From positions 2,008,839 through 2,072,838 of the forward strand of contig OY970240.1 of assembly GCA_963715445.1 (NCBI GenBank): a stretch of DNA of 64,000 bases, given 5' to 3'. Positions 1-64,000 of the stretch are shown piece by piece. Under the pieces are notes generated by a model that was given only the letters and a program-made list of their open reading frames with translations, was not told the origin of the DNA and did not search any database. The stretch is from an uncultured Solirubrobacterales bacterium. GTDB taxonomy: Bacteria; Actinomycetota; Thermoleophilia; Solirubrobacterales; Thermoleophilaceae. Positions within the stretch are counted from its first letter, which is position 1; every line of letters starts with the position of its first letter. The position numbers were made by a program, and so were the translations under genes.

Positions 1-1616
1 ACGATCTCGCCCTCGTAGCCCTGGGCGAGCTGGGCGATGAACGAGCGATCGATCTTGAGCGTGTCGACCGGGAAGCGCTGGAGGTGGGCGAGCGACGAGT
101 AGCCGGTGCCGAAGTCGTCAATCGCGATGCGCACGCCGAGGTCCTTGATCGATGCGAGCCGACGGGAAGTCTCCTCGGCGTTGCACATCAGCGTCGTCTC
201 GGTGATCTCGATCGTCAGCGCGGTCGGAACAAGCCCGCTCGATGCGAGCGCACCCTCGACGTGGGGCAGGAGATCGTCCGTATCGAGCTGGCGGCCGGAG
301 ACGTTGACGGCGATTCCGAGAGGGAAGCCGGCCGCATGCCATTCCGCAGTTTGGCGGCAGGCCTCTTCCAGCACCCACTTGCCGACCGCCACGATCATGC
401 CCGTCTCCTCGAGCAGTGGGATGAAGTCGTCGGGCTGGACGATGCCGCGAGTCGGGCTGTGCCAGCGGATCAGCGACTCGACGCCCGTGGGGGTCATGTC
501 GCGCAGGTCGAACGTCGGCTGGTACTCGAGGAAGAACTCCTCGTTGTCGAGCGCGCTCTGGAGGTCCATCTCGAGCTCCATGCGGCTTTGCACCACATCC
601 TCCATGCCGGACTCGAAGACGACATAGCGATTGCGGCCATCCCACTTGGCCCGGTACATCGCGATGTCGGCGTCGCGCAGGAGCTCGTCGGCTGAGGAGC
701 GATCGCCGGTGGCGATGCCGATGCTGGCCTTCATCGTCACGCGCGTTTCCTCTGCTCCCTCGAGCTCGAACGGCTCCTTGAGAGCCTCGAGCAGGCGCTC
801 GGCGATCAGCTCGGGTCCCGCCGACAGCGTCAGCCCGTCGGCGATGACCACGAACTCGTCGCCGCCGAGGCGGCCGAGCGCGTCGGTTCCGCGCACGACG
901 GCGCCGAGGCGGTTGGCGACCGAGCACAGCAGAACGTCGCCGATGGCGTGGCCGAGCGAGTCGTTGATGCTCTTGAAGTTGTCGAGGTCGATGAAGAGCG
1001 CCGCCACCGGGGCCTGGCTCACTCGCGAGCGGATCAGCATCTGCTCGATGCGGTCGCGGATCAACGTGCGGTTCGGCAGTCCCGTGAGCGCGTCGTGCGT
1101 AGCCAGGAACGCGAGCTCCTCCTGTCGCCGTGTCAGCTCCTCGTGAGCAAGCTGGCGCTCGCCCTCGAAGGACTCGCACATCCGCACGAGCGTGACGTCG
1201 AGGCTGCGCTGCAGCATCAGCAGCGACTGGTCGAGCGCGGCCGAGGGCAGCGAGAGCTCGCTCGCGCTCTGGCAGATGACATGCGCCGTCGCGTCGCGCC
1301 AGCGCAGGCACCGCTTGGTGACTTCGTTCAAAGGCGCGGCACGCTGTGCGGCGAGCTGGCCGAAGATGTGCCACGCCTCGCGACCGACTTCGCGTGCGAC
1401 GTCCTCGCCCTCGCCGGCCATCCAGCGCGCGATGGCAACCGTCGAGACGGCACTGACGCGTTCGAAGCTCTCTTCCACCACGGCGTCGAGCACCCGTCCC
1501 GACTCGGCCGAGAGCCTGACGGTCTCCGCGACGACGTCGACGGTCCGCGTGTTCAGCATCTCCCCAAGACGACGAAGGTCGTCCACCGCCGCGGGGACGA
1601 TCACAGGCGCTGTCAT
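1..1616 (-). CDS. GGDEF/EAL-domain signalling protein (diguanylate cyclase/phosphodiesterase); 3' end runs off the window
   Basis: Own translation of a minus frame absent from the ORF track because it is open at the window edge: MTAPVIVPAAVDDL..., ALTGLPNR, LGGDEFVV (GGDEF), EYQP..ESLIRW, IAIDDFGTGYSSLAHLQRFPVDTLKIDRSF (EAL fold). ATG is the complement of 1614-1616. Confidence 0.85.
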   Translation of the reverse strand, partial: MTAPVIVPAAVDDLRRLGEMLNTRTVDVVAETVRLSAESGRVLDAVVEESFERVSAVSTVAIARWMAGEGEDVAREVGREAWHIFGQLAAQRAAPLNEVTKRCLRWRDATAHVICQSASELSLPSAALDQSLLMLQRSLDVTLVRMCESFEGERQLAHEELTRRQEELAFLATHDALTGLPNRTLIRDRIEQMLIRSRVSQAPVAALFIDLDNFKSINDSLGHAIGDVLLCSVANRLGAVVRGTDALGRLGGDEFVVIADGLTLSAGPELIAERLLEALKEPFELEGAEETRVTMKASIGIATGDRSSADELLRDADIAMYRAKWDGRNRYVVFESGMEDVVQSRMELEMDLQSALDNEEFFLEYQPTFDLRDMTPTGVESLIRWHSPTRGIVQPDDFIPLLEETGMIVAVGKWVLEEACRQTAEWHAAGFPLGIAVNVSGRQLDTDDLLPHVEGALASSGLVPTALTIEITETTLMCNAEETSRRLASIKDLGVRIAIDDFGTGYSSLAHLQRFPVDTLKIDRSFIAQLAQGYEGEI

Positions 1617-1795
1617 CTGCTCCCCCCACGAGGAGCTCCTCCAATAGGCCAGCATCTGGCACCTATCGGAGGCGCGCCCGTCCACCTTTAGAATTGCCGC
1701 GTTCTTGCTAGAACATATGCAGGCCGGTCGAGGCGGCCTCGTCCTCAGGATCGGGGCTGACATCTACCCAACGAGGCCACTAACATCCGCTCCCT

Positions 1796-1869
1796 CGGGG
1801 CGTGGCGCAGCCTGGTAGCGCACTCGGCTGGGGGCCGAGCGGTCGCTGGTTCAAATCCAGTCGCCCCGA
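1796..1869 (+). tRNA. tRNA-Pro (anticodon GGG)
   Basis: Hand-folded cloverleaf: acceptor CGGGGCG/CGCCCCG, D stem GCGC/GCGC, anticodon stem CTCGG/CCGAG with loop CTGGGGG, T loop TTCAAAT, discriminator A. 74 nt, no encoded CCA. Confidence 0.85.
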
Positions 1870-1951
1870 TAAGTCTTCTCGAGGTTGCGCGGACTCGCCG
1901 CCTCGCCATAGAGTCCGCCGCTGCCCCGGCATCGAGATAGGGAGAGCGGAG

Positions 1952-3757
1952 ATGGCGAGCGTTGAGCAGGGAACGGCGAGTGCCGAGCAGGTCGGGGCCG
2001 CAAACGGCGTGAACGGATCCGGGGGCACGGCGGTCACAGCCGGCGACGGAGTCCTGTTCAACCCGCGGACCTATGACGGGGCGGGGCTCGACCCGGAGGC
2101 GCGGCGGCTGATGGTGGCGACGATCGAGTTCTTCGAGTCGCGCGGCAAGACGGTGCTCAAGGAGCACGACCGCGACAACGCCTGGTACTCGGACTTCCTC
2201 GAGTTCGTCGCTCGCGAGCGGGTGTTCGCGACCCTGCTGACCCCGGCGAGCGAGGCCGGGGACGATCCGAACAAGCGCTGGGACACCAAGCGGATCTGCG
2301 CCTTCAACGAGATCACCGGCTTCTACGGGCTCGCCTACTGGTACACCTGGCAGGTCTCGATCCTCGGCCTCGGGCCGATCTGGCAGAGCGAGAACCAGGC
2401 GGCGCGCCAGCGCGCGGCGGAACTGCTCGAGCAGGGCTCGATCTTCGCCTTCGGCCTCTCCGAGAAGGAGCACGGCGCCGACATCTACTCGACGGACATG
2501 GTGCTCACCCCCGAGGGTGACGGCTTCCGCGCCAGCGGCGGCAAGTACTACATCGGCAACGGCAACAAGGCCGGCATGGTGTCGGTCTTCGGCCGCCGCG
2601 TCGACATCGACGGCCCCGAGGGCTACGTCTTCTTCGCCGCCGACAGCCAGCACCCGCAGTACAAGCTGATCAAGAACGTCGTCAACTCCCAGTCCTACGT
2701 CAGCCAGTTCGAGCTCGAGGACTACCCGGTGCGCGCGGAGGACGTGCTGCACACCGGCCCGGCCGCCTTCGACGCGGCGCTCAACACCGTCAACGTCGGC
2801 AAGTTCAACCTCGGCTTCGCATCGATCGGGATCAGCGAGCACGCGTTCTACGAGGCGATCACCCACGCCGACGCGCGCGTCCTCTACGGGATGAAGGTCA
2901 CGGACTTCCCGCATGTCCGCCAGGCGTTCACCGATGCCTACTCCCGCCTCGTGGCGATGAAGCTGTTCGCCGACCGCGCGATCGACTACATGCGCTCGGC
3001 CGGCCCCGAGGACCGCCGCTATCTGCTGTTCGACCCGATCACCAAGATGAAGGTGACCACCGAGGGCGAGAAGGTGATCGACCTGATCTGGGACGTGGTC
3101 GCCGCCAAGGGCTTCGAGAAGGACATGTACTTCGAGATGGCCGCGCGCGACATCAGGGCGCTGCCGAAGCTCGAGGGCACCGTCCACGTGAACATGGCGC
3201 TCGTCCTGAAGTTCATGGCGGCCTACCTGTTCGACCCAGCCGAGTACGACGCGGTGCCCAAGCGGGACGATCCGGCCGACGACGACTTCCTCTTCCGTCA
3301 GGGCCCCGCCCGCGGGCTCGGGAAGATCCGCTTCCACGACTGGCGGGCCGTCTACGGACGCTTTGCCCATGTCTCGAACGTCGTGCTCTTCACCGAGCTG
3401 GCGGACGCGTTCAAGGTCCTCCTGGCGACTGCGCCGCCGACCGAGGAGCAGATCAAGGATCCGGACTTCATGCTCGCTCTCGGTGAGCTGTTCACGCTGA
3501 TCGTCTACGGGCAGCTGATCCTCGAGCAGGCCGAGCTGAGCGGGCTCGCCACCGACACCGTCGATCAGATCTTCGACGTGCTGGTGCGCGACTACTCCGC
3601 CTACGCGGTGTCGATCCACGGCCGCTCGTCCTCGACCGACGGCCAGCAGCAGTGGGTGGTCGAGAACATCCGCAAGCCGGTGGTCGATTCGGAGCGCTTC
3701 GAGAGCGTGTGGGGGAAGGCCCGTGCGCTCGCCGGCACCTACGAGATGCGCCCGTAG
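1952..3757 (+). CDS. Acyl-CoA dehydrogenase family protein (long, about 600 aa, AidB/FadE-like)
   Basis: Frame of ORF 1802..3757, trimmed because that ORF overlaps the tRNA. ATG at 1952 follows GGGAGAGCGGAG. Motifs GLSEKEHGADIYSTDM and GGKYYIGNGN are typical of ACAD-like proteins. Confidence 0.7.
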   Translation: MASVEQGTASAEQVGAANGVNGSGGTAVTAGDGVLFNPRTYDGAGLDPEARRLMVATIEFFESRGKTVLKEHDRDNAWYSDFLEFVARERVFATLLTPASEAGDDPNKRWDTKRICAFNEITGFYGLAYWYTWQVSILGLGPIWQSENQAARQRAAELLEQGSIFAFGLSEKEHGADIYSTDMVLTPEGDGFRASGGKYYIGNGNKAGMVSVFGRRVDIDGPEGYVFFAADSQHPQYKLIKNVVNSQSYVSQFELEDYPVRAEDVLHTGPAAFDAALNTVNVGKFNLGFASIGISEHAFYEAITHADARVLYGMKVTDFPHVRQAFTDAYSRLVAMKLFADRAIDYMRSAGPEDRRYLLFDPITKMKVTTEGEKVIDLIWDVVAAKGFEKDMYFEMAARDIRALPKLEGTVHVNMALVLKFMAAYLFDPAEYDAVPKRDDPADDDFLFRQGPARGLGKIRFHDWRAVYGRFAHVSNVVLFTELADAFKVLLATAPPTEEQIKDPDFMLALGELFTLIVYGQLILEQAELSGLATDTVDQIFDVLVRDYSAYAVSIHGRSSSTDGQQQWVVENIRKPVVDSERFESVWGKARALAGTYEMRP

Positions 3758-3803
3758 CCGCCTAGCTGTCTAGTCGCCGAGGGCGGCTGGGTGGTGTCAG
3801 GCG

Positions 3804-4442
3804 CTACGCAGCGCGCGGCGTGCCGAGGGCGCGTGCGTTCCAGGTTCGCTCGACCTGGCGCATGAGGGCCGGGTAGACGATCAAGTACCGGAAGGGCTTG
3901 ATGAGCGCCATGTAGCCCTTCCCGAACGCACCGCGCGGCTTGACGTAGACGGCCATCTGCCCCTGGTAGCGGCCTTCGCCCTGATCGACCCAGGCGAGGT
4001 GCATCACGCCGTGCATGGTCTGGTTGGAGACCTCGGCGGCGAACTCGACGTCGGTGCGAAAGAGGTTCACGAAGGGGAGGGAGGCGAACTCCAGGTCCGC
4101 CGCCGTGTCGCGCAGATCATCTGGCAGGCGGCCGACCAGCGAGGTCTCGCTCGTGCCGGGGATGGGCGGCTTGCCTTTGCCGCTGTCGTCGCTGTTCGCC
4201 GGGGCCGAGATCCTGCCGAGGTCGAGCAGGCTGCCAAGGCGGTCGCGGACACGCCACAGGGCACGCGTGGGGAGGGAGTCCGCGTTGGCCGGATCGGAGG
4301 AGGCCATCAGCTCGAGCAGCGCTTGGAAGTCCTCCGCGCCGCCGTGAACGGGAAGCTCCCATACGTCTTCCAGGGTGAAGTCCCCAGTGATCTCGCGAAC
4401 GCGCCATGGGCGAGATTCGTGCACTGCGTTCGGAAGCCTCAC
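3804..4442 (-). CDS. DUF2867-like protein
   Basis: C-terminal part of ORF 3804..4628 (ITGDFTLEDVWELPV..., MHLAWVDQGEGRYQGQMAVYVKPRGAFGKGYMALIKPFRYLIVYP). Start uncertain; in-frame GTG at 4442 chosen so the gene does not run through the divergent TetR promoter. Confidence 0.55.
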   Translation of the reverse strand: MRLPNAVHESRPWRVREITGDFTLEDVWELPVHGGAEDFQALLELMASSDPANADSLPTRALWRVRDRLGSLLDLGRISAPANSDDSGKGKPPIPGTSETSLVGRLPDDLRDTAADLEFASLPFVNLFRTDVEFAAEVSNQTMHGVMHLAWVDQGEGRYQGQMAVYVKPRGAFGKGYMALIKPFRYLIVYPALMRQVERTWNARALGTPRAA

Positions 4443-4453
4443 GCCGATCTCCA

Positions 4454-4475
4454 ATCCATACGTTGTCGTATGGAT
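4454..4475. promoter_or_regulatory. Perfect palindrome ATCCATACG-TTGT-CGTATGGAT, candidate TetR operator
   Basis: 9-bp perfect inverted arms in the 77-bp divergent intergenic region between the DUF2867 and TetR genes. Confidence 0.5.
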
Positions 4476-4501
4476 GCTAGGGCGGCCACTTGCGCTTGTC
4501 A

Positions 4502-4515
4502 ATACGGTGCCGTAT
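4502..4515. promoter_or_regulatory. Second palindrome ATACGG-TG-CCGTAT sharing the ATACG/CGTAT core
   Basis: 6-bp perfect inverted arms ending 5 nt before the TetR ATG. Same half-site core as 4454..4475. Confidence 0.4.
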
Positions 4516-4519
4516 AGAT

Positions 4520-5080
4520 ATGCCGGTGGCCAATGTCCGGACTCCACGCGGCGCTTGGGTAGATGCGGCGCTGCAGGCTCTGGCTGCGGGAGGCCCGGAA
4601 GCCATCCGGGTCGAGGCGCTTGCCACATCCCTGGGAGTGTCCAAGGGCGGCTTCTACTGGCACTTCGCGGATCGCCGGGCGCTGCTCGAGGAGATGCTCG
4701 ACAGCTGGGAGAAGGCCGTGGTCGAGGACGTGATCGCCGACGTCGAGAGTCAGCCTGCGGACCCGCGAGGCAAGATGCAGCAGCTCTTCGAGCTGGCCCA
4801 GTCCGTCGACTTCGCCGTGGAGCTGGCGATCAGGGACTGGTCGCGCCGTGACAAGGAGGTCGCCGAGCGCGTACGCCGGATCGATGGCCAGCGCATGGAG
4901 TACCTGCGCTCTCTGTTCCGGCAGCTCGACCTGGACGAGGACGACGTCGAGGTCCGCAGCATGCTCGTCATGTCGCTCTTCGTCGGGAGCTACTTCATCG
5001 CGACGCGGCACAAGGGCAGGACCCGCTCCCAGGTGCTGGAGCTGGCCGTCGATCGGCTGTTCAGCGAGTCGTGGAGCTGA
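4520..5080 (+). CDS. TetR/AcrR family transcriptional regulator
   Basis: MPVANVRTPRGAWVDAALQALAAGGPEAIRVEALATSLGVSKGGFYWHFADRRALLEEML is a TetR HTH signature. ATG at 4520 in the frame of ORF 4490..5080. Confidence 0.85.
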   Translation: MPVANVRTPRGAWVDAALQALAAGGPEAIRVEALATSLGVSKGGFYWHFADRRALLEEMLDSWEKAVVEDVIADVESQPADPRGKMQQLFELAQSVDFAVELAIRDWSRRDKEVAERVRRIDGQRMEYLRSLFRQLDLDEDDVEVRSMLVMSLFVGSYFIATRHKGRTRSQVLELAVDRLFSESWS

Positions 5081-5488
5081 GTGAGCCCTCGAGAGCGTCC
5101 CGTGCTCGTCTTCGACGGAGACTGCGCCTTCTGCACCAGCAGCGTGCGTGTCCTGGAGAGGATCGGTCCGGATGCGGAGATCGTCGCGTGGCAGCTCGCC
5201 GATCTGGCCGAGCTGGGGATCACCGAGCAGCAGGCGCGCGATGCCGTGCAGCTGGTTCAGATCGACGGCACGGTCCGCTCGGGGCACGAGGCGATCGCTG
5301 CGCTGCTGAGTACCGCCGGGCGGGTTTGGAAGATCCTCGGCCACATGCTCCTGCTGCCGGGGATCTCATGGGCGGCGGCGAAGGTCTACCGGCTGGTTGC
5401 GGACAACCGGTACCGGCTGCCCGGAGGCACGCCTGCCTGCGCGGTTCCGCTCAGGCCGGATCGAGAGGACTGCAGACCACGACGTTGA
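5081..5488 (+). CDS. DCC1-like thiol-disulfide oxidoreductase (DUF393)
   Basis: VLVFDGDCAFCTSSVRVLERI (FDGxCxxC motif). GTG start directly abuts the TetR stop. Confidence 0.75.
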   Translation: MSPRERPVLVFDGDCAFCTSSVRVLERIGPDAEIVAWQLADLAELGITEQQARDAVQLVQIDGTVRSGHEAIAALLSTAGRVWKILGHMLLLPGISWAAAKVYRLVADNRYRLPGGTPACAVPLRPDREDCRPRR

Positions 5489-5954
5489 TCGTCCGGTCGG
5501 CGATCTCCTCGTAGCGCTTGTACGCGCGGGTGAACTGCTTGGCCGTCTCCCACAGGCGGTCGCGCTCCTCGCCCTCGGCGATCCGCGCTCGGTAGGCGCC
5601 CTCGCGTCCGCGGGCGCGCAGGCGAACGTCGGGATTCGCCTTGACGTTGTAGAACCAGGCCGGGTGGCGCTCGCCGCCGTAGTTCGAGGCCATCAGGACC
5701 ACGTTCTCGCCGTCCGAGAAGTAGAGCAGCGGCGAGGTCCGCTGCTTGCCCGAGCGCGCGCCGGTGTGGGTGAGGAAGACGGTTGGCAGCGGCAGGGAGG
5801 TGAGGCGGCCGCCGGTGAAGCGGTTGAAGGCCGCGTCGACAGGAGGCGAGATGTTCTTGACGTACCAGGTGCCCACCGGCGATATCGCGATCGGCTCGAG
5901 GAAGCGCTTCCTGATCCGGCGTGGCTTGGTGGGGTCAACGGGGCGGATTCGCAT
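5451..5954 (-). CDS. Deazaflavin (F420)-dependent nitroreductase family protein (DDN-like)
   Basis: TGARSGKQRTSPLLYFSDGENVVLMASNYGGERHPAWFYNVKANPDVRL is a typical PF04075-type signature. Confidence 0.8.
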   Translation of the reverse strand: MRIRPVDPTKPRRIRKRFLEPIAISPVGTWYVKNISPPVDAAFNRFTGGRLTSLPLPTVFLTHTGARSGKQRTSPLLYFSDGENVVLMASNYGGERHPAWFYNVKANPDVRLRARGREGAYRARIAEGEERDRLWETAKQFTRAYKRYEEIADRTINVVVCSPLDPA

Positions 5955-5969
5955 CGCGCGACCCTACCC

Positions 5970-6665
5970 TCAGTCCTCGTCGGCGTGCAACAGCGAGGCC
6001 GCCTTGTGCAGCTCGCGCAGCCGGAAGTAGAGGAGCGCCGCGACCAGGGCGGAGAGGGGAGCGGTGATCGTGGTGCCGATCGCGTCGCAGACGACCCGTG
6101 CCACCGTGCTGTCCCCGAGCCCGGCGGCCAGCGCGGCGAATGCGATCCAGACCACGAACGAGATCGCCAGCACCATGAGGACCACACCGAACACCTGCCA
6201 GCCGTAGCCGCGCACGAGCTCGCGCGAGCGGGTGAGGGACTCGAGCGCGGCCTTGCGCTCGACGACGATCACGGGGGCCACAACAGCCCAGATCGTCGCC
6301 AGGAACAGGGCCGGGATCACCACGAGGGCGATCCCCACGAGGAGTCCGAAGCCGATCAGGATCCCCGCGAGGATCAGCTGCCCGCTGAACGGCATCGTCG
6401 CTCCTACGAGGCTGCCCGCGGATACGCCTTCGGGCTCATCCTCGGCCTTGTTCAGCAGCGCGACGGTCATCCCCTGGAAGAAGGTGGTGGCGATCACCCT
6501 CACCATCGCGGTCACCAGCAGGAAGGCGGACCCCGCCGAGAGGGCGCTGAGCACCGCGACCACGAGGAAGACGCCGAACGCGGCGGGCAGCAGGACGCGG
6601 TACCGCGCCGCGTAGATGACGAACGCCTTGCTGAGGGTGTCACCCACCTCGAGCTTGTCCGTCAT
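5970..6665 (-). CDS. Integral membrane protein, function unknown
   Basis: 231-aa ORF with several long hydrophobic segments and ordinary amino-acid composition, unlike the Arg-rich shadow frames. Confidence 0.6.
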   Translation of the reverse strand: MTDKLEVGDTLSKAFVIYAARYRVLLPAAFGVFLVVAVLSALSAGSAFLLVTAMVRVIATTFFQGMTVALLNKAEDEPEGVSAGSLVGATMPFSGQLILAGILIGFGLLVGIALVVIPALFLATIWAVVAPVIVVERKAALESLTRSRELVRGYGWQVFGVVLMVLAISFVVWIAFAALAAGLGDSTVARVVCDAIGTTITAPLSALVAALLYFRLRELHKAASLLHADED

Positions 6666-6723
6666 GCGTTCAATTTAGCCGGGGCCGCGGGGCGCTCGGC
6701 AGCGGGGAGGGTCCTGGGCGGCG

Positions 6724-7500
6724 CTAAGCCTCGATCAGCGCCTGGGCGAGCATCGCCGTGCCCGCCACGATCAGCATGAAGCCGATTGCTCGCAGCAGCG
6801 CCTGCTCGGAGAGGCGCCCGGTGAACCTGGCGCCGAGCAGCGCTCCCGGCACGGACGCGGCGGAGCCGAGCGCGAGGATGCCCCAGTCCACTCCCGCGGG
6901 TGCGTGCCCGATCACGCCGGCCACGCCCACGCAGGCGCCCACGGTGATGTTCGTGCCCACGGCGCGCTGCACGCTCTCGCCGACGTAGCGCAGCAGCGCG
7001 GGCATCCTCAGGGCGCCGAGGATCATGCCGACGAGCCCTCCGAGCACGCCGATCGCGGCGCCGGAGATCACTGCCGCCCGGATGTCCAGCTCTCCGGGCT
7101 CGCGCGCTGAGCGGCCTGGGGTATGGGTGGCGCGCCGCGGCCGCACGAGGTCGACACCGAAGTAGAGGAGCGTCACGGCGATCACCACGAGCAGCGCCGT
7201 GTCCGGCACCTGGCCGCTCGCATACCCGCCGATGAGCGCGCCCACCATGGACGGCGGCGCCATCCAGGCGAACAGCCGCCAGTTGATCCGGCCGGCGCGG
7301 ATGTGTGCGATGGACGCGGCGGCCGCCGCCACGCCCGAGATGCCGATGTTCGCTCCGGCGCCGGCGGCCGGGCTGGAGGCAATCGCCACCACTGCCGGGA
7401 GGCGGATGTTGCCGAGCACGAGGCCGACGAGGCCACCCGCCGTGGCTACGGCGAAGCACCAAGCCAGGACGGCGATGAGCGCGAGCGGGTCCGAGGTCAT
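6724..7500 (-). CDS. TauE/SafE family sulfite/anion exporter
   Basis: 258 aa, polytopic. GGLVGLVLGNIRLPAVV and GALRMPALL repeat halves are typical of TauE/SafE. Confidence 0.7.
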   Translation of the reverse strand: MTSDPLALIAVLAWCFAVATAGGLVGLVLGNIRLPAVVAIASSPAAGAGANIGISGVAAAAASIAHIRAGRINWRLFAWMAPPSMVGALIGGYASGQVPDTALLVVIAVTLLYFGVDLVRPRRATHTPGRSAREPGELDIRAAVISGAAIGVLGGLVGMILGALRMPALLRYVGESVQRAVGTNITVGACVGVAGVIGHAPAGVDWGILALGSAASVPGALLGARFTGRLSEQALLRAIGFMLIVAGTAMLAQALIEA

Positions 7501-7513
7501 CGCGCCTGTCCGC

Positions 7514-8665
7514 TCAGTGGGAGTGCCCGTGGTGCTCGACGGTCGCGAGCTCCTCGGCGGACATGCGCACCGCGAGGAGGGCGGCCAGCGCCGTGGTTAT
7601 CGGCACCGCCGCGATCAGCCCGATCGAGCCGACCAGGGTCGCGACGATCTCCTTGGCGATGATCTCCAGGTTCACCGCCTCGAAGAAGCCGATCTGGCTC
7701 GAGCTGAAGATCAGCAGCAGCGGCAGGGAGGCTCCTACGTAGGCGAGCACCAGGGTGTTCACGGTCGCGCTCACGTGGTCGCGGCCCACGTCCATCGCCC
7801 TCGAGAACAGCTGGCGGAAGCCCTGCGTGGGGTCGGCGGCGCGCAGCGCCAGCACGGTGGAGGACTGGCTCACCGTCACGTCGTCGAGGACGCCCAGCGC
7901 CGCGACGATCATCCCGGCGAGCAGCAGCCCGTTGAGCGACACACCGCTGTCGTTGATCTGCAGGAAGGTCGCCTCCTCGCTGGCGAGGCCCGTGAGGTGC
8001 GCCAGGTCGGTGAACAGCACGGCCAGGCCAACGGTCACCACCAGCGCGCCCGCGGTGCCGAGGATCGCGGCCATGCTCTTGGGGCCGGTCCCGTGGGCGA
8101 GCAGGATCGTCGTGAGCATCACCGCGACAGAGCCCACAACCGCCACTGCCAGCGCGCTCTCGCCGGTGAGGATCGCCGGGATCATGAAGGCGAGCACCAC
8201 CACCAGGCTGATCCCGAGGCCGATCAGCGAGAGCGCTCCGCGCGCCCTACCGAACAGCACCACCAGCACCGCGAACATCAGGGCCAGCACCAGCATCGGG
8301 CCCTTGCGGTTGAAGTCCGAGATCGAGTACTCCCGCCCGGGCACCGGATCTGCGCCCGGCGGCACGACGTTCCTCACCACCTGCAGCTCGTCGCCCTTGG
8401 AGACCTCAGGATCCGAGACGCCGTTGTCCAGCACGAGCTCCTTCTCCTTGCCGCTGTTCTCGCCGCTCTCGAGGCGGATCCGCACCTGGCGGCAGGTGCT
8501 CGTCTGGAATCCGGAGCAGGCGTACTCGTCCACGGACAGCACGGTCGCGTCGTCCGAGCTGGTGACGATCGCCTCGCCGACCTTCGTGTCCACATCACCC
8601 GGCCAGAGGACGATCATCCCCGCGATGGTCGCGAGGCCGAGCACGACGACGAGCGCCGCGAACAA
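7514..8665 (-). CDS. YibE/F family membrane protein
   Basis: N-terminal TM plus extracytoplasmic domain, then a polytopic region: [15 protein letters not shown]..., [25 protein letters not shown]. Confidence 0.7.
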
Positions 8666-8795
8666 CCTGGTGATTCCGCCCTGGCCGATGGGCGAATGGA
8701 ATCAGGGGCGAGGGACGAGTGCGGCGAGGCTCGTGACCGCTCTCGGGCGTGCCGAACCGACGTTCTGGCGGCATCTCTGTCACCCTTACCGGCCG

Positions 8796-9113
8796 ATGGC
8801 CCGCACCACCACCAGCAACGACAAGCGCCGCGGCAAGCCCGGACTCAAGGGCGAGGCGCGCCGCTACTCGAAGCTTCCGCGCGAAGAGATCGAGAAGATC
8901 GACTACAAGAACATCGCGTTGCTGCAGCGGTTCATCACCGAGCGGGGCAAGATCCGCTCACGCCGCGTCACCGGCCTGAGCCGGCGCGACCAGTCGAAGA
9001 TGGCGCGTGCGGTAAAGCGCGCTCGCGAAGTGGGCCTGCTGCCCTACGTGGACCTCACCAAGGGCCTCGAGCGCCCTGGTGGCCGCGGCGGCCGCTCCCG
9101 CGACCGCGACTAG
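8796..9113 (+). CDS. rpsR: 30S ribosomal protein S18 (stand-alone copy, no Cys)
   Basis: [58 protein letters not shown] at 8796 in the frame of the long shadow ORF 7755..9113. Confidence 0.85.
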
Positions 9114-10042
9114 CTTCCGCTCTCCGTAGGCCTCTCCAGCCGTATCGGCGGCTGGCTCTCGTGGGCGTGGTCCACCTGGATCGTCGTGTGGTCGATCCCG
9201 AAGCGCTCGTGCAGCATCGCCTCTAGCTCTCGGCGGCGCTGGTGGCAGTCGTCGTTCGGCGCCACGAGGACGTGCGCCGTCAGCGCGGGAAACCCGGAGG
9301 TGACCTCCCATACGTGCAGCTCGTGCACGCTCACCACACCGGGCTCGGCGGCGAGCGCCGACGCCACGGCCTGGGGCTCCATGTCGCGCGGCGCGGCTTC
9401 GAGCAGGATCCGGCCGGAATCGCGCAGCAGCCCCCAGCCGGCTCGGACCATCAGGCCGGCCACGGCCAGCGCTGCCAGCCCGTCCGCCTCGTAGAAGTCG
9501 GTCAGGAGCACTACGGCGCCGGCGACAGCGGTGCCGATGAAGGCGAAGAGGTCGGTCACGATGTGCTGGAAGGCGCCCTCCACGTTGAGGCTGCGGCGAT
9601 CCGCGCCGGCCAGGACCCACGTGGCGATCAGGTTCACGGCCACTCCCACGAGTGCCACAACGAGCACCAGCCCGCCTTCCACCACCGGCGGGTCGAAGAG
9701 CCGCCGCACGGCCTCGAAGCCGATCACCGCGGCCAGCGCCAGCAGCGTCGCGCCGTTGACCTGGGCAGAGAGGATCTCCGCGCGGCGCAGGCCATAGGTG
9801 TAGCCGCCCTTCGGCGGGCGAGCGGCGAGTCGGGCGGCGCCGAGCGCCAGCGCGATGGCGGCGGCGTCGGTGAGCATGTGGGCGGCGTCGGAGAGCAGCG
9901 CAAGCGATCCCGCGACGATCCCCGCCACCACCTCGCCGGCCATCAGGGCGAGGATCAGGGCGAGGGCCACCTGAAGGCGGGTGTGGTCCGCCTCGCTGGT
10001 GGGCGGGCCGTGGGGGTGGGCGTGGGAGTGCTGGTGGCTCAT
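9110..10042 (-). CDS. Cation diffusion facilitator (CzcD/ZitB-type Zn/Co/Cd exporter)
   Basis: His-rich N-terminus [41 protein letters not shown]-terminal VHELHVWEV. Start trimmed to the ATG at 10042. Confidence 0.85.
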
Positions 10043-10151
10043 GCGGGGGTTCGCTGGGCCCACGGGTTGCGCGAGCCAACCTGAGCCTATGTGGGCGTGC
10101 AAGTGATCGAGACTCATTCCCGGGAAGGGGGAGGGCGCTTCTGGGTACAAG

Positions 10152-10166
10152 TGAGAATAATTCTCA
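10152..10166. promoter_or_regulatory. 7-1-7 palindrome TGAGAAT-A-ATTCTCA, Zur (Fur-family) box candidate
   Basis: Perfect AT-rich palindrome in the 139-bp divergent CDF/ZnuA intergenic region. Resembles the actinobacterial Zur consensus TGAAAATGATTTTCA. Confidence 0.6.
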
Positions 10167-10181
10167 GTATGTTCTCTCGCC

Positions 10182-11117
10182 ATGAGCTCGCTCCGCATTC
10201 TGCTCGCGCTGCTCTGCGCTCTCCTGCTCGGGCTCTTCGCTGCGGGCTGTGGAAGCGACGAGAGCTCTTCGAGCGGGGCGGAGGTCAGCGCCGTGGCCAC
10301 CAGCACGCAGGTCGGGGACCTGGTGCGCAACGTCGGCGGCGACCGGGTGGAGGTCCACCAGCTGCTCGAGCCCAACTCGGATCCCCACTCCTACGAGCCG
10401 CGCCCGAGTGACGCGACGGCCGTGGGGGGCGCTGACGTGACCTTCCGCTCGGGTGGCGATCTGGACGAGTGGCTCGGGGACCTGATCGAGGCGGCCGGGG
10501 GCGATGGGGAGATCGTGGAGCTGATCGACTCCGTGAGGACGATCGACGGTGACGAGGACGTGGACCCCCACTGGTGGCAGGACCCGCGCAACGCGGTTCT
10601 CGCCGCCAACGCGATCCGGGACACGCTGGTGCGGCTCGATCCCGCGGGCCGCAGCGAGTACCGCAGGAACGCGTCGAGGTACGTGGCTCGCCTCGAGCGG
10701 CTCGACGCCGACGTGGCGGCCTGCCTGAACGAGGTGCCCCGTAGGCAGCGCAAGCTCGTCACCACGCACGACGCGCTCGGCTACTTCGCGGATCGCTACG
10801 ACCTCGCGGTGGTGGGCGCGCTGATTCCCTCGCTATCGACTGCGGCGCAGCCCTCCGCGCTCGACACGACGCGGCTCATCGAGCAGATCGAGGAGGAGGG
10901 CGTGGAGGCGATCTTCCCCGAGAGCTCGCTCAGCCCGAAGCTCGAGCGAGCGGTGGCGGACGGGTCAGGCGCGAGCGTTGGGCGCGCGCTGTGGGCGGAC
11001 ACGCTCGGCCCGGAGGGATCCGGCGGCGACACCTACATCGGCTCGATCCAGTCGAACACCGAGTCGCTCGTCGAGGGCCTCAGCGACGGCGCCGCGCAGT
11101 GCCGGCCAAGGGCCTGA
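10182..11117 (+). CDS. Metal ABC transporter substrate-binding lipoprotein (ZnuA/TroA family)
   Basis: Lipobox LFAAGC, then DPHSYEP, DPHWWQDP, LVTTHDALGYFADRY. Confidence 0.85.
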   Translation: MSSLRILLALLCALLLGLFAAGCGSDESSSSGAEVSAVATSTQVGDLVRNVGGDRVEVHQLLEPNSDPHSYEPRPSDATAVGGADVTFRSGGDLDEWLGDLIEAAGGDGEIVELIDSVRTIDGDEDVDPHWWQDPRNAVLAANAIRDTLVRLDPAGRSEYRRNASRYVARLERLDADVAACLNEVPRRQRKLVTTHDALGYFADRYDLAVVGALIPSLSTAAQPSALDTTRLIEQIEEEGVEAIFPESSLSPKLERAVADGSGASVGRALWADTLGPEGSGGDTYIGSIQSNTESLVEGLSDGAAQCRPRA

Positions 11118-11131
11118 GAGCGGGGCGAGCC

Positions 11132-11584
11132 TCAGCCCGCGGCGCGGCAGGCCGGGCACTCGCCGTGGAGCGTCACGTCGTGTGCGGCGACGGTGAAGGC
11201 GGTCTTCTCCGCGAGCGTGTGGATTGCCTGCTCGAGCGCATCGTCCTCGAACTGCTCGACGGTCCCGCAGCTGTTGCAGACGATGTGGTGATGGTGCTCG
11301 CCGCCGGGAAGGGCGGGCTCGAAGCGGGCGACTCCCTCGCCGACGTCGAAGCGCTGCACGAGGCCCAGGCGGTCGAGCAGGTCGAGCGCGCGGTAGATGC
11401 TCGCGAGGCCCACGCCGCTGCGACGCTCGCGCAGCAGGTCGGCGATCTCCCTGGCGGTGACGCTGCAGCCGAGCTCGGCGACCGCGTCGATCACCTCTTC
11501 GCGCGGTGCGCTGGCGCGGTAGCCGGCCTGGGCAAGGGTCTGCACGGTGTGCTCGGTCCAGCTCTGGCCTGTCGCGGCGATCAT
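11132..11584 (-). CDS. zur: Fur family transcriptional regulator (probable Zur)
   Basis: SIYRALDLLDRLGLVQR, HHHHIVCNSCG ... ECPAC. Zur assignment rests on the zinc-gene context. Confidence 0.75.
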   Translation of the reverse strand: MIAATGQSWTEHTVQTLAQAGYRASAPREEVIDAVAELGCSVTAREIADLLRERRSGVGLASIYRALDLLDRLGLVQRFDVGEGVARFEPALPGGEHHHHIVCNSCGTVEQFEDDALEQAIHTLAEKTAFTVAAHDVTLHGECPACRAAG

Positions 11585-11623
11585 GCCCCAAGGGTACTCA
11601 GGGAGCGCCGAGTGGCCTGTACG

Positions 11624-11959
11624 ATGGGCCTCGTGACCGGTCGTGATCAGCGCCTGCTGGTGGTGCTAGCGCTCCTCTCCTCTCTGTGCCTGCTCGCAGA
11701 GGCCGCGGGGATGCTCTCGCCGGAGCTGCTCTACGCGGCGCCGCTGCTGCTGGCGTTGCCGCTGCTCATGGGCCGCTACGTCGGTGAGGAGCTGATCTCG
11801 CGGCGCGCAAGGGCCGTTCGCACGCGCCGTCAAGCTCCGCCCCGGCTCTCCGTGCCCGCCGTTGCGCGCCGTGCCCTGCTCTCGGTGCCGCGCGGTGGCA
11901 GGCTGATCGCGGACTCGCTCGCGGTGCGCCCGCCGCCCTCGCTGCTCGTAGCCAGCTAG
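11624..11959 (+). CDS. Small hypothetical membrane protein
   Basis: ATG at 11624 inside shadow ORF 10991..11959. Two hydrophobic segments (LLVVLALLSSLCLLAEAAG, LYAAPLLLALPLLMG). Confidence 0.4.
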   Translation: MGLVTGRDQRLLVVLALLSSLCLLAEAAGMLSPELLYAAPLLLALPLLMGRYVGEELISRRARAVRTRRQAPPRLSVPAVARRALLSVPRGGRLIADSLAVRPPPSLLVAS

Positions 11960-12025
11960 GTCTCCCGCACAGCGCCGTCGCGCTCCTGCGGGGGCCGACT
12001 CAACGCTGCTTCGAGGAGGTCTCGC

Positions 12026-12706
12026 ATGTCCTGCTTCCGCGGTGTGGTCGTGGCGGCGCTCTTGGCGCTCATCGCGACCCCGGCCGCCTTCGCCCACGGC
12101 GGAGGCGGCACCGATTACAGCTCGAAGATCCGGTCGGTAACCCCGGCCGTCTCCGGGCTGCGCGTGCACGTCCTCGATCGGGACGACCGCCTCGAGCTGC
12201 GCAACCGGAGCGGGCGCACCGCGGTGGTGGAGGGCTACAGCCGCGAGCCGTACATCCGACTGGGCGGGGATGGAACGGTCGAGGTGAACCGTCGCTCCCC
12301 GGCGCTCTACCTGAACGAGGACCGCCTCGGCGCGACCGACGTGCCGCCGTCGGCAGACGAGCGGGCCGCGCCCCAGTGGAAGCGCGTGAGCGACTCCGGC
12401 AGGTACACCTGGCACGACCACCGCATCCACTGGATGGGCGCGAAACGGCCGGACCAGGTGCGGGATCCGGGTGTGCGCACGAAGATCTTCGACTGGAAGG
12501 TGCCGCTGCGAGTCGGCGCTCGCAAGGGGGAGATCGCCGGCACGCTGCTCTGGGTCGGCCGGCCGGGACAGAGCTTTCCGCTCGGGGCCGGCATCGGGCT
12601 CGCCGTGGCGATCCTCGGCGGGCTGGCGCTGGTGATCGTCGTGCGCCGCAGACGGCGGTTGGGTTCGAGTGGCGCTGCGTCGCAGCCTGAGCGGGAGGCG
12701 TGGTGA
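12026..12706 (+). CDS. Secreted, C-terminally membrane-anchored protein of unknown function (copper-cluster associated)
   Basis: Signal peptide ending AAFA followed by HGGGG. C-terminal TM LAVAILGGLALVIVV plus RRRRR. GAGGAGG RBS upstream. Overlaps the CopCD start. Confidence 0.65.
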   Translation: MSCFRGVVVAALLALIATPAAFAHGGGGTDYSSKIRSVTPAVSGLRVHVLDRDDRLELRNRSGRTAVVEGYSREPYIRLGGDGTVEVNRRSPALYLNEDRLGATDVPPSADERAAPQWKRVSDSGRYTWHDHRIHWMGAKRPDQVRDPGVRTKIFDWKVPLRVGARKGEIAGTLLWVGRPGQSFPLGAGIGLAVAILGGLALVIVVRRRRRLGSSGAASQPEREAW

Positions 12707-14463
12707 AGCTCACGCGCGCTCGCGGCATCCTGGGGACGCTGGCCTGTGCCGGATGCGCGGTCCTGGCCGCCCTTCCTGCGGATGCTGCCGCGCACGCGGT
12801 CCTCGAGAGCGCTCAGCCCGCCCGCGGAGCCGCGCTGGAACGTGCGCCGAAGCAGGTCTCGCTCAGCTTCAACGAGCCGATCGAGTCGAGCTTCGGGGCG
12901 CTGCGCGTGTTCAACGCCGACGGTGAGCGTGTGGATCGAGGGAGCGCCCAGCGCCCCTCCGGCAGTGCGATCTCCGTGCAGCTGAGGAACGGCTTGTCGG
13001 ACGGGCCTTACACGGCCACCTACCGCGTCGTCTCGGCCGATTCGCATCCGGTCGTGGGCGGCTACGTCTTCACCGTCGGCAAGGCGGGCGGCCTCGCTGC
13101 CGCCTCCGTCGCCGAGCTGCTGGATGCGGAAGCGGGGCCGGTCACGGAGACCGCGTTCGGGGTGGTCAGGGCCGTTGGCTACGGCGCGATCGCGCTGCTG
13201 ATTGGCGGGCTCGTGTTCCTGACCCTCGTCTGGCTGCCCTCGCTGCGGGCCGTCGGTGGTGCTCGGGAGGGTGCGGGGGAGGCCTTCGAGCATCGAGCCG
13301 GGCGCCTGCTCGTGGGCGCCGCGCTCGCGGGCCTCTTGAGCACCGTGCTCGGAATCGTGCTGCAGGGAGCCACCGCGAGCGGCGGGTCTTTCTGGTCCGC
13401 GCTCGACACGGGCGTGATCCACGACGTGCTCAACACCCGCTTCGGCACCGTGTGGAAGCTGCGCGTCACGGCTTTCGGGCTGCTCGTGCCGCTGCTGCTC
13501 TACCTGCCCGCTCTGCGTGGAAGGCGCGAGGTGAAACGCGAGGCGGCGCTCGAGCTGCTGCGGAACGTGGCGCTCGTCCTGGCGCTCGCCTACCTGGCCG
13601 TCTCGCCGGCGCTCGCGGGCCACGCCGCCGCGGGCGATCAGGCCGCGCTGCTCGTCCCGCTTGACGTGCTGCACGTGCTCGCGATGAGCGTCTGGGTCGG
13701 CGGCGTTGCGCTGCTCGCGCTGGTGGTGCCTGTAGCGACGCGGCTGCTCGACCCGCCCGATCGGACCCGCCTGCTCGCCACGGCGGTCTCGCGGTTCTCC
13801 ACGATCGCTCTGGCTGCGGTGGTCGCGCTGCTGGCAACCGGGATCTTCCAGTCGATCCTCCACCTCGACGCGTTCGCCGACCTCGTAGACACGGCGTTCG
13901 GCAGGGCGATCCTCGTCAAGTCCTCGATCTTCGTCGCGCTGGTGGCGATCGGCGCCCACAACCGCCGCCGCTCCCAGCCCGCGCTCGCGCGGCTGGCATC
14001 GGGGGGAGAGCCTCCCGGACGCGCCGGCCTCGTGCTGCGGCGAGCGCTGCGGGCCGAGGTGGGTCTGATGGTCCTCGTCCTCGGCGTGACGGCCGCGCTC
14101 GTGAGCTACTCGCCGTCGGCCGGCGTTCAGAGCGGGCCGTTCTCCGGCACCGCCGAGCTTGGGCCGGCGCGGCTCGAGCTCACGGTCGATCCCGCACGCG
14201 TTGGCCGCAACGAAGTCCACGTCTACCTCTTCAACAGGGGCACCGGTGCGCAGTACGACCGGCCCAGCGAGCTGGCGATCAGCGCGGCCGAGCCCGAGCG
14301 CGGCATCGGGCCGCTCGAGCTCCGAGTTCGCAAGGCCGGCCCGGGTCACTACACGGCCCCGGTCGCCGAGCTGGTCCCGGGAGGCGATTGGGACCTGACC
14401 GTGCGGGCGCGGATCTCCGAGTTCGAGGAGCTGAGGGCCGAGCTGGAGGTGCCGGTCCGATGA
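12700..14463 (+). CDS. CopC-CopD fusion copper resistance/uptake protein (YcnJ-like)
   Basis: Signal peptide AAA followed by HAVLESAQP, and CopC motif YTATYRVVSADSHPVVGGYVFTV, followed by a polytopic CopD-like region and a C-terminal extracytoplasmic domain. Confidence 0.85.
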   Translation: MVKLTRARGILGTLACAGCAVLAALPADAAAHAVLESAQPARGAALERAPKQVSLSFNEPIESSFGALRVFNADGERVDRGSAQRPSGSAISVQLRNGLSDGPYTATYRVVSADSHPVVGGYVFTVGKAGGLAAASVAELLDAEAGPVTETAFGVVRAVGYGAIALLIGGLVFLTLVWLPSLRAVGGAREGAGEAFEHRAGRLLVGAALAGLLSTVLGIVLQGATASGGSFWSALDTGVIHDVLNTRFGTVWKLRVTAFGLLVPLLLYLPALRGRREVKREAALELLRNVALVLALAYLAVSPALAGHAAAGDQAALLVPLDVLHVLAMSVWVGGVALLALVVPVATRLLDPPDRTRLLATAVSRFSTIALAAVVALLATGIFQSILHLDAFADLVDTAFGRAILVKSSIFVALVAIGAHNRRRSQPALARLASGGEPPGRAGLVLRRALRAEVGLMVLVLGVTAALVSYSPSAGVQSGPFSGTAELGPARLELTVDPARVGRNEVHVYLFNRGTGAQYDRPSELAISAAEPERGIGPLELRVRKAGPGHYTAPVAELVPGGDWDLTVRARISEFEELRAELEVPVR

Positions 14464-14539
14464 CCGCTTACCGAACGACCCACGGACTTGACCGAACCCC
14501 AAACCGACTTGTCGAACCATCAACAAAGGAGAAGCAGGG

Positions 14540-15277
14540 ATGACCGATCGAAGGAGCAGTAGGACCTGGAGCAGAGCGGTGGCAGGCGCCGCGGTTGGCG
14601 CTTCGCTGACGCTGGCACTTGCGGTGCCGGCGGCGGCTCACGTGACCATCGAGCCCACCGAGGGACCGGCGGACGGGTACGCGACCCTGGGAATCCAGGT
14701 GCCCCACGGATGTGACGGCTCGGGCACGAAGGTGGTGCGCGTGAAGATCCCCAAGTCGGTGCCGAGCGCGACGCCGCAGGTGCACCCCGGCTGGGAGGTG
14801 ACGACGAAGGAAGGCGCCAAGGACCCGGTCGAGCTTCACGGCGAGAAGGTCACGAGCGGAGTGAGCGAGGTCATCTGGACGGCGCGCGAGGCGGGTCCGC
14901 TGCCCGACGGGCGCCTCGACGTGTTCGGCCTCAGCGTCAAGCTGCCCAACGGCAAGGTGGGCGACCCCGTCTACTTCCCGACGATCCAGGTGTGCGAGAA
15001 GGGGGAGACGGCGTGGATCCAGACTCCCGCCGCGCCCGGGAGCGAAGAGGCGCTCGAGTCACCGGCACCGGCCGTGGTCTTGACCACAGCTGATGGCGGT
15101 CACGGGGATGAGGGCTCTGGCGAGCACGAGGATGAGGCCGACGCTGCCGCGGCAGGCGATTCGGATGGCGACGACGGCCCGTCCGAGGGACTCGTGATCG
15201 CCGCGTTGGCCCTCGGCGGGCTCGGCTTCCTCACCGGCGTCGCCGCGCTGATCGGCGGTCGCCGCAGGGCCGCCTAG
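14540..15277 (+). CDS. ycnI: YcnI family copper-binding protein (DUF1775) with C-terminal acidic linker and TM anchor
   Basis: Signal peptide AAA followed by HVTIEPTEGPADGYATLGIQVPHGCDGS..., WIQ motif, C-terminal TM. Confidence 0.85.
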   Translation: MTDRRSSRTWSRAVAGAAVGASLTLALAVPAAAHVTIEPTEGPADGYATLGIQVPHGCDGSGTKVVRVKIPKSVPSATPQVHPGWEVTTKEGAKDPVELHGEKVTSGVSEVIWTAREAGPLPDGRLDVFGLSVKLPNGKVGDPVYFPTIQVCEKGETAWIQTPAAPGSEEALESPAPAVVLTTADGGHGDEGSGEHEDEADAAAAGDSDGDDGPSEGLVIAALALGGLGFLTGVAALIGGRRRAA

Positions 15278-15324
15278 CTGGGCGGGGGCCAACTCGGGAC
15301 ATGAGTCGAACACCCCGGAACGAC

Positions 15325-15350
15325 GAAGGGCGGCCACGTGGCCGCCCTTC
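15325..15350. terminator. Bidirectional terminator hairpin GAAGGGCGGCCAC/GTGGCCGCCCTTC
   Basis: Perfect 26-bp palindrome between the convergent ycnI and SOD genes. Confidence 0.6.
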
Positions 15351-15374
15351 GCACGTCCGGATCGAGCGGCTAGG

Positions 15375-15980
<606 letters not shown>

Positions 15981-16061
15981 TTCGGTTCCTTTCGTAGTCG
16001 CTTCGAGTCTATTCCCCGCCGCCTCGCCGGCTGATCCCCAGAGCCGTCCTCCCGAAACTGC

Positions 16062-16115
16062 TTGCAAACGCAAAGACATCTGCTAACTTTGCGTAAGCAA
16101 TAGTTGCGAATGCAA
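16062..16115. promoter_or_regulatory. Three TTGC-N4-GCAA palindromes (16062-16073, 16089-16100, 16104-16115)
   Basis: TTGCAAACGCAA, TTGCGTAAGCAA and TTGCGAATGCAA in the AT-richer divergent SOD/YceI intergenic region. Confidence 0.5.
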
Positions 16116-16137
16116 ACAAACTTCGAAGGAGATCAAA

Positions 16138-16686
16138 ATGCCGGTAGCGGAACAGCAGGTAGCAGTTGGGAATTGGACGGCCGACAAGGTCCACTCGTCG
16201 GTCGGCTTTGCGGTCAAGCACCTAGTCGTCTCGACCTTCCGCGGAACGTTCGAGGACTACGACGCCGCGCTGCAGGTGGGCGAGGACGGCTCGGCGAAGC
16301 TCGCCGGAACGGTCCGCGTGGCCAGCGTCAACGTGAAGGACGAGAACCTGGAGGCCCACCTCCAGTCGCCCGACTTCTTCGACGCCGAGCGCACCCCCGA
16401 GCTGCGCTTCGAGAGCGAGGCGTTCCAGGTGGGTGAGGGCGGTGAGCTCACGGTGAAGGGCGACCTCACCATCCGCGGGGTAACCCTCCCGGTCTCCGCG
16501 AGCGGCACCTACAGCTACATCGCTGCCGACCTCGGCGGTGCCGAGCGGATCGGCGTGGAGCTCGAGACGGTGGTCGATCGGACCAAGTACGGCCTCGAGT
16601 GGAACGCGCCGCTGCCGAAGGGCGGCTTCGCGCTCGCCAACGACGTGAAGCTCCAGGTTCACCTCGAGCTCACCCCCGAGGCCTAG
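16138..16686 (+). CDS. YceI family polyisoprenoid-binding protein
   Basis: WTADKVHSSVGFAVKHLVVSTFRGTF, ...LTIRGVT.... AAGGAG RBS upstream. Confidence 0.85.
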   Translation: MPVAEQQVAVGNWTADKVHSSVGFAVKHLVVSTFRGTFEDYDAALQVGEDGSAKLAGTVRVASVNVKDENLEAHLQSPDFFDAERTPELRFESEAFQVGEGGELTVKGDLTIRGVTLPVSASGTYSYIAADLGGAERIGVELETVVDRTKYGLEWNAPLPKGGFALANDVKLQVHLELTPEA

Positions 16687-16688
16687 CG

Positions 16689-17255
16689 ATGAGGGTTCTC
16701 GCCATATCCGGCAGCCTGCGCGAGGACTCGCACAACACGACCCTGCTCCGGGCGGCGGCGAAGCTGCTGCCGCCAGGGGTGGAGGTCGACTTCTACGACG
16801 GCCTGCGCGATATCCCGCCGTACGACCAGGATCTCGAGGACGTGGGCACGGCGCCGGCAGTGGAGCGCCTGCGCAACGCGATCGCCCGCGCCGATGCGGT
16901 GCTGGTTGCCACGCCGGAGTACAACGGGTCGATCCCAGGCTTCCTGAAGAACGCGTTCGACTGGGTCTCCCGCCCGCTCGCCACCAACACGCTTCGCAAC
17001 AAGCCCGTGGCGGTCATCGGGGCGAGCACCGGGATGTTCGGCGCGGTGTGGGCGCAGGCCGAGCTGCGCAAGGTGCTGTCGACGATCGGCGCTCGCGTGG
17101 TGGATCGCGAGCTTCCGGTGCCCGCAGCCGCTCAGGCGTTCAACGCGCGGGGCGGCCTGCGTGACCCCGAGCTCGAGTCCCAGCTGCGCGAGCTGCTGCA
17201 TGCGCTCGTCGACGAGGTCGCCGATCGCGAGCAGGTCATCGCGGCTGCCGCCTAG
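16689..17255 (+). CDS. NADPH-dependent FMN reductase
   Basis: MRVLAISGSLREDSHNTTLLRAA, ATPEYNGSIPGFLKNAFDWVSRP. ATG at 16689. Confidence 0.85.
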   Translation: MRVLAISGSLREDSHNTTLLRAAAKLLPPGVEVDFYDGLRDIPPYDQDLEDVGTAPAVERLRNAIARADAVLVATPEYNGSIPGFLKNAFDWVSRPLATNTLRNKPVAVIGASTGMFGAVWAQAELRKVLSTIGARVVDRELPVPAAAQAFNARGGLRDPELESQLRELLHALVDEVADREQVIAAAA

Positions 17256-17280
17256 CCGTGTTCGCTGCGGCAGAGCGGCC

Positions 17281-17315
17281 CCGAAAACCAGAAAGCCCGA
17301 CGAAATCGCCGGGCT
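17281..17315 (-). terminator. Rho-independent terminator downstream of tRNA-Leu
   Basis: On the minus strand: AGCCCG-loop-CGGGCT, followed by TTTCTGGTTTTCGG. Confidence 0.55.
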
Positions 17316-17322
17316 CTCGAAG

Positions 17323-17406
17323 TGCGGATGAGAGGACTCGAACCTCCAAGCCCGTTAGGGCACGGCGACCTGAACGCCGCGTGTTTACCAATTTCACCAC
17401 ATCCGC
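17323..17406 (-). tRNA. tRNA-Leu (anticodon CAG), class II with long variable arm
   Basis: Hand fold: acceptor GCGGATG/CATCCGC, 3-bp D stem, anticodon stem CGGCG/CGCCG with loop TTCAGGT, 15-nt variable arm, T loop TTCGAGT. 84 nt. Confidence 0.85.
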
Positions 17407-17419
17407 TTGAAGGACCAAT

Positions 17420-18187
17420 CTAGCGTTTGACGCCTACGTTGGCCTCCATGAGCGCAACGCTTGGTCGGCGGTACACGCGAGCCCGCTTCGCGTAGCGCCT
17501 GTACTCGACGCCCACTTGATCACAGGTCTCGCAGAAGAGAGCGAGGATGTCGGGCGAGGAGTTGGAGAACTCGTACGAAAGGTATTCATAGGGCCCGGTG
17601 CGATTGATGTACGAGCAGCCATCGCTGCGAATGCATCCACGGAGGAACCGCCAAGGATGCTGGGCGACATGACTCTGCTGCCAGGGCTCCAGCGCAATCG
17701 GCCGCCTGTGTTTTTGCCCAGGGCCGTGCTGAGGAAAGAGGCACGGAAGATGCGATGAGTAGAGGCTTAGGATCGTCATCGCGCCGTCGTGACGGTAGAG
17801 CGATGACACCTTGTTGCTGCCAAAGCAGCGCTCCAGAAGCGCGTGAGACTCCGAAACGATTTCTCCATGACGAGAATCGAGGTAGAGCCGAAAGCGCCAG
17901 GTTCGAGGCATCCGAACGAGATAGCCGTCGCCAAGGTAGAGCCCGAGAAGCTCGGAATAGTCGCCAGCGGCGAATGACATCTGACGGGCCGAGCGCCAAC
18001 AGCGCGGGCAGGCTATGCGCGGCCCTGCCATGGCTCGAGGCTCGTACCGCGGCTTGCGCCAGTCGCGGATCGTGGTTCGCGCGATGCCCGTGCGGCGGGC
18101 GACCTCGCAGTCGTTGAAACCGGCCTGGATCAGAGTCAGAGCCTGTTCGCGAACCGCGAAGGAGTGCATGGCACATATGCTTTCCAT
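17420..18187 (-). CDS. HTH plus double-motif LAGLIDADG protein (free-standing homing-endonuclease-like)
   Basis: HTH EVARRTGIARTTIRDWRK. LAGLIDADG-like motifs LLGLYLGDGYL and FLRGCIRSDGCS. Region is visibly lower in GC than its flanks. Confidence 0.7.
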   Translation of the reverse strand: MESICAMHSFAVREQALTLIQAGFNDCEVARRTGIARTTIRDWRKPRYEPRAMAGPRIACPRCWRSARQMSFAAGDYSELLGLYLGDGYLVRMPRTWRFRLYLDSRHGEIVSESHALLERCFGSNKVSSLYRHDGAMTILSLYSSHLPCLFPQHGPGQKHRRPIALEPWQQSHVAQHPWRFLRGCIRSDGCSYINRTGPYEYLSYEFSNSSPDILALFCETCDQVGVEYRRYAKRARVYRRPSVALMEANVGVKR

Positions 18188-18286
18188 CAGCGTCTCGCCG
18201 CAGGGTTACATCTGCATCAAGTGTGTAACGCGTACCACCGGTGCCCGCGATAGGCAGCGGCGGCAGGGAGTTGCTGAGGCGCCTGG

Positions 18287-18916
18287 CTAGGGCTCGCGCT
18301 TCGCGCGCCGCAGGCGCGTCTGGAACACCACGTCCCACCACGGGGCCGCCACGCCGAAGCCCTTGGTGTCGTCCTGGAAGTGGTGGCGCATGTGGAGCTC
18401 GTAGAAGAGCTTGCCGAGGCGGGTCTGCGGCTTGTGGTGGTGCAGGTGGTAGTGCGTCATGTCGTAGGCGAGGTAGCCCACGAGGAAGCCGCAGGCGAAC
18501 AGGTCGGCGCTCTGCCCCCCGATCACCAGGTGGAAGAGGCCCCAGAACCCGAGCGCCAGCGGCACGCTCACGGAGGGAGGCATGACGAGGCGCATCGGGT
18601 CGTTCGGGTGGTCGTGGTGGACGCCGTGGATGATCCAGTGGAGACGGGCGCCGATGCCATCCTCGGGCTCGAAGTGGAACACGAGGCGGTGGAGCCAGTA
18701 CTCGGTGAGCGTCCAGAAGATCCAGCCGCCCACGATCCAGGCGGTCACCTCGAGCGGAGGCGTGCCCTCCTGGCCGAGAGCGAAGGTCACCGCGATCGTC
18801 GGGATGAAGATGACCAGCGGCACCACGGGGTGCACGCGGGACAGCCTGTCGAGGATGGCCGAATCGAACATCCGCGGCGAGGCCCTGAGGGCTTCTGAGC
18901 GACGCTGGTCCATCAC
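18287..18916 (-). CDS. Fatty acid hydroxylase / sterol desaturase family membrane protein
   Basis: His boxes HRLVFH, HGVHHDHP, HYHLHHH, HMRHHF. Confidence 0.8.
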   Translation of the reverse strand: MMDQRRSEALRASPRMFDSAILDRLSRVHPVVPLVIFIPTIAVTFALGQEGTPPLEVTAWIVGGWIFWTLTEYWLHRLVFHFEPEDGIGARLHWIIHGVHHDHPNDPMRLVMPPSVSVPLALGFWGLFHLVIGGQSADLFACGFLVGYLAYDMTHYHLHHHKPQTRLGKLFYELHMRHHFQDDTKGFGVAAPWWDVVFQTRLRRAKREP

Positions 18917-18963
18917 CTGAGAATCTAGCGCCGCGCGTGGCGGTACGCCAATTTCTCAGGAAG

Positions 18964-19203
18964 CTAGCCCTGAGCCTCGCGCCGCCCCGGCGGTCTCTGC
19001 GCACCCGTGGTCCAGGCAGACCGGATGAACTCGAGCCCGAAACCGGCGGTCAGCGCGTACGCCACGGCCATCGGAAGGCCCTCGAGGCCTCTGCCGGCCT
19101 GATCGAAGGTGAATGCCATCAGGACGATCGTCGTTGTCGCCATGAACGCCAGCTGACTGCACCAGCTGATCCTCTTGATTGTCTGTTCTTTCATTACGGC
19201 CAT
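18964..19203 (-). CDS. Small two-TM membrane protein (hypothetical)
   Basis: MAVMKEQTIKRISWCSQLAFMATTTIVLMAF...LPMAVAYALTAGFGLEFI at the 3' end of the Arg-rich shadow ORF 18964..20475. Locally lower GC. Confidence 0.35.
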   Translation of the reverse strand: MAVMKEQTIKRISWCSQLAFMATTTIVLMAFTFDQAGRGLEGLPMAVAYALTAGFGLEFIRSAWTTGAQRPPGRREAQG

Positions 19204-19332
19204 GGTCGTCCGCGCGCGGGTGATCGCCGTGATCGCTTCGTAACCGAGGTGTGAAAGACGCGTGAACGTCCTGGGCCCGCTCACGCCAGCCGCCTTGCAG
19301 CGGGTCTGTGCCGATGAGGACGCTGCGCCCCG

Positions 19333-20088
19333 ATGTCGAACACCGTTCAGATGGGCACTCGCGAGGCTCGCATTCAGCGCTTCTTCGACGCTGCCACAAC
19401 GGGAGCCGCGCTGGCGACCCTGCCGGTGATCGTCGGGCTCGCCCTCGACCTCCCCAGCGGCCTGGACGACGCGCTGTGGACGGTCAACTGGCTGCTTTGG
19501 GGCGTCTTCGCCGCCGAGCTGGTGGTGATGCTCACGGTCTCGCGAGATCGGAAGGGCTGGCTGCGCGAGCATTCCGCCACGCCGGCGATCGTCGCGATCA
19601 CCTCGCCTGCGCTCGTGGGGCTCGAGGCGTTCCGGCTGGTGCGGCTGCTGCGAGGCAAGAGCACCGGAAGGGTGATCCGCTCGCTCACCTCGCAGAGTGG
19701 GCTGCGCAACCTGGCGATGTTCACGCTGCTGCTGGTAGGCCTCTGCGGCTTCGTCTTCGCCCGCATCGAGCCCGACGTCGGTCCCTGGGAGGGTCTCTAC
19801 TGGGCGGTTACGACCGCGACCACGGTCGGCTACGGCGATGTCGTGCCGACCACGGACGAGGGCCGCGCGCTGGCCGTGTTCCTGATGATCGTCGGCGCGG
19901 CGTTCCTGGCGGTGCTGACGGGTGCCGCGGCCGAGCGCTACGTGTCTCAGTGGCGCGATCGCCATGGGGGCGGGGATCTCGGCGAGGGATCGACGCCCGC
20001 TCGTGACGACGCGGTGCTGGCGAAGCTCGACGAGCTCGGCCTGAGGCTCACGGCGCTGGAGCAGGCCGTGCGGCAGAACCGCGGCTGA
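19333..20088 (+). CDS. Potassium channel (pore TTVGYGD) with partial voltage-sensor-like region and C-terminal coiled coil
   Basis: LYWAVTTATTVGYGDVVP selectivity filter. S4-like FRLVRLLRGK. C-terminal LAKLDELGLRLTALEQAV. Confidence 0.85.
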   Translation: MSNTVQMGTREARIQRFFDAATTGAALATLPVIVGLALDLPSGLDDALWTVNWLLWGVFAAELVVMLTVSRDRKGWLREHSATPAIVAITSPALVGLEAFRLVRLLRGKSTGRVIRSLTSQSGLRNLAMFTLLLVGLCGFVFARIEPDVGPWEGLYWAVTTATTVGYGDVVPTTDEGRALAVFLMIVGAAFLAVLTGAAAERYVSQWRDRHGGGDLGEGSTPARDDAVLAKLDELGLRLTALEQAVRQNRG

Positions 20089-20123
20089 CGATCGGTGGCC
20101 ATTGGCAGGGGTGCGGCCGCCGC

Positions 20124-20516
20124 TCAGCTCTGCGCGGCGAAGCTCGGCTCGCGGATCGACGCATACAGCCCGATCTGCGCGGTCTCGCCGAGCGCGGTGA
20201 AGGCGATCTCGGTCGTCTCGCCGGTCCACTCGACGCAGTGCCGCCGCGCCGCCTCGAGCGATTCGAAGCCGGTGATGTCCACCGCGTTGTCGGACTCGGG
20301 CTCGAGGCCCCGCTCGAGATCCATGGTGAATGCGAGCAGTGAGGGCGTGGAGCCGCCGGCCAGGCTCACGCGCCGATCGTCGCCCTGCCAGAGGAGCACC
20401 GCCGTCTTCACCCGGGCATCGCTCTCGGCCTGATAGACGGCGATCGCCCGCTGCCCGACCTGCTCCCAGCTCCAAGGCTCGCCTGCCCCGCGTGCGCGTC
20501 TAGCTCGTCCCAGCAC
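20124..20516 (-). CDS. Hypothetical protein
   Basis: 130-aa ORF with balanced composition. No motif recognised. Confidence 0.4.
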   Translation of the reverse strand: MLGRARRARGAGEPWSWEQVGQRAIAVYQAESDARVKTAVLLWQGDDRRVSLAGGSTPSLLAFTMDLERGLEPESDNAVDITGFESLEAARRHCVEWTGETTEIAFTALGETAQIGLYASIREPSFAAQS

Positions 20517-20548
20517 TCGGTGCCGACTCTAGTGGCCTGCTCGCAAGG

Positions 20549-21154
20549 TCACCGCAGCCTGCCCACCAGCGGGACGAAGCGGCCAACGCGGCTCGCGTAG
20601 TCGCGGTACGTGTCGCCGTGGACTCTCAAGAGGTAGGGCTCCTCGACCAGGCGGGTCTGGATCTCCAGCGCGGTGAAGAGGAGGATCACGGCCAGCACCG
20701 CGACCACGTTCGGCACCAGCAGGGCGATGCCGAGCGACGTGGGGATCATGCCGGCGAATATGGGATTGCGCACCGCTTGGAACGGCCCATCGGTGACCAG
20801 CTCGGTCTTCTCACTGTGGTCCACACCGATGCGCCACGAGTCGCCCATGGCGAACTGGGCGATGAGGGTGGTCGCCAGGCCGCCGAAGAAGAGGCCGGCG
20901 CCGGCTTGGTGGCCGAAGTTCCCATCGAGCGCGCCGATCGGCTCGAGCACGCCGGCAAGGTCGAGGACGGGCGCCAGCGCGCCCAGCGCCAGCGCGAGGG
21001 CGAACAGCACACCGCCCCACCATTCGGTGGAGCCCAGCTTGCCGCTGATGCCCTTGAAGCCGGTCGAGCCGGTGCGAACGCGCATCACGATGCTGCGCAG
21101 TCCGAACGCCAGCAGTAGGTAGATGCCCAGGAAGAGGAGGGCGGACTCGGCCAT
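20549..21154 (-). CDS. Isoprenylcysteine carboxyl methyltransferase (ICMT/PEMT-like) family membrane methyltransferase
   Basis: LVTDGPFQAVRNPIFAGM...EEPYLLRVHGDTYRDYASRVGRFVP. ATG at 21154 overlaps the ArsR stop (ATGA). Confidence 0.75.
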   Translation of the reverse strand: MAESALLFLGIYLLLAFGLRSIVMRVRTGSTGFKGISGKLGSTEWWGGVLFALALALGALAPVLDLAGVLEPIGALDGNFGHQAGAGLFFGGLATTLIAQFAMGDSWRIGVDHSEKTELVTDGPFQAVRNPIFAGMIPTSLGIALLVPNVVAVLAVILLFTALEIQTRLVEEPYLLRVHGDTYRDYASRVGRFVPLVGRLR

Positions 21155-21516
21155 CAGCGGCGGCTCTCCATGTGCCGCCCTGCGCCCAGGGCTTCGAGGC
21201 CGGCCCGGCCGGAGTCGGTCATTGCGTAGATGACCATCTTGCCCTCGCGGCGGCTGGACACGAGCCCTTCCGCGCGAAGGAGGCGTAGGTGATGGGACAC
21301 GAGGTTCTCCGCCCGTCCGACGATCCACGAGAGGTCGCACACGCAGAGCTCATCGGTCGCCGCCAGCGCCGCGGCTACCGTCAGGCGCGTCGGGTCCCCG
21401 AACGCCTTGCCTCTTCGTGCGATGTTCTCAGTGGCCTCCGCGCTGAGGAGACCCGCGCGCAGGCGCTCGGCCTTCTCAAGGTCGAGGCAGAGCAGGTCGC
21501 ACTGATCGGCAGGCAC
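21154..21516 (-). CDS. ArsR/SmtB family metalloregulator
   Basis: FGDPTRLTVAAALAATDELCVCDLSWIVGRAENLVSHHLRLLRAEGLV (CVC metal site plus wHTH). Confidence 0.85.
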   Translation of the reverse strand: MPADQCDLLCLDLEKAERLRAGLLSAEATENIARRGKAFGDPTRLTVAAALAATDELCVCDLSWIVGRAENLVSHHLRLLRAEGLVSSRREGKMVIYAMTDSGRAGLEALGAGRHMESRR

Positions 21517-21527
21517 GCGATCATCCT

Positions 21528-21545
21528 AACATCCGTTGAGATGTT
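21528..21545. promoter_or_regulatory. Inverted repeat AACATC-N6-GATGTT, candidate ArsR operator
   Basis: Lies 12 nt upstream of the ArsR start codon in the divergent region shared with K+ channel 2. Confidence 0.35.
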
Positions 21546-21636
21546 GGTAGCTGGCTGTGGGCGCCACGAAGTACCTGGCCGCTCCTGTCGCGGGTGATGG
21601 TCGAGGGACTGTGTCACCTGTGTCGAACCTCTCTGC

Positions 21637-22410
21637 GTGGACGATCGCGCCCGCCGCATCGAAGCAAGGTTGGAGCCGTTCATGATCGCGGCGGCGCTGT
21701 TGGTGATCCCGCTCATCTTCATCGAGGAGGGGCACTACGGGGAGCCTTGGGATTCCCTGGGAGTGTTCCTGAACTGGGGTACATGGGCCGTATTTCTCGC
21801 TGAGGTGGTGATCATGCTCTCGGTGGTGCCGAATCGTCGGCACTGGCTCAGGGATCACCCGATCGACGTGGCTGTCGTGGTCCTCACGCCGCCGTTCTTC
21901 CTCGCCTTGGCGCCGGTGCGGTTGCTCAGGCTGCTCAGACTCTTGAGATTGCTGCGCCTCGCGCCGCTTGCGCGTCGCCTGCTCTCGACAAAGGGGCTCC
22001 GCAATGCCTCCGCCCTCGCCGCCCTGACTGCCCTGGTCGGGGGAGCTGCGTTTGCCGCCGTGGAAACAGGTCATTCGACCGCGGATGGCATCTACTGGGC
22101 GCTGACCACGATGACCACCGTCGGCTATGGAGACCTGTCTCCCGAAACGTCGGCAGGGAGGGTCCTCACGGTCATCGTGATGTTCGTCGGCATCGGTTTC
22201 GTCGCGCTCCTCACAGGCGCCATCGCCCAGCGATTCATCGTGGAGGAGATCGAGGAGGAGATAGAGAGCATCGACGCCGACCTAGACGAAGCGAACGCCG
22301 CGATCCTGGGTGAGCTTCGTGATCTCCGCGCTCGGCTGGCGAGTCTCGAAACCGCGGTCCTGAGCCGCCCAACTGGGCGGCAGACGGATCTAGCTTCGCA
22401 ACCGCGTTAG
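21637..22410 (+). CDS. Potassium channel paralog with a clear S4 segment (R every third residue) and C-terminal coiled coil
   Basis: VRLLRLLRLLRLLRL (S4), IYWALTTMTTVGYGDLSP, C-terminal EEIEEEIESIDADLDEANAAILGELRDLRARLASLETAV. Confidence 0.85.
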   Translation: MDDRARRIEARLEPFMIAAALLVIPLIFIEEGHYGEPWDSLGVFLNWGTWAVFLAEVVIMLSVVPNRRHWLRDHPIDVAVVVLTPPFFLALAPVRLLRLLRLLRLLRLAPLARRLLSTKGLRNASALAALTALVGGAAFAAVETGHSTADGIYWALTTMTTVGYGDLSPETSAGRVLTVIVMFVGIGFVALLTGAIAQRFIVEEIEEEIESIDADLDEANAAILGELRDLRARLASLETAVLSRPTGRQTDLASQPR

Positions 22411-23279
22411 GCCGCCGCAGGAAAGGGCGTCCAGCGTGACGAGAGCTGCTGACCGCAGGGCCAGACGACCTGCTCTGCCCGTGCCATGAGCCCAGGCAGG
22501 TCATGACAAGCGGCCCGTGCCAGATCCTCGGCGTGCGCATCGGACCCGATCACCAGTCGCGCGACGGCATCGAGGAGCTCCACCTGCGTCAGCGCGGGAG
22601 CGGTGCGGTTCGTCGCGGGGATCGCCGCCATGGCGACCGGTGCGCCGTCGATGCAGAACGCGCCCAGGCGGGCGACGAACGCGAACAGGTCGTCGATCTC
22701 CAAGTCGGCCTCGTCGACCGTGAAGCGCGCATCCTCCAGATGCCCAAGTCGATAGGCCATCTCCGACCATGCCAGCTGCTCGACCTGCGTGGGCGTGACC
22801 CAGGTCACGGCCGCGCGCACCGTCGTCCCGGGGCTGGCGAAGAGGCTGGCGGGTATATAGCCGAGGAGCGGGACCGACGGAACGGCGCCGATGTCCAGGT
22901 CGTGCAGGTCGCCCGTCAGCACGAGCACCTCTCGATCCTTCTCGTTCGGGAAGTGTCCGAACTTCATCGCGAGGCGGGCGGGCGACGCGTTGGCGCCGAA
23001 GGACAGGATCGGATGCCGGCCCTCGGTGAAGGCGAGGATCGTGGACGCTCGCCTCTCCGGGTCGACATCCCGCAGCAGCGTGACGTCCTCGCCTGAGAGG
23101 ACGAATGAACCCGGCGGGCGCTCCCACGGGTAGCCGAGCGCGTGCTCGAACGCCGCCGGATCGAACTCGCGGCTTGGCCAGGCGTTCGCGAGGCTCCAGA
23201 AGAAGGCGACGAACTGCTCGTCGTCCAGCGCCATGCGCTCGAGCAGCTCTGGCGCAGTGATCGGCGGCCAGTCACGCAT
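22407..23279 (-). CDS. Hypothetical protein
   Basis: ORF 22407..23315 trimmed to the ATG at 23279 (MRDWPPITAPELL...), because the first 12 codons run into the tRNA-derived repeat. Confidence 0.5.
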   Translation of the reverse strand: MRDWPPITAPELLERMALDDEQFVAFFWSLANAWPSREFDPAAFEHALGYPWERPPGSFVLSGEDVTLLRDVDPERRASTILAFTEGRHPILSFGANASPARLAMKFGHFPNEKDREVLVLTGDLHDLDIGAVPSVPLLGYIPASLFASPGTTVRAAVTWVTPTQVEQLAWSEMAYRLGHLEDARFTVDEADLEIDDLFAFVARLGAFCIDGAPVAMAAIPATNRTAPALTQVELLDAVARLVIGSDAHAEDLARAACHDLPGLMARAEQVVWPCGQQLSSRWTPFPAAA

Positions 23280-23304
23280 CGAGGTGACTCTAATCGGTAC
23301 GGCG

Positions 23305-23327
23305 AGTACCGCCACGGGGATTCGAAC
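23305..23327 (-). repeat. 23-bp direct repeat identical to the 3' end of tRNA-Glu (att-like remnant)
   Basis: AGTACCGCCACGGGGATTCGAAC occurs identically at 23305-23327 and 28474-28496. The second copy covers the T-arm/acceptor 3' half of tRNA-Glu plus 2 nt. Confidence 0.75.
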
Positions 23328-23479
23328 TGGCTGCGTGCGTTACGCCGCCTCCGCTCTAGAGCCAATACTCACGCACGCCGCGATGCGGACGGAGGACACG
23401 TGCCACTGGCTTCCTTAGGGTTCCGTGAGGATGCGCGTCGATTGTCCCTTATGTCTGATGGCTGCACGATCATCGGTGA

Positions 23480-24253
23480 ATGTCGACGGCCTTGCACGAA
23501 CGGTACGACGGAGACGAGCAACGGCTTATCGAGTCCGCTGCGGACGAGCTTTGGACGAATGAGCTCATTGACTTGGTCGTCGACAGCGCATCACCGATCT
23601 TGAACGGGGCACAGTGGGACGGCGTCCCAAGCGACGCGCCGCAGAGGTGGGCAGAGCGTTCGACCGCGATCCTGGCCCTCGCAGCAATGGCCCTGCGGAG
23701 TACGCGCGCAGCGGCACTGATGGTTCGTGCTGGCTACGGCCCTGAGGCTTGGCCATACGTGCGGCGATTGCGCGAGGCGGCTGGACATGCACAGCGCGTT
23801 GCCGCTGACGAATCCGGCCAATACGCAGAGAACTGGCTGCATCACCGAGGGAAGGCCACAAGCCCGCGCATCGCGTTCGGCTCTGACTCCGAGGACGACG
23901 TCCTATGGAAGCTCATGTCTGGCCATGCCCACGCCGCGTTCCCCGCATATGCAAACGCCGTGGTGACGCTCGACGGGAGGCGTCTACTTCACCGCGTAGG
24001 TCCTAGTCGGGATCTCGCATGGGACAACATCACGCTCTGGCTGTCGGCGCGAACCTTCACACAGACACTTGCAGGCGTCTTGACGATTCATCCGGAGATC
24101 GATCAGCGCGACTTCCTACGAATGGGCGAGGTCGTCGTGAGAGGCGAAGACCGACTTGAGCAGGAGATCGCGACGGTCATGGCCGAGCGTGATCGTCCGG
24201 CGGAGGACGAGCCTGAGTCTTCCAGCGGTTCGGGCGGGTCTTGCACACCTTGA
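23480..24253 (+). CDS. Hypothetical alpha-helical protein with an R-x4-H motif (possible HEPN-like)
   Basis: 257-aa ORF. VRRLREAAGHAQRV contains REAAGH. No other motif recognised. Confidence 0.5.
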   Translation: MSTALHERYDGDEQRLIESAADELWTNELIDLVVDSASPILNGAQWDGVPSDAPQRWAERSTAILALAAMALRSTRAAALMVRAGYGPEAWPYVRRLREAAGHAQRVAADESGQYAENWLHHRGKATSPRIAFGSDSEDDVLWKLMSGHAHAAFPAYANAVVTLDGRRLLHRVGPSRDLAWDNITLWLSARTFTQTLAGVLTIHPEIDQRDFLRMGEVVVRGEDRLEQEIATVMAERDRPAEDEPESSSGSGGSCTP

Positions 24254-24338
24254 GGCACGGCCGGCCGGAACGTTCGGCCAAAGGCCACCGCGCGGCTGAG
24301 CGGACGACCAACCGGCCGATGGGTGGCGTCGCGGGGGC

Positions 24339-24500
24339 CTAACGCGTCTTACGATCCAAAGCGCGGCAAGCGTTGCAGGCGTCGCCTCTCGGCCTCGTGG
24401 GTTGCACCTTGGTCTTCTCGATGTTCTCTGGATTCGGTCTCAGATGACACGGCATCCAGTGCCAGACGTCGCTGCCTTTGGCTTGTACGTATTGCGGCAT
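24339..24500 (-). CDS. Small (53 aa) putative zinc-binding protein
   Basis: MPQYVQAKGSDVWHWMPCH...DACNACRALD. GAGAGGA RBS 5 nt upstream of the ATG at 24500. Confidence 0.4.
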   Translation of the reverse strand: MPQYVQAKGSDVWHWMPCHLRPNPENIEKTKVQPTRPRGDACNACRALDRKTR

Positions 24501-24536
24501 CCGTTCCTCTCTTGTAGGGGAGACCATCCCTGATCG

Positions 24537-24749
24537 CTAGTCAGTGCTCGGGCTCACGCTCCAAGGAACTCCCGGCCGGGTCTCCCGCTTTAGCTCCGCG
24601 CCGCACCGGCATCGGATGCTCTGGGTCGCATTCCATTGCTCTGACCGCTGCTCGTCGTCGCTTCCGACGTTCGTGATGGTGCGGCGGCCGGCCCCAAACG
24701 TCTGCGTCGTATGCAGGGCACCGCACTTCGGGCACGCACTTTCACTCAT
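24537..24749 (-). CDS. Small (70 aa) zinc-ribbon protein
   Basis: CPKC ... CRC cysteine pairs. GAGGA RBS upstream. Confidence 0.45.
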   Translation of the reverse strand: MSESACPKCGALHTTQTFGAGRRTITNVGSDDEQRSEQWNATQSIRCRCGAELKRETRPGVPWSVSPSTD

Positions 24750-24871
24750 TCCTCAAGGTTATGTGACGTGACAGCCGCCGTGGAACGAGCCGCCGATTAA
24801 ATCGCAGGAAACAGCGGACAATTCGAGCGGAAGATCAAACGCTGCGCGACTCGTCGGGTAGGTTCCTTCCG

Positions 24872-27040
24872 GTGAGTGACCCGGGCACGACAGAGGGGGA
24901 GTCGCCGGAGGACTCCGAGCCCGCGGCGGAGGTACGCGGTCCTAGCCCACTTGATCCTGATGCGCCGGTATCGACAGAGGGCGACCAACTCGGTCGCCGC
25001 CACTTTGCCCGCCGGTTAGCCAGTCAGATTGAGCTAGCACCTCGAACAGGGTTCGTTGCCGCGTTGGTTGGTCCGTGGGGCAGCGGAAAGACGAGCGTCT
25101 TGCGGATGGTGGAGAGCCGGCTCACGGAGTCGCAACCCGAGGACGAGCCTACGAGGGTCGTTGTGCCCTTCAACCCGTGGCTTGTGAGCGGTAGTGAGCA
25201 ACTCGTCTCGCAGTTTGTCGCAGAGCTCGCCGTAGCCTTGCCTCGCGCTCTTGGATGGAGCCGAGGAGCCAAGGCAGGCGACCGCTTGCAGCGATACGCG
25301 GGGGGCTTGCAAACGCTCGAGCGAGCCCCGGGCGTGGGCTGGATGTTCCAAGTCGCGGGAGCCGTGTTGAATGAGGCGGGACGCCGGGTCGACGACTCTC
25401 CAGCGACGGTCTTCGATGAGAGGGAGCAGGCGTGTCAGGCGTTGAAAGAGCTGGATGTCCATGTCGTCGTTCTAGTTGACGACGTTGATCGACTACAGCC
25501 AGGCGAGATCCAAGACCTGATGCGGATGATCAAGCTGGTCGGTGACTTCCCAAACGTCACTTACTTGCTTGCTTTTGATCGCAAGGTCGTGCGATGTGCC
25601 CTATCCGCCGAGGGCACGGACGGTAGCGAGTATCTCGAGAAGATTGTTCAGATCGAGTATCGACTGCCTGAGCCGCCTCCGGAGATGCTCGAGAAGCTGC
25701 TGATCAAAGGACTAAACCGCGCGGTTGGCACCTTGCCCGACCGTCAACTCGCCTCTGATCGCTGGGAGGCCGTCTACACAGAGATCGTGCGCCCGCTCGT
25801 GTCTCGCCCCCGCCATGTACTCCGGTTTACCAACGCTCTGCCGCTCGCGCTCGATCTTGCGGGAGAGGAGATCAACAAGGTAGATGTGATCGCGTTGACT
25901 GCTCTCCAGGCCCTATCGCCAGGGTTTCACGGGCAGATCCTTGCCCTTCGCGAGGACTTAACGAGACGTGCGGGCAACCTGCTGATGCTGAGGAAGGACG
26001 ATGAGGTTCAACAGGCCAGTGCGGCGCGCCTCAACAAAGCCGCCGAGACGTCGGGCATACCCGTCATCGCGCACGCGATCTACAGGCACTTGTTCCCTGC
26101 TTCGATGGCGGCCTTATCGAACACCTACTTGGATGAGCAGGCAAGATGGCAAGCGGAGCGTCGCGTGGCCGACAGTGAGGTCTTTGACACCTACTTCACG
26201 GCGACGCTCCCGACGGGTGCGGTGTCCGTCGTCGAGGTTCGCGAGGCGGTCGATGCGTTCGCTCACGAACCGGACACCCTTGCGGCTGTGTTGAACGCAC
26301 AGCCGGCAGAGAAGATCCCAGATCTCTTGCAGCGGATATGGGGGCATGTAGACGAGATCAGCCTTCGGGACATTGACCAGTCGCTGCCGGTCCTTGACGC
26401 GCAAGTCGCTCGCCTTCCCGACTCTCCCCCTGGTCTGTGGACGCCAGCCGATCGTGGCCGATCTTTCATCCGCGATCTGGTAGCTCGATTCCCAGAGGGT
26501 GAGCAGCGTGACGGGGCGGTTAGGCGGAAGTTCGAGATAAGTAGCTCGCTCACTGAGAAGTTCATGTGGCTGCGGAGCGTGGGGAGCTGGGAGGACCCGG
26601 CTGATCCCTTCTGCAGTCCGGACCTGAAGGACGCTTTGCGTACGGAGTTAGCTAGGGAAGTGCTCAGCTCAACTCCGGAGGCTCTCTTGGCAGAGGTGCG
26701 TCCGGCATGGTTGCTGCGAACCGCCGAGGACGATGGGGGAGACGATGCGTCGGAGCGCATCGCCGCGCTGCTAGAGGACGGGCGGCTGCTCCCTGCGTAT
26801 CTCGGGGGGTTCGTTGCCTTGATGGCAGGCTCGGCAAATTACGAGCTGCAGTTCGACGAGCTGGAGAAGCGGCAAGGACGCGACCGGCTGTTGACGGCTC
26901 TCGAGCGTGTCGACGCGGCGAGCCTTAGCGACGAGGAGCGAGACAGGACGCGTCAGTTAGCAGAACACTATGGGGGCCAAGCCGACGACGAGCGCACGGA
27001 GCAAGGCAACGATCCTGATAAGGACAGCCGGTCGAGCTGA
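24872..27040 (+). CDS. KAP family P-loop NTPase
   Basis: FVAALVGPWGSGKTSVLRMV (Walker A), then a long insert, then VVVLVDDVDRLQPGEIQDLMRMIKLVGDFPNVTYLLAFDR (Walker B region typical of KAP). 722 aa, no obvious TM insert. Confidence 0.8.
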   Translation: MSDPGTTEGESPEDSEPAAEVRGPSPLDPDAPVSTEGDQLGRRHFARRLASQIELAPRTGFVAALVGPWGSGKTSVLRMVESRLTESQPEDEPTRVVVPFNPWLVSGSEQLVSQFVAELAVALPRALGWSRGAKAGDRLQRYAGGLQTLERAPGVGWMFQVAGAVLNEAGRRVDDSPATVFDEREQACQALKELDVHVVVLVDDVDRLQPGEIQDLMRMIKLVGDFPNVTYLLAFDRKVVRCALSAEGTDGSEYLEKIVQIEYRLPEPPPEMLEKLLIKGLNRAVGTLPDRQLASDRWEAVYTEIVRPLVSRPRHVLRFTNALPLALDLAGEEINKVDVIALTALQALSPGFHGQILALREDLTRRAGNLLMLRKDDEVQQASAARLNKAAETSGIPVIAHAIYRHLFPASMAALSNTYLDEQARWQAERRVADSEVFDTYFTATLPTGAVSVVEVREAVDAFAHEPDTLAAVLNAQPAEKIPDLLQRIWGHVDEISLRDIDQSLPVLDAQVARLPDSPPGLWTPADRGRSFIRDLVARFPEGEQRDGAVRRKFEISSSLTEKFMWLRSVGSWEDPADPFCSPDLKDALRTELAREVLSSTPEALLAEVRPAWLLRTAEDDGGDDASERIAALLEDGRLLPAYLGGFVALMAGSANYELQFDELEKRQGRDRLLTALERVDAASLSDEERDRTRQLAEHYGGQADDERTEQGNDPDKDSRSS

Positions 27041-27648
27041 ACCCTTCCCAGCGGGGGCGGGACGAGTTCCTCCTCGCAAGGAGCGGATCGCAATTTTTCG
27101 GATGTGGGATCGTGGCCTGCTTCAACCAAGCGGCCCCGGCGAAGCGTGAACGTCCCGGGGCCCGGTACAGGAGGTATCAGCTCCGGTCCAGCGCAGCGGC
27201 AGCGCGCACGCGGTTCAGCGCGAGCGGAGGGATCTCCGTTCTAGGGCGACCGCTCACGTCGCCGCCCTCCTACGAGGCCGGGCTCAGGTTCGGATGGTTC
27301 GCCTGATGCTGAGCGTGATGAGGCGCGCGACGACTGCGCCGACGCGAGGCAGGCCTGCCAGCGCCGCGTCGGCGGGTGCCGGGGGAGGCAAGCCGCGTGC
27401 GAACGCTCACCTCGCACGCGCGGCGTAGACGAGTCGCTGCGCTGAGCTGACGATGGCACCGATCGATGAGGGCCAACTGCCGCCGGAAACGACGACGGTA
27501 GAACTCCTCCTGATCTTCCGCCAGACGTAGAAACGTCGAAAGCCGTCCCGGCACGAGGATGCCGAGACGGCTCTAAGCCGCTGAGGACGACGTGTCGGAG
27601 GATCGCAAGCCCGACGGACGCGTCGTCCCTTGGTGCTCATACGCATTC

Positions 27649-28338
27649 TCACGGGTCGTCGTCGGCTCCAGGAGGGTCGCGCAGCACCGCGAGGCCGCTA
27701 GCGATCTGGTCTAGCTTGCCGCCGAGCGGCGTCAGGGATTTGTCTATCTGCTCGCCGAAGGCTTGTGCCAACCTGCGCTCAGGGTCGGCCGCAAGGAATC
27801 GCTCCCGCGCTCCGCTGAGAGCGTCGCGCCAATCGGCGAGCTCAAGGAAGTGCTCGTCAACGAGATGCGTCTTCCCACTGGCGTCCTTCATCGTGCCGGT
27901 CAGCGAGACGCCGGCATAGGTCGCTGGTAGCGAGTTGATGTTGTCCGACAAGCCGCCAGGCGGCATGAAGTCTCGCTGCTCGCCGCTGCTGAGAACGTTC
28001 TTTCGCCAACGCCGCTCGTCCTTAGCGGTCTCAGCAGCGATTGGCTTGAAGACGATTCGGACATCCACGGCGAATGCAGCTCCCGGACCTACGTTGCGTA
28101 TCGCGACGGTGACGGTCGCGGGTCCGAGACGATGAAACTCGATGGCCAGCTTCGGCAGGATGGCGCTCTCGCGAGCGAGCTGCATCTCGGCGACCATGCG
28201 CCGGTTCTGGATCGCGTAGTAGACGGTGACGGCAATCAACACCGCCGTGAGCAGCGCGGTAAAGGCACCTTGGTGAGCGTCTAGGTAGTCGATCACGGGC
28301 GTGATTGGGATCTGCACATCAGTTGGCGCGCGATACAT
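27649..28338 (-). CDS. Hypothetical N-terminally membrane-anchored protein
   Basis: TM FTALLTAVLIAVTVYYAI followed by a roughly 180-aa domain with no recognised motif. Confidence 0.5.
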   Translation of the reverse strand: MYRAPTDVQIPITPVIDYLDAHQGAFTALLTAVLIAVTVYYAIQNRRMVAEMQLARESAILPKLAIEFHRLGPATVTVAIRNVGPGAAFAVDVRIVFKPIAAETAKDERRWRKNVLSSGEQRDFMPPGGLSDNINSLPATYAGVSLTGTMKDASGKTHLVDEHFLELADWRDALSGARERFLAADPERRLAQAFGEQIDKSLTPLGGKLDQIASGLAVLRDPPGADDDP

Positions 28339-28444
28339 GCGGCGATGCTCTCAGAGCAGGTACAGGTGGCTACGTTCGACGCCCCCGGAGCGAGAAACGA
28401 CTGCCCATTGTCCCTCCAGCCGTCCCATCACCGCCCCTAGAACG

Positions 28445-28468
28445 CAAAAACCCGCTCTGGGAGCGGGT
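28445..28468 (-). terminator. Rho-independent terminator after tRNA-Glu
   Basis: Minus strand ACCCGCTC-CCAG-AGCGGGT followed by TTTTTGCG. Confidence 0.6.
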
Positions 28469-28475
28469 CAAGCAG

Positions 28476-28548
28476 TACCGCCACGGGGATTCGAACCCCG
28501 GTTTCCGCCGTGAGAGGGCGGCGTCCTAGTCCCCTAGACGATGGCGGC
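28476..28548 (-). tRNA. tRNA-Glu (anticodon CTC)
   Basis: GCCGCCATCGTCTAGGGGACTAGGACGCCGCCCTCTCACGGCGGAAACCGGGGTTCGAATCCCCGTGGCGGTA. Anticodon loop CTCTCAC. G1-U72 wobble. 73 nt. Confidence 0.85.
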
Positions 28549-28643
28549 GCGGCGGTCGATTGTACAACTGGACCGCCGATGCGCCCAGACGCCTCGAAGA
28601 AGGGGCAGCGGCGGCGAGCGCGATGGCTGTGTCTGACGCGCGG

Positions 28644-28820
28644 GTGTAGGCTTGCCGTGTTCATACGGCCGGTGGCCAGGGAAGTCCGGTGTGAATCCGG
28701 CGCGGTCCCGCCACTGTGACAGGGCGTTGAAGCCCCGCACGACCGCAAGGTCAGCCACTGAGAGCCCTACGGGCGATCGGGAAGGCGCGGAGCAGAGCCC
28801 CAAGCCAGGAGACCTACCTC
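28644..28820 (+). promoter_or_regulatory. Cobalamin (B12) riboswitch
   Basis: Core CAGGGAAGTCCGGTGTGAATCCGGCGCGGTCCCGCCACTGTGA and B12-box-like AGCCAGGAGACCTACC. Candidate P1 pairing GTAGG/CCTAC. Sits 40 nt before the first operon ATG. Confidence 0.8.
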
Positions 28821-28858
28821 CGGCCGCGATCAGTCAACCCTCGAGGAAAGGGCGATCT

Positions 28859-29848
28859 ATGCAGATCTCCACTCGACGTTCCCTGCGCGGGCTAGCGGTT
28901 TCCGCCTGCGCTGTTACCGCCGTTGCCGCGGCTCCGATGGCGGCCAACGCCGCCACCACCGCCGACCTCCGCGTGGAGGCAGGCGGCAAGACGCTCGTCC
29001 CATCCGGCTACTCGTTCGCAACCGACACGGTGAAGGCGAAGACCGACACTCGTCCCGAGTGCGGTGGCTCGGGCAAGAGCGTGACGCTCGACGGGCCCAA
29101 TGCGCTCGGCCTGCTCGTTGACGCTTCGAGCGCTCGCAAGCCGCTGGCCCCTGTCGGAGTCTCTGACAAGTTCAGCTTCGGCCTGCTCGTCTGCGGCGTT
29201 GGTCGGTTCATGTCCGATGCCACGTCGTTCTGGCTCTACAAGGTCGATCACAAGTCGCCTGAGGTGGGCGCGGAGCAGTTCGCGCTGACCGGTGGCGAGG
29301 AAGTCCTCTGGTTCCGCCAGTCGGGCGCCGTGAACAGCGGCTCCGAGCTGGCGATCGAGGCTCCCGTGCGTGCGAAGCGCAAGGGTGCGTTCGACGTCAC
29401 GGTGGTCGCCTACGACTTCGCCGGCAAGAAGACCCCGGCGGCAGGGGCGCAGGTGAACTTCCCCGGTGGCAGCGCCATCGTGGGAGCCGACGGTCGGGCC
29501 GAGGTGAAGGTCTCCAAGGCCGGACAGGCCAAGCTCAGCGCCACTCGCGGCATCGACATCCCCACCGGGGCTGTTGAGGTCTGCATCGGCAAGAAGCTCT
29601 CCGACTGCTCCGCCAAGCGCGGCAAGCGGATCTTCGGCACGCCCAAGGGCGATGAGCTCAAGGGCACAGGCGGTCCCGACGTGATCAGCGCCGGCGCAGG
29701 CAAGGACGAGATCGACGTTCGCCGGGGCGGCGAGGACAAGGTCAAGTGCGGCAAGGGCCGTGACAGCGTCCGCATCGGCAAGGGCGACAGCGCCGCGAAG
29801 GACTGCGAGGTCGTGAACGGCGAGCCGCGCAGCGCAGGCAAGAAGTAG
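28859..29848 (+). CDS. Secreted DUF4430-like protein with Ig-like middle domain and C-terminal RTX-like Gly/Asp repeats
   Basis: Signal peptide ...MAANA. FWLYKVDHKSPEVGAEQFALTGGEEVLWF (DUF4430 signature). GTPKGDELKGTGGPDVISAGAGKDEIDVRRGGEDKV repeats. ATG at 28859 after GAGGAAAGGG. Confidence 0.7.
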   Translation: MQISTRRSLRGLAVSACAVTAVAAAPMAANAATTADLRVEAGGKTLVPSGYSFATDTVKAKTDTRPECGGSGKSVTLDGPNALGLLVDASSARKPLAPVGVSDKFSFGLLVCGVGRFMSDATSFWLYKVDHKSPEVGAEQFALTGGEEVLWFRQSGAVNSGSELAIEAPVRAKRKGAFDVTVVAYDFAGKKTPAAGAQVNFPGGSAIVGADGRAEVKVSKAGQAKLSATRGIDIPTGAVEVCIGKKLSDCSAKRGKRIFGTPKGDELKGTGGPDVISAGAGKDEIDVRRGGEDKVKCGKGRDSVRIGKGDSAAKDCEVVNGEPRSAGKK

Positions 29849-29858
29849 TAGTCGAGCG

Positions 29859-30626
29859 ATGAACCTGCCCAGGCTCAAGGCACGCATCGCCGCGGGGGCG
29901 CTCGTCGCCTGCGCGGCGGTCGTGCCCGCCTGGGCTGGGCCGCTCGCGACCGGTGCCGCGGCGCCGGTCGCATCGCTCTCCGCGGGACCGTTCCTGGATC
30001 ACACGGTCGCGTTCCGCGGGAGCAAGGTGCTGGTCAAGAAGGTCAAGGCTCCTGCCGTCACCGTGCGCGTTGGCAAGCGCAAGCGCTGCGCGGTGGCGGC
30101 ATGGACGCCGCTCGCCGCCCTGGTGCGGGCGAAGCCGGGCAAGGTCCTCCTGAAGGACTTCGGATCCTGCTCGCTCAAAAACGCCCAGGACGGGGCGGGG
30201 CTGTTCGTGAAGTCGATTCGTGGCCAGCAGAACCATCGCCAGGACGGCTGGGTCTACAAGGTCGGCCGTCGGCTCGGCACCGCCGGGGTGGCCGATCCCT
30301 CGGGGCCCTTCGGTAGCGGCCGCCTGCGCGCCGGTCAGCGGCTCCTCTGGTTCTACTGCGTCTACGAGGACGGGAGCTGCCAGCGGACGCTGGAGGTGAA
30401 GCTGAAGGATCAGGGCGGCGGCATCGCCTCGGCGTTCGTCAGGGGCTTCGACGACGGTGGCAACGGGGTGCCCGTGGAGGGCGCCAAGGTCACCGCGGGA
30501 GCTGCATCGGCGATCACCGGGGCGGACGGCAGAACGAGCCTGCAGCTGTCGCAGGGCCTGCACGTCGTGTACGCGTCCAAGGCCGGGGCGATCCGCTCCT
30601 TCGGCGAGCGACTGACGGTGCGCTGA
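29859..30626 (+). CDS. Secreted DUF4430-like protein with C-terminal Ig/carboxypeptidase-regulatory-like domain
   Basis: Signal peptide ...VPAWA. GWVYKVGRRLGTAGVADPSGPFGSGRLRAGQRLLWFY. Confidence 0.65.
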   Translation: MNLPRLKARIAAGALVACAAVVPAWAGPLATGAAAPVASLSAGPFLDHTVAFRGSKVLVKKVKAPAVTVRVGKRKRCAVAAWTPLAALVRAKPGKVLLKDFGSCSLKNAQDGAGLFVKSIRGQQNHRQDGWVYKVGRRLGTAGVADPSGPFGSGRLRAGQRLLWFYCVYEDGSCQRTLEVKLKDQGGGIASAFVRGFDDGGNGVPVEGAKVTAGAASAITGADGRTSLQLSQGLHVVYASKAGAIRSFGERLTVR

Positions 30627-31552
30627 TGCGCCGGGCGCCGCTGCTGTGCTGCCTGGCGGCGATGGCCGCGGTGGCCGGCTGCGGGTTCGGCCCTGGTGAC
30701 GAGCAGTCGGGCAAGGGGGTCGACCTGCGGGTGACGCGGGACTTCGGCCACGAGCTGCTGTCCTCGGAGGGAAGCCGCCCGATTCGCGAGGGCGAGACGG
30801 TGATGCGCCTGCTGCGCTCCAGCAACGAGGTTGGAACGCGCTTCGGCGGCGCCTTCGTGCAGTCGATCGACGGCTTGGAGGGGCGCGGCGCAACCGGGGC
30901 GCACGACTGGTTCTTCTACGTGAACGGGATCGAGTCGGACCGCGGCGCGGCCGATTACGAGCTCTCGCCGGGAGACGTCGTCACCTGGGACTACCGGGAC
31001 TGGGGGGCGGCGATGGGCGTGCGCGCGATCGTCGGCGCGTTCCCGCAGCCGTTCATCGGCGGGCTCGACGGCAAGCGCTTTCCCGTGCGGGTGGAGTGCG
31101 AGGACGCTTCAGGAGATCCCTGCGAGGAGGTGAAGGAGCGCCTTCGTGACCTCGGGGTGCCCGCCACGGGCGCATCGCTCGGCGCGCCCGGGACCCAGCG
31201 CGTGGCGCGGGTCGTGGTGGCCACCTGGAGCCGCGCGCGCGAGCTGCCGAGCGCGCGCCAGCTGGAGCGCGGGCCGAAGATCAGCGGGGTGTTCGCCCGC
31301 TTCGCCGAGGACGGCGCGGCGCTCGAGCTGCTCGGCGAGGACGGCGAGACCGCCCGCACCGATCGCGCCGGTGGTGGCCTGGTGGCCGCGCTGCGGCCGA
31401 CCGACGACGAGCTGCTCTGGCTGGTCGTGGGAGTCGATGATGAGGGAGTCGAGAATGCCGCCGAGGCCTTCCGGGCGCGAGACCTGCGCGACGCGTTTGC
31501 GGTCGCGGCGGGCCCGGAGGGAGTTCACAAGCTGCCGCTGGAGATCGAGTGA
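30626..31552 (+). CDS. DUF4430-like lipoprotein
   Basis: Lipobox AAVAGC. DWFFYVNGIESDRGAADYELSPGDVVTWDY. Its ATG overlaps the preceding stop (TGATG). Confidence 0.7.
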   Translation: MRRAPLLCCLAAMAAVAGCGFGPGDEQSGKGVDLRVTRDFGHELLSSEGSRPIREGETVMRLLRSSNEVGTRFGGAFVQSIDGLEGRGATGAHDWFFYVNGIESDRGAADYELSPGDVVTWDYRDWGAAMGVRAIVGAFPQPFIGGLDGKRFPVRVECEDASGDPCEEVKERLRDLGVPATGASLGAPGTQRVARVVVATWSRARELPSARQLERGPKISGVFARFAEDGAALELLGEDGETARTDRAGGGLVAALRPTDDELLWLVVGVDDEGVENAAEAFRARDLRDAFAVAAGPEGVHKLPLEIE

Positions 31553-32466
31553 GCGCCGGGGGGTGGGGAGGACCGCTGAGCGCCGGGCGCATGGTTCCGG
31601 TCTACCGTCAGCGCGCCAGCCCTCTTCACGCCGCGCGCGCGAGCGTCACCGCATCTCTCTGCGCGGCGTTCGCCCTCGTCTGCTCGCTGTACGAGAGCCC
31701 ATTCGTGCTGCTCACTGTCATCGCGGCGGTGGTCGGGCTCGGGGTCGCGGCGGGAGTGGGGCGGGAGCTCGCGCGCACCGCGTTGTTCTCGGTGCCGCTC
31801 GCGCTCCTCGTGATGCTCATCAACCCGCTCGTCTACCGCGACGGGGAGACCCTGCTGATCAGGGGAGGGACCTTCCTCGGCCGCCGCTTCGACATCACGC
31901 TCGAAGCCCTGGCGGCCGGCGGGCTGGCCGGTCTGCGGGTGATCGCCTTCGTGATGGCCTTCGGCCTCTTCTCGGCGTGCGTCGACCCTGACGACATGCT
32001 GCGTGCCTTCCGCCGCTTCTCCTACCGCTCGGCGCTCACCGCGGCGCTTGCCACCCGTCTCGTGCCGGTGCTCGCGCGCGATGCCACCCGCATGGGGGAC
32101 GCGATGCGCTGCCGCCCCACCCAGCCCGGCCGGTTGGCGGTTGCGCGGGCCGCCCTCTCCGGCGCGCTCGACAGGGGTGTGGAGGTCGCGGCGGCGCTCG
32201 AGGTGCGCGGGTACTCACGAGCCGGGAAGCCCGTGCGCTCGCCACGACCGTGGTCGCGTCACGACCTGCGGGTGGCCACGGCTGCCGTCTTCGTCGCTGT
32301 ATCGGCGATTGCCCTTCGGATCGCGGGCGCGGGAGCGATCGAGAAGTACCCGCAGATCGATTTCGCGCCCGGCCCCGCCGACGCCGCGCTCTGCGCCTGC
32401 CTGCTGCTTGCCGCCGCGCTCCCGTTCGCCGGGCGCTCGGCGCGGCTGGGGGTCGCCCGTGCCTGA
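31549..32466 (+). CDS. Energy-coupling factor transporter transmembrane component (EcfT/CbiQ family)
   Basis: YRQRASPLHAARASV..., RSALTAALATRLVPVLARDATRMGDAMRCRP. GTGA overlap with the previous gene; alternative ATG at 31591. Confidence 0.8.
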   Translation: MSAGGWGGPLSAGRMVPVYRQRASPLHAARASVTASLCAAFALVCSLYESPFVLLTVIAAVVGLGVAAGVGRELARTALFSVPLALLVMLINPLVYRDGETLLIRGGTFLGRRFDITLEALAAGGLAGLRVIAFVMAFGLFSACVDPDDMLRAFRRFSYRSALTAALATRLVPVLARDATRMGDAMRCRPTQPGRLAVARAALSGALDRGVEVAAALEVRGYSRAGKPVRSPRPWSRHDLRVATAAVFVAVSAIALRIAGAGAIEKYPQIDFAPGPADAALCACLLLAAALPFAGRSARLGVARA

Positions 32467-32494
32467 TCGCGGACAGTCGATAGGCCAGGACACG

Positions 32495-34114
32495 ATGGTC
32501 GGCCAGGCGCCGCTCGTTCGGGTGGAGGGCTTCTCCTACCGCTACCCCGAGCGCGAGGTGGATGCGCTGCGCGACGTGACGCTCGAGCTCGGCCCGGGGA
32601 GCTTCACCGTGCTGGTCGGCGAATCGGGATCGGGCAAGTCGACGCTCCTGCGCGCGCTCTGCGGGCTCGTTCCCCACTTCCACGGCGGCGATGTGGCCGG
32701 GGAGCTGGAGGTCGGCGGGATGAGCGTGCGGGAGCACGGCCCGGGCGAGCTCGCGGCCGTGTGCGGAACCGTCTTCCAAGACCCCGAGGTCCAGGTGGTG
32801 ATGGGCGGCGTGCGCGCTGAGCTCTCGCTGCCGCTCGAGCACCGCGGCGAGACGCCGGCGGCCGTGGCCCGTGCCGTCGAGGAGGTGGCGCTGACGCTGG
32901 GCATCGCGCACCTGCTCGACCGTCGCAACGACACGCTCTCGGGAGGCGAGCTGCAGCGGGTTGCGATCGCCGCCGCGCTCGTCCACCGTCCGGCCCTGCT
33001 CGTGCTCGACGAGCCGACCTCCCAGCTCGACCCCGTCGCCGGGGACGAGCTGATCTGGCTGTTGCGTCGCCTCAACGAGGAGCAGGGCACGGCGGTCGTG
33101 ATCGCCGAGCACCGGCTCGAGCGCTGCCTGCCCGCGGCCGATCGCGTGATCGCGATCGATGGTGGCGCCGTCGTCTGCGACGCGTCTCCGGAGGAGTTCC
33201 TCGCCTGGGCGGTGGAGGACGGTGGCGGGCTCGCCACGCCGATCTCGAGGCTCTTCGACCTGACCGGCCTCGGCCCGCTGCCGACTTCGGTCAAGGAGGC
33301 CCAGGCGCTGCTCGGTGACGCAGGGCTCGTCCCCGCGCCGGGCGAGCCTCTCCAGCAGACGGCCGATTCCGAGGAGAGAGCGCCGAGGCGCCCATGGCGC
33401 CGCCGCGAGCGTGAGCCGGCCGCCGTGGAGGCACGTGGACTGTGGCACGAGCTGGAGGACGGCGTGGCGATCCTGCGCGGCATCGACCTGCGTGTGGAGC
33501 CCGGCGAGCTGGTCGCGCTGATGGGGCGCAACGGCGCCGGCAAGTCCACGCTCCTGCGCCACCTCAAGGGCCTCGCCGAGCCGACGCGAGGCAGCATCGA
33601 GCGCTCCGGCGAGGTTGCCTTGCTGCTCCAGAACCCGGGCGACTACCTGATCCACGAGCACGCCGGTGAGGAGGTCGGGCTCGCGGGCCTGGCCGCCGCC
33701 GGGCTCGCCGATCGGGAGCAGTCCAACCCGCGCGACCTCTCCGGCGGGGAGCGCCAGCGCCTGGCGCTCGAGATCGTGCTGGAGGGCGGGCCCTGCGCCG
33801 TGGCCTGCCTCGACGAGCCCACGCGCGGCATGGACCGCGCGCACAAGGATGCGCTCGCGGCCCGTCTTGGCGAGCTGGCGCAGGACGGCGCGGCGGTGAT
33901 CGTCGCGACTCACGACACGGAGTTCGCGTCCACCTTCGCCACGCGCGTCGTATTGATGGGACAGGGGGTCGTCATCGCGGACGGCCAGCCCGTCGAGGTG
34001 CTCGCGGGCGGCTGGCACTTCTCGACCGAGGTGGCGCGCGCGCTCGGCGGCGCCGGTGGAGCGCTGACCCCCGAGGAGGGAGCCGAGCTGATCGGAAGGG
34101 AGCTGGCCCGGTGA
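32495..34114 (+). CDS. ECF/ABC transporter ATPase, fused double nucleotide-binding domain (EcfA-EcfA')
   Basis: Two Walker A motifs (GESGSGKST, GRNGAGKST), two signature motifs (LSGGELQR, LSGGERQR), two Walker B motifs (LLVLDEPT, VACLDEPT). Alternative GTG start at 32459 overlaps the EcfT stop. Confidence 0.85.
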   Translation: MVGQAPLVRVEGFSYRYPEREVDALRDVTLELGPGSFTVLVGESGSGKSTLLRALCGLVPHFHGGDVAGELEVGGMSVREHGPGELAAVCGTVFQDPEVQVVMGGVRAELSLPLEHRGETPAAVARAVEEVALTLGIAHLLDRRNDTLSGGELQRVAIAAALVHRPALLVLDEPTSQLDPVAGDELIWLLRRLNEEQGTAVVIAEHRLERCLPAADRVIAIDGGAVVCDASPEEFLAWAVEDGGGLATPISRLFDLTGLGPLPTSVKEAQALLGDAGLVPAPGEPLQQTADSEERAPRRPWRRREREPAAVEARGLWHELEDGVAILRGIDLRVEPGELVALMGRNGAGKSTLLRHLKGLAEPTRGSIERSGEVALLLQNPGDYLIHEHAGEEVGLAGLAAAGLADREQSNPRDLSGGERQRLALEIVLEGGPCAVACLDEPTRGMDRAHKDALAARLGELAQDGAAVIVATHDTEFASTFATRVVLMGQGVVIADGQPVEVLAGGWHFSTEVARALGGAGGALTPEEGAELIGRELAR

Positions 34115-36033
34115 CCTGGCAGCTGTCCTCGTTCGCGATCCTCGCGCTGCTGCTGGTGCTCGGCTTCGGCTGGTACGAACGCCGCCGCCCACCGGCCCGC
34201 GTGGTCGCTCTCGTGGCCGTTCTCGCCGCGCTGGCCGTGGTCGGCCGGCTCGCCTTCGCGGCGATCCCGAACGTCAAGCCCACCACGGACATCGTCCTCT
34301 TCGCGGGCTACGCGCTCGGGCCGATCCCCGGCTTCGCGGTCGGCTCGATCACCGCGCTCGTGTCGAACGTCTTCCTCGGCCAGGGCCCCTGGACCGCGTG
34401 GCAGATGGTCGGCTGGGGCGCCTGCGGCGTCGGGGGCGCGCTGCTCGCGCGGATGTCCGGCGGCCGAGACCTGGGGCGGGTGCCGCTGGCGATCGCCTGC
34501 GGCGTCGCCGGCCTCGCGTTCGGAGCGTTCATGGACGTCTACCAGTGGACGCTCGCCGCCCAGCAGGATCTCGCCACCTATCTGGCCATCTCCGGCACCT
34601 CGCTTCCCTACAACCTCGCTCACGCCTTTGGCAACGTGGGCTTCTGCCTCCTGATCGGTCCGATCTTCATCCGCTCGCTGCGCCGCTACCGCCAGCGCTT
34701 CGAGGTCCACTGGGAGGCTCCGGCTCGAGCGGTCGGCGCCGCGCGGGGCATTGCGGTGGCGGCGCTTGCGGCTCTCGCGATCGCCACGGGGCTCACGGTG
34801 CCCACAGAGTCAGCGCGGGCGGGTGGGCAGCACGCAGAGGCCAGCTCTACACCGGCGGCGCAGCTCGCGGCGGCGTCGCCCGCGAAGCGGGCGGTGCGCT
34901 ACCTGGCGGCGGTCCAGAACCGCGACGGCGGCTTCGGCGGCGGGCGCGGGCTGTCCTCCAACCAGCTCTACACCGGCTGGGTAGCGCTGGGGCTGGCCGC
35001 GGCCCGGCGCAACCCGCGCGACCAGCGGCGGGCCCGCGGCCGGGCGGTCACGCGCTACCTGCGCAGCCAGCTCGGCGGCCTGACCGACATCGGCGAGATC
35101 GAGCGCACCGTTCTCGTCCTGCGCGCGGCGGGGATCTCGCCGCGCTCGTTCGGCGGGCGCGACCTGGTTGCCGACATCGAGCGCCGCCGCCGCCCGAACG
35201 GCTCGATCGCCGAGTACGTCAGCTACACGGCGTTCGGCATCCTCGCGCTGAAGGCATCTGGCGCCCCGGTCTGGGGAACCGCGGCTACCTATCTCGAGCG
35301 CTCGCAGAACTCCGACGGCGGCTTCGGCATAGCGCCCGGTACCTCGAGCGACACGGACATGACCGGCGCGGCCCTCCAAGCACTTGCGGTGGTCGGCCGC
35401 GGGAGCGGGGAGGCCTCACGCCGAGCGGTCGAGTACCTGGTCCGCCGGCAGAGCCCGAACGGGGGCTTCGGCGCCACCGAGGGGCGCGACCCCAACGCCC
35501 AGTCGACCTCCTACGCCGTGCAGGGCCTACTTGCCGTGAAGGGCGCGCCGGGAACGCTGAATCGCGCCATCTCCTACCTGAAGCGCCTCCAGCGTTCGGA
35601 CGGATCGTTCCGCTACTCCAGCTCGAGCGATCAGACACCCGTCTGGGTGACCGCCCAGGTGCTGATGGCCCTGCGCCGCAAGCCTCTGCCGCTGGCCGCT
35701 CTGCCGCGCAAGAAGCGTCCCCGCGCGAGCGCCGCCGCCACTCCGCCTGCCGAGGGGACAGCGCAAGATGGCGCCGCCGCCAAAGATCGGAAAAAGGGCT
35801 CCGCCACCGCCGGCAGCTCCCAGTCCCCGGCGGCCGAGGAGAGCGGCGGGACCACAGCCGCCCCGGCCGCCTCTTCGGAGCAGGCCGATTCTCAGCTCGC
35901 GAGCGCGGCGGCCGATCGCGCCGACGAGGAGGGCGGCGGGTCAACCACGCTGATCGTCCTCGGCGCATGCGCGGCCCTGATCCTCGCGGGCATGCTGCCC
36001 TGGCGCTTTCGCGCCAAGCCTCTCGACGGCTAG
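34111..36033 (+). CDS. Fusion: ECF S-component-like membrane domain, extracellular prenyltransferase/squalene-oxidase-repeat (alpha/alpha barrel) domain, and C-terminal TM anchor
   Basis: N-terminus about 190 aa polytopic (IPNVKPTTDIVLFAGYALGP, GPWTAWQMVGW). Then repeats QNRDGGFGGG, RPNGSI, QNSDGGFG, QSPNGGFG, QRSDGSF. A Pro/Ala/Ser-rich linker and a final TM. GTGA overlap with the ATPase gene. Confidence 0.7.
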   Translation: MTWQLSSFAILALLLVLGFGWYERRRPPARVVALVAVLAALAVVGRLAFAAIPNVKPTTDIVLFAGYALGPIPGFAVGSITALVSNVFLGQGPWTAWQMVGWGACGVGGALLARMSGGRDLGRVPLAIACGVAGLAFGAFMDVYQWTLAAQQDLATYLAISGTSLPYNLAHAFGNVGFCLLIGPIFIRSLRRYRQRFEVHWEAPARAVGAARGIAVAALAALAIATGLTVPTESARAGGQHAEASSTPAAQLAAASPAKRAVRYLAAVQNRDGGFGGGRGLSSNQLYTGWVALGLAAARRNPRDQRRARGRAVTRYLRSQLGGLTDIGEIERTVLVLRAAGISPRSFGGRDLVADIERRRRPNGSIAEYVSYTAFGILALKASGAPVWGTAATYLERSQNSDGGFGIAPGTSSDTDMTGAALQALAVVGRGSGEASRRAVEYLVRRQSPNGGFGATEGRDPNAQSTSYAVQGLLAVKGAPGTLNRAISYLKRLQRSDGSFRYSSSSDQTPVWVTAQVLMALRRKPLPLAALPRKKRPRASAAATPPAEGTAQDGAAAKDRKKGSATAGSSQSPAAEESGGTTAAPAASSEQADSQLASAAADRADEEGGGSTTLIVLGACAALILAGMLPWRFRAKPLDG

Positions 36034-36055
36034 CCCCGGCTGTTGGCCCCAGCGG

Positions 36056-36895
36056 CTAGCGCAGGGTGCGAGCAACGAGCGCGTCGAACCAGCGGTCCGG
36101 GATGCGCTTGGCGACCATCCACCGAATGCGGGCATCGCGGCCCACCAGGTAGCGCGTGCGCGGTCGCTTCGCCGTGAGCGCATGGGCGATGCTCTCGGCG
36201 ACCTCCGAGGGCTCGATGCCCGTCTCTGAGGCGATCTTGACGGACTGCTTGCGAATCGCCTCCACGAGGACGGCGTAGCGGCGCTTCCCCTCCTCCGGAA
36301 CCACCGCCTCGATCTCGTCGGCGGTCGAGGTGCCCTTTGCCCAGATCGGCGTCTTCACTCCGCCGGGCTCGATCACCGAGACGCTGATGCCCTGCCCGTG
36401 CAGCTCGCGGCGCAGGGTGTCGCTCACAGCCTCGAGCGCGAACTTCGAGGCGCTGTAGGGCCCCACCATGGGAAGCGCGATCCGCCCTCCGATGGAGCTG
36501 ACGTTGACGATCCGCCCGCGCGCTGAGCGCAGCAGTGGAAGGAACGCCTGGATCACCGCGACCTGGCCGATCAGGTTCACCTCGAGCTGTTCGCGGAGCT
36601 TGTCGATCGGCATGAACTCGAGCGGCCCGGACACCGCGATCCCGGCGTTGTTGACGAGCCCGGAGAGCCCTGCGGAGCCGACCTTCTCGCCGACCTCCTT
36701 GGCCGCGGTCGCGATCGACTCCGCGTCGGTCACGTCGATCGCCAGCGGTTTGACGCCGTGCTCGCGCAGGCGCTCCGCGTCGCCGTGGCCGCGGATGCCG
36801 GCGAAGACCTCGAAGCCCTCGTCGCGCAGCCTCTCGGCTGTGGCGAAGCCGATTCCCGTGGATGCCCCGGTGATCACAACCGTCCCGCGCGCCAT
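36056..36895 (-). CDS. Short-chain dehydrogenase/reductase (SDR)
   Basis: VVITGASTGIGFA, NNAG, YSASK catalytic motif. Confidence 0.85.
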   Translation of the reverse strand: MARGTVVITGASTGIGFATAERLRDEGFEVFAGIRGHGDAERLREHGVKPLAIDVTDAESIATAAKEVGEKVGSAGLSGLVNNAGIAVSGPLEFMPIDKLREQLEVNLIGQVAVIQAFLPLLRSARGRIVNVSSIGGRIALPMVGPYSASKFALEAVSDTLRRELHGQGISVSVIEPGGVKTPIWAKGTSTADEIEAVVPEEGKRRYAVLVEAIRKQSVKIASETGIEPSEVAESIAHALTAKRPRTRYLVGRDARIRWMVAKRIPDRWFDALVARTLR

Positions 36896-36900
36896 GGCAG

Positions 36901-37437
36901 ATGACCCTATCCGGTAGCGTCGAGCCCGTGGAGCTGGAAGAGGCGATTCGGGGGCGGCGCACGCACAAGGCGTACGTGCCCGAGCCCTTGGAGCGGGAGA
37001 CGCTCGATGAGCTGTTCGATCTCGCGCGCTGGGCGCCGAACCACCACCTGACGAACCCGTGGCGCTTCCGCGTGCTCGGCCCGGAGGCGCTCGCCCGGCT
37101 GAAGCGCGCCGCCGGCCCCGACGCCGCCGCGAAGCTGGATCGCGCGCCGACGCTCGTCTGCGCGTCGGTGAAGATGTCGGGGGACCCGGTGCAGGACGAA
37201 GAGGATCTCTGCGCCGCGGCCTGCGCCGTCTTCATCGTGCTGCTCGCCGCCCACGCGCGTGGCCTGGCCGGCTACTGGCGGACCCCAGGAGTGCTGCGCA
37301 CGCCCGACGGCGCCGCGGCGGTCGGCATGAACGAGGACGAGCTCTTCGTGGCGCTGATCCACCTCGGCCACGCTCGCCAGGAGAAGGAGCCGCCCGAGCG
37401 GCTGCCACCCGCGGACTTCGTCTCCTACCTCTCGTGA
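36901..37437 (+). CDS. Nitroreductase family protein
   Basis: RRTHKAYVPEPL...LARWAPNHHLTNPWRF. Confidence 0.75.
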   Translation: MTLSGSVEPVELEEAIRGRRTHKAYVPEPLERETLDELFDLARWAPNHHLTNPWRFRVLGPEALARLKRAAGPDAAAKLDRAPTLVCASVKMSGDPVQDEEDLCAAACAVFIVLLAAHARGLAGYWRTPGVLRTPDGAAAVGMNEDELFVALIHLGHARQEKEPPERLPPADFVSYLS

Positions 37438-39140
37438 TCTCCCGCGCCACCGCACTGACCGCCCTGGAGCGCGACGAGTTCGACGTCGTCGTGATCGGCG
37501 GAGGGATCACCGGCGCGGGCGTCGCGCTCGACGCGGCCTCGCGCGGCTACACGGTCGCGGTGGTCGAGAAGGCCGACTACGCGGCCGGCACGTCGAGCCG
37601 CTCGTCGAAGCTGATCCACGGCGGCCTGCGCTACCTGCAGAACTTCGATCTAGGTCTGGTGCGCGAGGCGCTGCTCGAGCGCCAGCTGCTGGTCAACCTC
37701 GCGCCCCACCTGGTGCGGCCGCTGCCGCTTCTGATCCCCGCCTTCGAGGGCCGCCGCCCGGATCGAGTCACCGGCGTCGGGCTGAACATGTACGACGTCA
37801 TGGCCACCGAACGCCGGCGCCGACGCGGCGGCGGTGGGGCCGACGAGGCCAAGCGACGCCGCTCCAGCGAGGACGAGTGGAGCCCCGAGCGCCACCGCAC
37901 GATTGACGCCGAGGAGACGCTCGAGCTGCTGCCTGCGCTCGCGTCCCGGAGTCCAACCGCCTCGTACCTCTTCTACGACTGCCAGACCGACGACGTGCGC
38001 CTGGTGCTCACGATCCTGGGCGAGGCCGAGCGCTACGGCGCCGTCTGCGCCAACTCGGTCGAGGTGGCGGGCCTCGTGGAGCGCGACGGGCGCGCGGCCG
38101 GGGTGCTGTGCCGCGATGCGATCGGCGGCGGCGAGTTCGAGGTCGCGGCCACGAACGTGGTCAATGCCACAGGCGTCTGGGCCGACCGGATCCGACCGGA
38201 CGAGCTGCACGCAGAGGCCGAGGTGCCGAAGATCCGCCCGAGCCGCGGCACCCACGTCACCGTCTCGGCGGAGCAGCTCCCGGTGGTCGCAGGGGCGATC
38301 GTCCCGGCGGGCAGCGGCCGCTCGATCTTCGTCCTGCCCTGGCTCGGCCGCACCCTGATCGGCACTACCGACAACAACTACGAGGGGGGCCTCGACCACA
38401 TCCCTCCCGCGGAGGAGGACATCGAGTACCTGCTCGACGCCACCAACGAGTTCTTCGCCACCTCCCTGACGGCGTCCGACCTGACCGGCGCCTACGCCGG
38501 CGTGCGCCCGCTGATCTCGACCGGGGACCCGAAGAAGTCGGTCGACATCTCGCGCAAGGCGGAGCTCTACGAGACGAGCTCGGGCCTCGTGACGATCACC
38601 GGCGGCAAGCTCACCACCTGGCGGCGGATGGCCAAGATGGCGGTCGATCGGATCGTGGAGCGCGAAGGTCGCCAAGCGCCCTGCCGCACCGCCGAGATCC
38701 CCCTCGGGATGAGCGTCGAGCCGGAGGACCTGCCGGAGGTCGAGGGCGTGGGGGAGGAGACGCGGCGGATGCTCGCCGGCCGCTACGGCTACGCGGCGCA
38801 CGAGGTGCTCCAGCTGGCCGCTTCGGATCCGGCGCTGGCGCAGCGGATCAGCCCCGAGCTCCCGGATCTCGTAGCGGAGGCGTCCTTCGCCGCGAAGCGC
38901 GAGCAGGCGCGCGGTCTCGCCGATGTCCTGCTGCGCCGCACCCGCCTCGGCCTGCTCGATGCTCCGGCCCTCACTAAGGAGGGCGCCGAGGGCCCCAGGG
39001 CGGCGGCTCAGGCGATGGCGACCGTCCTCGGCTGGGACTCGGCGCGGATCGAGGCGGAGCTGCTCGACTGGCGCGACATCGCCGCGCGCGAGGGCCTCGT
39101 GCCGGGCGCCCCGGTTCCGCAGCCCGCCGAGTCGGCATGA
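37434..39140 (+). CDS. glpD: FAD-dependent glycerol-3-phosphate dehydrogenase/oxidase
   Basis: FDVVVIGGGITGAGVALDAASRGYTVAVVEKADYAAGTSSRSSKLIHGGLRYL. GTG at 37434 overlaps the nitroreductase stop (GTGA). Confidence 0.85.
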   Translation: MISRATALTALERDEFDVVVIGGGITGAGVALDAASRGYTVAVVEKADYAAGTSSRSSKLIHGGLRYLQNFDLGLVREALLERQLLVNLAPHLVRPLPLLIPAFEGRRPDRVTGVGLNMYDVMATERRRRRGGGGADEAKRRRSSEDEWSPERHRTIDAEETLELLPALASRSPTASYLFYDCQTDDVRLVLTILGEAERYGAVCANSVEVAGLVERDGRAAGVLCRDAIGGGEFEVAATNVVNATGVWADRIRPDELHAEAEVPKIRPSRGTHVTVSAEQLPVVAGAIVPAGSGRSIFVLPWLGRTLIGTTDNNYEGGLDHIPPAEEDIEYLLDATNEFFATSLTASDLTGAYAGVRPLISTGDPKKSVDISRKAELYETSSGLVTITGGKLTTWRRMAKMAVDRIVEREGRQAPCRTAEIPLGMSVEPEDLPEVEGVGEETRRMLAGRYGYAAHEVLQLAASDPALAQRISPELPDLVAEASFAAKREQARGLADVLLRRTRLGLLDAPALTKEGAEGPRAAAQAMATVLGWDSARIEAELLDWRDIAAREGLVPGAPVPQPAESA

Positions 39141-40024
39141 GGCTGCGGCTGCGCGACGCCACGTTGGACTTGGCGCCCGCGAAGCCGCTCCTGATGGGCA
39201 TCGTCAACGCCACGCCGGACTCGTTCTCGGACGAGCCGGGGGCGAAGCCGCTCGACGTGCTGGTGGAGCGGGGCTTGGCGCTCGCTGCGGCGGGCGCTGC
39301 GATCGTCGACGTGGGCGGCGAGTCCGGCCGCACGGACAGCGAGGCCGTCAGCGAGGACGAGGAGATCTCGCGGGTCGCACCGCTCGTGGAACGCCTGGCC
39401 GCCGAGGGCGTCGTCGTGTCGGTGGACACCTGGCGCGTCCCCGTGGCCCGTGAGGCGCTCGCCGCGGGCGCGGGCTTGATCAACGACGTCAGCGGCCTGA
39501 GCGATCCGGACATCGCGACGGCCTGCGCCGAGACGGGTGCAGGCCTCGTCATCACCCACACGCGCGCGGCGCCCAAGACGAAGGCGTTCCCCACCTACGA
39601 CGACGTGGTGGCGGACGTCTGCGCCCTGCTCTCGGAGCGCGTGGCGCAGGCAGAGGAGCGCGGCGTCGAGCCCGACCAGCTGCTGCTCGACCCGGGGATC
39701 GACCTCGCCAAGACTCCCGCGGAGTCGATCGAGATCCTGCGCCGCCTGCCGGAGCTCGAATACCTCGGCCGGCCGCTGCTGCTCGCCATCTCGCGCAAGG
39801 ACTTCGTCGGGGCGCTCACCGGGCGCCCGCCGGCCGGTCGCGGGGCCGGAACTCTCGGCGCCGTGGAGCCCGCACTCGGCTTCGCCGGCGGGACCGTGCT
39901 GCGCGTGCACGACGTGGAGGCGACCGCCGACTTCCTCGCAGTCCGCTCCGCGCTGCGCGGCGAGGCGCCGCTTCCCGCGGGCCCCCTCGACGAGCTGCTG
40001 CGCCGCGAGCGGGATCCCGCCTGA
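39137..40024 (+). CDS. folP: Dihydropteroate synthase
   Basis: LMGIVNATPDSFSD, IVDVGGES, LINDVSG, LLLDPGIDLAKT, ISRKDF, VLRVHDV. ATGA overlap with glpD. Confidence 0.9.
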   Translation: MRLRLRDATLDLAPAKPLLMGIVNATPDSFSDEPGAKPLDVLVERGLALAAAGAAIVDVGGESGRTDSEAVSEDEEISRVAPLVERLAAEGVVVSVDTWRVPVAREALAAGAGLINDVSGLSDPDIATACAETGAGLVITHTRAAPKTKAFPTYDDVVADVCALLSERVAQAEERGVEPDQLLLDPGIDLAKTPAESIEILRRLPELEYLGRPLLLAISRKDFVGALTGRPPAGRGAGTLGAVEPALGFAGGTVLRVHDVEATADFLAVRSALRGEAPLPAGPLDELLRRERDPA

Positions 40025-40118
40025 GCGCTCAGGCGAGCCTCGCCAGTCCGGCGTGCCAGTCGGCCGAGTAGCCTTCGCCGCTCACTTCACGACGACGAAC
40101 CACCAAGGAGCAGCCTCA

Positions 40119-41300
40119 GTGTCAGTCCTTCAGCGCAAGGAGCTCGAAGACAGCCCGCTTGCCGATCTTCACGCCATCGCCTCCGAGCTGGGCGTCGAGG
40201 GCTATCGCGGGCTGCGCCGCGAGGACCTGATCGCCGCCGTCCTCAAAGTGCAGGGCGGAGATTCCGAGCCCGATTCCGGTTCCGATGTGGACTCCGAGCC
40301 CGAGCCGTCCCGCATCCGCAGAGCGAGAAGCCGAGGTCGGGGCAGGGGCCGCGGGCGCGGCACGCGCGATTCCGAGGACTCCGGCGAGGAGGCCGAGTCG
40401 GGCACAGCCGCCGCCAGCCCACGTGCCGCCGACGACCGCGAGGACGATGAGGAGCCCGCTGACGCCGCACCCGACGCCGACGCCGAGATCGTCACGGGCA
40501 CGCTCGACGTGCTCACCAACGGCAGCGGCTTCCTGCGCGTCGAGGGAGAGGGCAAGGACGTCTACGTATCTCCCGCGCAGATCCGCCGCTGCGAGCTGCG
40601 CGCGGGCGACGAGGTGACCGGGCCGGTGCGTCCGCCCCGTCGCAACGAGCGCCATCCCTCGCTCGTGCGCGTCGAGCAGATCAACGGGCTCGACGCCGAG
40701 GCGCCCGAGCAGCGGGCGAAATTCTCCCAGCTGACGGCCGTCCATGCGACCGAGCGCCTCAGCGCGCCGTCGCTGCTCGAGTCCGTGCCCTTCGGCAAGG
40801 GCTCCCGAGTGGCCGTCGCCGGCGTGTCCGGCGCGGGCGCGACGCGGGTCCTGCGCGAGATCGTGGCTGCGCTGACCGCCGATCAGGGCGACCTCTCCGT
40901 GAGCGTCGTGCTCGCCGGAGCGCGTCCTGAGGAGGTCACCGAGTGGCAGCGCGAGGGTGGCGCGCCGATCTCCGGCGGCTCCTTCGACATCAGCCCCGAT
41001 GAAGCGGCCCAGGCCGCCGAGCTCGCGGTAGAGCGCGCCAAGCGAGTGGTCGAGCGGGGCGGCGACGCCGTCGTCGTGGTCGATTCCCTCGCCGTGCTCA
41101 ACCCCGGTGCCGCGCGACGCCTCTTCGGCGCCGGGCGCAAGGCCGAGGAGGGCGGATCGCTGACCGTGATCGCCGCGGTGGGCGACAACTCGGAGCACCT
41201 GCGGATCGCGAGCACGCGCATCGTGCTGGAGCCCGGGAAGTCCGGTCCCGCCGTCGTGGCGAATCGCTCGGGGACGCTGCGCGCAGACCTGCTCAGCTGA
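40119..41300 (+). CDS. Rho-like protein: Rho_N plus RG/acidic linker plus cold-shock-like RNA-binding domain plus degenerate, shortened RecA/ATPase domain
   Basis: LADLHAIASELGVEGYRGLRREDLIAAVLK, GTLDVLTNGSGFLRVEG...VYVSPAQIRRCELRAGDEVTG. The P-loop position reads AGVSGAGAT (no Lys). ARPEEVTEW, VVVVDSL, EEGGSLTVIAAV, NRSGTLRADLLS-stop. GTG at 40119 after AAGGAG. Confidence 0.7.
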   Translation: MSVLQRKELEDSPLADLHAIASELGVEGYRGLRREDLIAAVLKVQGGDSEPDSGSDVDSEPEPSRIRRARSRGRGRGRGRGTRDSEDSGEEAESGTAAASPRAADDREDDEEPADAAPDADAEIVTGTLDVLTNGSGFLRVEGEGKDVYVSPAQIRRCELRAGDEVTGPVRPPRRNERHPSLVRVEQINGLDAEAPEQRAKFSQLTAVHATERLSAPSLLESVPFGKGSRVAVAGVSGAGATRVLREIVAALTADQGDLSVSVVLAGARPEEVTEWQREGGAPISGGSFDISPDEAAQAAELAVERAKRVVERGGDAVVVVDSLAVLNPGAARRLFGAGRKAEEGGSLTVIAAVGDNSEHLRIASTRIVLEPGKSGPAVVANRSGTLRADLLS

Positions 41301-41318
41301 CCGGAGGGGGTCTGACGG

Positions 41319-42044
41319 GTGCGCCGCGAGCCTCGCCCGCCGACCACTCCCGATGAGGAGCTCCTGGAGGCCGAGACCCTTGCGGTCCTCTCAGAGCTCG
41401 ACGACAAGGCACGGGTCGAGAGGGTCAGGGCCGAGCTCGCGGACGGGTTCGCGGCGCTGGCCCACGTCGGCAAGGCGATCTCGATCTTCGGCTCGGCGCG
41501 CACGTTCCCCGGGCACCCCGAGTACGAGCAGGCGCGTGCGCTGGCGCGGCGCCTGGGCGAGGAGGGCTTCGCGATCATCACCGGCGGCGGCCCCGGCACG
41601 ATGGAGGCCGCCAACCGCGGCGCGCGCGACGCCGGCGCGGTGTCGATCGGGCTGGCGATAGACCTACCCCACGAGGAGGGAGCCAACTCCTACGCCGACA
41701 TCGCCCTCCGCTTCCACTACTTCTTCGTGCGCAAGGTGATGTTCGTCCGCTACGCGAGCGGCTTCGTCGTCTTCCCCGGAGGCTTCGGCACGCTCGACGA
41801 GCTCTTCGAGGCCGCCACCCTGCGCCAGACCGAGAAGATCCGCCACTTCCCGATCGCGCTCGTGGGCACGAGCTACTGGGGCGGCCTGGTGGACTGGCTG
41901 CGGGACACTGTCCTCGCCGAGGGCAAGATCTCGCCGTCCGACGTGGACACGCTCGAGGTCACCGACGACTCGGAGCGGGTGCTGGAGGCGATGCGCACGG
42001 TGGAGCACCGCCGCCCGCGCGTGGTGCCGGAGGACCCGGCCTAA
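41319..42044 (+). CDS. LOG family (TIGR00730) nucleotide phosphoribohydrolase
   Basis: SIFGSAR, ITGGGPGTMEAANRGA, PGGFGTLDELFE. Confidence 0.85.
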   Translation: MRREPRPPTTPDEELLEAETLAVLSELDDKARVERVRAELADGFAALAHVGKAISIFGSARTFPGHPEYEQARALARRLGEEGFAIITGGGPGTMEAANRGARDAGAVSIGLAIDLPHEEGANSYADIALRFHYFFVRKVMFVRYASGFVVFPGGFGTLDELFEAATLRQTEKIRHFPIALVGTSYWGGLVDWLRDTVLAEGKISPSDVDTLEVTDDSERVLEAMRTVEHRRPRVVPEDPA

Positions 42045-42047
42045 GCC

Positions 42048-42509
42048 CTAGCCGCGGTAGGCGACGCGCTTCCAGGACGGCTCGGGGGAGAGCTCGATCA
42101 GCTCCCAGTCCCGATCCGGCTGGGCGTATCCGAACGAGTGGTCGGCGTCGTCGAAGACGACCTCCAGCTCACCCTCGAGCACGCGCTGATCCAGCCAGGC
42201 GCCCCGGAAGACCAGGCGGCGCAGCCAGTGCACGAGCGAGCGGTCGGCGGGGCCGTGGAGATCGCTCCAGCAGTCCATGACGTGCTGGCCGAGACTCGAG
42301 TGGGCGTCGGTCACCTCGCCGTTCACAGCCAGGTTGACCAGGTCCTCGCGCTCCTCTTCGCCGAGCAGGCCGCCCACGAACCCGAGCTTGGTGGCCGCCT
42401 GCTCCACGCGCTCGGTGAAGTCGCGCTCGTTGAAGGTGAACCGCAGCTCACCGTACTCGAGCACGTAGTCGGCGCCCGACTCGTAATTTCCACGCTTGGT
42501 CAAGTCCAT
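42048..42509 (-). CDS. Hypothetical cytoplasmic protein
   Basis: ORF 42048..42536, acidic with balanced composition. ATG at 42509 preferred over the upstream TTG. Confidence 0.5.
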   Translation of the reverse strand: MDLTKRGNYESGADYVLEYGELRFTFNERDFTERVEQAATKLGFVGGLLGEEEREDLVNLAVNGEVTDAHSSLGQHVMDCWSDLHGPADRSLVHWLRRLVFRGAWLDQRVLEGELEVVFDDADHSFGYAQPDRDWELIELSPEPSWKRVAYRG

Positions 42510-42669
42510 GGGGTCAATGCGTTCCGGGCCGAGCAAGAAGAGCGCCCGGCGGGTGGCCGCGTCGGCATCCTAATCCCGATCCCTTCATCTACGGACGTAT
42601 TGCAACGTCACTTGCACAGGGACGGCGGGGGCCGGGGGAGAACATCGAGCGTTTGGTGCTGAAGAGGGC

Positions 42670-43371
42670 ATGAAACAGTCACTGCTGATCGTGGAGGACG
42701 ACGAGGCCACGGCCCGCTTCCTCGCTGACAACCTCGCTGCCGACGGCTTCGGCGTCGCGACCGCGTCCGGCGCCGCCGAGGGCGTGCGCCAGATCGAGGT
42801 CCGGCACCCAGCCCTCGTGCTGCTCGACCTCTCGCTGGACGACGGCGACGGCCTGCAGCTGCTCGACCGCGTTCGCGCGGCCGACGGCATGGCCTCGCGG
42901 ATCGATCCCGAGCTGCCGGTGATCGTGATCACCGGCCGCAGCGGGGAGTCCGATCGCGTGCGCGGCTTCGCCCGCGGCGCCGACGACTACCTGGTCAAGC
43001 CATACAGCTACGCCGAGCTGCTCGGGCGGGTGCGCGCCGTTCTGCGTCGCGCAGAGGGCCGGCGCCAGCGCGGCGTGGTGAGGGTGGCGGACCTGACGCT
43101 CGACCCGGCCACCCGGTCGGTGCGGTTGGCGGGACGGCCCGTGCACCTTTCGGCCAAGGAGTTCGCGCTGCTGCAGCGGCTGGCGGACGATCCGGAGCGC
43201 GTCTGCACCAAGAACGAGCTGCTGCGCGACGTGTGGGGATACATCTCGATCGGCCGCACGCGAACGGTGGATGCGCATGCCTGCCGCCTGCGCCGGAAGC
43301 TGCAGCCCTCGTCCCGCCCATGGGTGCTCAACGTGCGCGGCGTCGGCTACCGCCTGACGGAGGCGCTGTGA
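42670..43371 (+). CDS. OmpR/PhoB-type response regulator
   Basis: LLIVEDDE, LVLLDLSLDDGDG, DDYLVKP, winged-helix LSAKEFALLQRL...VRGVGYRL. Confidence 0.9.
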   Translation: MKQSLLIVEDDEATARFLADNLAADGFGVATASGAAEGVRQIEVRHPALVLLDLSLDDGDGLQLLDRVRAADGMASRIDPELPVIVITGRSGESDRVRGFARGADDYLVKPYSYAELLGRVRAVLRRAEGRRQRGVVRVADLTLDPATRSVRLAGRPVHLSAKEFALLQRLADDPERVCTKNELLRDVWGYISIGRTRTVDAHACRLRRKLQPSSRPWVLNVRGVGYRLTEAL

Positions 43372-44141
43372 GCACCGCGACGTTGATCGCCGCAGCGGGG
43401 GCCGGATGGCTGGCCCTCGCCGGGATGGCGGTGGTGGCGCTGCGCCTCCATCGCCGCCTCGAGCTGGTGGGCGATGCGGCCCACGAGCTGCGGGGCCCTC
43501 TCGCGACGGTCTCGCTGGCGCTCAGCTCGCTGCGGCGCGAGCCGGACGGGCCCAGCCGGGCGATGCCCTTCGAGACAGAGCTGGAGCGGATGCGCGCGGG
43601 TCTCGCCGATCTCGACGCGGCGCGCGCCGGACAGCGCGCTCCCGCTCGGCCGGTGGTGGTGTCGCTCGAGAGGCTGCTGCGCGGCGCCGTGGACGGTTGG
43701 CGCCCGATCGCCTGGGCCAATGGGCGAGATCTGCGCCTGCGCTGGGAGGCGGGCGGGGCGGAGGTGCTGGCGGACCGTGGGCGGATCTCTCAAGCGCTGG
43801 GCAACCTGGTGGCGAACGCCGTGGAGCACGGGTCCGGGCCGGTCGAGCTGCATGCGGCGCGCATGAGGGACCAGGCGGTTCGCGTTGAGGTGCGCGATTC
43901 CGGTCCATCCTTCCGCGGAAGCCTCAGCCAGCGGCCGCTGAGGGATCGCGGCCGGGGCCTCGGCATCGTTGCGCGCGCGGTGGAGGAGGCCGGCGGGAAG
44001 CTCACCGTGGAGCATCACCACGACGGGACCACCGCCGCCGTCGAGTTCCCGCTGGTCGAGACTCCCGAGGAGCATCTCGCCGTCGTCGAGCCGCTGAGGC
44101 CTCTCGCGCCGGTCATCGCGCTGCCGCTGCGGCGCCGATGA
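43368..44141 (+). CDS. Small sensor histidine kinase
   Basis: GTG at 43368 overlaps the RR stop (GTGA). One TM, H-box AAHELRGPLATV, N-box LGNLVANAVEHG, G-box GRGLGIV. Confidence 0.8.
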   Translation: MSTATLIAAAGAGWLALAGMAVVALRLHRRLELVGDAAHELRGPLATVSLALSSLRREPDGPSRAMPFETELERMRAGLADLDAARAGQRAPARPVVVSLERLLRGAVDGWRPIAWANGRDLRLRWEAGGAEVLADRGRISQALGNLVANAVEHGSGPVELHAARMRDQAVRVEVRDSGPSFRGSLSQRPLRDRGRGLGIVARAVEEAGGKLTVEHHHDGTTAAVEFPLVETPEEHLAVVEPLRPLAPVIALPLRRR

Positions 44142-44884
44142 GCGTGGCCACAAGCAGGCGGCGTCGAGCCGTCGTGCTGCTCGCCCTCGCGATCGCCTGC
44201 GGCGGCCTCGCGGCCTCTGAGGTGAGCGACCGGCTGCGCGAGGTCGAGGGCCAGGTCGGGGCTCCGGTCCCGGTGGTCGCGGCCGCAAGGGACCTGCCCG
44301 CCGGCAGCGAGCTCGGTCCCGACGACCTCACGGTGCTCCAGGTTCCCGAGCGCTTCGCCCCTCGGGACGCGGCATCGGAGCCCGGCCAGGTGATCGGCCT
44401 CAGCACCGCGGGCCCGGTGGCGGCCGGCAGCCCGGTCACGGCAGGAGCGCTGGGCGGCGTCGAGGTGGATGGCGGTTCGGGAGCGCTGCGCCGTGGTGAG
44501 CGAGCGCTGGAGGTCGCCGTCGCGGGAGGCGCGGCGCTGGCGGAGGGATCTGCGCCGGGCTCGCGCGTGGACGTGCTGGTGTCCACCGAGCCCAGCACCG
44601 GATCGGGTCGCACGTTCGTCGCGCTCGAGGACGTGGAGCTGCTCGCTCTCGGCGGGTCCGGAGGCGTCGACGGCGAAGGCGCCAGTCTCGGAGGCGGGCT
44701 CGGAGCGGTGGAGGGTGGCGCGGCGGAGGCGGCATCGGCGATCGCCACCCTGCGCGTGACCCTTCGGCAGGCGGTCTACCTCACGGCGGCTCAGAGCTTC
44801 GCGCGCGAGGTGCGCCTGCTCGCTCGGCCTCCCGGCGATCGGCGCCGGCTCGGCCGCGCGACCGTCACCTCGGACGGCCTCTAA
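44138..44884 (+). CDS. cpaB: Flp pilus assembly protein CpaB (SAF/RcpC domain)
   Basis: N-terminal TM, VVAAARDLPAGSELGPDDLTVLQVP, ...RVDVLVS.... ATGA overlap with the HK stop. Confidence 0.75.
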   Translation: MSVATSRRRRAVVLLALAIACGGLAASEVSDRLREVEGQVGAPVPVVAAARDLPAGSELGPDDLTVLQVPERFAPRDAASEPGQVIGLSTAGPVAAGSPVTAGALGGVEVDGGSGALRRGERALEVAVAGGAALAEGSAPGSRVDVLVSTEPSTGSGRTFVALEDVELLALGGSGGVDGEGASLGGGLGAVEGGAAEAASAIATLRVTLRQAVYLTAAQSFAREVRLLARPPGDRRRLGRATVTSDGL

Positions 44885-44948
44885 GCCCGCAAGCGATTTC
44901 ACCGCACGCGACCGTGACTGAGCGGCTCTACGCCGAGGGTGCCTGTGC

Positions 44949-45638
44949 TCAGGCGGGGGTGAGGCGCTCGACGTCGCCCTCGGGGGTGCCGAGCAGGGCG
45001 AGCTCGGTCATGCCGATGAAGAGGCCGTGCTCCAGGACGCCGGGCACGCGCCGCAGCTCCTCGGCGAGCTCGTCGGGATCGGTGCCCGCGGGGATCGCGC
45101 AGTCGAGGATGTGGTGGCCCTCGTCGGTCAGGAACGCCGAGTCGCCGGCCGTGCGCAGCGTGGGCTCGTCGAGCAGGGAGGCCAGCCGGCGGCGGGTGTC
45201 GCGCCAGGCGAAGCGGGCCACCTCCACCGGGAGCTTGAAGGTCTCGCCCAGCCGCTCCACACGCTTGCCCGTCTCGGCGACGACCACGAACCGTCGCGCC
45301 GCCGCGATCACGACCTTCTCGCGCAGCAGCGCACCGCCGCCGCCCTTGATGAGCCGCAGCCGGGGATCCACCTCGTCGGCGCCGTCGAGCGCCAGGTCGA
45401 GCTCGAACGAGCCGTCGAGCTCGACGATCTCGATTCCCGCGGCGCGGGCCCGTGCGTCGGTGAGTTCGGAGGCCACGACGGCGCGCAGGGGAGGGCCCTC
45501 CGGCCAGCGCTCCGCGAGCCGCTCCACGACCCTCCAGACGGCCCGCCCCGAGCCGAGGCCGAGCGTCATGCCGCTCTCGACGAGCTCGACCGCGGCCAGC
45601 GAGGCGGCCTCGCGGGCCGGTGAGCGCTCGTCTCCCAT
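44949..45638 (-). CDS. rpiA: Ribose-5-phosphate isomerase A
   Basis: LGLGSGRAV, DGADEVDPRLRLIKGGGGALLREK. Start trimmed to the ATG at 45638. Confidence 0.85.
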   Translation of the reverse strand: MGDERSPAREAASLAAVELVESGMTLGLGSGRAVWRVVERLAERWPEGPPLRAVVASELTDARARAAGIEIVELDGSFELDLALDGADEVDPRLRLIKGGGGALLREKVVIAAARRFVVVAETGKRVERLGETFKLPVEVARFAWRDTRRRLASLLDEPTLRTAGDSAFLTDEGHHILDCAIPAGTDPDELAEELRRVPGVLEHGLFIGMTELALLGTPEGDVERLTPA

Positions 45639-45806
45639 GCAGTGCGGTTCTACCACTCCCGTGGGCCGGAAGGCCCTGTTCCGACAGTGCGGCACCCTCT
45701 ATGATCTAAGCCGACTCGTATCAAGTTCTTTCATACGTGCCATGAGGGGTCCGGCGTGACGCGCTATACTTCTTACACTTCGTAAGCTGAGATGGAGGAC
45801 GAGGCC

Positions 45807-48112
<2,306 letters not shown>

Positions 48113-48116
<4 letters not shown>

Positions 48117-48904
48117 ACGGACTGCGTGAGGCCGCCGTCCACGAGCACCGTGGTGCCCGTGACGTAGGCGGCGGCCTCCGAGCAGAGGAAGGCGACGGCG
48201 GCGGCGAGCTCCTCGGGCGAGCCGAGCCTCCCGGCCGGGACGTTGTCCTTCGCCCAGGCCTGGGCGTTCTCGAGCGAGCCGGCCATCTCCGCCAGGCGGT
48301 CCGTGGCGATCCGGCCCGGGAGGACGGTGTTGATGGTCACCCCGTCGGAGGCGACCTGCCGCGCGAGCGTCTTGTAGGCCGCGAGCAGCGCCGAGCGGTG
48401 GGAGTTCGAGAGCATCAGCGCCGCGATCGGCTCGCGCACGGCGCTCGACGAGATGCCCACCACGCGCCCGAACCCGCGCTCGCGCATGCCGGGCACCACC
48501 CGCTCGACGAGCGCCATGGGGGACAGGACGAGGTCGCGGTAGGCGGCCTCCCACTGGTCGCGGCCGAAGCCGAGCGCGTCCGGTCCCGCCGGCGGGCCGC
48601 CGGTGTTCGTCACCAGCACCTCGAGCGGGCCGAGGTCCGCCTCTACGGCCCCGACGAGGTCCTCGACCCCCGCGAGGTCGGCGCTGTCGTAGACGTACGC
48701 CCGCGCCCCGATCTCGGCGGCCGCAGACTCGATCCGCTCCTTCGAGCGCGAGCTGATCGCCACCTGCGCACCCTCTGCCGCGAGCGTTCTGGCAACGGCC
48801 AGGCCGAGTCCCTTCGAGGCGCCGGTCACGAGCGCCGTCCGTCCCTTCAAGCCGAGGTCCACGGCTGCAGCGTAGCCCTCCGGGCCGCGCAGCCGGGCGG
48901 CCAT
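48113..48904 (-). CDS. SDR family oxidoreductase (FabG-like)
   Basis: [22 protein letters not shown]. Start uncertain (ATG 48904 or GTG 48862). Confidence 0.8.
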
Positions 48905-48929
48905 CCGCGGGATCTGCTTGACTACCCGC

Positions 48930-49092
48930 TTCGTAAAGACAAGCCGAGTCTCCGTCGCTCCATGCGACGGGGAACGGGGGAACCACTGGGGTCGGCAGCA
49001 CGCCGTCCCCCGGGGCGAATCACCGCCAGCGTGCGGTGTAGCGCACTTTCCAGCGCGAGCCCGTCAGCTCACCCCGTAGGCACCGGAAAGAG
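48930..49092 (+). promoter_or_regulatory. c-di-AMP riboswitch (ydaO/yuaA class)
   Basis: ACGGGGAACGGGGGAACCAC, CCGGGGCGAATCACC and GAGCCCGTCAGCTCACCCCGTAGGC match the conserved ydaO blocks. Located directly upstream of an Rpf-like gene. Confidence 0.7.
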
Positions 49093-49106
49093 GAGTCAAG
49101 AACGTT

Positions 49107-49790
49107 TTGCGCCCCCATGACGTTGCCGTTCAGCATCTCGACTGCCGCCCGCGCGGCATCTCCCGCCTGGCCCGTGCAGCGTTGGCATTCGCCGTTCTGA
49201 GCCTGCTCGGCGCTTCGGCGTCGACCGGCTCGGCGCTGGCGGACGACGTGCAGCCCGTCGGCGGCTCTGCCGGTGCCGCCGTGGCGAGCGCGGAGGAGAC
49301 GCTTCGCGAGGGCGATCGCGGCCCAGCCGTAGAGAGCCTCCAGCGCCGGCTGCGCCTCCCGGCCGACGGCGTGTTCGGCTCCAAGACCAAGAGCGCCGTC
49401 ATGCGCTTCCAGCGGCGCCGCGGCCTCGAGGTGGACGGGATCGTCGGACCGATAACCCGTCGCGCTCTGGGACTCGCCCGCTTCAGCTCGAGCAGCGTCC
49501 GGCACTCCGAGCCCGACGAGGAGAGCGACGTTCGGATTCCCGCCAGGCTGCGGAAGATCGCCGAGTGCGAGTCCGGAGGCAATCCGCGCGCGGTGTCTTC
49601 GAACGGCCGCTACCGCGGCAAGTACCAGTTCTCCCGTGCCACATGGAAGGCGATGGGAGGCAGCGGCCGCGATCCGGCCAAGGCATCCGAGAGCCACCAG
49701 GACCGTGTCGCGCTCAAGCTGTTCAAGGCCCGGGGCGCCGCGCCCTGGCCCTCCTGCGGCGCTCGCGCCCGCTTTCGCGCTCGCGCCTGA
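49107..49790 (+). CDS. Secreted peptidoglycan-binding (PG_binding_1) plus Rpf-like transglycosylase domain protein
   Basis: Signal peptide. GDRGPAVESLQRRLRLPADGVFGSKTKSAVMRFQ. IAECESGGNPRAVSSNGRYRGKYQFSRATW. TTG start 11 nt after AAGAGGAG. Confidence 0.75.
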   Translation: MRPHDVAVQHLDCRPRGISRLARAALAFAVLSLLGASASTGSALADDVQPVGGSAGAAVASAEETLREGDRGPAVESLQRRLRLPADGVFGSKTKSAVMRFQRRRGLEVDGIVGPITRRALGLARFSSSSVRHSEPDEESDVRIPARLRKIAECESGGNPRAVSSNGRYRGKYQFSRATWKAMGGSGRDPAKASESHQDRVALKLFKARGAAPWPSCGARARFRARA

Positions 49791-49854
49791 CGCCTCAGGC
49801 GCTCTCGCCCCTCGTCGCGCCTAACGCGTGGGCGCTCTCGCGCGTCGTTGCCGG

Positions 49855-50097
49855 TCAGGAACCCTCGTCCGGCCAGCGGCCGTGCTGCTCGAAGTAGCGC
49901 CGTGCGTCCTCTTCGGCGTCTCGGTCCGAATCTCCGCTGACGCCGATCCTGTGCAGCACGTTCAGCAACAGGACGGCGAACCCGGCGCCCGCGAACAGTG
50001 AGAACCCCTCCAGCCGCTGGCTCTCCGGCGCCAGCGCCAAGACGAGGATCCCGGCGACGAGGAAGGCGATCGGGATTCCGTAGCGGACAAGGGTCAC
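49855..50097 (-). CDS. Small two-TM membrane protein
   Basis: 80 aa: IPIAFLVAGILVLALAP ... FSLFAGAGFAVLLLNVL. Confidence 0.4.
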   Translation of the reverse strand: MTLVRYGIPIAFLVAGILVLALAPESQRLEGFSLFAGAGFAVLLLNVLHRIGVSGDSDRDAEEDARRYFEQHGRWPDEGS

Positions 50098-50156
50098 GAG
50101 ACTCAGGTTAGAGGCGGGCGAGGCCGGGCGGGGCGAACTCGGGGCGAGCTGCGCCT

Positions 50157-51329
50157 GTGGTGGGCATGGAGGCGATCGAGGAGCTCGCCCACGCTCTCCG
50201 CGAGCGCCTGATCGAGCGCGCGCGAGCGGGAGAGGCCGGGGGCGACCTGAACGAGGAGGTGGCCGCGCTCGTGGAGCGCGAGGCGGCTCCGCTGGACGAT
50301 GCGCATCGAGCCGAGCTGCGTCAGCGGGTCATGCTGCTCGCGACGGGCTTAGGCCCACTGGAGCCGCTGCTGGCCGACCCGGCCGTCGACGAGGTGATGG
50401 TCAACGGCCCCGGCGAGGTCTACGTCGAGCGGCGCGGCCACATCGAGGGCACGGCGGTGCGCTTCGCCTCCGGAGCGGAGCTGATGCACGCGATCGAGCG
50501 GATCCTGGCGCCGTTGGGGCGCCGGGTGGACGAGGCCTCACCGCTGTGCGACGCGCGGCTGGCGGACGGGTCGCGCGTGAACGTGGTGATCCCGCCGCTC
50601 TCGCTCTCCGGGCCCTGCCTCACGATCCGGCGCTTCCGCCGCGAGGGCTTCTCGCTCGCGCAGCTGGTCGAGGGCGGAACGCTCCCCGCGGAAGCCGCCG
50701 GCCTGCTCGAGCGGTGCGTCGCGGCTCGGGCGTCGATCCTCGTCAGCGGCGGCACCGGCTCCGGGAAGACGACCACGCTCAACGCGCTCTCGGGGGCGAT
50801 CCCCACCGGCGAGCGGATCGTAACGATCGAGGACGCGGCCGAGCTGCGCCTGCGCCAGCCCCACGTGGTGCGCCTCGAGGCGCGGCCGGCGAACCTCGAG
50901 GGCCGGGGCGAGGTGACGATCCGGGCGCTCGTGCGCAATGCGCTGCGAATGCGGCCCGACCGGATCGTGGTCGGCGAGGTGCGGGGCGCCGAGGCACTCG
51001 ATCTCCTGCAGGCGCTCAACACGGGCCACGACGGCTCGCTCTCGACCGTCCACGCCAACTCCCCCGAGGACGCCCTGCGGCGCCTCGAGACGCTGGCGCT
51101 GATGGCCGGCCTCGGCCTGCCGCACGCCGCCGTCAGGGAGCAGGTGGCCGCCGCCGTGGATCTCGTGGTGCACCAGGCGCGGCGCCCCGATGGCTCTCGC
51201 GTGGTCGAGTCGATCGTGGAGGTGGTCCGGGCTGCGGGAGGAGCGGGCACGCGTGCGCTGCTGGCGGAGGGGCTGTTGGGCGAGCCGAGCGAGGGCCCGC
51301 TGCGCGAGCGCCTGCGCGCGCGAGGATGA
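50157..51329 (+). CDS. cpaF: CpaF/TadA family type IV (Flp) pilus assembly ATPase
   Basis: VDEVMVNGPGEVYVE, ILVSGGTGSGKTTTLNAL, IVTIEDAAEL, RMRPDRIVVGEVRG, NTGHDGSLSTVHAN. Confidence 0.9.
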   Translation: MVGMEAIEELAHALRERLIERARAGEAGGDLNEEVAALVEREAAPLDDAHRAELRQRVMLLATGLGPLEPLLADPAVDEVMVNGPGEVYVERRGHIEGTAVRFASGAELMHAIERILAPLGRRVDEASPLCDARLADGSRVNVVIPPLSLSGPCLTIRRFRREGFSLAQLVEGGTLPAEAAGLLERCVAARASILVSGGTGSGKTTTLNALSGAIPTGERIVTIEDAAELRLRQPHVVRLEARPANLEGRGEVTIRALVRNALRMRPDRIVVGEVRGAEALDLLQALNTGHDGSLSTVHANSPEDALRRLETLALMAGLGLPHAAVREQVAAAVDLVVHQARRPDGSRVVESIVEVVRAAGGAGTRALLAEGLLGEPSEGPLRERLRARG

Positions 51330-52192
51330 GCCCGGCGCTCACGCTCGGCTTCGCCGCGGGTTCCTTCGGGGCCTGGGCGCTCGTCGAGCTTGCGCTGGCG
51401 GGAGTGCCCGCGCTGCGGTTGCGGGTGCCAAGGGCGCTGCGCGGTGCGGAGGGGCTCGTGGAGGTGGTGGTCCGAGCCGGCCGGGAGGGCCGCGACCCGG
51501 CAGCGCTCGAGCGCAGGCGCCTGCTGGCTGCGGGTGCGGTGATCGCCTTCTGCGCCGGTGCGGCATTGATGGGACCGGTCCCAGGGCTCGCGTGCGCAGC
51601 CGCCGGGCCGTGGTCTGTGGCGCGCGTTCTACGGGCCCGCCGCGAGCGCTACCGGCGAGCCGTCGACGCGGGATCGTCAACCATCGCCGTCGCTCTCGCG
51701 GACGCGCTGGCAGCGGGCCACTCGCTGCGCGGCGCTGTGGCGGAGGCGGTTCGCGGGCTCGACGGGCAGGCGGGGCATGAGCTGCGCCGCACAGCGGCCG
51801 AGCTGGCGGCAGGCGCGCCGACCGATGTGGCTCTTACGGCGCTTGCCGCCCGCACGCGTGCGCCGCGCCTGGAGGCGATCGTCGCTGCCTGCCTCGTGCA
51901 GGGCGGGCTGGGAGGAGACCTGGCTCGGCTCCTGCGCGAGTGCGCCGAGGCCTTCGAGGATCAGGCGCGCCTCGACGGAGAGGTGCGGGCGGCCACGGCG
52001 CAGGCGCGCTTCACCGGCCTGATCGTCGTGCTGCTGCCGTTCGGCGGAGCGCTGCTCGCCGAGCTGGCGAGCCCGGGGTTCCTGGGCGGGCTTGCGGGCT
52101 CCTTCATGACGGCGTGGCTGGTCGGGCTGGCGCTGGCGATGCAGGTGGCGGCGTCGGTGCTGATCCACCGGCTCGGCAAGGTCCGCTGGTGA
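51326..52192 (+). CDS. tadB: TadB-like type II secretion system F family membrane protein
   Basis: ATGA overlap with cpaF. T2SSF-like core (LADALAAGHSL..., ARFTGLIVVLLPFGGALL). Confidence 0.7.
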   Translation: MSPALTLGFAAGSFGAWALVELALAGVPALRLRVPRALRGAEGLVEVVVRAGREGRDPAALERRRLLAAGAVIAFCAGAALMGPVPGLACAAAGPWSVARVLRARRERYRRAVDAGSSTIAVALADALAAGHSLRGAVAEAVRGLDGQAGHELRRTAAELAAGAPTDVALTALAARTRAPRLEAIVAACLVQGGLGGDLARLLRECAEAFEDQARLDGEVRAATAQARFTGLIVVLLPFGGALLAELASPGFLGGLAGSFMTAWLVGLALAMQVAASVLIHRLGKVRW

Positions 52193-53064
52193 TCGCGGCC
52201 GTCTTGGCATTCGCCGCCGCCGTGCTGGCGGTGCTCGGCCTCTTCTCGTTGGCGCCCGTGAGGATGCCCGCCCGCCGCTGGGGGAGGCCCCGAGGGGATC
52301 GAGCGGCGCGGGTGCCGGTGGCGCTGCGCCTGCTGGCCGGAGTGGGCCGCGCGGCCGTCCGTCAGGGTGCGCCGCGCGAGGTCGAGCGCCGCATCGTCGC
52401 GGCCGGCCGGCCCGCGGGAGTCGGCTCGTCCGAGGTGATGGCCGCCAAGGTGGGCGGCGCGGTGGCCGTCGGCCTCTGCTCGGTCTCGCTGGGAGCGATG
52501 GCGCCGGGACGCCTGGGCCTGTTCATGATCGTCGCGGGGCCGGTGGCGGGCTTCCTGCTACCGGACCTGTGGCTCTCCCGGCGCGCGGCCGAGCGGGCTC
52601 GTGCGGCTCGGCGTCAGCTGCCGGGGATGCTCGACCTGCTTAGGGTCACCGTCGAGGCCGGGTCCTCGCTGCCCCGCGCGCTCGCCACGGTCGGCGGCCG
52701 CTCACGCGGACCGCTGGCGGCCGAGTGGAGGGCCACCGGGCACGAGGCGGCGCTCGGGGTGCCGCTCGAAGATGCGCTTGCGGGGATGGCAGAGCGGCTG
52801 CCGCTGCCCGAGGTGCGCGCGCTGGCCACCGCGCTCGAGCGCACACGGCGGCACGGCGTTCCGCTGGGCTCCACGCTCGCCGCCCAGGCGCGCGACGCCC
52901 GCCTCGCCCTGCGCCGCCACGTGCAGGAGGAGGCCGCCCGCGCGGCGCCCAAGATCCAGCTCGTCGTGGCGCTGCTGCTGGTGCCGTCGGTCCTGCTGCT
53001 CGTGGCCGCCGCGCTGCTCTCGGCCCTGCTGGGCTCGCCCCAGGGCGGCATCGGCGAGCTGTAG
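52189..53064 (+). CDS. tadC: TadC-like type II secretion system F family membrane protein
   Basis: GTGA overlap with tadB. LPGMLDLLRVTVEAGSSLPRAL..., KIQLVVALLLVPSVLLLVAA. Confidence 0.7.
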   Translation: MIAAVLAFAAAVLAVLGLFSLAPVRMPARRWGRPRGDRAARVPVALRLLAGVGRAAVRQGAPREVERRIVAAGRPAGVGSSEVMAAKVGGAVAVGLCSVSLGAMAPGRLGLFMIVAGPVAGFLLPDLWLSRRAAERARAARRQLPGMLDLLRVTVEAGSSLPRALATVGGRSRGPLAAEWRATGHEAALGVPLEDALAGMAERLPLPEVRALATALERTRRHGVPLGSTLAAQARDARLALRRHVQEEAARAAPKIQLVVALLLVPSVLLLVAAALLSALLGSPQGGIGEL

Positions 53065-53091
53065 CCGGCTGGTGGTGAGGCGCTGAGGAAC

Positions 53092-53133
53092 TTCGGACAG
53101 TTAGAGGGGCTATGGCCCCGCTAAGTGTCCGAA
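53092..53133. terminator. Long imperfect hairpin between convergent tadC and the ABC-2 permease
   Basis: TTCGGACAGTTAGAGGGGC-TAT-GGCCCCGCTAAGTGTCCGAA (19-20-nt arms, 2 mismatches). Confidence 0.55.
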
Positions 53134-53180
53134 ATACTTGGTGGAGGTGACGGCCACCTGGGGCGGAGGCGAAGGAGGCG

Positions 53181-54014
53181 CTAGTTGACGAGCTTGCGCG
53201 TCATGCCGTAGATGGCGACGCGCCAGGCGGCGATGCCGAAGGCGAGGATCGCCGCGAGGTGGCCGAGATCGGCCAGGCCCTCCCAGCCGAACACCGCGTG
53301 GCGGACCAGCTGGACGCAGTGGAACAGCGGGTTGAAGTGCGCGAGGACCTGGGCCCACTCCGGCAGCTGGTCGATCGGGAAGAAGGTCCCGGCCACGAGG
53401 AACAGCGGCGTGATCACGGCGCTCGTGATGTAGCTGAAGTTGTCGATCGACTTGACGAACGCGGCGACCGAGATGCCGAAGTTCGACCAGCCGAAGCCCG
53501 CGATGAAGTTGATCCCCGGCACGGCGAGCATCCCCCAGCTCGGGTCGAGCCCGAACAGCATCGCCACCAGCAGCGGCGCGCAGCCGAAGACGCTGGCGCG
53601 CATGGCCATCCAGAGCGACTCGGCGGTGACGAGCTCCTCGGTGTCGACCGGGGCCGCGAGGATCGCGTCGTAGGTGTGCTGGAACTGGTACTTGACGAAC
53701 GTCCCGAACATGGAGGGCATCGCCGAGGAGAAGAGGACGGCCATGGCGACCATCCCGGTGGCGACGAACTCCTTGTAGGAGATTCCTCCGCCGACGCCCG
53801 AGACGAGGGAGCCGAGGCCGAAGCCGAAGGCGAGCAGGTAGATCGTCGGCTCGATCGTCGACGAGAAGGTGGTCGAGCGCCAGTAGGACGAGAAGTTGAT
53901 CATCTCGCGCACGAGGACGCCGCCGATCGCGCTCGGCTCGAAGCGGTGGAGGCGCCGGGTGGGCGGGGGAGCGGGGCTGCCGGCGCGCTCGCTGGTCACC
54001 GTCGCGCCGGTCAT
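53181..54014 (-). CDS. ABC-2 type transporter permease (DrrB/NodJ-like)
   Basis: VLVREMINFSSYWRSTTFSSTIEPTIYLLAFGFGLG. Six hydrophobic spans. Confidence 0.8.
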   Translation of the reverse strand: MTGATVTSERAGSPAPPPTRRLHRFEPSAIGGVLVREMINFSSYWRSTTFSSTIEPTIYLLAFGFGLGSLVSGVGGGISYKEFVATGMVAMAVLFSSAMPSMFGTFVKYQFQHTYDAILAAPVDTEELVTAESLWMAMRASVFGCAPLLVAMLFGLDPSWGMLAVPGINFIAGFGWSNFGISVAAFVKSIDNFSYITSAVITPLFLVAGTFFPIDQLPEWAQVLAHFNPLFHCVQLVRHAVFGWEGLADLGHLAAILAFGIAAWRVAIYGMTRKLVN

Positions 54015-54085
54015 GCGTTCATCTCTCGAGTGGCGGTGGCGCCGGTCATGCGTCCATCTTCCGGGTGGCGTCGGCGCCGGTCATG
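54004..54085 (-). repeat. 35-bp tandem repeat (about 2.3 copies of the unit; its ATGACCGGCGC head occurs 3 times) of the ATPase-stop/permease-start junction
   Basis: CATGACCGGCGC recurs on the minus strand with ATGs at 54084, 54049 and 54014. The first two open 12-codon ORFs (MTGADATRKMDA, MTGATATREMNA), each ending in a TGA that overlaps the next ATG. Confidence 0.85.
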
Positions 54086-55025
54086 AGATCTCCTCGCCGG
54101 TGAGTAGGACGAAGACGTCCTCGAGGTTCGCGGGGCGCCGCTCGCCCTCCGGCGAGTCGCCGTTGGCGCCGCCGCCGAGCACGGTGATCGAGGTGCCGGT
54201 CCTGCGGGTGCGAAGGCCCGCCGCGACAGCCTCGGCCTCCACCTCCATGAGCCGCGCGGGTGGGCCGTAGACCTCCACGACCTCGCTGCCGGCGTGCTCA
54301 GCCACCAGGTCGGACGGGCGCCCGGTTGCCACGGCGCGGCCGTGGGACATGATCGTGACCGAGTCGGCGAGGCGCTCGGCCTCCTCGATGTAGTGCGTCG
54401 ACATCAGGATCGAGACGCCCTCTGAGCGCAGCGCGTCGATCAGCGCCCACAACTCCTGGCGGACCTGTGGGTCGAGGCCGACGGTGGGCTCGTCGAGCAG
54501 CACGAGCCGCGGCTGGTGCACGAGCGCGCGTGCGATCAAGAGGCGGCGGCGCATACCTCCGGAGAGCTCGTCGGCCCGGGTGTGCCTGCGCTCGGTGAGG
54601 TTGGCGAGCTTCAGCGCGCGCTCGATCGCCTGCTGGCGGTCGCGGCGCGGGACGCGGTAGAGGTGGGTGAAGACGATCAGGTTCTGCTCCACCGTCAGCG
54701 TCGTGTCGAGGTTGTCCAGCTGAGGGACCACTCCGCACTCGGCCCTCGCCTGCTTGGACTCGCGCGGGAGCTCGTAGCCGAGCACCTCGATCTCGCCCTC
54801 ATCGGCGATCGACTGCGCGGTGAGCATGCGCATGGTGGTGGACTTGCCCGCCCCGTTGGGCCCGAGCAGGCCGACGCACGTCCCAGGGGGGACGTCGAGG
54901 TCGAGGCCGTTCACGGCGGTGATCTCGCCATAGCGCTTGACCACTCCGCGCAGGCGGATGGCTACAGGGGAGGAAGGCACGGCGCGGGATGGTACGCCGC
55001 CGGAGGCGTGGGCGCTCGGCTGCAT
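54081..55025 (-). CDS. ABC transporter ATP-binding protein (DrrA-like)
   Basis: GLLGPNGAGKSTT, LSGGMRRRL, LVLLDEPTVGLDP. Start at ATG 55025 (alternative GTG 54980). Confidence 0.88.
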   Translation of the reverse strand: MQPSAHASGGVPSRAVPSSPVAIRLRGVVKRYGEITAVNGLDLDVPPGTCVGLLGPNGAGKSTTMRMLTAQSIADEGEIEVLGYELPRESKQARAECGVVPQLDNLDTTLTVEQNLIVFTHLYRVPRRDRQQAIERALKLANLTERRHTRADELSGGMRRRLLIARALVHQPRLVLLDEPTVGLDPQVRQELWALIDALRSEGVSILMSTHYIEEAERLADSVTIMSHGRAVATGRPSDLVAEHAGSEVVEVYGPPARLMEVEAEAVAAGLRTRRTGTSITVLGGGANGDSPEGERRPANLEDVFVLLTGEEIS

Positions 55026-55200
55026 GGAACGTTGCGGCAGCGGGCCGTGCATGCAATTTCCCGTCCAAACGCCCGGGTGGCTGTCGTGGAGGGCCGTGGT
55101 GCGGGAGGGCATCCCACCCGTTCCCACGGGAAGGATTCCGCTTCCTGATGCGGAAACTGCGCGCAAGAAGGTGCACGGTCGGTGCGATCCCGATGGACAA

Positions 55201-55245
55201 GTGGGTAGATGTGTTGCACTGTGGGACAGAGTGGGATAGGGTGGC
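55201..55245 (+). promoter_or_regulatory. GTGGG direct repeats (55201, 55221, 55231; GTGGC at 55241), candidate MraZ boxes
   Basis: Repeats spaced 20, 10 and 10 bp, roughly 100 nt upstream of mraZ. Confidence 0.5.
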
Positions 55246-55342
55246 GCCCAGTCAACAAGGACCGGAGTGGTGGGGCTCCTCCCACTCCGCCACTTCGGTC
55301 CAAGTTGCAACTCCTTCTCGGTAGCGGAACACGGAACTCCTG

Positions 55343-55777
55343 ATGGCATACAGAGGCCACTACGAACACTCGCTCGACGCGAAGAACCGGCTCAGCATCC
55401 CGGCGCGTTTCCGGGCGACCTTCTCCTCGGGCCTCGTTCTCGCCAAGGACAGCGACGACTGCATCTCCGTATGGACCCCGGAGGGGCACGAGTCGATCAT
55501 CGAGCGCGCGCTCGCGGGCAAGAACCCGCTCGGTCGCGAGTACAAGGGCGTGCAGCGCTTCTTCCAGTCCAACTCCTTCGACGTCGAGCTCGACTCGTCC
55601 GGCCGCGTCACGCTCCCGCCGCCTCTGCTCGCCTACGCGAAGATCGAGAAGGAGGTCGTCGTGGCTGGGGTGGGGGACCACCTCGAGGTCTGGGGCCGCG
55701 AGCGCTGGGATCAGGAGCAGCAGGCTCTCGATGCCAGCATCGGGGAGGTGACGGAGAGCCTTGGCGATCCTTCTTGA
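55343..55777 (+). CDS. mraZ: Transcriptional regulator MraZ
   Basis: HSLDAKNRLSIPARFR and LDSSGRVTLPPPL (two SpoVT/AbrB-like halves). Confidence 0.9.
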   Translation: MAYRGHYEHSLDAKNRLSIPARFRATFSSGLVLAKDSDDCISVWTPEGHESIIERALAGKNPLGREYKGVQRFFQSNSFDVELDSSGRVTLPPPLLAYAKIEKEVVVAGVGDHLEVWGRERWDQEQQALDASIGEVTESLGDPS

Positions 55778-55778
55778 C

Positions 55779-56732
55779 ATGACCCGCGCGCACGTACCCG
55801 TCCTGGCCGGTGAGCTGATCGAGCTGACCAACCCGGCCCCGGGCGACAATGTCGTGGACTGCACCTTCGGCGCGGGCGGCCACGCCCGGCTGATGGCGGA
55901 CCGCATCGGCTCCACCGGCACGCTCGTCTGCGTGGACCGCGATCCCGCCGCGGAGGAGCGCTTCGAGGAGCTCGCCGCCGAGGTGGCGTGCGAGACCCGC
56001 TTCCTGCGCATGGACTACGCCGACGCGCTCGAGCTGCTGAGCGCGGAGGGCTTCGAGGCGGACCTCGTCTACATGGACCTGGGCGTGTCCTCGATGCAGG
56101 TGGACACGCGCGAGCGCGGCTTCTCCTACTCCTACGACGCGCCGCTCGACATGCGCATGGATCCCTCGCAGGAGCTCGACGCGCGCACGATCGTCAACGA
56201 GTACGACGAGCGGCAGCTCGCCCAGCTCTTCCGCCGCTACGGCGAGGATCCCGGGGCCCACGCGATCGCGCGTGAGATCGGCCACCGCCGCCGCCGCGCA
56301 CCGCTCGAGACCACCGGCCAGCTGGTCGACGCGATCGAGGCGGCCACTCCGGCGTTCGTGCGGCGCAAGTTCGGCGGGGGGCACCCCGCCAAGCGCGTGT
56401 TCCAGGCGATCCGCATCGCCGTGAACGACGAGCTCGGCTCGCTGGACCGCGCCCTTCCCGCCGCTTGGAACGTGCTGCGCCAAGAGGGCCGCCTGGCCGC
56501 CATCTCCTTCCACTCGCTCGAGGACCGGCGCGTCAAGCGCTTCCTCGCCGAGCGCGCCCGCGGCTGCGTCTGCCCGCCGGACCTGCCGGTCTGCGTGTGC
56601 GGCCACGAGCCCGAGGCCGACCTGCTGACCCGCCGCGCTGTGGCGCCCACCCCTGGTGAGGTCGCGGACAACCCGCGCTCCAAGTCGGGGCGCCTGCGCG
56701 TGGCGCGCAAGATCAACGAGGAGCGGAGCTGA
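55779..56732 (+). CDS. rsmH: 16S rRNA (cytosine1402-N4)-methyltransferase RsmH
   Basis: HVPVLAGE, DCTFGAGGH, DLGVSSMQVD, SFHSLEDRRVK. Confidence 0.92.
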   Translation: MTRAHVPVLAGELIELTNPAPGDNVVDCTFGAGGHARLMADRIGSTGTLVCVDRDPAAEERFEELAAEVACETRFLRMDYADALELLSAEGFEADLVYMDLGVSSMQVDTRERGFSYSYDAPLDMRMDPSQELDARTIVNEYDERQLAQLFRRYGEDPGAHAIAREIGHRRRRAPLETTGQLVDAIEAATPAFVRRKFGGGHPAKRVFQAIRIAVNDELGSLDRALPAAWNVLRQEGRLAAISFHSLEDRRVKRFLAERARGCVCPPDLPVCVCGHEPEADLLTRRAVAPTPGEVADNPRSKSGRLRVARKINEERS

Positions 56733-57223
56733 TGGCCCGCGCTGCCGCTGCCCGGGTGCCCGCGCCCGCCCGCCGCGCCTCCACGCGCACCGCTCCCGCA
56801 CGTCCCGCACGCCGCCCGGCGCCCGCGGCTCGTCCCGCTTCTGCCTCGCGTGCACGTATCGCGGTGCGCTCGCACTCCGCGACGCTGCTCGACCGCCTCC
56901 TCCACAGCCCGGCGCTGATCGGCCTCGTCTTCGTGCTGCTCGTTGGGGTCGTCTTCTCCAACGTCGCCCTGCTCCAGAAGAGCCGCGGGATCACGCAGGC
57001 GAGCGCCCGCGCGACGATGATCAAGCACGAGAACGCGCGCCTGCGCGCCGAGGTTGCCCGGCTCGGCTCGAGCGAGCGGATCCAGCAGGTCGCCGCCGAG
57101 CGCGGCCTCGTGCTCCCGGCTCCCGGTGAGGTGCGCTACCTGCGCTCGCGCCCATCGATCGACGCTCGCAACGCCTCCCAGCGGATCGGCGCGGGGGCAA
57201 CCGCCGAGCAGCCGGTGCAGTAG
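56732..57223 (+). CDS. ftsL: Cell division protein FtsL-like (Arg/Ala-rich N-terminus, one TM, coiled coil)
   Basis: Position in the dcw cluster. TM LIGLVFVLLVGVVFSNV followed by HENARLRAEVARLGSSERIQQVAAE. Confidence 0.7.
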   Translation: MARAAAARVPAPARRASTRTAPARPARRPAPAARPASASRARIAVRSHSATLLDRLLHSPALIGLVFVLLVGVVFSNVALLQKSRGITQASARATMIKHENARLRAEVARLGSSERIQQVAAERGLVLPAPGEVRYLRSRPSIDARNASQRIGAGATAEQPVQ

Positions 57224-57231
57224 GGGCGCCT

Positions 57232-58875
57232 GTGCGGCTCATCGATCGCCGTATCGGGCTTCTCTTCGCGATATTCATCCTCCTTCTGGGCGCCGCCACG
57301 GCGCGCGCGGCCTGGCTCGGCACCGCGAGATCCGGTGAGCTCTCAGAGCGCGCGGTCACCCAGCAGGAGGAGGACATCGAGGTTCAGGCCCGCCGCGGGA
57401 CGATCACCGATCGCAACGGCGTCGAGCTGGCCGTCTCCGAGGACTCGGTGTCGGTGTTCGCCAACCCGATGCTGATCGACGACCCGGCTGGCGCGGCGTC
57501 CAAGCTCGCGCTGCCCCTGGGGATGCTCGAGGAGGACCTGACTGAGCTGCTCAGCGATCGCGAGCGCGGCTTCGTCTACCTGCGGCGCAAGCTCGACCCG
57601 GAGGTCCAGGACAAGGTCGAGAAGCTCGGGATCGAGGGTATTGGCAGCGTCATGGAGCCGCGTCGCACCTACCCGCAGGGCGCCCTCGCCGGCCAGCTGA
57701 TCGGCGCCGTCGGGACCGACAACGAGGGGCTCACCGGCATCGAGAACCAGTACGAGGAGCAGCTCCACGGCACCGACGGCCACCGCAGGATGGTCAAGGA
57801 CGCTCTCGGAGAGCCGATCTCGATCGTCGAGACCGAGCGCGCCGAGCCGGGCGAGGACATGCGGCTGACGATCGACGCGGCGCTGCAGGAGCGCACCGAG
57901 GCCGTGATGGCCGAGGTGGTGACCGGCACCCAGCCGGCCGGCGCCACGGCGCTGGTGATGGACCCGCGCAACGGCGAGGTGCTCGCTCTGGCCAACTGGC
58001 CGCGCGTGGACCCGAACGAGATCGGCAGCTCCGCCGAGGAGGCGCGCGAGAACAAGGCGGTGGCCTCGAGCTACGAGCCGGGATCGACCTTCAAGGCCTT
58101 CACCGTCGCCGGGGCGCTGGAGGACGGCCTGATCAAGCCGGAGACGCGCTTCGACCTGCCGTCGCAGCTGCAGGTGGCCGACCGCACCATCGGGGAGGCG
58201 CACGACCGCGGCGCCGTGAACCTCTCGACGGCCGAGATCCTCGCCCAGTCGTCGAACGTCGGCTCGGTGATGATCGGCATGAAGCTGGGCGCCAAGCGCT
58301 TCGACCACTGGGTGCGCCGCTTCGGGTTCGGCTCCCTGACGGGGATCAACCTCCCGGGCGAGTCGGGCGGGATCGTGCCCCGGCCCAGGAACTACTCGGG
58401 CTCCTCGATCGGCAACCTGCCGATCGGGCAGGGCCTCGCGGTGACCCCGATCCAGATGGCGGCCGGGTACTCGGCGCTCGCCAACGGCGGCGTGCTGCAC
58501 CGGCCGCACGTCGTGGCGGGTGAGACGGACGAGGGCCGCAGGATCGTGTCCCCGCGCACCGCGCGGCAGGTGGCGACGATGCTCGAGGGCGTGCTGGCGG
58601 CAGGCGGCACCGCCGAGGAGGCCTCGATACCGGGCTACGAGCTCGCCGGCAAGACGGGGACCGCCGAGAAGGCGGACCCCGAGACGGGCGGCTACTCGGA
58701 GTTCAAGTTCTTCGCGTCCTTCATCGGCTTCGCCCCGGCCAAGGACCCGCGCCTCATGGTCGCGGTGATGGTCGACGAGCCGAAGGGCATGTACTACGGC
58801 GGCGAGGTGGCCGCGCCGGCCTTCGAGAAGATCATGGAGTTCGCGCTGCCCTACATGCGCATCCCGCCTCACTGA
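57232..58875 (+). CDS. ftsI: Penicillin-binding protein 2 / FtsI (class B PBP transpeptidase)
   Basis: PBP dimer domain, YEPGSTFK (SxxK), SSN, KTGTA. Confidence 0.9.
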   Translation: MRLIDRRIGLLFAIFILLLGAATARAAWLGTARSGELSERAVTQQEEDIEVQARRGTITDRNGVELAVSEDSVSVFANPMLIDDPAGAASKLALPLGMLEEDLTELLSDRERGFVYLRRKLDPEVQDKVEKLGIEGIGSVMEPRRTYPQGALAGQLIGAVGTDNEGLTGIENQYEEQLHGTDGHRRMVKDALGEPISIVETERAEPGEDMRLTIDAALQERTEAVMAEVVTGTQPAGATALVMDPRNGEVLALANWPRVDPNEIGSSAEEARENKAVASSYEPGSTFKAFTVAGALEDGLIKPETRFDLPSQLQVADRTIGEAHDRGAVNLSTAEILAQSSNVGSVMIGMKLGAKRFDHWVRRFGFGSLTGINLPGESGGIVPRPRNYSGSSIGNLPIGQGLAVTPIQMAAGYSALANGGVLHRPHVVAGETDEGRRIVSPRTARQVATMLEGVLAAGGTAEEASIPGYELAGKTGTAEKADPETGGYSEFKFFASFIGFAPAKDPRLMVAVMVDEPKGMYYGGEVAAPAFEKIMEFALPYMRIPPH

Positions 58876-58927
58876 CCTTCACATCCGCCGACCTTGGCTC
58901 GGCGACGAAGGGCTTGCTTTCAGGTTT

Positions 58928-58964
58928 GGGCGAGTTGCGGCCGCATTGTGGCCGCAACTCGCCC
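58928..58964. terminator. Perfect 15-bp-stem hairpin GGGCGAGTTGCGGCC-GCATTGT-GGCCGCAACTCGCCC
   Basis: Lies between convergent ftsI and the antisense secreted-protein gene. Confidence 0.65.
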
Positions 58965-58991
58965 GTCGGCCTTTACACGGTGGCGGGATCC

Positions 58992-60374
58992 TCAGTTGGG
59001 GGCGTGGACGCCGCGGGCGCCGTAGGGGCGCTCGGAGCCGAAGGCCTGGGACTCGAGCGTGGGGCGGCTGGAGTTGTCCGTGCGCGCCACGATCTGGCAG
59101 AGCGCTCCGGGGAAGGGCCGCCGTGAGGCCTGACGCCCGTACGGGTCGGTGTACCAGCGGCGTGGGCCGCGGCGGTTGCGGACCGTCGTCTGGTTGAAGT
59201 ACGTCTCGCGGTGCGAGCCGTCGAAGGGCGAGCGGGGGTCGTCGAAGGCGAGCGGGGCCGCTCGCGTGCCGTAGCCGGTGGCCACGTCGCACGCGCTGCC
59301 GCTGGCCCGCTCTCCGCTCACGGGGCGCTCCCAGCAGGCTCCGACGGTCCTGGCGAGGCCGCCGGGCTGCGCCGGATCGAAGTAGCGGGCGGGGTTGAAC
59401 ACCGCGAAGTGGGGGTCCCAGCGGGCGATCTGGCGCCCGCTGGAAGTGGTGAGGCTGTTGGAGGAGGCCCAGTTCTCGTACAGCCCGCGGGCGAACATCG
59501 AGAAGCGGTCCGGGGGCACGAGCAGGTAGCGCTCGACGCAGGCGCGGTCTGGGATCCCGCGTGCGCCGGGCCCGGCGGGAAATGCGGGCGCGCCGCCGGC
59601 TGGGACCGCCGTGCGCAGGTCGCACGAGCGCGTGAAGCGGCTCGGGCTGCCGAAGCGGGCGAGGGTCGTGGTGAGCAGGCGCGTCCCGTCGCTGCAGGCG
59701 ACGGCGTAGATCAGCTCGTGGGGGTTGTTGGCGAAGGCGTCACCGGAGTGGGTGCCCTGGTGGATCTTGGCGAGGAAGTCGCAGCGCACGCCGATCTCGC
59801 GCCGCCCCTTGCGCGTGGCGCGCAGCAGCGGCACGTCGTTGGCCCACTCCACCTTGTGGCCGACGTGGTCCTCGTGGCGCGTTGGCGTGCCCGGGTTGGC
59901 GCGCGTGTATGCGTCGAGCGCCTCGCCGGCCACACCGAACGGGAGCCCGCCGCCGAGGCGCCGGGCAACCCAGCGGTAGAGGTCGGAGCTGCGCGGGTCG
60001 CGGCCGTGCTCGTGCCCGAAGGCGCACCGCCGGCCGGTTGCCGGGTCCCTGACCACGGGAGGGTGCCAGCCGGGATAGAGCTTGCCGCCCGGCCCGCGCG
60101 TGGCGTAGCGGTCGTGGAGGGTCGCCGGGCAGCTGTCGAAGCGCCCGGGCCGCCAGATGCCGTACGAGCGGGCCGGGCGCGCGCCCGAATCGGGGGTCAG
60201 CGTGAGGCCCGCCGAGGCGCTTGCCGGGGTGCGCTCGGCGGCGGGCGCGTCAGCAGGCCAAGCGGCGGGCGCGGCGGCAGGCCAAGCCGCGGGCGCGGCG
60301 GCAGGCCAGAGCACGGCCGCGGCCGTCAGAGCGAGCAGGGCTGTGACGTGCGCGGCCGGCATCCCCTCGCTCAA
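58992..60374 (-). CDS. Secreted hypothetical protein with His-rich motifs, antisense inside the dcw cluster
   Basis: 460 aa. Signal-like N-terminus, WPAAAPAA repeats, GHEHGRDP and RHEDHVGHKVEW motifs. Balanced composition throughout. Confidence 0.6.
   Translation of the reverse strand: MSEGMPAAHVTALLALTAAAVLWPAAAPAAWPAAAPAAWPADAPAAERTPASASAGLTLTPDSGARPARSYGIWRPGRFDSCPATLHDRYATRGPGGKLYPGWHPPVVRDPATGRRCAFGHEHGRDPRSSDLYRWVARRLGGGLPFGVAGEALDAYTRANPGTPTRHEDHVGHKVEWANDVPLLRATRKGRREIGVRCDFLAKIHQGTHSGDAFANNPHELIYAVACSDGTRLLTTTLARFGSPSRFTRSCDLRTAVPAGGAPAFPAGPGARGIPDRACVERYLLVPPDRFSMFARGLYENWASSNSLTTSSGRQIARWDPHFAVFNPARYFDPAQPGGLARTVGACWERPVSGERASGSACDVATGYGTRAAPLAFDDPRSPFDGSHRETYFNQTTVRNRRGPRRWYTDPYGRQASRRPFPGALCQIVARTDNSSRPTLESQAFGSERPYGARGVHAPN
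60253..60315. repeat. 24-bp tandem repeat (about 2.6 copies) encoding WPAAAPAA units
   Basis: GCAGGCCAAGCGGCGGGCGCGGCG / GCAGGCCAAGCCGCGGGCGCGGCG / GCAGGCCAGAGC..., starting at 60253, 60277 and 60301. Confidence 0.8.
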
Positions 60375-60430
60375 CCCCCGAGCCTGCGCCTCGATGCGCT
60401 GGGACGCCCGATGGCGGCTTTAGACTGCAT

Positions 60431-61882
60431 GTGTCCATGACCCTCCGAGAGCTGATGGGGAGCGGGGCTCCGGAGGTGGAGATCACGGGGCTCGCCTATT
60501 CGAGCAGGAGCGTCTCCCCGGGGGCGCTCTTCTTCTGCGTTCCCGGATTCACGGCGGACGGCCACGATTTCGCGGCTGACGCGGTGGAGCGGGGAGCCGC
60601 GGCGCTCGTCTGCGAGCGCGAGCTCGGCCTCGGCGTCCCGGAAGAGCTGGTCCCGGACGTCCGGGCGGCGATGGGCCCGATCGCCGCGCGCTTCCACGGC
60701 GACCCCACGGCCTCTCTGCGCGTGATCGGCATCACGGGCACCAACGGCAAGACGACCACCGCCTTCCTCGTGCGCGACGTGCTGGAGGCCGGAGGCGTGC
60801 CCGCCGGACTGCTCGGCACGGTCAAGCAGGTGGTCGGCGGCGTGGAGGAGGCGGCCGAGCGGACGACGCCCGAGGCCGTTGACCTCCAGGCGACCTTCCG
60901 CCGGATGCTCGACGGCGGCGATTCGGCGTGCGCAATGGAGGTGTCCTCGCACGCGCTCGAGCTGGGGCGAGCGGCGGGCACACGCTTCGCGTGCCGCGTC
61001 TTCACCAACCTGACTCAGGACCACCTGGACTTCCACGAGGACATGGAGTCCTACTACCTCGCCAAGCGGCGGCTCTTCGAGGGCCGGGGGATCTCGGTGG
61101 TCAACGTGGACGACGAGCACGGCAGGCGGCTGGCCGGCGAGGTGGAGGGAGCGGTGACCTTCGCCATAGACACGGAAGCGAGCTACCGCGCTCGCGATGT
61201 CCGCTTCGACATGTCGGGAGCGGCCTTCACCGTGGACACGCCGGACGGGCCGCTCGAGCTGACGACGCCGCTGCCGGGCCTCTTCAACGTTCGCAACGCG
61301 CTCGCGGCGCTCGCCGTGGGCCGTGAGATGGGCGTGAGCGCCGCCGACTGCCAGGTCGGCCTCGCGGGGGCGACGCCGGTCCCGGGCCGCTTCGAGCCGA
61401 TCGACGAGGGCCAGCCCTTCGGTGTGCTGGTGGACTACGCGCACACCCCCGACTCGCTCGAGAACGTGCTGCGCGCCGCGCGCGACCTGACCGAGGGAGA
61501 CCTGCGCGTGGTGTTCGGCGCGGGAGGCGACCGCGATCGCGGCAAGCGGCCGCTGATGGGGGAGGTGGCTGCGCGGCTCGCCGACGCGGTCTTCGTCACC
61601 TCGGACAACCCGCGCTCGGAGGAGCCGGAGGCGATCGTCGAGGAGATTCTTCAGGGCTTGGGCGAGGGCGCGAGCGCCGGCGTCGTGCGCGAGGTCGACC
61701 GCAGGCGGGCGATCTCGGTGGCGCTCGGGTCCGCGGAGCCGGGCGATGTCGTCGTCATCGCCGGCAAGGGCCACGAGCAGGGCCAGGAGTTCGTCGATGG
61801 GCGCAAGGAGCCGTTCGACGACCGAGAGGTCGCGCGCGAGGCGCTGCGGGAGCTTGCGGGAGGTGGACGATGGAAGGCGTGA
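60431..61882 (+). CDS. murE: UDP-N-acetylmuramoyl-L-alanyl-D-glutamate--2,6-diaminopimelate ligase
   Basis: ITGTNGKTTT, DNPR motif, position in the dcw cluster. Confidence 0.92.
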   Translation: MSMTLRELMGSGAPEVEITGLAYSSRSVSPGALFFCVPGFTADGHDFAADAVERGAAALVCERELGLGVPEELVPDVRAAMGPIAARFHGDPTASLRVIGITGTNGKTTTAFLVRDVLEAGGVPAGLLGTVKQVVGGVEEAAERTTPEAVDLQATFRRMLDGGDSACAMEVSSHALELGRAAGTRFACRVFTNLTQDHLDFHEDMESYYLAKRRLFEGRGISVVNVDDEHGRRLAGEVEGAVTFAIDTEASYRARDVRFDMSGAAFTVDTPDGPLELTTPLPGLFNVRNALAALAVGREMGVSAADCQVGLAGATPVPGRFEPIDEGQPFGVLVDYAHTPDSLENVLRAARDLTEGDLRVVFGAGGDRDRGKRPLMGEVAARLADAVFVTSDNPRSEEPEAIVEEILQGLGEGASAGVVREVDRRRAISVALGSAEPGDVVVIAGKGHEQGQEFVDGRKEPFDDREVAREALRELAGGGRWKA

Positions 61883-63225
61883 CCGCGGGCTGGGTGGCCG
61901 CTGCCGCCGGCGCGCAGCTGGCGGCGGGCGCCCCGGAGGCGCCGGGTCCCCGCCGCGCGACGGTGGACACCCGCGAGTGCGGGCCCGGCGACCTGTTCGT
62001 GGGCCTGCTCGGCGAGCGTGCCGACGGCGGCTCGTTCGCCCCCGAGGCGCTCACCAAGGGGGCGTGGGGGGTGATCGTCGAGCCGGCGCACGCCGAGCGG
62101 GCTCTCCGCGCGGCCCCAGCAGGCGCCGCGGTCCTCGTAGTCCCCGACAGCCTCGCCGCGCTCTGGGACCTGGCGCGCTCCTGGCGGCGCGAGCTGGGCC
62201 CCAAGGTGGTCGGCGTCACCGGCTCGACCGGCAAGACCTCGACCAAGGACATCCTCGCGGCGGTGCTCGGGCCACACCTGACCACCCATGCCAGCCCCCA
62301 GAACTACAACACCGGGATCGGGATGCCGCTGACGATCCTCGAGGCGGGCCGGGGCGTCGAGGCGATGGTGCTCGAGATGGGGATGCGCGGGGAGGGCCAG
62401 ATCCGCAAGCTGGCCGGGATCGCCGAGCCCGACGTCGGCGTGATCGTCAACGTCGGCCCAGTGCACCTGGAATTGCTCGGGACCATCGAGCGCGTGGCCG
62501 CCGCAAAGGCGGAGCTGATCAGGGACCTGCCTCCCGGCGCCAGCTGCGTGGTGCCGGCGAGCGAGCCGCTGCTCGAGGAGCACCTGCGCGACGATCTCGA
62601 GACGATCTCCTTCGGTCCCGGCGGTGACGTGATGCTGCTCTCGTTTGCCGCGGGAGAGGGCGCAGGCGGTGCGTTCGGAGGGGTGGCCGAGATCGAGGCC
62701 CGCGGTGAGCGGATCCTGGTCGATCTGCCCTATGCAGAGCCCTACAACCTGCTCAACACGCTTGCGGCCGTCGCCGCGGCGGTGGCGATCGGGGTGCGGC
62801 CGTCCGGCCTCGTCGACGTCCGCTTCAGCTCGCTCCGCGGGGAGATCGTGGAGCTGCCCGGAGGCGTGACCGTGGTCAACGACTGCTACAACGCCAACCC
62901 GATGTCCATGCGGGCGGCACTCAAGCACCTCGCCGAGACGCCCGCGGATCGCCGCGTGGCCGTGCTCGGCACGATGGCGGAGCTGGGCTCCGGATCGGCC
63001 GAGTTCCACCGCGAGATCGGCACGGAGGCCGCCGCGCTCGGGATCGACGTGCTCGTGACCGTGGGCGAGGACGCGCTGCCCTATGCCGAGGCCTTCGACG
63101 GCGAGCGCTACGCCGCCGGTACGCCTGAGGAGGCGAGTGCGCTGCTCGAGGAGATCGCGCTGCCCGGCGACCGCGTGCTGATCAAGGGCTCCCGCTCGGT
63201 CGGGCTCGAGAGGGTGCTGGCCTAG
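61870..63225 (+). CDS. murF: UDP-N-acetylmuramoyl-tripeptide--D-alanyl-D-alanine ligase
   Basis: VTGSTGKTSTKD, NDCYNANP. Overlaps the murE end. Confidence 0.92.
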   Translation: MEGVTAGWVAAAAGAQLAAGAPEAPGPRRATVDTRECGPGDLFVGLLGERADGGSFAPEALTKGAWGVIVEPAHAERALRAAPAGAAVLVVPDSLAALWDLARSWRRELGPKVVGVTGSTGKTSTKDILAAVLGPHLTTHASPQNYNTGIGMPLTILEAGRGVEAMVLEMGMRGEGQIRKLAGIAEPDVGVIVNVGPVHLELLGTIERVAAAKAELIRDLPPGASCVVPASEPLLEEHLRDDLETISFGPGGDVMLLSFAAGEGAGGAFGGVAEIEARGERILVDLPYAEPYNLLNTLAAVAAAVAIGVRPSGLVDVRFSSLRGEIVELPGGVTVVNDCYNANPMSMRAALKHLAETPADRRVAVLGTMAELGSGSAEFHREIGTEAAALGIDVLVTVGEDALPYAEAFDGERYAAGTPEEASALLEEIALPGDRVLIKGSRSVGLERVLA

Positions 63226-64000
63226 TGGGCGAGATCCTGATCGCGGGGATGGCCTCCCTGCTGATCTGCATCTTCCTCGGCCCGAAGTTCATCGAGCGCC
63301 TGCGCGAGAAGGCGTTCGGCCAGCACATCCGCGAGGACGGCCCGGCGGGCCACCACGAGAAGGCCGGCACCCCGACGATGGGCGGGATCATCATCTTCAT
63401 CGCGGTCGCGGTGCCGTTCCTGATCCTCACCGACTACCGCGCGATCAGCCTGGTGGTCCTCGCGGTAGCGCTGGCCACCGCGACGCTCGGCTTCGCCGAC
63501 GACTGGATCAAGATCCAGAAGCGCCGCTCGCTCGGCGTGAACGGCCGCACGAAGCTCGCGGTGCAGGCGCTGATCGCCATCGGCCTGTGGCTCGCGGCGA
63601 CCGAGTACGTGGGGCTGAACGACACGCTGCGCCTGCGCGTGGTCGACGCCTCGGTGGACCTTGGCTACTTCTACCCGGTGCTGATCCTGCTGGTGCTGCT
63701 CGGCACCACCAACGCGGTGAACCTCACCGACGGCCTCGACGGCCTGGCGGCCGGCTGCTGCGCCATCGTCCTGCTCGCGTTCACGGCGATGACGTTCATC
63801 ACGCCGGGCGCGCCGCAGGAGGACCTGGCGCTGCTCTGCGCCTGTCTCGTGGGCGCCTGCGTGGGGTTCCTCTGGTTCAACTCGTTCCCGGCCGGGGTGT
63901 TCATGGGGGACACCGGCTCGCTGGGGTTGGGGGGTGCGATCGCGGCGCTGGCTGTGATGACCAAGACCGAGGTGCTGCTGCTGATCACCGGCGGCATCTT
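63225..64000 (+). CDS. mraY: Phospho-N-acetylmuramoyl-pentapeptide transferase MraY (3' end beyond window)
   Basis: Own translation (not in the ORF track because it is open-ended): GTG overlapping the murF TAG. GTPTMGGIIIF, FADDWIKI, NAVNLTDGLDGLA, FMGDTGSLGLGG. Confidence 0.9.
   Translation, partial: MGEILIAGMASLLICIFLGPKFIERLREKAFGQHIREDGPAGHHEKAGTPTMGGIIIFIAVAVPFLILTDYRAISLVVLAVALATATLGFADDWIKIQKRRSLGVNGRTKLAVQALIAIGLWLAATEYVGLNDTLRLRVVDASVDLGYFYPVLILLVLLGTTNAVNLTDGLDGLAAGCCAIVLLAFTAMTFITPGAPQEDLALLCACLVGACVGFLWFNSFPAGVFMGDTGSLGLGGAIAALAVMTKTEVLLLITGGI

Follow-up and report, generated by a model that had tools for sequence, protein, structure and literature searches.

Known and predicted corrinoid uptake systems and their relatives

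Bacterial transcobalamin-like proteins with SLBB and toroid domains, encoded together with CbiO/CbiQ, were predicted from gene context to be B12 scavengers by Burroughs, Balaji, Iyer and Aravind (Burroughs et al., 2007; PMC1796856), whose prediction already included toroid fusions and paralogous SLBB genes. Like those systems, the Thermoleophilia locus analysed here combines SLBB (DUF4430) proteins that are secreted or surface-bound with an alpha/alpha toroid, and its operon contains an additional paralogous SLBB gene, a CbiO-like ATPase and CbiQ-like membrane genes. Yet, the toroid of the 2007 systems is fused N- or C-terminally to SLBB, whereas here it is fused to an S component, a subunit then unrecognised, and the earlier examples came from Firmicutes and archaea (PMC1796856).

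ECF-CbrT of Lactobacillus delbrueckii is a characterised B12/cobinamide importer (PDB 6FNP; Santos et al., 2018; PMC5997447). It shares with our locus a homologous S component, EcfT with two ATPase domains, and cobalamin and cobinamide as substrates, which are those predicted here. The cbrS gene adjoining Lactobacillus cbrT is a DUF4430 gene (cluster nrdJ-DUF4430-cbrT-pduO). Thalassobacillus and an archaeal contig likewise have such a gene beside cbrT; the SLBB-CbrT partnership is thus ancient and widespread. In contrast to our locus, the CbrT of Lactobacillus is an unfused protein of ~180 aa, lacks a toroid and relies on a general ECF module that is shared and encoded elsewhere. Our operon encodes its own dedicated ECF module with fused ATPases, its CbrT is extended by a seventh transmembrane helix (TM7), a toroid and an anchor at the C-terminus, and three SLBB paralogues and riboswitch control are added. 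When produced in Escherichia coli, L. delbrueckii ECF-CbrT needs no accessory protein to transport B12 (PMC5997447), and the additional modules of our locus may thus be dispensable.

In turn, an operon of L. sakei encodes a dedicated ECF transporter with separate transcobalamin-beta-like and alpha-like extracellular proteins, the latter of prenyltransferase type according to HHpred (Verplaetse et al., 2019; bioRxiv 10.1101/864751). Its alpha-like protein is a separate polypeptide, unlike the toroid here, and the experiments indicate heme uptake. According to its authors, the S component does not possess cobalamin-binding residues, and the part of the text available mentions no B12 riboswitch.

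As for transcobalamin, intrinsic factor and haptocorrin, they share with our locus a homologous beta (SLBB, DUF4430) domain and the principle of a binder made of a toroid and a beta-grasp module. Here the modules reside on different polypeptides, for which intrinsic factor offers a precedent, as its cleaved fragments still jointly bind cobalamin (IF30-Cbl-IF20; PMC6257451); delivery by endocytic receptors is replaced by an ABC-type importer.

The general idea was thus predicted already in 2007, and the sequence-only reading overstated the novelty of the operon, which the works of Burroughs et al. (2007; PMC1796856) and Verplaetse et al. (2019; bioRxiv 10.1101/864751) precede; what appears to be new is the S component-toroid fusion layout. 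The literature searched holds no description of an S component fused to a toroid and accompanied by three SLBB proteins, nor biochemical evidence that a bacterial DUF4430 or toroid protein binds B12. That reading was right in regarding the architecture as not experimentally characterised, since the same literature contains no report of accessory modules of this kind directly binding or taking up B12. We consider that the operon probably serves the scavenging and import of corrinoids (vitamin B12/cobinamide) in this Thermoleophilia actinobacterium and is repressed by cobalamin via a translational riboswitch.

Riboswitch, gene order and the ECF transporter core

In the window, i.e., the whole stretch of 64,000 nucleotides analysed, cmscan detected a cobalamin riboswitch (RF00174) at positions 28631–28835 of the + strand (78.2 bits, E 1.4e-17; gathering score 31.5), as had been suspected from the leader sequence. 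The aptamer is full-length (model positions 1–189 of 189), and its B12 box (GCCACUG) is intact. The expression platform (28836–28861, +), read directly from the sequence, contains the ribosome-binding site GAGGAAAGGG (28844–28853), located 9–18 nt past the aptamer, and the ATG at 28859, 23 nt downstream of it. A local hairpin is predicted over both, and no terminator-like site was found between aptamer and start codon; we infer that control is translational.

Six tightly coupled + strand genes (g1–g6) follow the riboswitch, not seven as the sequence-only reading had counted, whose own list of products also gives six. The 10-nt gap (g1/g2) and the TGATG (g2/g3) and GTGA (g3/g4 and g5/g6) overlaps that it described are read directly from the sequence; the exception is g4/g5, which overlap by 8 nt or are separated by 28 nt, depending on whether g5 starts with GTG 32459 or ATG 32495. 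Synteny is kept across Thermoleophilia: the g3-g4-g5-g6 core is invariant across 80 loci, as judged in related loci with sufficient upstream sequence. The survey of riboswitch co-occurrence suggested earlier bore out the association, with a riboswitch upstream in 69/69 related loci with enough upstream DNA, and cmscan confirmed it in all 12 loci tested. This conservation of both core and riboswitch argues against a chance arrangement. Neither a B12-dependent enzyme nor a cob gene, which would be a sign of demand, is encoded within the window.

The assignment of EcfT and of a fused double EcfA was upheld by profile searches. The g4 gene (31549–32466, +; 305 aa) encodes an EcfT, i.e., a T component of the CbiQ family (PF02361, 49.8 bits; TIGR02454, E 2.3e-8), and g5 (32459–34114, +, if GTG is the start) a fused EcfA-EcfA' ATPase, in which PF00005 matches two stretches (160.5 bits), TIGR04520/04521 give E 1e-76/1e-73 and ECF_ATPase gives E 1.8e-76. 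The 640-aa product of g6 (34111–36033, +) begins with a CbrT-like S component (aa 1–200; 34111–34710, +), whose six helices lie within aa 2–197 of the AlphaFold2 (AF2) model. Its residues 30–196 match CbrT of ECF-CbrT (PDB 6FNP_A) with E 2.6e-15 in phmmer and E 1.9e-18 at the profile level; CbrT is the sole S component among the PDB matches of g6, and the two share the motif PNV[KQ]P[TV]TD. These similarities support a complete dedicated ECF transporter with a specifically CbrT-like S component.

The cargo bound by the SLBB proteins and the toroid might still be something other than complete corrinoids, i.e., cobalt ions for B12 synthesis, another tetrapyrrole (e.g., heme) or incomplete corrinoids only, which we hold to be quite unlikely. 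Cobalt transporters (CbiMNQO) are also controlled by B12 riboswitches, and g4 and g5 carry CbiQ/CbiO-type annotations. Yet, the S component is CbrT-like, neither family nor PDB profile searches returned a CbiM/CbiN match in the operon, and the accessory domain is that by which transcobalamin grips corrinoids. Heme is suggested by the L. sakei operon, with its alpha-like, beta-like and ECF components, which deletion and complementation linked to this cofactor (bioRxiv 10.1101/864751); for such a cargo, however, a cobalamin riboswitch would make no regulatory sense, and it is universal in the clade. Cobinamide, in turn, is also carried by ECF-CbrT (PMC5997447).

Extracytoplasmic SLBB/DUF4430 proteins

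Of the three DUF4430 proteins proposed from the sequence, only g3 (30626–31552, +; 308 aa) is matched by the Pfam profile above threshold (54.7 bits); the same profile also matches human TCN2. The g3 product is a lipoprotein, whose lipobox Cys19 (nt 30680–30682, +) is invariant in the alignment of 76 homologues, and its SLBB domain (aa 56–123; nt 30791–30994, +) is followed by an alpha/beta C-terminal region of ~180 aa. The structural comparison that had been suggested gave a positive answer: Foldseek ranked the beta domain of human transcobalamin (5no0) first among the PDB matches of the AF2 model (pLDDT 86), with an rmsd of 2.9 Å and a TM-score on the target of 0.69; transcobalamin, intrinsic factor, haptocorrin and bacterial 3u7z come next. 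Among the matches is also 5np4, the isolated transcobalamin beta domain crystallised with cyanocobalamin. The modelled g3 is structurally like the transcobalamin beta domain.

The g1 product (28859–29848, +; 329 aa) carries a signal peptide, seen directly in the sequence (...PMAANA/ATT), an SLBB/DUF4430-like domain, an Ig-like domain of CarboxypepD_reg type and C-terminal RTX-like repeats (HemolysinCabind at aa 260–290, 21 bits); its DUF4430 score at aa 116–151 is 20.3 bits, under the cutoff of 23.8. The g2 product (29859–30626, +; 255 aa), a predicted secreted SLBB and Ig-like protein, has no Pfam match by itself, while the alignment reveals the GWxYKV...GxxxLWF motifs in it too. Both are paralogous (BLASTP E 8e-8), and 14 of the 38 members of their family are matched by DUF4430 and nine by CarboxypepD_reg. 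The family profile aligns with that of g3 with a probability of 96.3% and E 1.7e-9 (hhalign), and this profile-level homology identifies both as divergent SLBB paralogues.

That g1 and g2 are instead unrelated surface proteins on a shared transcript, the operon being an ordinary ECF-CbrT importer, seems highly improbable to us. Their number and sequence do differ between loci, and their own Pfam DUF4430 scores are sub-threshold or absent. Yet, the homology to g3 is significant, and a g1-like secreted gene begins 9–39 nt past the aptamer in essentially every locus (the first recognised gene begins at 21–39 nt in 43 loci). Moreover, loci L004 and L007 contain an extra g1-like copy with its own divergent B12 riboswitch.

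The toroid fused to the S component

Downstream of the S component, g6 possesses an additional helix in the AF2 model, TM7 (aa 208–225; 34732–34785, +), directly preceded by the Arg-rich loop RSLRRYRQRFEVH. S components have in/in topology; together with the positive-inside rule, this suggests that TM7 leads the chain outward. It is followed by an alpha/alpha toroid of prenyltransferase/class II terpene cyclase type (aa 248–522; 34852–35676, +), and then by a low-complexity linker (aa 535–611) and a C-terminal membrane anchor (aa 612–633) with a basic tail (35713–36033, +). In the AF2 model, the toroid has a pLDDT of about 97, residues 552–611 fall below 50, and helix 612–633 is formed; a C-terminal hydrophobic 18-mer occurs in at least 54 of the 74 orthologues. 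With an in-to-out helix before it and the C-terminal anchor behind it, the toroid is predicted to face outward, which agrees with the sequence-only reading of an S component fused to an extracellular prenyltransferase-type domain. The relative geometry of CbrT and toroid is not fixed by the model (pTM 0.57).

Residues 258–513 match Prenyltrans (55.9 bits) and SQHop_cyclase_C (39.5 bits), and the best Foldseek matches are drimenyl-PP synthase, SHC-like cyclases and FTase/RabGGTase beta. The specific likeness to the transcobalamin alpha domain that had been proposed was not borne out, which weighs against the scavenging reading. The toroid does not match Cobalamin_bind (PF01122); transcobalamin, intrinsic factor and haptocorrin are absent both from its PDB profile search at E<=10 and from its 50 best Foldseek matches, all class II terpene cyclases or prenyltransferase beta subunits; and hhalign against TCN2 gives E 0.065. 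Detectable similarity to the alpha domain is therefore limited to the alpha/alpha-toroid fold class. On the whole, the sequence-only interpretation is supported in part.

For corrinoid scavenging, we propose that cobalamin would turn the operon off through the translational riboswitch. Outside the membrane, the transcobalamin-beta-like SLBB/DUF4430 proteins (g1 and g2 secreted, g3 as a lipoprotein) would capture the substrate, and a ligand-dependent SLBB-toroid sandwich, analogous to alpha-Cbl-beta of transcobalamin and to IF30-Cbl-IF20, would position the corrinoid above the S component. Both the corrinoid binding by SLBB proteins and toroid and the hand-over step are inferred. The import core is the dedicated transporter of EcfT, fused EcfA-A' and CbrT-type S component, and this S component, as in ECF-CbrT, would topple and free the corrinoid into the cytoplasm upon ATP hydrolysis.

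In an unlikely alternative, only the SLBB proteins and CbrT would capture the substrate, and the toroid would be an enzyme (class II cyclase-like or corrinoid-processing), a structural surface module or a wall-spanning scaffold. The nearest sequence relatives of the toroid are class II terpene cyclases (profile E 1e-27), with which, as with prenyltransferase beta subunits, it shares the fold, QxxDGGF/WG repeats and the acidic residue at the cyclase general-acid position (residue 416, D or E in 74/74 orthologues). Many orthologues retain the full DxDDT motif, and as this acidic residue is kept the toroid may have a non-binding or enzymatic role. The DUF4430-CbrT pairs of Lactobacillus, Thalassobacillus and the archaeal contig do without a toroid. 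Yet, the DxDD motif of g6 is degenerate and its flanks are free to vary (D414 kept in 36/74 and D417 in 31/74 orthologues), and comparison of the orthologues revealed no conserved Cys or His for the prenyltransferase zinc site. Unlike these enzymes, the g6 toroid is predicted to be extracytoplasmic, tethered between two transmembrane helices and far from isoprenoid diphosphate substrates, and it forms one polypeptide with a vitamin transporter subunit in an operon headed by a B12 riboswitch. This fusion and the strict co-occurrence with SLBB genes favour a role in substrate delivery. In bacteria, toroids are commonly fused to SLBB domains, and transcobalamin itself has this design (PMC1796856).

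Riboswitch leader and gene order

We found that the operon is headed by a complete cobalamin riboswitch aptamer (RF00174), located at 28631-28835 on the + strand and recognized by cmscan with 78.2 bits (E 1.4e-17, model positions 1-189 of 189; gathering score 31.5 bits), in which the B12 box GCCACUG is intact. The aptamer lies on the same strand as the operon, 23 nt separating its end from the ATG of g1 at 28859, and a purine-rich RBS read from the sequence (GAGGAAAGGG, 28844-28853, + strand) adjoins it inside a predicted hairpin. A transcription terminator was sought in the leader and not found, and folding of the entire leader RNA has an unremarkable z-score (-0.87); the expression platform is therefore a proposed one. 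Given the lack of a terminator and the position of the RBS beside the aptamer in the predicted hairpin, control of the operon would be translational. The riboswitch postulated by an earlier, sequence-only reading of the region was confirmed, and it co-occurs with related clusters: the nhmmer profile detected the element in all 69 related loci that have 4.4 kb or more of sequence upstream, and cmscan verified it in 12 of the 12 loci checked, the weakest one included. In two loci, a second cobalamin riboswitch is present, divergent from the operon's own (L004, 5396-5576, - strand; L007, 4312-4507, - strand). This extra riboswitch, followed in L004 by a gene at 3986-5368 (- strand), drives a 460-aa secreted protein resembling those with the SLBB (DUF4430, transcobalamin-beta-like) domain; thus, the additional capture protein has B12 control of its own.

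Downstream of the leader, we counted six + strand genes and not the seven initially proposed, i.e., g1 (28859-29848) and g2 (29859-30626), encoding secreted SLBB/DUF4430-like proteins, g3 (30626-31552) for a DUF4430 lipoprotein, g4 (31549-32466) for EcfT, g5 (start at 32459 or 32495, end at 34114) for a fused EcfA-A' ATPase, and g6 (34111-36033) for a fusion of a CbrT-like S component with an alpha/alpha ring domain (toroid). The junctions are as had been described, with a 10-nt gap first and then TGATG, GTGA and GTGA overlaps, while g4 and g5 either overlap by 8 nt or are 28 nt apart. The operon is also crossed by long antisense ORFs, which were dismissed as high-GC artefacts, as they are devoid of homology support, whereas the + strand genes are strongly supported. 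The flanks comprise a KAP NTPase, a tRNA on the opposite strand, SDR, nitroreductase and GlpD; since these genes are unrelated, the unit can be delimited to 28631-36033.

The fused g6 architecture is represented by thousands of homologues (556 clusters at 50% identity, E<=1e-30), the best 120 of which, from Thermoleophilaceae and Solirubrobacterales, all possess the fusion. In the genome collection, at least 598 species genomes were matched, and the best 80 loci are all from Thermoleophilia, including the cultured Conexibacter arvalis DSM 23288. The g3-g4-g5-g6 organization is kept in all related loci with enough upstream DNA, and the number of g1/g2-like genes varies between loci, a pattern that would suit the alternative view of g1 and g2 as mere passengers on the transcript. 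On the other side stands the position of the secreted g1-like gene, which begins 9-39 nt past the aptamer in nearly all loci.

The ECF-CbrT core and the toroid

ECF transporters are textbook importers that function without extracellular binding proteins. All components of a group I, dedicated ECF module are present in the operon, that is, a T component, two A/A'-type ATPase domains and an S component, which substantiates the proposed importer. Yet, contrary to the classical definition of ECF systems, three SLBB proteins and a predicted outward-facing toroid, all of them putative binders, are encoded alongside. The product of g4 is a T component of the EcfT/CbiQ family (PF02361, 49.8 bits), and that of g5 is an ECF-type ATPase in which two ABC domains are fused, with two PF00005 stretches, matching TIGR04520 with 257 bits and TIGR04521 with 246 bits, both under the equivalog cutoffs (E 1e-76 and 1e-73, respectively). 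As g6 overlaps g5, the S component is encoded with the ECF module. Residues 30-196 of g6 align with residues 10-175 of CbrT (6FNP_A), the S component of ECF-CbrT, which imports B12 and cobinamide, at E 2.6e-15, or 1.9e-18 with the family profile; the two share the motif PNV[KQ]P[TV]TD, and CbrT is the sole S component matched by g6 in PDB. In Pfam, the domain is retrieved as ECF-ribofla_trS (27 bits).

The alternative that a different substrate is imported, either cobalt or heme, has a precedent for the latter in an ECF operon of L. sakei with separate beta-like and alpha-like proteins, which was tied to heme (Verplaetse et al., 2019; bioRxiv 10.1101/864751). As for cobalt, a CbiMNQO transporter was rejected based on the absence of CbiM and CbiN, and the match of the S component to CbrT, together with the cobalamin riboswitch, favors a corrinoid. 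We thus regard the operon as very probably a corrinoid importer.

The AlphaFold2 model of g6, built with 121 homologues, comprises a six-helix S domain (the first ~200 residues), an Arg-rich loop, an extra helix 7 (TM7, aa 208-225), the toroid (aa 248-522, very confident, with pLDDT of ~97), a low-complexity, disordered linker and a C-terminal hydrophobic helix (aa 612-633) followed by a basic tail. In S components, both the N and C termini are cytoplasmic. This topology, together with the positive-inside rule, places the toroid outside of the membrane and anchored at either end; in the model it would thus be extracytoplasmic, between TM7 and the C-terminal anchor. In such a location, it would be out of reach of isoprenoid substrates in the cytoplasm or the membrane.

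The toroid repeats are of the prenyltransferase/squalene-oxidase type (PF00432, 55.9 bits; PF13243, 39.5 bits). The 50 best Foldseek matches of the g6 model include drimenyl diphosphate synthase, SHC-like cyclases, MstE and the beta subunits of farnesyl/geranylgeranyl transferases, and transcobalamin (TC) is absent from among them. Likewise, the toroid family profile retrieved class II cyclases from PDB at E 1e-27, and TC, intrinsic factor (IF) and haptocorrin (HC) were not found there even at E<=10. Pfam gave no match to PF01122 (Cobalamin_bind) in the toroid, and hhalign against human transcobalamin (TCN2) was not significant (E 0.065). The view of the barrel as similar to the alpha domain of transcobalamin, advanced by the sequence-only reading, is therefore not supported, and the relation between the two comes down to a shared fold class.

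The similarity to cyclases raises the alternative that the toroid is an enzyme, or else a scaffold. An acidic residue (D/E) is retained in 74/74 orthologues where class II cyclases have their general acid, and the motif reads DTDMT in the window (35350-35364, g6 aa 414-418). The flanking positions are variable, with D414 in 36 and D417 in 31 of the 74 orthologues; the variants include DVDDT, DTDMT, DPDST and TTDGT, with the full SDVDDTG in many. No toroid Cys or His is conserved at >=95% in the orthologue alignment, hence there are no conserved Cys/His residues of a zinc site. The predicted seclusion from isoprenoids also weighs against the enzymatic reading. A triple CbrT-toroid-DUF4430 fusion was sought in eight of the longest representatives, and DUF4430 was detected in none. 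One homologue from the representative search, P0390 (816 aa), possesses an added C-terminal PAP2 phosphatase domain, which may reflect a genuine fusion or else an artefact of assembly or gene calling.

SLBB proteins and proposed corrinoid capture

Genes g1-g3 were initially all ascribed the DUF4430 domain, which holds for g3 (PF14478, 54.7 bits). In single-sequence Pfam searches, g1 stays under the threshold and g2 has no score, and for these two the assignment stands at the profile level: DUF4430 is matched by 14 of the 38 members of the g1/g2 family, and the profile of this family aligns with that of the g3 family with an hhalign probability of 96.3% (E 1.7e-9). The mutual paralogues g1 and g2 each combine a signal peptide with a divergent SLBB domain and an Ig domain that is CarboxypepD_reg-like, and g1 has RTX-like repeats as well. 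The g3 protein is a lipoprotein, and 76 homologues without exception retain its lipobox cysteine, Cys19. Its model (pLDDT 86) finds its best PDB match by Foldseek in the isolated human transcobalamin beta domain (5no0; TM-score 0.69 on target, rmsd 2.9 A), followed by full transcobalamins, intrinsic factor, haptocorrin and the bacterial protein 3u7z. The human TCN2 sequence, identical to 7qbf_A, matches in Pfam both Cobalamin_bind and DUF4430 (PF14478). As the g3 family profile did not match TC/IF in PDB and hhalign gave E 0.32, the relationship of g3 with TC/IF is visible only by Pfam DUF4430 and Foldseek. The C-terminal ~180 residues of g3 (aa 124-308, 30995-31552) form a confident alpha/beta region without a Pfam family, for which Foldseek found a weak, high-rmsd resemblance to BcsB only.

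A gene for a small DUF4430 protein also directly precedes cbrT in Lactobacillus helveticus (L081/L082, 4589-4999), and the pair recurs in Thalassobacillus and on an archaeal contig (L084, 5588-5995; L085/L086, 5337-5954; all + strand), the last carrying MCM, GatE-like and PTH2 genes. The L. helveticus cluster has the order nrdJ-DUF4430 (136 aa)-cbrT-pduO, and its CbrT is 61% identical to the crystallised protein. This gene order identifies 'cbrS', from the cluster that Santos et al. named (PMC5997447), as a DUF4430 protein, in agreement with the DUF4430 gene adjoining rtpR in L. rhamnosus (PMC9963975). Such pairs imply that the SLBB-CbrT partnership is far wider than the Thermoleophilia clade, and the proposed capture would provide a function for the DUF4430 ('cbrS') genes beside cbrT, from Lactobacillus to archaea.

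Judged from its sequence, the operon joins a cobalamin riboswitch in its leader to a dedicated ECF-CbrT core with all its components and to transcobalamin-beta-like proteins outside the cytoplasm. The overall model, in which a riboswitch-controlled operon provides SLBB capture, docking on the CbrT-fused toroid and ECF import, seems to us fairly probable. The SLBB proteins would bind corrinoids; the Foldseek list for g3 contains the isolated TC beta domain crystallised with cyanocobalamin (5np4). Once loaded, they may dock onto the CbrT-fused toroid, for which cleaved intrinsic factor fragments holding cobalamin (Cbl) jointly (PMC6257451) set a precedent, and CbrT would accept the ligand, with import powered by the ECF module. 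The hand-over step from the SLBB proteins to the toroid/CbrT could go either way. In contrast to TC, IF and HC, the toroid (on g6) and the SLBB domains (on g1-g3) do not reside on one polypeptide. We propose only tentatively that the Thermoleophilia ECF breaks the no-binding-protein rule, its released or lipid-anchored TC-beta-like proteins catching corrinoids and docking in a ligand-dependent manner on the S-component toroid, so as to rebuild a 'split transcobalamin' atop the translocating subunit. If true, the secreted g1 and g2 would act as 'corrinophores', analogous to hemophores, and the system would be a living model for the bacterial forerunner of the B12 carriers of animals.

Few microbes make B12 and many need it, hence the mode of its capture shapes microbial communities. 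A conserved, riboswitch-marked ECF-CbrT core with transcobalamin-like modules, one of them fused to the S component, thus offers a clean, testable case of accessory binding proteins, and the occurrence of the operon in cultured C. arvalis makes experiments feasible. Bacterial transcobalamin-like SLBB proteins were already inferred to be B12 scavengers from domain architectures and operons, with frequent SLBB-toroid fusion, paralogous SLBB genes and CbiO/CbiQ neighbours, and the animal proteins were inferred to be acquired from Gram-positive bacteria (Burroughs et al., 2007; PMC1796856), a proposed origin on which the operon bears. Together with the separate-protein ECF operon of L. sakei, this prediction makes the idea less novel than was claimed, even if the sequence-only reading did not recognize a characterized precedent. 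The two operons differ in that the alpha-like protein is a separate one in L. sakei, where the system was linked to heme, while in Thermoleophilia the toroid is fused to the CbrT S component. The literature searched contained no toroid that is fused to a CbrT S component and tethered to the membrane at both ends, no set of three SLBB paralogues and no riboswitch control kept strictly throughout an actinobacterial class; nor did it yield a prenyltransferase-like domain joined to an S component, later work on SLBB B12 uptake or a report of B12 binding by such bacterial SLBB/toroid modules. The Thermoleophilia operon varies an already predicted design, its value being chiefly that of a clean experimental entry point.

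Genomic surroundings

None of the ~30 window genes scanned was a cob gene or encoded a B12-dependent enzyme. Adjoining the operon on its upstream side are genes encoding a KAP-family P-loop NTPase (143 bits; 24872-27040, + strand) and a 229-aa protein without a Pfam family (27649-28338, - strand). The tRNA gene (28476-28548, - strand) is positioned just upstream of the riboswitch, and a - strand tRNA is also found ~1-1.6 kb upstream of it in L010, L004 and L007. A c-di-AMP (ydaO-type) riboswitch (70 bits; 48932-49097, + strand) directly precedes a gene (49107-49790, + strand) for a protein with PG_binding_1 and Transglycosylase-like (Rpf-like) domains. In L012, L016 and L078 as well, an element of this type lies within ~5-10 kb of the B12 operon. 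A metal-homeostasis cluster at 9110-15277, which includes genes for a CDF cation efflux protein (- strand), ZnuA, a CopC-CopD fusion and DUF1775/YcnI, appears to be unrelated to the B12 operon.

Follow-up and report, generated by a model that had tools for sequence, protein, structure and literature searches.

A CbrT-like ECF S-component fused to a predicted extracytoplasmic alpha/alpha toroid in a cobalamin riboswitch operon of Thermoleophilia

The combination of an alpha/alpha toroid, an SLBB domain and ECF transporter components in one module is not without precedent: it was predicted in 2007 and was discussed in 2019 for L. sakei. Burroughs, Balaji, Iyer and Aravind (2007; PMC1796856) predicted that surface toroid and SLBB proteins encoded in CbiO/CbiQ operons scavenge B12, and noted that toroid and SLBB domains cooperate in transcobalamin. 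Verplaetse et al. (2019; bioRxiv 10.1101/864751) described an ECF operon of L. sakei that encodes separate secreted transcobalamin alpha-like and beta-like proteins. CbrT of L. delbrueckii is an experimentally shown B12/cobinamide S-component whose nM affinity for B12 is attained in the absence of a toroid (6FNP; Santos et al. 2018, PMC5997447). A toroid is thus not strictly needed for this type of transporter. The initial annotation of the locus described here presented an extracytoplasmic binding domain attached to an S-component as blurring the accepted distinction between ECF and SBP-dependent importers; as a new idea this cannot be maintained, since an extracytoplasmic binder working with an ECF transporter is found in both PMC1796856 and 10.1101/864751.

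The locus lies in a window of 64,000 nucleotides, the whole stretch of DNA that was analysed, from an uncultured Solirubrobacterales bacterium (GCA_963715445.1, contig OY970240.1), and its features are collected in Table 1. The fusion gene encodes a protein of 640 aa which, unlike a small (about 20 kDa) stand-alone S-component, possesses a predicted external domain. An AF2 model contains nine predicted TM helices and this putatively external domain of 290 aa; at full length the model reaches a pTM of no more than 0.54, and the relative placement of the domains is not fixed by it. A Pfam search of the fusion protein returned a borderline match to ECF-ribofla_trS (aa 31-160, 27.0 bits, cut-off 26.7), a match to ECF_trnsprt under the cut-off (26.3 bits, cut-off 30.7) and, for the toroid, matches to Prenyltrans (aa 258-453, E 5.8e-15), SQHop_cyclase_C (E 4.5e-10), SQHop_cyclase_N and TED.

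Table 1. Features of the operon and of the fusion gene (window positions).
Feature	Position	Strand	Basis or remark
Cobalamin riboswitch aptamer, operon leader	28631..28835	+	Rfam RF00174, 78.2 bits (gathering score 31.5), E 1.4e-17, full-length model match
Gene 1: secreted; signal peptide, SLBB/DUF4430-like region, beta-sandwich, RTX-like tail	28859..29848	+	
Gene 2: secreted gene-1 paralogue, SLBB-like region and beta-sandwich	29859..30626	+	signal-peptide-like N-terminus
Gene 3: lipoprotein, N-terminal DUF4430/SLBB domain and uncharacterised C-terminal domain	30626..31552	+	
EcfT, CbiQ-family transmembrane coupling subunit	31549..32466	+	Pfam CbiQ E 4.4e-13; NCBIfam ECF_T_CbiQ weak
Fused EcfA-EcfA' ATPase, two ABC domains	32495..34114	+	Pfam ABC_tran twice, E 1.3e-46; start approximate
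Fusion gene, 640 aa: TM0, CbrT-like S-core, TM7, alpha/alpha toroid, linker, TM8	34111..36033	+	single continuous ORF, GTG start
TM0, extra N-terminal helix, aa 2-25, N-terminus predicted outside	34114..34185	+	AF2 helix
CbrT-like S-core, aa 29-196: six helices and basic amphipathic helix	34195..34698	+	phmmer, AF2
TM7, aa 208-227, cytoplasm to outside	34732..34791	+	AF2 helix; hydropathy 1.98
Predicted extracytoplasmic alpha/alpha toroid, aa 248-540, terpene-cyclase/prenyltransferase-beta-like	34852..35730	+	Pfam, AF2, Foldseek
Disordered Ala/Ser/Gly/Glu/Pro-rich linker, aa 541-611	35731..35943	+	pLDDT 32-56
TM8, aa 612-634, C-terminal anchor, then basic cytoplasmic tail	35944..36012	+	AF2 helix; hydropathy 2.15

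The joining of S-component and barrel, which the initial annotation had called unusual, is real: both are encoded in one ORF, and at least 596 species-level genomes share the architecture, the majority of them from Thermoleophilia. It is barely credible that an S-component gene was instead joined to a separate prenyltransferase-like gene by a frameshift or misassembly. GC3 stays high in a single frame throughout the fusion gene (0.94, 0.90, 0.87, 0.84), and there is therefore no sign of a frameshift. A full-length homologue at 92 % identity exists, the best 120 of 5179 database matches are all 548-730 aa long and all have barrel domains (most also with an S-component Pfam match), and E<=1e-30 is reached by 556 clusters formed at 50 % identity. 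Based on the GC3 profile, the homologues of the same architecture and the independent species genomes, we ruled out a long ORF created by artefact.

Judged by homology, the N-terminal part of the fusion protein is an ECF S-component of the CbrT (cobalamin) type. The only PDB match of the S-core in a phmmer search was 6FNP_A, which is CbrT (E 4.9e-16, query residues 30-196 against residues 10-175 of the 182-residue chain), and BLASTP aligned L. delbrueckii CbrT (P0391) to the S-core over 147 aa at 31 % identity. The motifs IPNV(K/Q)P.TDI, SN.FLG.G.WT and HA.GN are common to the two. No match to CbiM was found in the Pfam and PDB searches; the S-core resembles CbrT and no other S-component. The CbrT match upholds the assignment of the polytopic N-terminus to the S-components, with an amended helix content: there are seven helices, one beyond the six-helix S-core, as TM0 had gone unlisted. 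AF2 places the six core helices between aa 29 and 181 and an amphipathic basic helix at 183-196. TM0 is without counterpart in L. delbrueckii CbrT, the alignment beginning at query residue 30; its W3 is invariant, its Q4 is kept in at least 90 % of homologues, and a basic loop follows it (mean 3.2 K+R, 43 homologues). An Ala-x3-Ala motif in helix 1 of S-components serves docking on EcfT, and in helix 1 of the S-core A36-x3-A40 is invariant across the 43 homologues.

The chain leaves the core through an additional TM, which AF2 models as a helix at 208-227, mostly overlapping the segment proposed earlier, GIAVAALAALAIATGLTV (aa 213-230). The flanks of TM7 differ in charge, with 6.9 K+R before and 0.37 after the helix (mean, 43 homologues). 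A C-terminal TM is present in 113 of 120 homologues, and the 15 aa that follow it hold a mean of 5.5 K+R. This charge distribution strongly predicts that the toroid lies outside the cell. The proposal of an external barrel tethered at both ends thus agrees with the positive-inside pattern over 43 homologues, in which a cytoplasmic placement was not seen. The low-complexity P/A/S/E linker and last TM of the initial annotation reappear in the AF2 model as disordered residues 541-611 and a TM at 612-634; the linker (A22 G9 S9 E6 in aa 541-610, 70 of 71 residues) varies across the family from 19 to 131 aa with a median of 80 aa.

The barrel between these anchors is of the prenyltransferase/terpene-cyclase type, as had been recognized, with a length of about 290 aa rather than 330 aa. 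The QxxDGGFG-type repeats on which that recognition was based are present as five Q/RxxDG/NG-type repeats (QNRDGGFG, RRPNGSIA, QNSDGGFG, QSPNGGFG, and QRSDGSFR). The toroid is modelled as a single barrel of 12-13 helices (aa 248-521, pLDDT 95-98), without the two-barrel (beta-gamma) architecture of cyclases. Foldseek retrieved class II terpene cyclases and prenyltransferase beta subunits, and a toroid profile matched SsDMS (7XQ4, E 8e-31) in the PDB; SHC and FTase beta were matched as well (Foldseek/profile). Each of six helices in the barrel opens with invariant polar residues, the pattern expected of a ligand funnel. Cobalamin_bind (Pfam) gave no match at E up to 10 among 15 family members, and transcobalamin was absent from the top 50 Foldseek matches of the toroid and from its profile matches against the PDB. 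Because no sequence similarity was detected, the link between the toroid and the transcobalamin alpha domain is confined to fold class and context.

The fusion gene closes a cobalamin riboswitch operon; its first 4 nt (GTGA) are shared with the end of the preceding ATPase gene, so that start and stop codon overlap. Stop and start codons overlap at three of the five gene junctions, including that of gene 3 and EcfT. Each of the 73 loci that include upstream DNA keeps the order (gene 1/gene 2)-gene 3-EcfT-EcfAA'-fusion. The riboswitch was found by Rfam at 8/8 diverse related loci and by an nhmmer profile at 67/67 loci having at least 5.8 kb of upstream DNA. The EcfA-EcfA' gene, whose ATG at 32495 precedes MVGQAPLVRVEGF, matches NCBIfam ECF_ATPase_1 (257 bits) and ECF_ATPase_2 (247 bits) and is present in 80/80 loci, and EcfT is kept in 76/80. 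The operon contains no protein with an SBP fold; instead of the parts of a type I/II ABC importer, it has a T component and an S-component. It should be noted that the cobalamin context, that is, the CbrT homology, the B12 riboswitch and the three DUF4430/transcobalamin-beta-like partners, did not feature in the initial annotation.

The toroid and SLBB domains are on separate polypeptides, with three SLBB-type proteins in the same operon, all bearing export signals. Gene 3 occurs in 73/73 related loci whose upstream DNA is long enough; it has an invariant lipobox cysteine (AVAGC, C19) and a Pfam DUF4430 match (aa 56-123, 54.7 bits). Its AF2 model (pLDDT 80, pTM 0.81) resembles the beta domains of transcobalamin, intrinsic factor and haptocorrin in Foldseek searches (5NO0, TMt 0.62, rmsd 3.3 A; 2BB6, 2PMV and 4KKI) and the bacterial DUF4430 structure 3U7Z, with modest E-values of about 1e-3 to 1e-2. 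The prediction that gene 3 encodes a DUF4430/SLBB domain with the transcobalamin beta-domain fold is thus well supported. Less firmly, genes 1 and 2 appear to carry SLBB-like regions. Gene 1 starts with an ATG at 28859, 24 nt past the riboswitch (N-terminus MQISTRRSLRGLAVSACAVTAVAAAPMAANA); its Pfam matches to DUF4430 (19.9 bits) and HemolysinCabind (20.3 bits) are both under the cut-off, and gene 2 has no Pfam match. By hhalign, gene 1 is related to the gene-3 family (94.7 % probability, E 5.8e-8), gene 2 to the gene-3 DUF4430 region (74 %, E 2.8e-5), and the two are paralogous to each other (99.6 %, E 1.3e-24). Gene 1 occurs in 43/80 and gene 2 in 39/80 related loci. The pairing of CbrT with SLBB is also found near the characterised CbrT type, in the L. 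helveticus gene order nrdJ-DUF4430-cbrT-pduO.

Taken together, we consider it reasonably probable that the operon encodes a dedicated B12/corrinoid ECF importer, the S-component of which bears the "alpha half" of a split transcobalamin-like trap, while the "beta halves" are provided in trans. The fusion protein would be the substrate-specific subunit of an importer for B12 or other corrinoids that is repressed through the cobalamin riboswitch. TM7 would return the chain to the outside, and the toroid would be kept near the membrane by TM7 and by the flexible linker with TM8. The corrinoid would be sandwiched at the cell surface between the toroid and an SLBB protein, as between the domains of transcobalamin or intrinsic factor, and offered by this pair right above the covalently attached CbrT core. 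The core would then topple against EcfT, import being powered by ATP hydrolysis at EcfA-A', and plentiful B12 would turn the operon off. B12 is strongly suggested as the substrate; the universal riboswitch indirectly backs cobalamin or cobinamide binding and transport by the CbrT-like core. Corrinoid binding by the toroid and SLBB pair, with hand-over to the core, is suggested to a moderate degree. The reading as a whole is favoured by the conserved riboswitch heading the operon, by an S-core that matches CbrT alone among solved structures, by the conserved gene order with its overlapping junctions, by the likeness of the gene-3 model to transcobalamin-type beta domains and the related domains of genes 1 and 2, by the export signals of all three, by the confidently predicted toroid fold with its polar helix starts and outside charge pattern, by the L. 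helveticus pairing, and by the toroid and SLBB proteins described in ECF-type operons (PMC1796856; 10.1101/864751). Substrate binding by the barrel itself is something we infer. If the trap is real, a surface B12 trap has been built onto the transporter itself.

The toroid may have another role. It could act as a docking site or scaffold, holding the SLBB lipoprotein(s) by the S-component or positioning the complex in the envelope, with the corrinoid bound by SLBB and CbrT alone. The isolated transcobalamin beta domain binds cyanocobalamin by itself (PDB 5NP4), in lactobacilli CbrT goes with a small DUF4430 protein in the absence of a toroid, the toroid is dissimilar in sequence to transcobalamin, and protein contacts are a frequent role of TED and prenyltransferase-like toroids. 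However, the best-conserved toroid residues are the polar ones at the six helix starts, arranged like a funnel, and not a surface patch, and in transcobalamin the toroid supplies much of the B12 site (PMC1796856), so that we regard a scaffold as unlikely, if worth keeping in mind. A further doubt about a corrinoid trap comes from the class II cyclase DxDD motif, of which two or three Asp persist in the toroid; another ligand or activity is conceivable. The toroid would then be an extracytoplasmic enzyme or binder of a non-corrinoid ligand (e.g., an isoprenoid, envelope lipid, or glycan), merely co-regulated with B12 uptake. The motif SD.D(D/M)TG is conserved, 35/121 family members have the complete SDVDDTG, in the alignment D414 and D416 correspond to D301 and D303 of SsDMS, D303 being catalytic in this drimenyl diphosphate synthase, and the top sequence and structure matches of the toroid are genuine terpene cyclases. 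Yet most members have Met or Leu in place of the third Asp (SD.DMTG in 59, SDTDMTG in the window protein). No Cys or His that could form a prenyltransferase zinc site is invariant within aa 250-540 of the family alignment, a single barrel of ~290 aa is far smaller than the best-matching class II cyclases of known structure in the PDB (SsDMS, about 514 aa; SHC, 631 aa), and a lipid enzyme would have little evident reason to be covalently fused to CbrT and under strict riboswitch control. We judge this reading quite improbable.

A different substrate, haem as another tetrapyrrole or cobalt, seems similarly improbable. B12 riboswitches control cobalt transporters too, and the homologous L. sakei lsa1836-1840 operon has been tied experimentally to haem uptake (10.1101/864751), which casts some doubt on B12. 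Against this stand the resemblance of the S-core to CbrT and no other S-component, the lack of a CbiM match, the universal presence of the cobalamin riboswitch in the family, and the transcobalamin-beta-like partner domains. The B12 importer with a tethered trap therefore remains the reading that we prefer.

The proposed importer shares with ECF-CbrT of L. delbrueckii (6FNP; PMC5997447) a six-helix core homologous over its full length and EcfT and EcfA/A' partners, and a DUF4430 gene adjoins lactobacillar cbrT as a DUF4430 partner is found here. L. delbrueckii CbrT, however, is a 182-aa stand-alone protein that uses a general ECF module (group II), whereas the window core is extended by TM0 at its N-terminus and by TM7, toroid, linker and TM8 at its C-terminus, and it is served by an EcfT and a fused EcfAA' from the same operon (group I style) under a B12 riboswitch. 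The L. sakei operon lsa1836-1840 (10.1101/864751) also comprises S, T, a fused A-A', an exported toroid of the prenyltransferase-like kind and an SLBB/DUF4430 protein that is likewise exported, together with the idea of hand-over. Its toroid Lsa1840 (alpha-like), likened to the fusion toroid by description, is free and secreted beside the beta-like Lsa1839, and the reported substrate is haem; the window toroid is covalently joined to the S-component and accompanied by three SLBB proteins and a cobalamin riboswitch. The proteins surveyed by Burroughs et al. (PMC1796856) resemble the present ones in their exported SLBB domains, paralogous SLBB genes per operon, CbiO- and CbiQ-like genes, toroid partner and predicted B12 scavenging. 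The survey has the toroid fused to SLBB (N- or C-terminally) and describes no fusion of toroid and S-component, S-components being undefined at the time.

Animal transcobalamin, intrinsic factor and haptocorrin likewise combine an alpha/alpha toroid with a beta-grasp SLBB domain, the latter being the counterpart of the gene-3 domain, although sequence similarity between the window toroid and the transcobalamin alpha domain is not detectable. They are single soluble polypeptides that serve receptor-mediated endocytosis, whereas in the window the halves are split and one is welded to the transporter. Substrate-binding domains are fused to the membrane domains of the ABC importers GlnPQ and OpuA, and BtuG is a surface B12 binder of Bacteroides. 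These systems and the present one would have in common a capture module held permanently at the transporter, which raises the local substrate concentration, and a setting of competition for scarce B12. The folds are unrelated (a periplasmic-binding-protein fold and a beta-propeller), as are the transporter classes (type I ABC and the TonB-dependent BtuB).

The fusion gene lies in surroundings of ∼73% G+C and is an ORF of 640 codons with a GTG start that overlaps the stop codon of the upstream ATPase gene (GTGA). An AF2 model of its product, for which 43 homologues were the input (mean pLDDT 80.5), and Pfam searches recovered every element listed in the initial annotation: an S-component-like core, a further TM helix, a repeat barrel, a linker, and a last TM helix. 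The model adds an N-terminal helix, TM0, that was absent from that count, and has low confidence at aa 226–247. S-component Pfam models match aa 31–172, where ECF-ribofla_trS scores 27.0 bits (cut-off 26.7) and ECF_trnsprt 26.3 bits (cut-off 30.7). The matches to aa 258–453 are Prenyltrans (E 5.8e-15), SQHop_cyclase_C (E 4.5e-10), and SQHop_cyclase_N (E 3.4e-06). The linker after this toroid has a family median of 80 aa. The earlier interpretation, an S-component with a permanently attached extracytoplasmic binding domain, was right in part, but overlooked both the connection to B12 and the work already published.

The GC3 values of four successive segments in the fusion frame (0.94, 0.90, 0.87, and 0.84) are all high, which indicates that the coding signal stays in one frame. 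Across 5.8 billion proteins, a search at E ≤ 1e-5 gave 5179 matches; the best 120 of these are each 548–730 aa long and each contain barrel domains, most with an S-component Pfam match as well, and one full-length homologue among them is 92% identical. A HMMER scan of 1.84 billion cluster representatives yielded 556 clusters at E ≤ 1e-30, and at least 596 loci that encode a relative were found on GTDB contigs (one genome per species). Named carriers among these loci are Thermoleophilaceae, Solirubrobacterales/Solirubrobacteraceae, and unclassified Actinomycetota. GC3 continuity, the best 120 homologues, the loci, and the clusters rule out a frameshift or assembly artefact behind the long ORF. 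Of 120 homologues, 113 have a TM anchor at the C-terminus, with a basic tail behind it. Databases name the homologues only 'ECF transporter S component' or 'prenyltransferase/squalene oxidase repeat-containing protein', and no description of an S-component/toroid fusion was found in the searchable literature.

Features of the operon (nucleotide positions in the window) and of the fusion protein (aa), with mean K+R counts over 43 homologues; the tail after TM8 was measured on the 113 of 120 homologues with a C-terminal TM
Feature	Position	Strand	Evidence or value
Cobalamin riboswitch	28631..28835	+	Rfam, full-length, 78 bits
Gene 1	28859..29848	+	signal peptide, weak DUF4430 and RTX-like matches
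Gene 2	29859..30626	+	signal peptide, no Pfam match
Gene 3	30626..31552	+	lipobox, DUF4430 54.7 bits
EcfT/CbiQ	31549..32466	+	
Fused double ABC ATPase	about 32495..34114	+	ECF_ATPase_1 257 bits, ECF_ATPase_2 247 bits
Fusion gene, sixth in operon	34111..36033	+	
Short-chain dehydrogenase	36056..36895	−	next gene downstream, convergent
TM0 helix	aa 2-25		AF2
Six core helices	aa 29-48, 58-69, 71-89, 95-115, 123-148, 154-181		AF2
Short basic helix	aa 183-196		AF2
TM7 helix	aa 208-227		AF2
Barrel, 12-13 helices	aa 248-521		AF2, pLDDT 95-98
Disordered linker	aa 541-611		AF2
TM8 helix	aa 612-634		AF2
Loop	aa 22-30		K+R 3.2
Loop	aa 115-123		K+R 2.9
Segment	aa 182-207		K+R 6.9
Tail after TM8	15 aa		K+R 5.5
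Loops	aa 49-57, 90-95, 148-154		K+R 0-1
Segment after TM7			K+R 0.37

When the first 230 residues were compared with all PDB chains, the sole significant match was 6FNP chain A (182 aa, E 4.9e-16), in which residues 10–175 align with fusion residues 30–196; no other solved S-component among the PDB chains matched at E up to 10. 6FNP, from L. delbrueckii, is the structure of the vitamin-B12 transporter ECF-CbrT (PMC5997447). Judged by sequence, its 182-aa chain is the S-component, since it shares 99% identity with a protein cluster, and the close relatives of this cluster carry the annotation 'ECF transporter S component' in Lactobacillus. The fusion core and CbrT are 31% identical over 147 residues (BLASTP) and have in common the motifs IPNVKPTTDI/IPNVQPVTDI, SNVFLGQGPWT/SNIFLGFGIWT, and HAFGN/HAAGN, which are the most conserved in the Thermoleophilia family. 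Ala36-x3-Ala40 in helix 1 of the core is invariant.

TM0 (window 34111-34185, aa 1-25) has no counterpart in L. delbrueckii CbrT. W3 is invariant and Q4 nearly so. In the seven-helix CbiM/NikM S-components, an external N-terminus enters the binding site, and TM0 with its outside-predicted N-terminus recalls this arrangement. By this analogy, the N-terminus of the fusion protein could have a role in substrate binding or gating.

Upstream, the riboswitch lies 24 nt before the ATG of gene 1 and is followed by six closely packed genes on the same strand, with stop/start overlaps at three of the five junctions. Since the dehydrogenase gene downstream is convergent, the operon ends with the fusion gene. 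Among 80 related loci, all 73 with enough upstream DNA have the order gene 1 and/or gene 2, gene 3, EcfT, double ATPase, fusion gene. Rfam detected a cobalamin riboswitch at 8 of 8 diverse loci, and an nhmmer profile built from Rfam-confirmed loci found it on the same strand in each of the 67 loci whose upstream DNA extends over 5.8 kb or more. With the core matching CbrT, we regard it as highly probable that the fusion protein is the S subunit of a B12-regulated, CbrT-type ECF importer.

A promoter and terminator scan of 28300..36300 was uninformative, giving no sigma-70-like promoter and no plus-strand terminator. A tRNA gene (window 28476-28548) is encoded on the minus strand, opposite to the riboswitch and ∼80 nt upstream of it, and a terminator-like hairpin at 28449-28469 precedes this gene; two comparison loci (L001 and L020) have the same tRNA neighbour, so the upstream boundary of the operon is conserved. 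A c-di-AMP riboswitch of the ydaO/yuaA type (window 48932-49097, plus strand, 70 bits) is located ∼13 kb downstream of the fusion gene, and one related locus (L023, 13464-13610) has one at 62.8 bits ∼4 kb downstream, which suggests conserved synteny. The remainder of the window is ordinary chromosome, including the start of a dcw cluster (55752-61882; MraW methylase, PBP transpeptidase, Mur ligase), Lon protease (45786-48116), CopC/CopD (12691-14463), and a CDF cation-efflux protein (9110-10390). No B12-dependent enzymes or cob genes were seen among ten large ORFs scanned in the window.

S-components have both termini in the cytoplasm, as established from structures. Since the CbrT alignment spans all six helices, TM7 must lead outward and TM8 back in. 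The charge pattern agrees with this orientation. The N-terminus is uncharged (M-T/S-W-Q) and is followed by TM0 and a basic loop, which implies that it lies outside. Export of the partner proteins fits an external toroid. We therefore conclude with good confidence that the toroid is extracytoplasmic.

In the AF2 model of gene 3 (pLDDT 80, pTM 0.81), the N-terminal domain of ∼100 residues has as Foldseek matches the beta domains of transcobalamin, intrinsic factor, and haptocorrin (among them 5NO0 and 5NP4, TMt 0.62–0.63, rmsd 3.3–3.7 Å; also 2BB5/2BB6, 2PMV, and 4KKI) and the bacterial DUF4430 structure 3U7Z, all with modest E-values of about 1e-3 to 1e-2. Gene 2 is a paralogue of gene 1 (hhalign 99.6%, E 1.3e-24), and each shows homology to gene 3 over the DUF4430 part of the latter (94.7%, E 5.8e-8 for gene 1; 74%, E 2.8e-5 for gene 2), with a beta-sandwich after the homologous region; these figures come from family alignments, single-sequence hhalign of gene 2 against the gene 3 family being too weak. 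The C-terminus of gene 1 (aa 329-359 of the ORF starting at 28652; window 29843-29848 region) carries RTX-type calcium-binding nonapeptide-like repeats (HemolysinCabind 20.3 bits, below the cut-off of 23), which may serve Ca-dependent folding or surface attachment. Gene 3 ends in a conserved alpha/beta domain of ∼180 aa (aa 131-308; window 31016-31549) without a Pfam family, whose only structural resemblance, a weak one, is to BcsB (Foldseek E 7e-4, TM 0.36 query-normalised, 0.19 target-normalised). This domain could dock onto the toroid or EcfT.

In sequence and structure, the nearest relatives of the toroid are class II terpene cyclases and prenyltransferase beta subunits: the drimenyl diphosphate synthase SsDMS (7XQ4, profile E 8e-31), squalene-hopene cyclase, FTase/GGTase beta, and the small single-barrel cyclases 8PAK/8PAJ (TMt 0.59). 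The fusion protein has a single barrel only. No Cys or His is invariant in the homologue alignment of the toroid, so it lacks a prenyltransferase zinc site. An SD.D(D/M)TG motif is kept, with D414 and D416 aligned to D301 and D303 of SsDMS, the latter being mutated in deposited catalytic variants. The window protein has SDTDMTG (aa 413-419, window 35347-35367), with Met in place of the third Asp; across the family, SDVDDTG is present in 35/121 and SD.DMTG in 59/121. Transcobalamin-like sequence was not detected in the toroid, neither with a 15-sequence profile against PDB nor in Pfam at E up to 10, and transcobalamin was absent from the top 50 Foldseek matches. 'Transcobalamin alpha-like' is thus an analogy of fold class and context rather than demonstrated homology. 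NCBIfam NF053823 ('SCO2321 family membrane protein') matches the toroid at 77.8 bits (cut-off 300), a hint that Streptomyces may have a family of membrane-anchored toroids that stand alone; no publication on this family was found. When plasmids were searched by tblastn for non-fused actinobacterial relatives, three weak matches came up in Embleya and Kitasatospora, and the Embleya locus had neither Pfam-recognisable genes in the tested frames nor a riboswitch.

Invariant polar residues open six barrel helices (S283; E329/R332/T333; T373; D414/D416; N462/Q464/S465/T466; Q508/P510/W512), a ligand-funnel pattern. On balance, we lean modestly toward a toroid that, paired with an SLBB protein, captures a corrinoid and feeds the attached core. 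As an alternative, the toroid could be a scaffold only. It could also have another ligand or activity, for which the DxD motif speaks. Haem or cobalt would be rival substrates; the surroundings of the fusion gene speak for B12.

The flexible parts (basic segment 182-207, aa 226-247, and the post-toroid linker) could leave the core free to topple without any movement of the toroid. A stronger reading, which we consider unlikely, is that the toroid and the SLBB lipoprotein form a very tight transcobalamin-like trap mechanically wired to the transporter. With the toroid tied to the S-core by TM7 and to the membrane by TM8, the trap would be pulled open when ATP drives the core to topple, and B12 would be forced out into the CbrT cavity. 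If true, the extracytoplasmic receptor would be an obligate part of this ECF importer and covalently bound to it. Such an importer would overcome the difficulty that ultra-high-affinity binders have in releasing their ligand, and would be a relative, in bacteria, of the B12 carriers of animals, caught while still split.

To our knowledge, ECF transporters are defined by the absence of an extracytoplasmic binding protein. The Thermoleophilia, as a whole class, have welded a large external domain onto a B12 S-component and added transcobalamin-beta-like lipoproteins. The system offers tractable access to the loading of a 1.3-kDa vitamin into CbrT, to S-component toppling despite three extra TM helices and an ectodomain, and to a possible origin of the animal transcobalamin architecture. 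Thermoleophilia are abundant in soil, and the importer also bears on B12 competition in soil communities.

The SLBB superfamily was defined by Burroughs et al. in 2007, who described transcobalamin-like members in bacteria. These carry signal peptides, are in many cases fused to an alpha/alpha toroid, frequently have a second paralogue in the same operon, and adjoin CbiO-like and CbiQ-like genes; the authors predicted that they scavenge B12 and that animal transcobalamin arose from bacteria (PMC1796856). For the L. sakei ECF operon lsa1836-1840, in which transcobalamin alpha-like and beta-like proteins are secreted separately, Verplaetse et al. (2019) reported haem uptake and proposed hand-over to the S-component (bioRxiv 10.1101/864751). 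A nrdJ-cbrS-cbrT-pduO cluster is cited for CbrT (PMC5997447). In L. helveticus, the 'cbrS' position between nrdJ and cbrT holds a 136-aa DUF4430 protein (4589-4999 in each of the comparison loci L082 and L083), so a transcobalamin-beta-like partner belongs to the model B12 ECF system too, and the CbrT-SLBB pairing spans Firmicutes and Actinomycetota. The toroid/SLBB/ECF module was therefore already known as a prediction. The gene fusion is evidence of the 'Rosetta-stone' kind that the bacterial toroid/SLBB proteins, predicted long ago, work physically at the S-component of ECF transporters. Three features are new: a toroid joined covalently to the S-component by two extra TM helices, the added TM0, and a riboswitch that controls the operon uniformly throughout a whole class.

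Follow-up and report, generated by a model that had tools for sequence, protein, structure and literature searches.

A Rho orthologue with a retained RNA-binding half and a degenerate motor half is the only Rho homologue found in a Solirubrobacterales genome

Results

The rho-like gene and its genomic setting

The window analysed here is a stretch of 64,000 nucleotides from the genome of an uncultured Solirubrobacterales bacterium. It contains a gene coding for a Rho-like protein, preceded by a ribosome-binding site and located between folP and a LOG/"lysine decarboxylase"-family gene (Table 1). The consensus N-terminus among 110 homologues (MSVLQRKELE) agrees with the GTG start at 40119. At the other end, the downstream gene begins 19 nt past the stop codon, and therefore a hidden C-terminus is absent.

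The LOG-family gene keeps its position 3' of the rho-like gene across the genus, and the two genes probably form one transcript. The order glpD-(folP)-rho-like is found throughout the Solirubrobacterales, whose copies share a synteny with glpD and a gene coding for a 162-aa protein. This 162-aa product had no match in Pfam or NCBIfam. It was considered as a specific partner of the Rho-like protein and rejected, as its gene occurs class-wide, including the canonical-Rho family f10 (26/26) and the Rho-less family f9 (24/24). The folP/LOG neighbourhood is devoid of transcription genes. In the genome under study, the counterparts of the genes that flank canonical rho in sister families lie at two separate, unlinked sites, with a rho remnant at neither, so that synteny of the canonical locus tells nothing. 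The rho-like proteins are annotated as "transcription termination factor Rho" by JGI and as "Rho N-terminal domain-containing protein" by NCBI; both names are inaccurate.

Table 1. Features of the rho-like gene and its neighbours (positions in the window; residue changes in E. coli Rho numbering unless given as aa of this protein)
Feature	Position	Strand	Description
folP (dihydropteroate synthase)	39137-40024	+	upstream neighbour; Pfam Pterin_bind
Shine-Dalgarno AAGGAG	40105-40110	+	8 nt 5' of GTG at 40119; read from the sequence
Predicted motor-dead Rho orthologue, 393 aa	40119-41300	+	GTG start; TGA stop at 41298-41300
Rho_N helix bundle, aa 8-45	40140-40253	+	Pfam PF07498, 47.6 bits
Disordered insert, aa 48-122	40260-40484	+	RG repeat RARSRGRGRGRGRGTR, then acidic tract; actinobacterial "Type 2" insertion
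Cold-shock/OB primary RNA-binding domain, aa 126-194	40494-40700	+	Pfam PF07497 Rho_RNA_bind, 80.1 bits
Trimmed RecA-like core, aa 223-393	40785-41297	+	about 170 aa, vs. about 250 in canonical Rho
Degenerate P-loop GVSGAGAT, aa 235-242	40821-40844	+	K181 to G, K184 to A, T185 kept
GARPEE, aa 267-272	40917-40934	+	D210 to G267, catalytic E211 to A268; R212, E214 and E215 kept, family-invariant
Walker B strand VVVVDS, aa 318-323	41070-41087	+	D265 kept (D322 here, invariant in 110 homologues)
Q-loop deletion site LAVLNPGAA, aa 324-332	41088-41114	+	R269 to V; Q-loop and flanks (about 22 aa) absent
C-terminal NRSGTLRADLLS, then stop	41262-41300	+	arginine finger R366 to L; adjacent R388 invariant
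LOG/"lysine decarboxylase"-family gene	41319-42044	+	downstream, 19 nt past the rho-like stop; Pfam PF03641
162-aa gene	42048-42536	-	conserved neighbour

The RNA-binding half is retained

The domain order of the protein is that of canonical Rho (E. coli P0AG30, PDB 1PV4/3ICE/5JJI; Mycobacterium tuberculosis, PDB 7OQH), the actinobacterial insert included. AlphaFold2 predicted the Rho_N bundle as helices over residues 6-44 with a pLDDT of about 95. The dN/dS of this domain was 0.08-0.50, being 0.08-0.27 in seven of nine pairs, and was among the lowest of the protein in most pairs. The insert is the fastest-evolving part (dN/dS 0.26-0.83, with an identity of 31-84% within the genus), and its pLDDT was below 50 over residues 48-115. 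In the cold-shock domain, the primary-site residues F64, R66, Y80, E108 and R109 (E. coli numbering) are kept, while F62 is replaced by S and Y110 by H. The identity of this domain to canonical actinobacterial Rho was 51%, compared with 64% between canonical sequences. The original prediction had recognised Rho_N, an RG-rich/acidic insertion and a cold-shock-like RNA-binding domain in this half, which is corroborated by the two Pfam matches and by the presence of the aromatic and basic primary-site residues.

The RecA-like half has lost its catalytic residues

We have mapped the motifs of the C-terminal half using E. coli Rho, together with 22 canonical Rhos from actinobacteria, as references. 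Like canonical Rho, the protein contains the blocks RPEEVT, VVxxDS and EEGGSLTxIA, in addition to the primary-site residues. Unlike it, it lacks K181, K184, D210, E211, R269, R366, the Q-loop, the R-loop lysine and the C-terminal 47 aa. There is thus no GxxxxGK[TS] Walker A with K184 and K181, and of the catalytic glutamate, the arginine valve (R212/R269, of which R269 is a valine here) and the arginine finger, R212 alone is present. Both elements of the secondary RNA-binding site are affected, with 0 of the 13 Q-loop residues (278-290) present and the R-loop segment (322-326) shortened and devoid of Lys or Arg, K326 being gone. A further deletion of 9 aa lies directly before the P-loop region.

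Most of this had been anticipated. The original prediction described an ATPase half that was shortened and without catalytic residues, and the alignment, the family statistics and the fold prediction agree on this. Its reading of Walker A as GVSGAGAT was accurate, as was its claim of a shortened segment between Walker B and the arginine-finger region. Two of its details needed correction. The DE of canonical Rho had been read as AG; the DE is indeed lost, but the residues are GA, preceded by an A. Likewise, the protein does stop early, but 47 aa, and not about 60 aa, short of the end of E. coli Rho. The original prediction contained neither the loss of the arginine finger, the arginine valve and the R-loop lysine, nor the order-wide orthology and the graded decay series described below.

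The same losses are found in the relatives. Lys at the Walker A position and Glu before RPEE were each found in 0 of 76 species-level relatives; the positions of K184 and of E211 are taken by Ala, Gly or Val in each of the 76 species of the genus, and no conserved acidic residue lies next to RPEE. All the genus homologues terminate at ...ADLL-x. The residues lost here are invariant in 22/22 canonical actinobacterial Rhos. Within the family, the RPEE loop, the Walker B strand and the EEGGSLT block are invariant, and GxxGAGAT is nearly so across 120 homologues. Judged from these alignments, the motif losses are neither chance nor sequencing error.

The RecA remnant has a confident predicted fold and is under selection

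Profile searches gave a consistent picture. Rho_N and Rho_RNA_bind scored above threshold, whereas ATP-synt_ab (Pfam) reached 19.9 bits, under its cut-off of 29.5. Over the whole protein, the scores were 194.7 bits against TIGR00767 (cut-off 509.45) and 193.5 bits against NF006886 (cut-off 315). The protein does not belong to the paralogue family NF041509 (paralog_Rho2) either, with 142 bits for a cut-off of 628, the Rho_N domain present and the catalytic residues absent.

The AlphaFold2 model had a pLDDT of 83 for the whole protein and of 88-97 over residues 223-393. When this model was compared with the PDB by Foldseek, the best matches were all Rho chains (E 1e-27, TMq 0.62, rmsd about 3 Å over about 320 columns), and the C-terminal domain has a RecA-like fold in the predicted structure. 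The identity of the RecA core to canonical Rho was 36%, compared with 82% between canonical sequences. Its dN/dS was 0.15-0.38, similar to that of the cold-shock domain, and of the alignment columns of the 110 homologues, 75 are invariant and about 100 nearly so. These substitution patterns indicate that the RecA remnant is under purifying selection. With its predicted fold kept, its catalytic residues lost and purifying selection acting on it, the protein can be described as a pseudoenzyme (a pseudo-ATPase in the general sense), as had been suggested originally.

The rho-like gene is the sole rho homologue and is orthologous to rho

The genome (2.29 Mb, single contig, 96.6% complete) gave one Rho-like match. 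A second Rho was not found; the only other hit, with 30 bits, was AtpD, the beta subunit of ATP synthase. The search for a canonical rho advised by the original prediction thus left the rho-like gene as the only Rho homologue. No sequence reached the Rho cut-off in any of 41 genomes of the order (this one and 40 relatives), while the degenerate Rho is present, with an intact frame, in all the complete genomes among them. Of 41 genomes sampled from the phylum, 38 carry a canonical Rho, and so do three other families of the class. Two further families of the class, f7 and f9, had no Rho of any kind (0/26 and 0/24 genomes, respectively). NusG is intact.

Relatives of the rho-like gene occur in at least 589 species-level genomes. 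All 28 sequences of the order formed one clade (SH-aLRT 99) nested inside actinobacterial Rho, with a long stem branch and accelerated evolution. The gene thus descends as a single-copy lineage orthologue, and this phylogeny indicates that it is the vertically inherited Rho orthologue of the Thermoleophilaceae/Solirubrobacterales lineage, not a paralogue. The decay is family-specific: K184R with E211 kept, GKT without E211, or both lost together with a C-terminal truncation. The sister family f3 has GK[TS] without E211 and family f4 has DE with GRT; hence, part of the nucleotide chemistry may survive in some relatives. The phylogenetic survey that had also been proposed therefore revealed an order-wide single clade with graded decay.

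Intrinsic terminators

We have scanned gene 3' ends for a hairpin plus U-tract with a search of our own, in which the gene calls were crude and GC content is a confounder (Table 2). In this crude scan, a surplus of canonical intrinsic terminators, such as would point to a loss of the termination function, was not found in the genome under study, sense and antisense values being similar in all four genomes, and there was no hairpin enrichment past stop codons. A separate scan of the interval 36.5-43.5 kb gave one terminator-like site, with 1.1 expected.

Table 2. Hairpin-plus-U-tract scan at gene 3' ends (crude gene calls; GC content is a confounder)
Genome	Sense	Antisense	In-gene	Gene ends
This genome	21	25	8	1530
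f10, canonical Rho	22	18	12	336
f8, canonical Rho	20	24	10	299
f9, no Rho	1	1	2	233

Discussion

The accepted view of Rho is that of a ring translocase which depends strictly on ATP. Going by its residues, the protein described here cannot work as a translocase powered by ATP in the manner accepted for Rho. With the catalytic Glu, the P-loop Lys and the secondary-site loops gone, we infer that it would neither hydrolyse ATP nor thread or translocate RNA; such a protein would be an ATP-independent, probably oligomeric, RNA-binding factor. As the RNA-binding half is kept and the motor lost under order-wide selection, the Rho scaffold seems to have a motor-free job. We therefore favour, as a fairly likely reading, a Rho orthologue turned pseudo-ATPase and kept as an ATP-independent RNA-binding factor. 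Nascent RNA that is C-rich, unstructured and not being translated would be bound by the primary sites and the RG tract, and the scaffold for assembly would be provided by the RecA remnant. Its near-invariant, glycine-rich GxxGAGAT, together with T185 and D265, may form a pocket that holds a phosphate-bearing ligand without turnover.

Within this reading, the most likely role, to which we would give slightly less than an even chance overall, is an action on transcription, in which the protein would mark or stall elongation complexes without translocating. Translocation-independent steps have been seen in Rho-RNAP pre-termination complexes.

The next most likely role would be that of an RNA chaperone of general scope or a scaffold for condensates. 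As a rival to the favoured reading, such a protein would have no part in termination, and its primary binding site, RG tract and oligomeric core would be used on mature RNAs in an Hfq- or ProQ-like manner or for phase separation. We consider this rival rather unlikely. The retained RNA-binding residues and RG-rich/acidic insert, the loss of the motor and secondary-site loops, and the absence of transcription genes from the folP/LOG neighbourhood are all compatible with it. It also gains from the two families of the class without any Rho (0/26 and 0/24 genomes), which suggest that Rho-dependent termination is dispensable in the class. However, nothing in these features separates it from an RNAP-linked role. 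In canonical Rho, Rho_N contacts RNA and RNAP partners, and both the dN/dS of Rho_N, which is among the lowest in most pairs (at most 0.50), and the intact NusG speak against a role detached from RNAP.

A bolder form of the transcriptional role, which we hold to be a little less probable again, is that the motor-less Rho would still be the factor-dependent terminator or silencer of the lineage, anchored through its primary sites and RG tract on C-rich nascent RNA and stalling or inactivating RNAP without ATP or translocation, in genomes with neither a canonical Rho nor an excess of canonical hairpin-plus-U terminators. An ATP-independent terminator was also among the suggestions of the original prediction. 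If true, this would be a natural separation-of-function case for the allosteric versus RNA-tracking debate on Rho.

The survival of T185, D265 and R212 in a glycine-rich, conserved P-loop setting makes nucleotide binding, or slow turnover by migrated residues, conceivable. An NTP-driven enzyme could then rely on non-canonical residues such as R243, which follows the P-loop Thr, or R388 by the lost arginine finger. The P-loop glycines, T185, D265, R212 and R388 are indeed invariant or nearly so, and f3 keeps GK[TS] as f4 keeps the D-E pair. Such an enzyme is nevertheless very unlikely, since K184 and E211 have become Ala, Gly or Val in 76/76 species of the genus, no conserved acidic residue lies by RPEE, deletions have removed the Q-loop and R-loop, through which hydrolysis is coupled to RNA, and the lost residues are invariant in 22/22 canonical actinobacterial Rhos. 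In P-loop NTPases and in E. coli Rho mutants, losing such residues abolishes activity.

Still less probable is a decaying relic, in which a Rho that was no longer needed would be on its way to a functionless pseudogene. The long stem branch with accelerated evolution, the stepwise, family-by-family loss of motifs and the outright loss of Rho in f7 and f9 would fit this history, but every complete genome searched in the order has the gene with an intact frame, the gene persists in at least 589 species, and conservation extends to its ribosome-binding site and start codon. The dN/dS of the RecA remnant (0.15-0.38), the 75 invariant columns and the confident predicted fold equally contradict it. 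Finally, a regulator or poison subunit acting from within canonical Rho hexamers, put forward in the original prediction and an idea discussed for Type 4 paralogues (PMC11347177), can be set aside almost entirely, since canonical Rho is absent from this genome and from 40/40 relatives in the order, a plasmid or unassembled replicon aside.

Conexibacter woesei and Baekduia soli are the only Actinomycetota listed as "lacking functional Rho" with "Rho-like" sequences, and the C-terminal half of these sequences is not analysed in the main text of that study (NAR 2024, PMC11347177). Both are Solirubrobacterales, of the same class and order neighbourhood as the rho-like gene, and their sequences and families f1 to f6 are probably members of one orthologous group. 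Our literature search for motor-dead Rho orthologues returned nothing beyond PMC11347177. In the present analysis, the C-terminal half is a RecA-like remnant that is conserved and under selection and shows a specific pattern of motif loss, order-wide and in hundreds of species. According to the same source, the ATPase domain is the most conserved part of Rho and large deletions in it are not tolerated.

The short second Rho of Streptomyces and others ("Group B"/Type 4; NF041509) is likewise an atypical, shortened Rho relative of the Actinomycetota. The Type 4 paralogues are described as having no N-terminal domain, as keeping all the catalytic and bicyclomycin-pocket residues and as coexisting with a full Rho (PMC11347177). 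The protein described here is the opposite, keeping the N-terminus, losing the catalytic residues and being the sole copy.

In a whole order of abundant, free-living soil Actinomycetota, Rho is thus replaced by an orthologue that keeps RNA capture and whose motor has been dismantled stepwise, the remnant being maintained by selection at every stage. The families of this order offer a natural series for the motor-independent functions of Rho, namely RNA binding, RNAP/NusG contacts and condensates. With neither canonical Rho nor canonical intrinsic terminators evident in the lineage, how transcription ends becomes a testable question.

The RNA-binding half is intact and the RecA-like half is trimmed

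Pfam matched Rho_N at residues 8-45 of the window protein (47.6 bits) and Rho_RNA_bind at residues 126-194 (80.1 bits), and the primary RNA-binding residues F64, R66, Y80, E108 and R109 (E. coli Rho numbering) were kept, so the RNA-binding half is intact, as the original prediction had it. With only 19.9 bits, the generic ATP-synt_ab model stayed under its gathering score. The Rho equivalog models gave 194.7 and 193.5 bits (cut-offs of 509 and 315), with alignments spanning model positions 3-267 only. Sequence matches in the PDB were the Rho proteins of E. coli, T. maritima and M. tuberculosis; just after Walker B these alignments are interrupted, picking up again at RFFGAARNVEEGGSLT.

Positions of the features discussed
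Feature	Location	Strand	Remarks
rho-like ORF, 393 aa	window 40119-41300	+	GTG start 8 nt after AAGGAG
TGA stop of the rho-like ORF	window 41298-41300	+	
glpD and folP	window 37059-40024		directly upstream of the rho-like gene
glpD/folP overlap (ATGA)	window 39137-39140		
162-aa gene	window 42048-42536	-	convergent to the rho-like/LOG pair
L054, rho-like locus of f3	G026:C1:303000-306500		
L154, degenerate rho of another family	G215:C1:247800-251200		
canonical rho, f11 genome	G060:C4:511221-512279		2 in-frame TGA
canonical rho, f11 genome	G091:C39		1 in-frame TAA
canonical rho, f11 genome	G121:C77		1 in-frame TAA

We mapped the motifs by aligning E. coli Rho (from MG1655) and 22 canonical actinobacterial Rhos to the window protein; all 22 had K181, K184, T185, D210, E211, R212, D265, R269, S/T286, K/R326 and R366. 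The window protein has the P-loop GVSGAGAT (K181 to G, K184 to A, T185 kept) and reads VLAGARPEE at the next motif (D210 to G, E211 to A, R212 kept). Walker B retains D265, R269 has become V and R366 has become L, the next residue (R388 in the protein's own numbering) being invariant across its homologues. None of the 13 Q-loop residues remains, the loop falling inside a deletion of ~22 aa; the R-loop lysine is missing, and there are two further small deletions and an additional 9-aa deletion ahead of the P-loop region. The expectation of a shortened ATPase half, catalytically dead in its motifs, was thus borne out. The description in the original prediction needs two small adjustments: the DE of DERPEE is replaced, by GA and not AG, and the stop is early, by 47 aa relative to the E. 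coli Rho end and not by about 60. The arginine-finger, arginine-valve and R-loop losses had not been listed.

An AlphaFold2 model run on a 110-sequence alignment had a mean pLDDT of 83.4, with residues 48-115 (the RG/acidic insert) disordered and the remaining domains at about 90-97. The top Foldseek matches in the PDB were Rho chains only (8Q3P, 5JJI, 3ICE, 6DUQ and 7OQH), with E about 1e-27, TMq 0.62 and about 320 columns aligned at an rmsd of about 3 A. By this model, the C-terminal half is a Rho-type RecA-like domain that has been trimmed.

The losses are shared by relatives and the remnant is maintained

A database search with the window protein returned thousands of matches. The best 120 (360-429 aa, 56-92% identity) were named "transcription termination factor Rho" or [quoted passage not shown], and GxxGAGAT and (A/V)G(A/V)RPEE were nearly invariant among them. 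An alignment of 110 homologues contained 75 invariant columns, including G235, G240, R269, P270, E271, D322, G346, T349, S384 and R388 (own numbering). Scanning one genome per species, we found a relative in at least 589 genomes; the best 80 were all from Thermoleophilaceae or Solirubrobacterales MAGs. The 76 of these that could be parsed shared a common end point, and none had a Glu before RPEE or a Lys at the Walker A position, so the GKT that would have spoken against the original prediction was absent from them. The sequences indicate that the motif losses are neither a sequencing error nor a one-off.

Comparing codons within the genus, with a metagenomic homologue of 92% identity among the sequences, we obtained dN/dS values of 0.15-0.38 for the RecA remnant (the trimmed RecA-like core, aa 223-393), which is therefore maintained and not drifting. 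The values were 0.06-0.48 for the cold-shock domain, 0.08-0.50 for Rho_N and 0.26-0.83 for the RG/acidic insert. Canonical Rho is best conserved in its RecA core (82% identity among Actinomycetota, 71% to E. coli), whereas the RecA core of the window protein has only 36% identity to canonical Rho. For the cold-shock domain, the window protein reaches 51% to canonical Rho and canonical Rhos 64% among themselves. These identities indicate a shift of constraint, relative to canonical Rho, away from the RecA core. With the fold kept, the catalytic residues gone and the remnant selected, the earlier reading as a pseudo-enzyme holds. The original observation is confirmed and its interpretation partly supported; we regard the gene as a lineage-wide, selected, motor-dead Rho orthologue.

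The sole Rho of its genome, with common descent indicated across the order

The host genome is a single contig of 2.29 Mb (96.6% complete), in which a Rho model search found no second Rho, the sole other weak match being ATP synthase beta. A poison subunit of a canonical Rho encoded elsewhere, as had been proposed, is thus discarded. None of 41 genomes of the same order reached the Rho cut-off, and all 23 high-quality genomes of the order had a degenerate homologue; canonical Rho was found in 38 of 41 sampled genomes of the phylum. We have also surveyed 151 genomes of the class (completeness of at least 85%) by family (f1-f13, f1 being the window's). Only degenerate forms occurred in f1, f3, f4 and f5 of the window's order (25/25), and canonical Rho, at about 610-667 bits, in f8, f10 and f11. 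Since no Rho RNA-binding domain at all was found in f7 (0/26), f9 (0/24), f12 and f13 (e.g., genomes G041, G046 and G053), Rho has been lost outright at least once in the class, alongside the motor-dead form. The in-frame stops in canonical rho of three f11 genomes could stem from sequencing errors, mark pseudogenes or reflect recoding.

In a maximum-likelihood tree of 51 sequences ("quick" search, with long branches as a caveat), all 28 sequences of the order formed one clade (SH-aLRT 99) inside actinobacterial Rho, on a long stem of 0.75 changes per site. Each family was monophyletic, and f1, f3 and f5 grouped together with support of 99. The order-wide gene order is glpD-(folP)-rho-like-(LOG)-162-aa gene (convergent)-response regulator, LOG being a "lysine decarboxylase"-family gene, and this arrangement was absent from canonical rho loci. 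This synteny, independent of the tree, supports a common descent of the degenerate forms.

Around the gene, glpD is the neighbour across the whole order and folP (dihydropteroate synthase) in some families only. Neither Pfam nor NCBIfam gave a match for the 162-aa protein, whose sequence identity is 63-92% across the order and 37-50% across the class; everywhere in the order it adjoins the rho-like gene. It was ruled out as a specific partner, being present also in families with canonical Rho or without Rho.

A degenerate Rho was also found in another Actinomycetota family (L154, 271 bits), with the P-loop GVTKGALVT, DEAPEE for DERPEE (R212 to A), Walker B D265 to H, a Q-loop and a truncated C-terminus. 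It is apparently independent of the window's order.

Decay is graded across families

State of the RecA-like half in the families of the window's order (E. coli Rho numbering)
Family	Walker A	Catalytic residues	RNA loops and R366	C-terminus
f4	K184R (GRT) 6/7, K184A (GAT) 1/7	D-E and R269 kept	Q-loop, R-loop, R366 lost	helices kept
f2	K184A or K184T	E211V or E211A	Q-loop replaced or cut; R366L in 2/3	mostly kept (31-45 aa)
f3	GK[TS] kept (one GRT)	D210G, E211V	Q-loop lost	17-20 aa left
f1 (window's family)	Lys lost	Glu lost	Q-loop, R-loop, R366 lost	gone
f5, f6	Lys to A or S	E211 to A or T	Q-loop, R-loop, R366 lost	gone

The cold-shock domain is also decayed in f5, and most primary binding-site residues are kept in f6. 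The P-loop lysine and the catalytic glutamate were lost separately in different families. Because the central-channel RNA loops and the arginine finger are lost near-universally in the order (R366 of the f2 locus L007 being the exception) and the Lys and Glu losses occur family by family, we infer an order of events in which translocation was lost early and constraint on hydrolysis relaxed later, which fits the sequences.

At L054, the rho-like ORF becomes Arg/Pro-rich nonsense directly after FGRG, with an open frame of 318 aa; this end resembles the outcome of a frameshift or assembly error, not a shorter variant.

A putative ATP-independent RNA-binding factor

PMC11347177 summarises the established roles in E. 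coli Rho: K184 and T185 for binding Mg and the phosphates of ATP, E211 for activating water, and R366 (in trans) with R212/R269 for sensing the gamma-phosphate; the Q- and R-loops hold RNA inside the central channel and link it to hydrolysis. Four such residues and both loops are gone from the window protein, which would make ATP-driven translocation, as understood, impossible. What remains is the RNA-capturing crown (Rho_N bundle, primary site and RG tract) and a compact RecA core. The most conserved pieces of this core, RPEE, VVVxDS and EEGGSLTxIA, lie at or near the subunit interface in canonical Rho. Because the crown and these interface-linked pieces remain, the protein would be an oligomeric, ATP-independent RNA-binding factor. 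Such a factor could act on transcription without translocating, and published Rho-RNAP pre-termination complexes reportedly include translocation-independent steps; alternatively, it could serve more generally as an RNA chaperone or as a scaffold for condensates. The pointers to a role are weak: NusG is intact, Rho_N dN/dS is among the lowest in most pairs, and the class tolerates complete Rho loss. The near-invariance of GxxGAGAT and the retention of T185 and D265, against the scrambled loops of f5 and f6, speculatively hint at residual ligand binding by the P-loop.

If Rho termination were lost, more intrinsic terminators might be expected. Hairpin-plus-U terminators in the window's genome were at background in a crude scan (21 sense, 25 antisense and 8 in-gene; 1530 gene ends), and the 60 nt following stop codons had, on average, the same folding energy as in-gene sequence (400-kb sample). 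Two relatives with canonical Rho and one without Rho, each sampled over 400 kb, showed no clear contrast with this genome, in a comparison where the method is crude and GC differs.

Our literature search found one paper touching the window's lineage, [quoted passage not shown] (NAR 2024, PMC11347177). Its main text gives sequences of this lineage no analysis and concludes that the ATPase domain of Rho is without large deletions, a conclusion that depends entirely on the filtering out of such proteins. The bare fact of the lineage's degenerate Rho was half-noted in 2024. As judged from its sequence, a motor-dead Rho orthologue would contradict the notion that Rho is necessarily a motor, and the degenerate Rhos of the order form a natural separation-of-function series.
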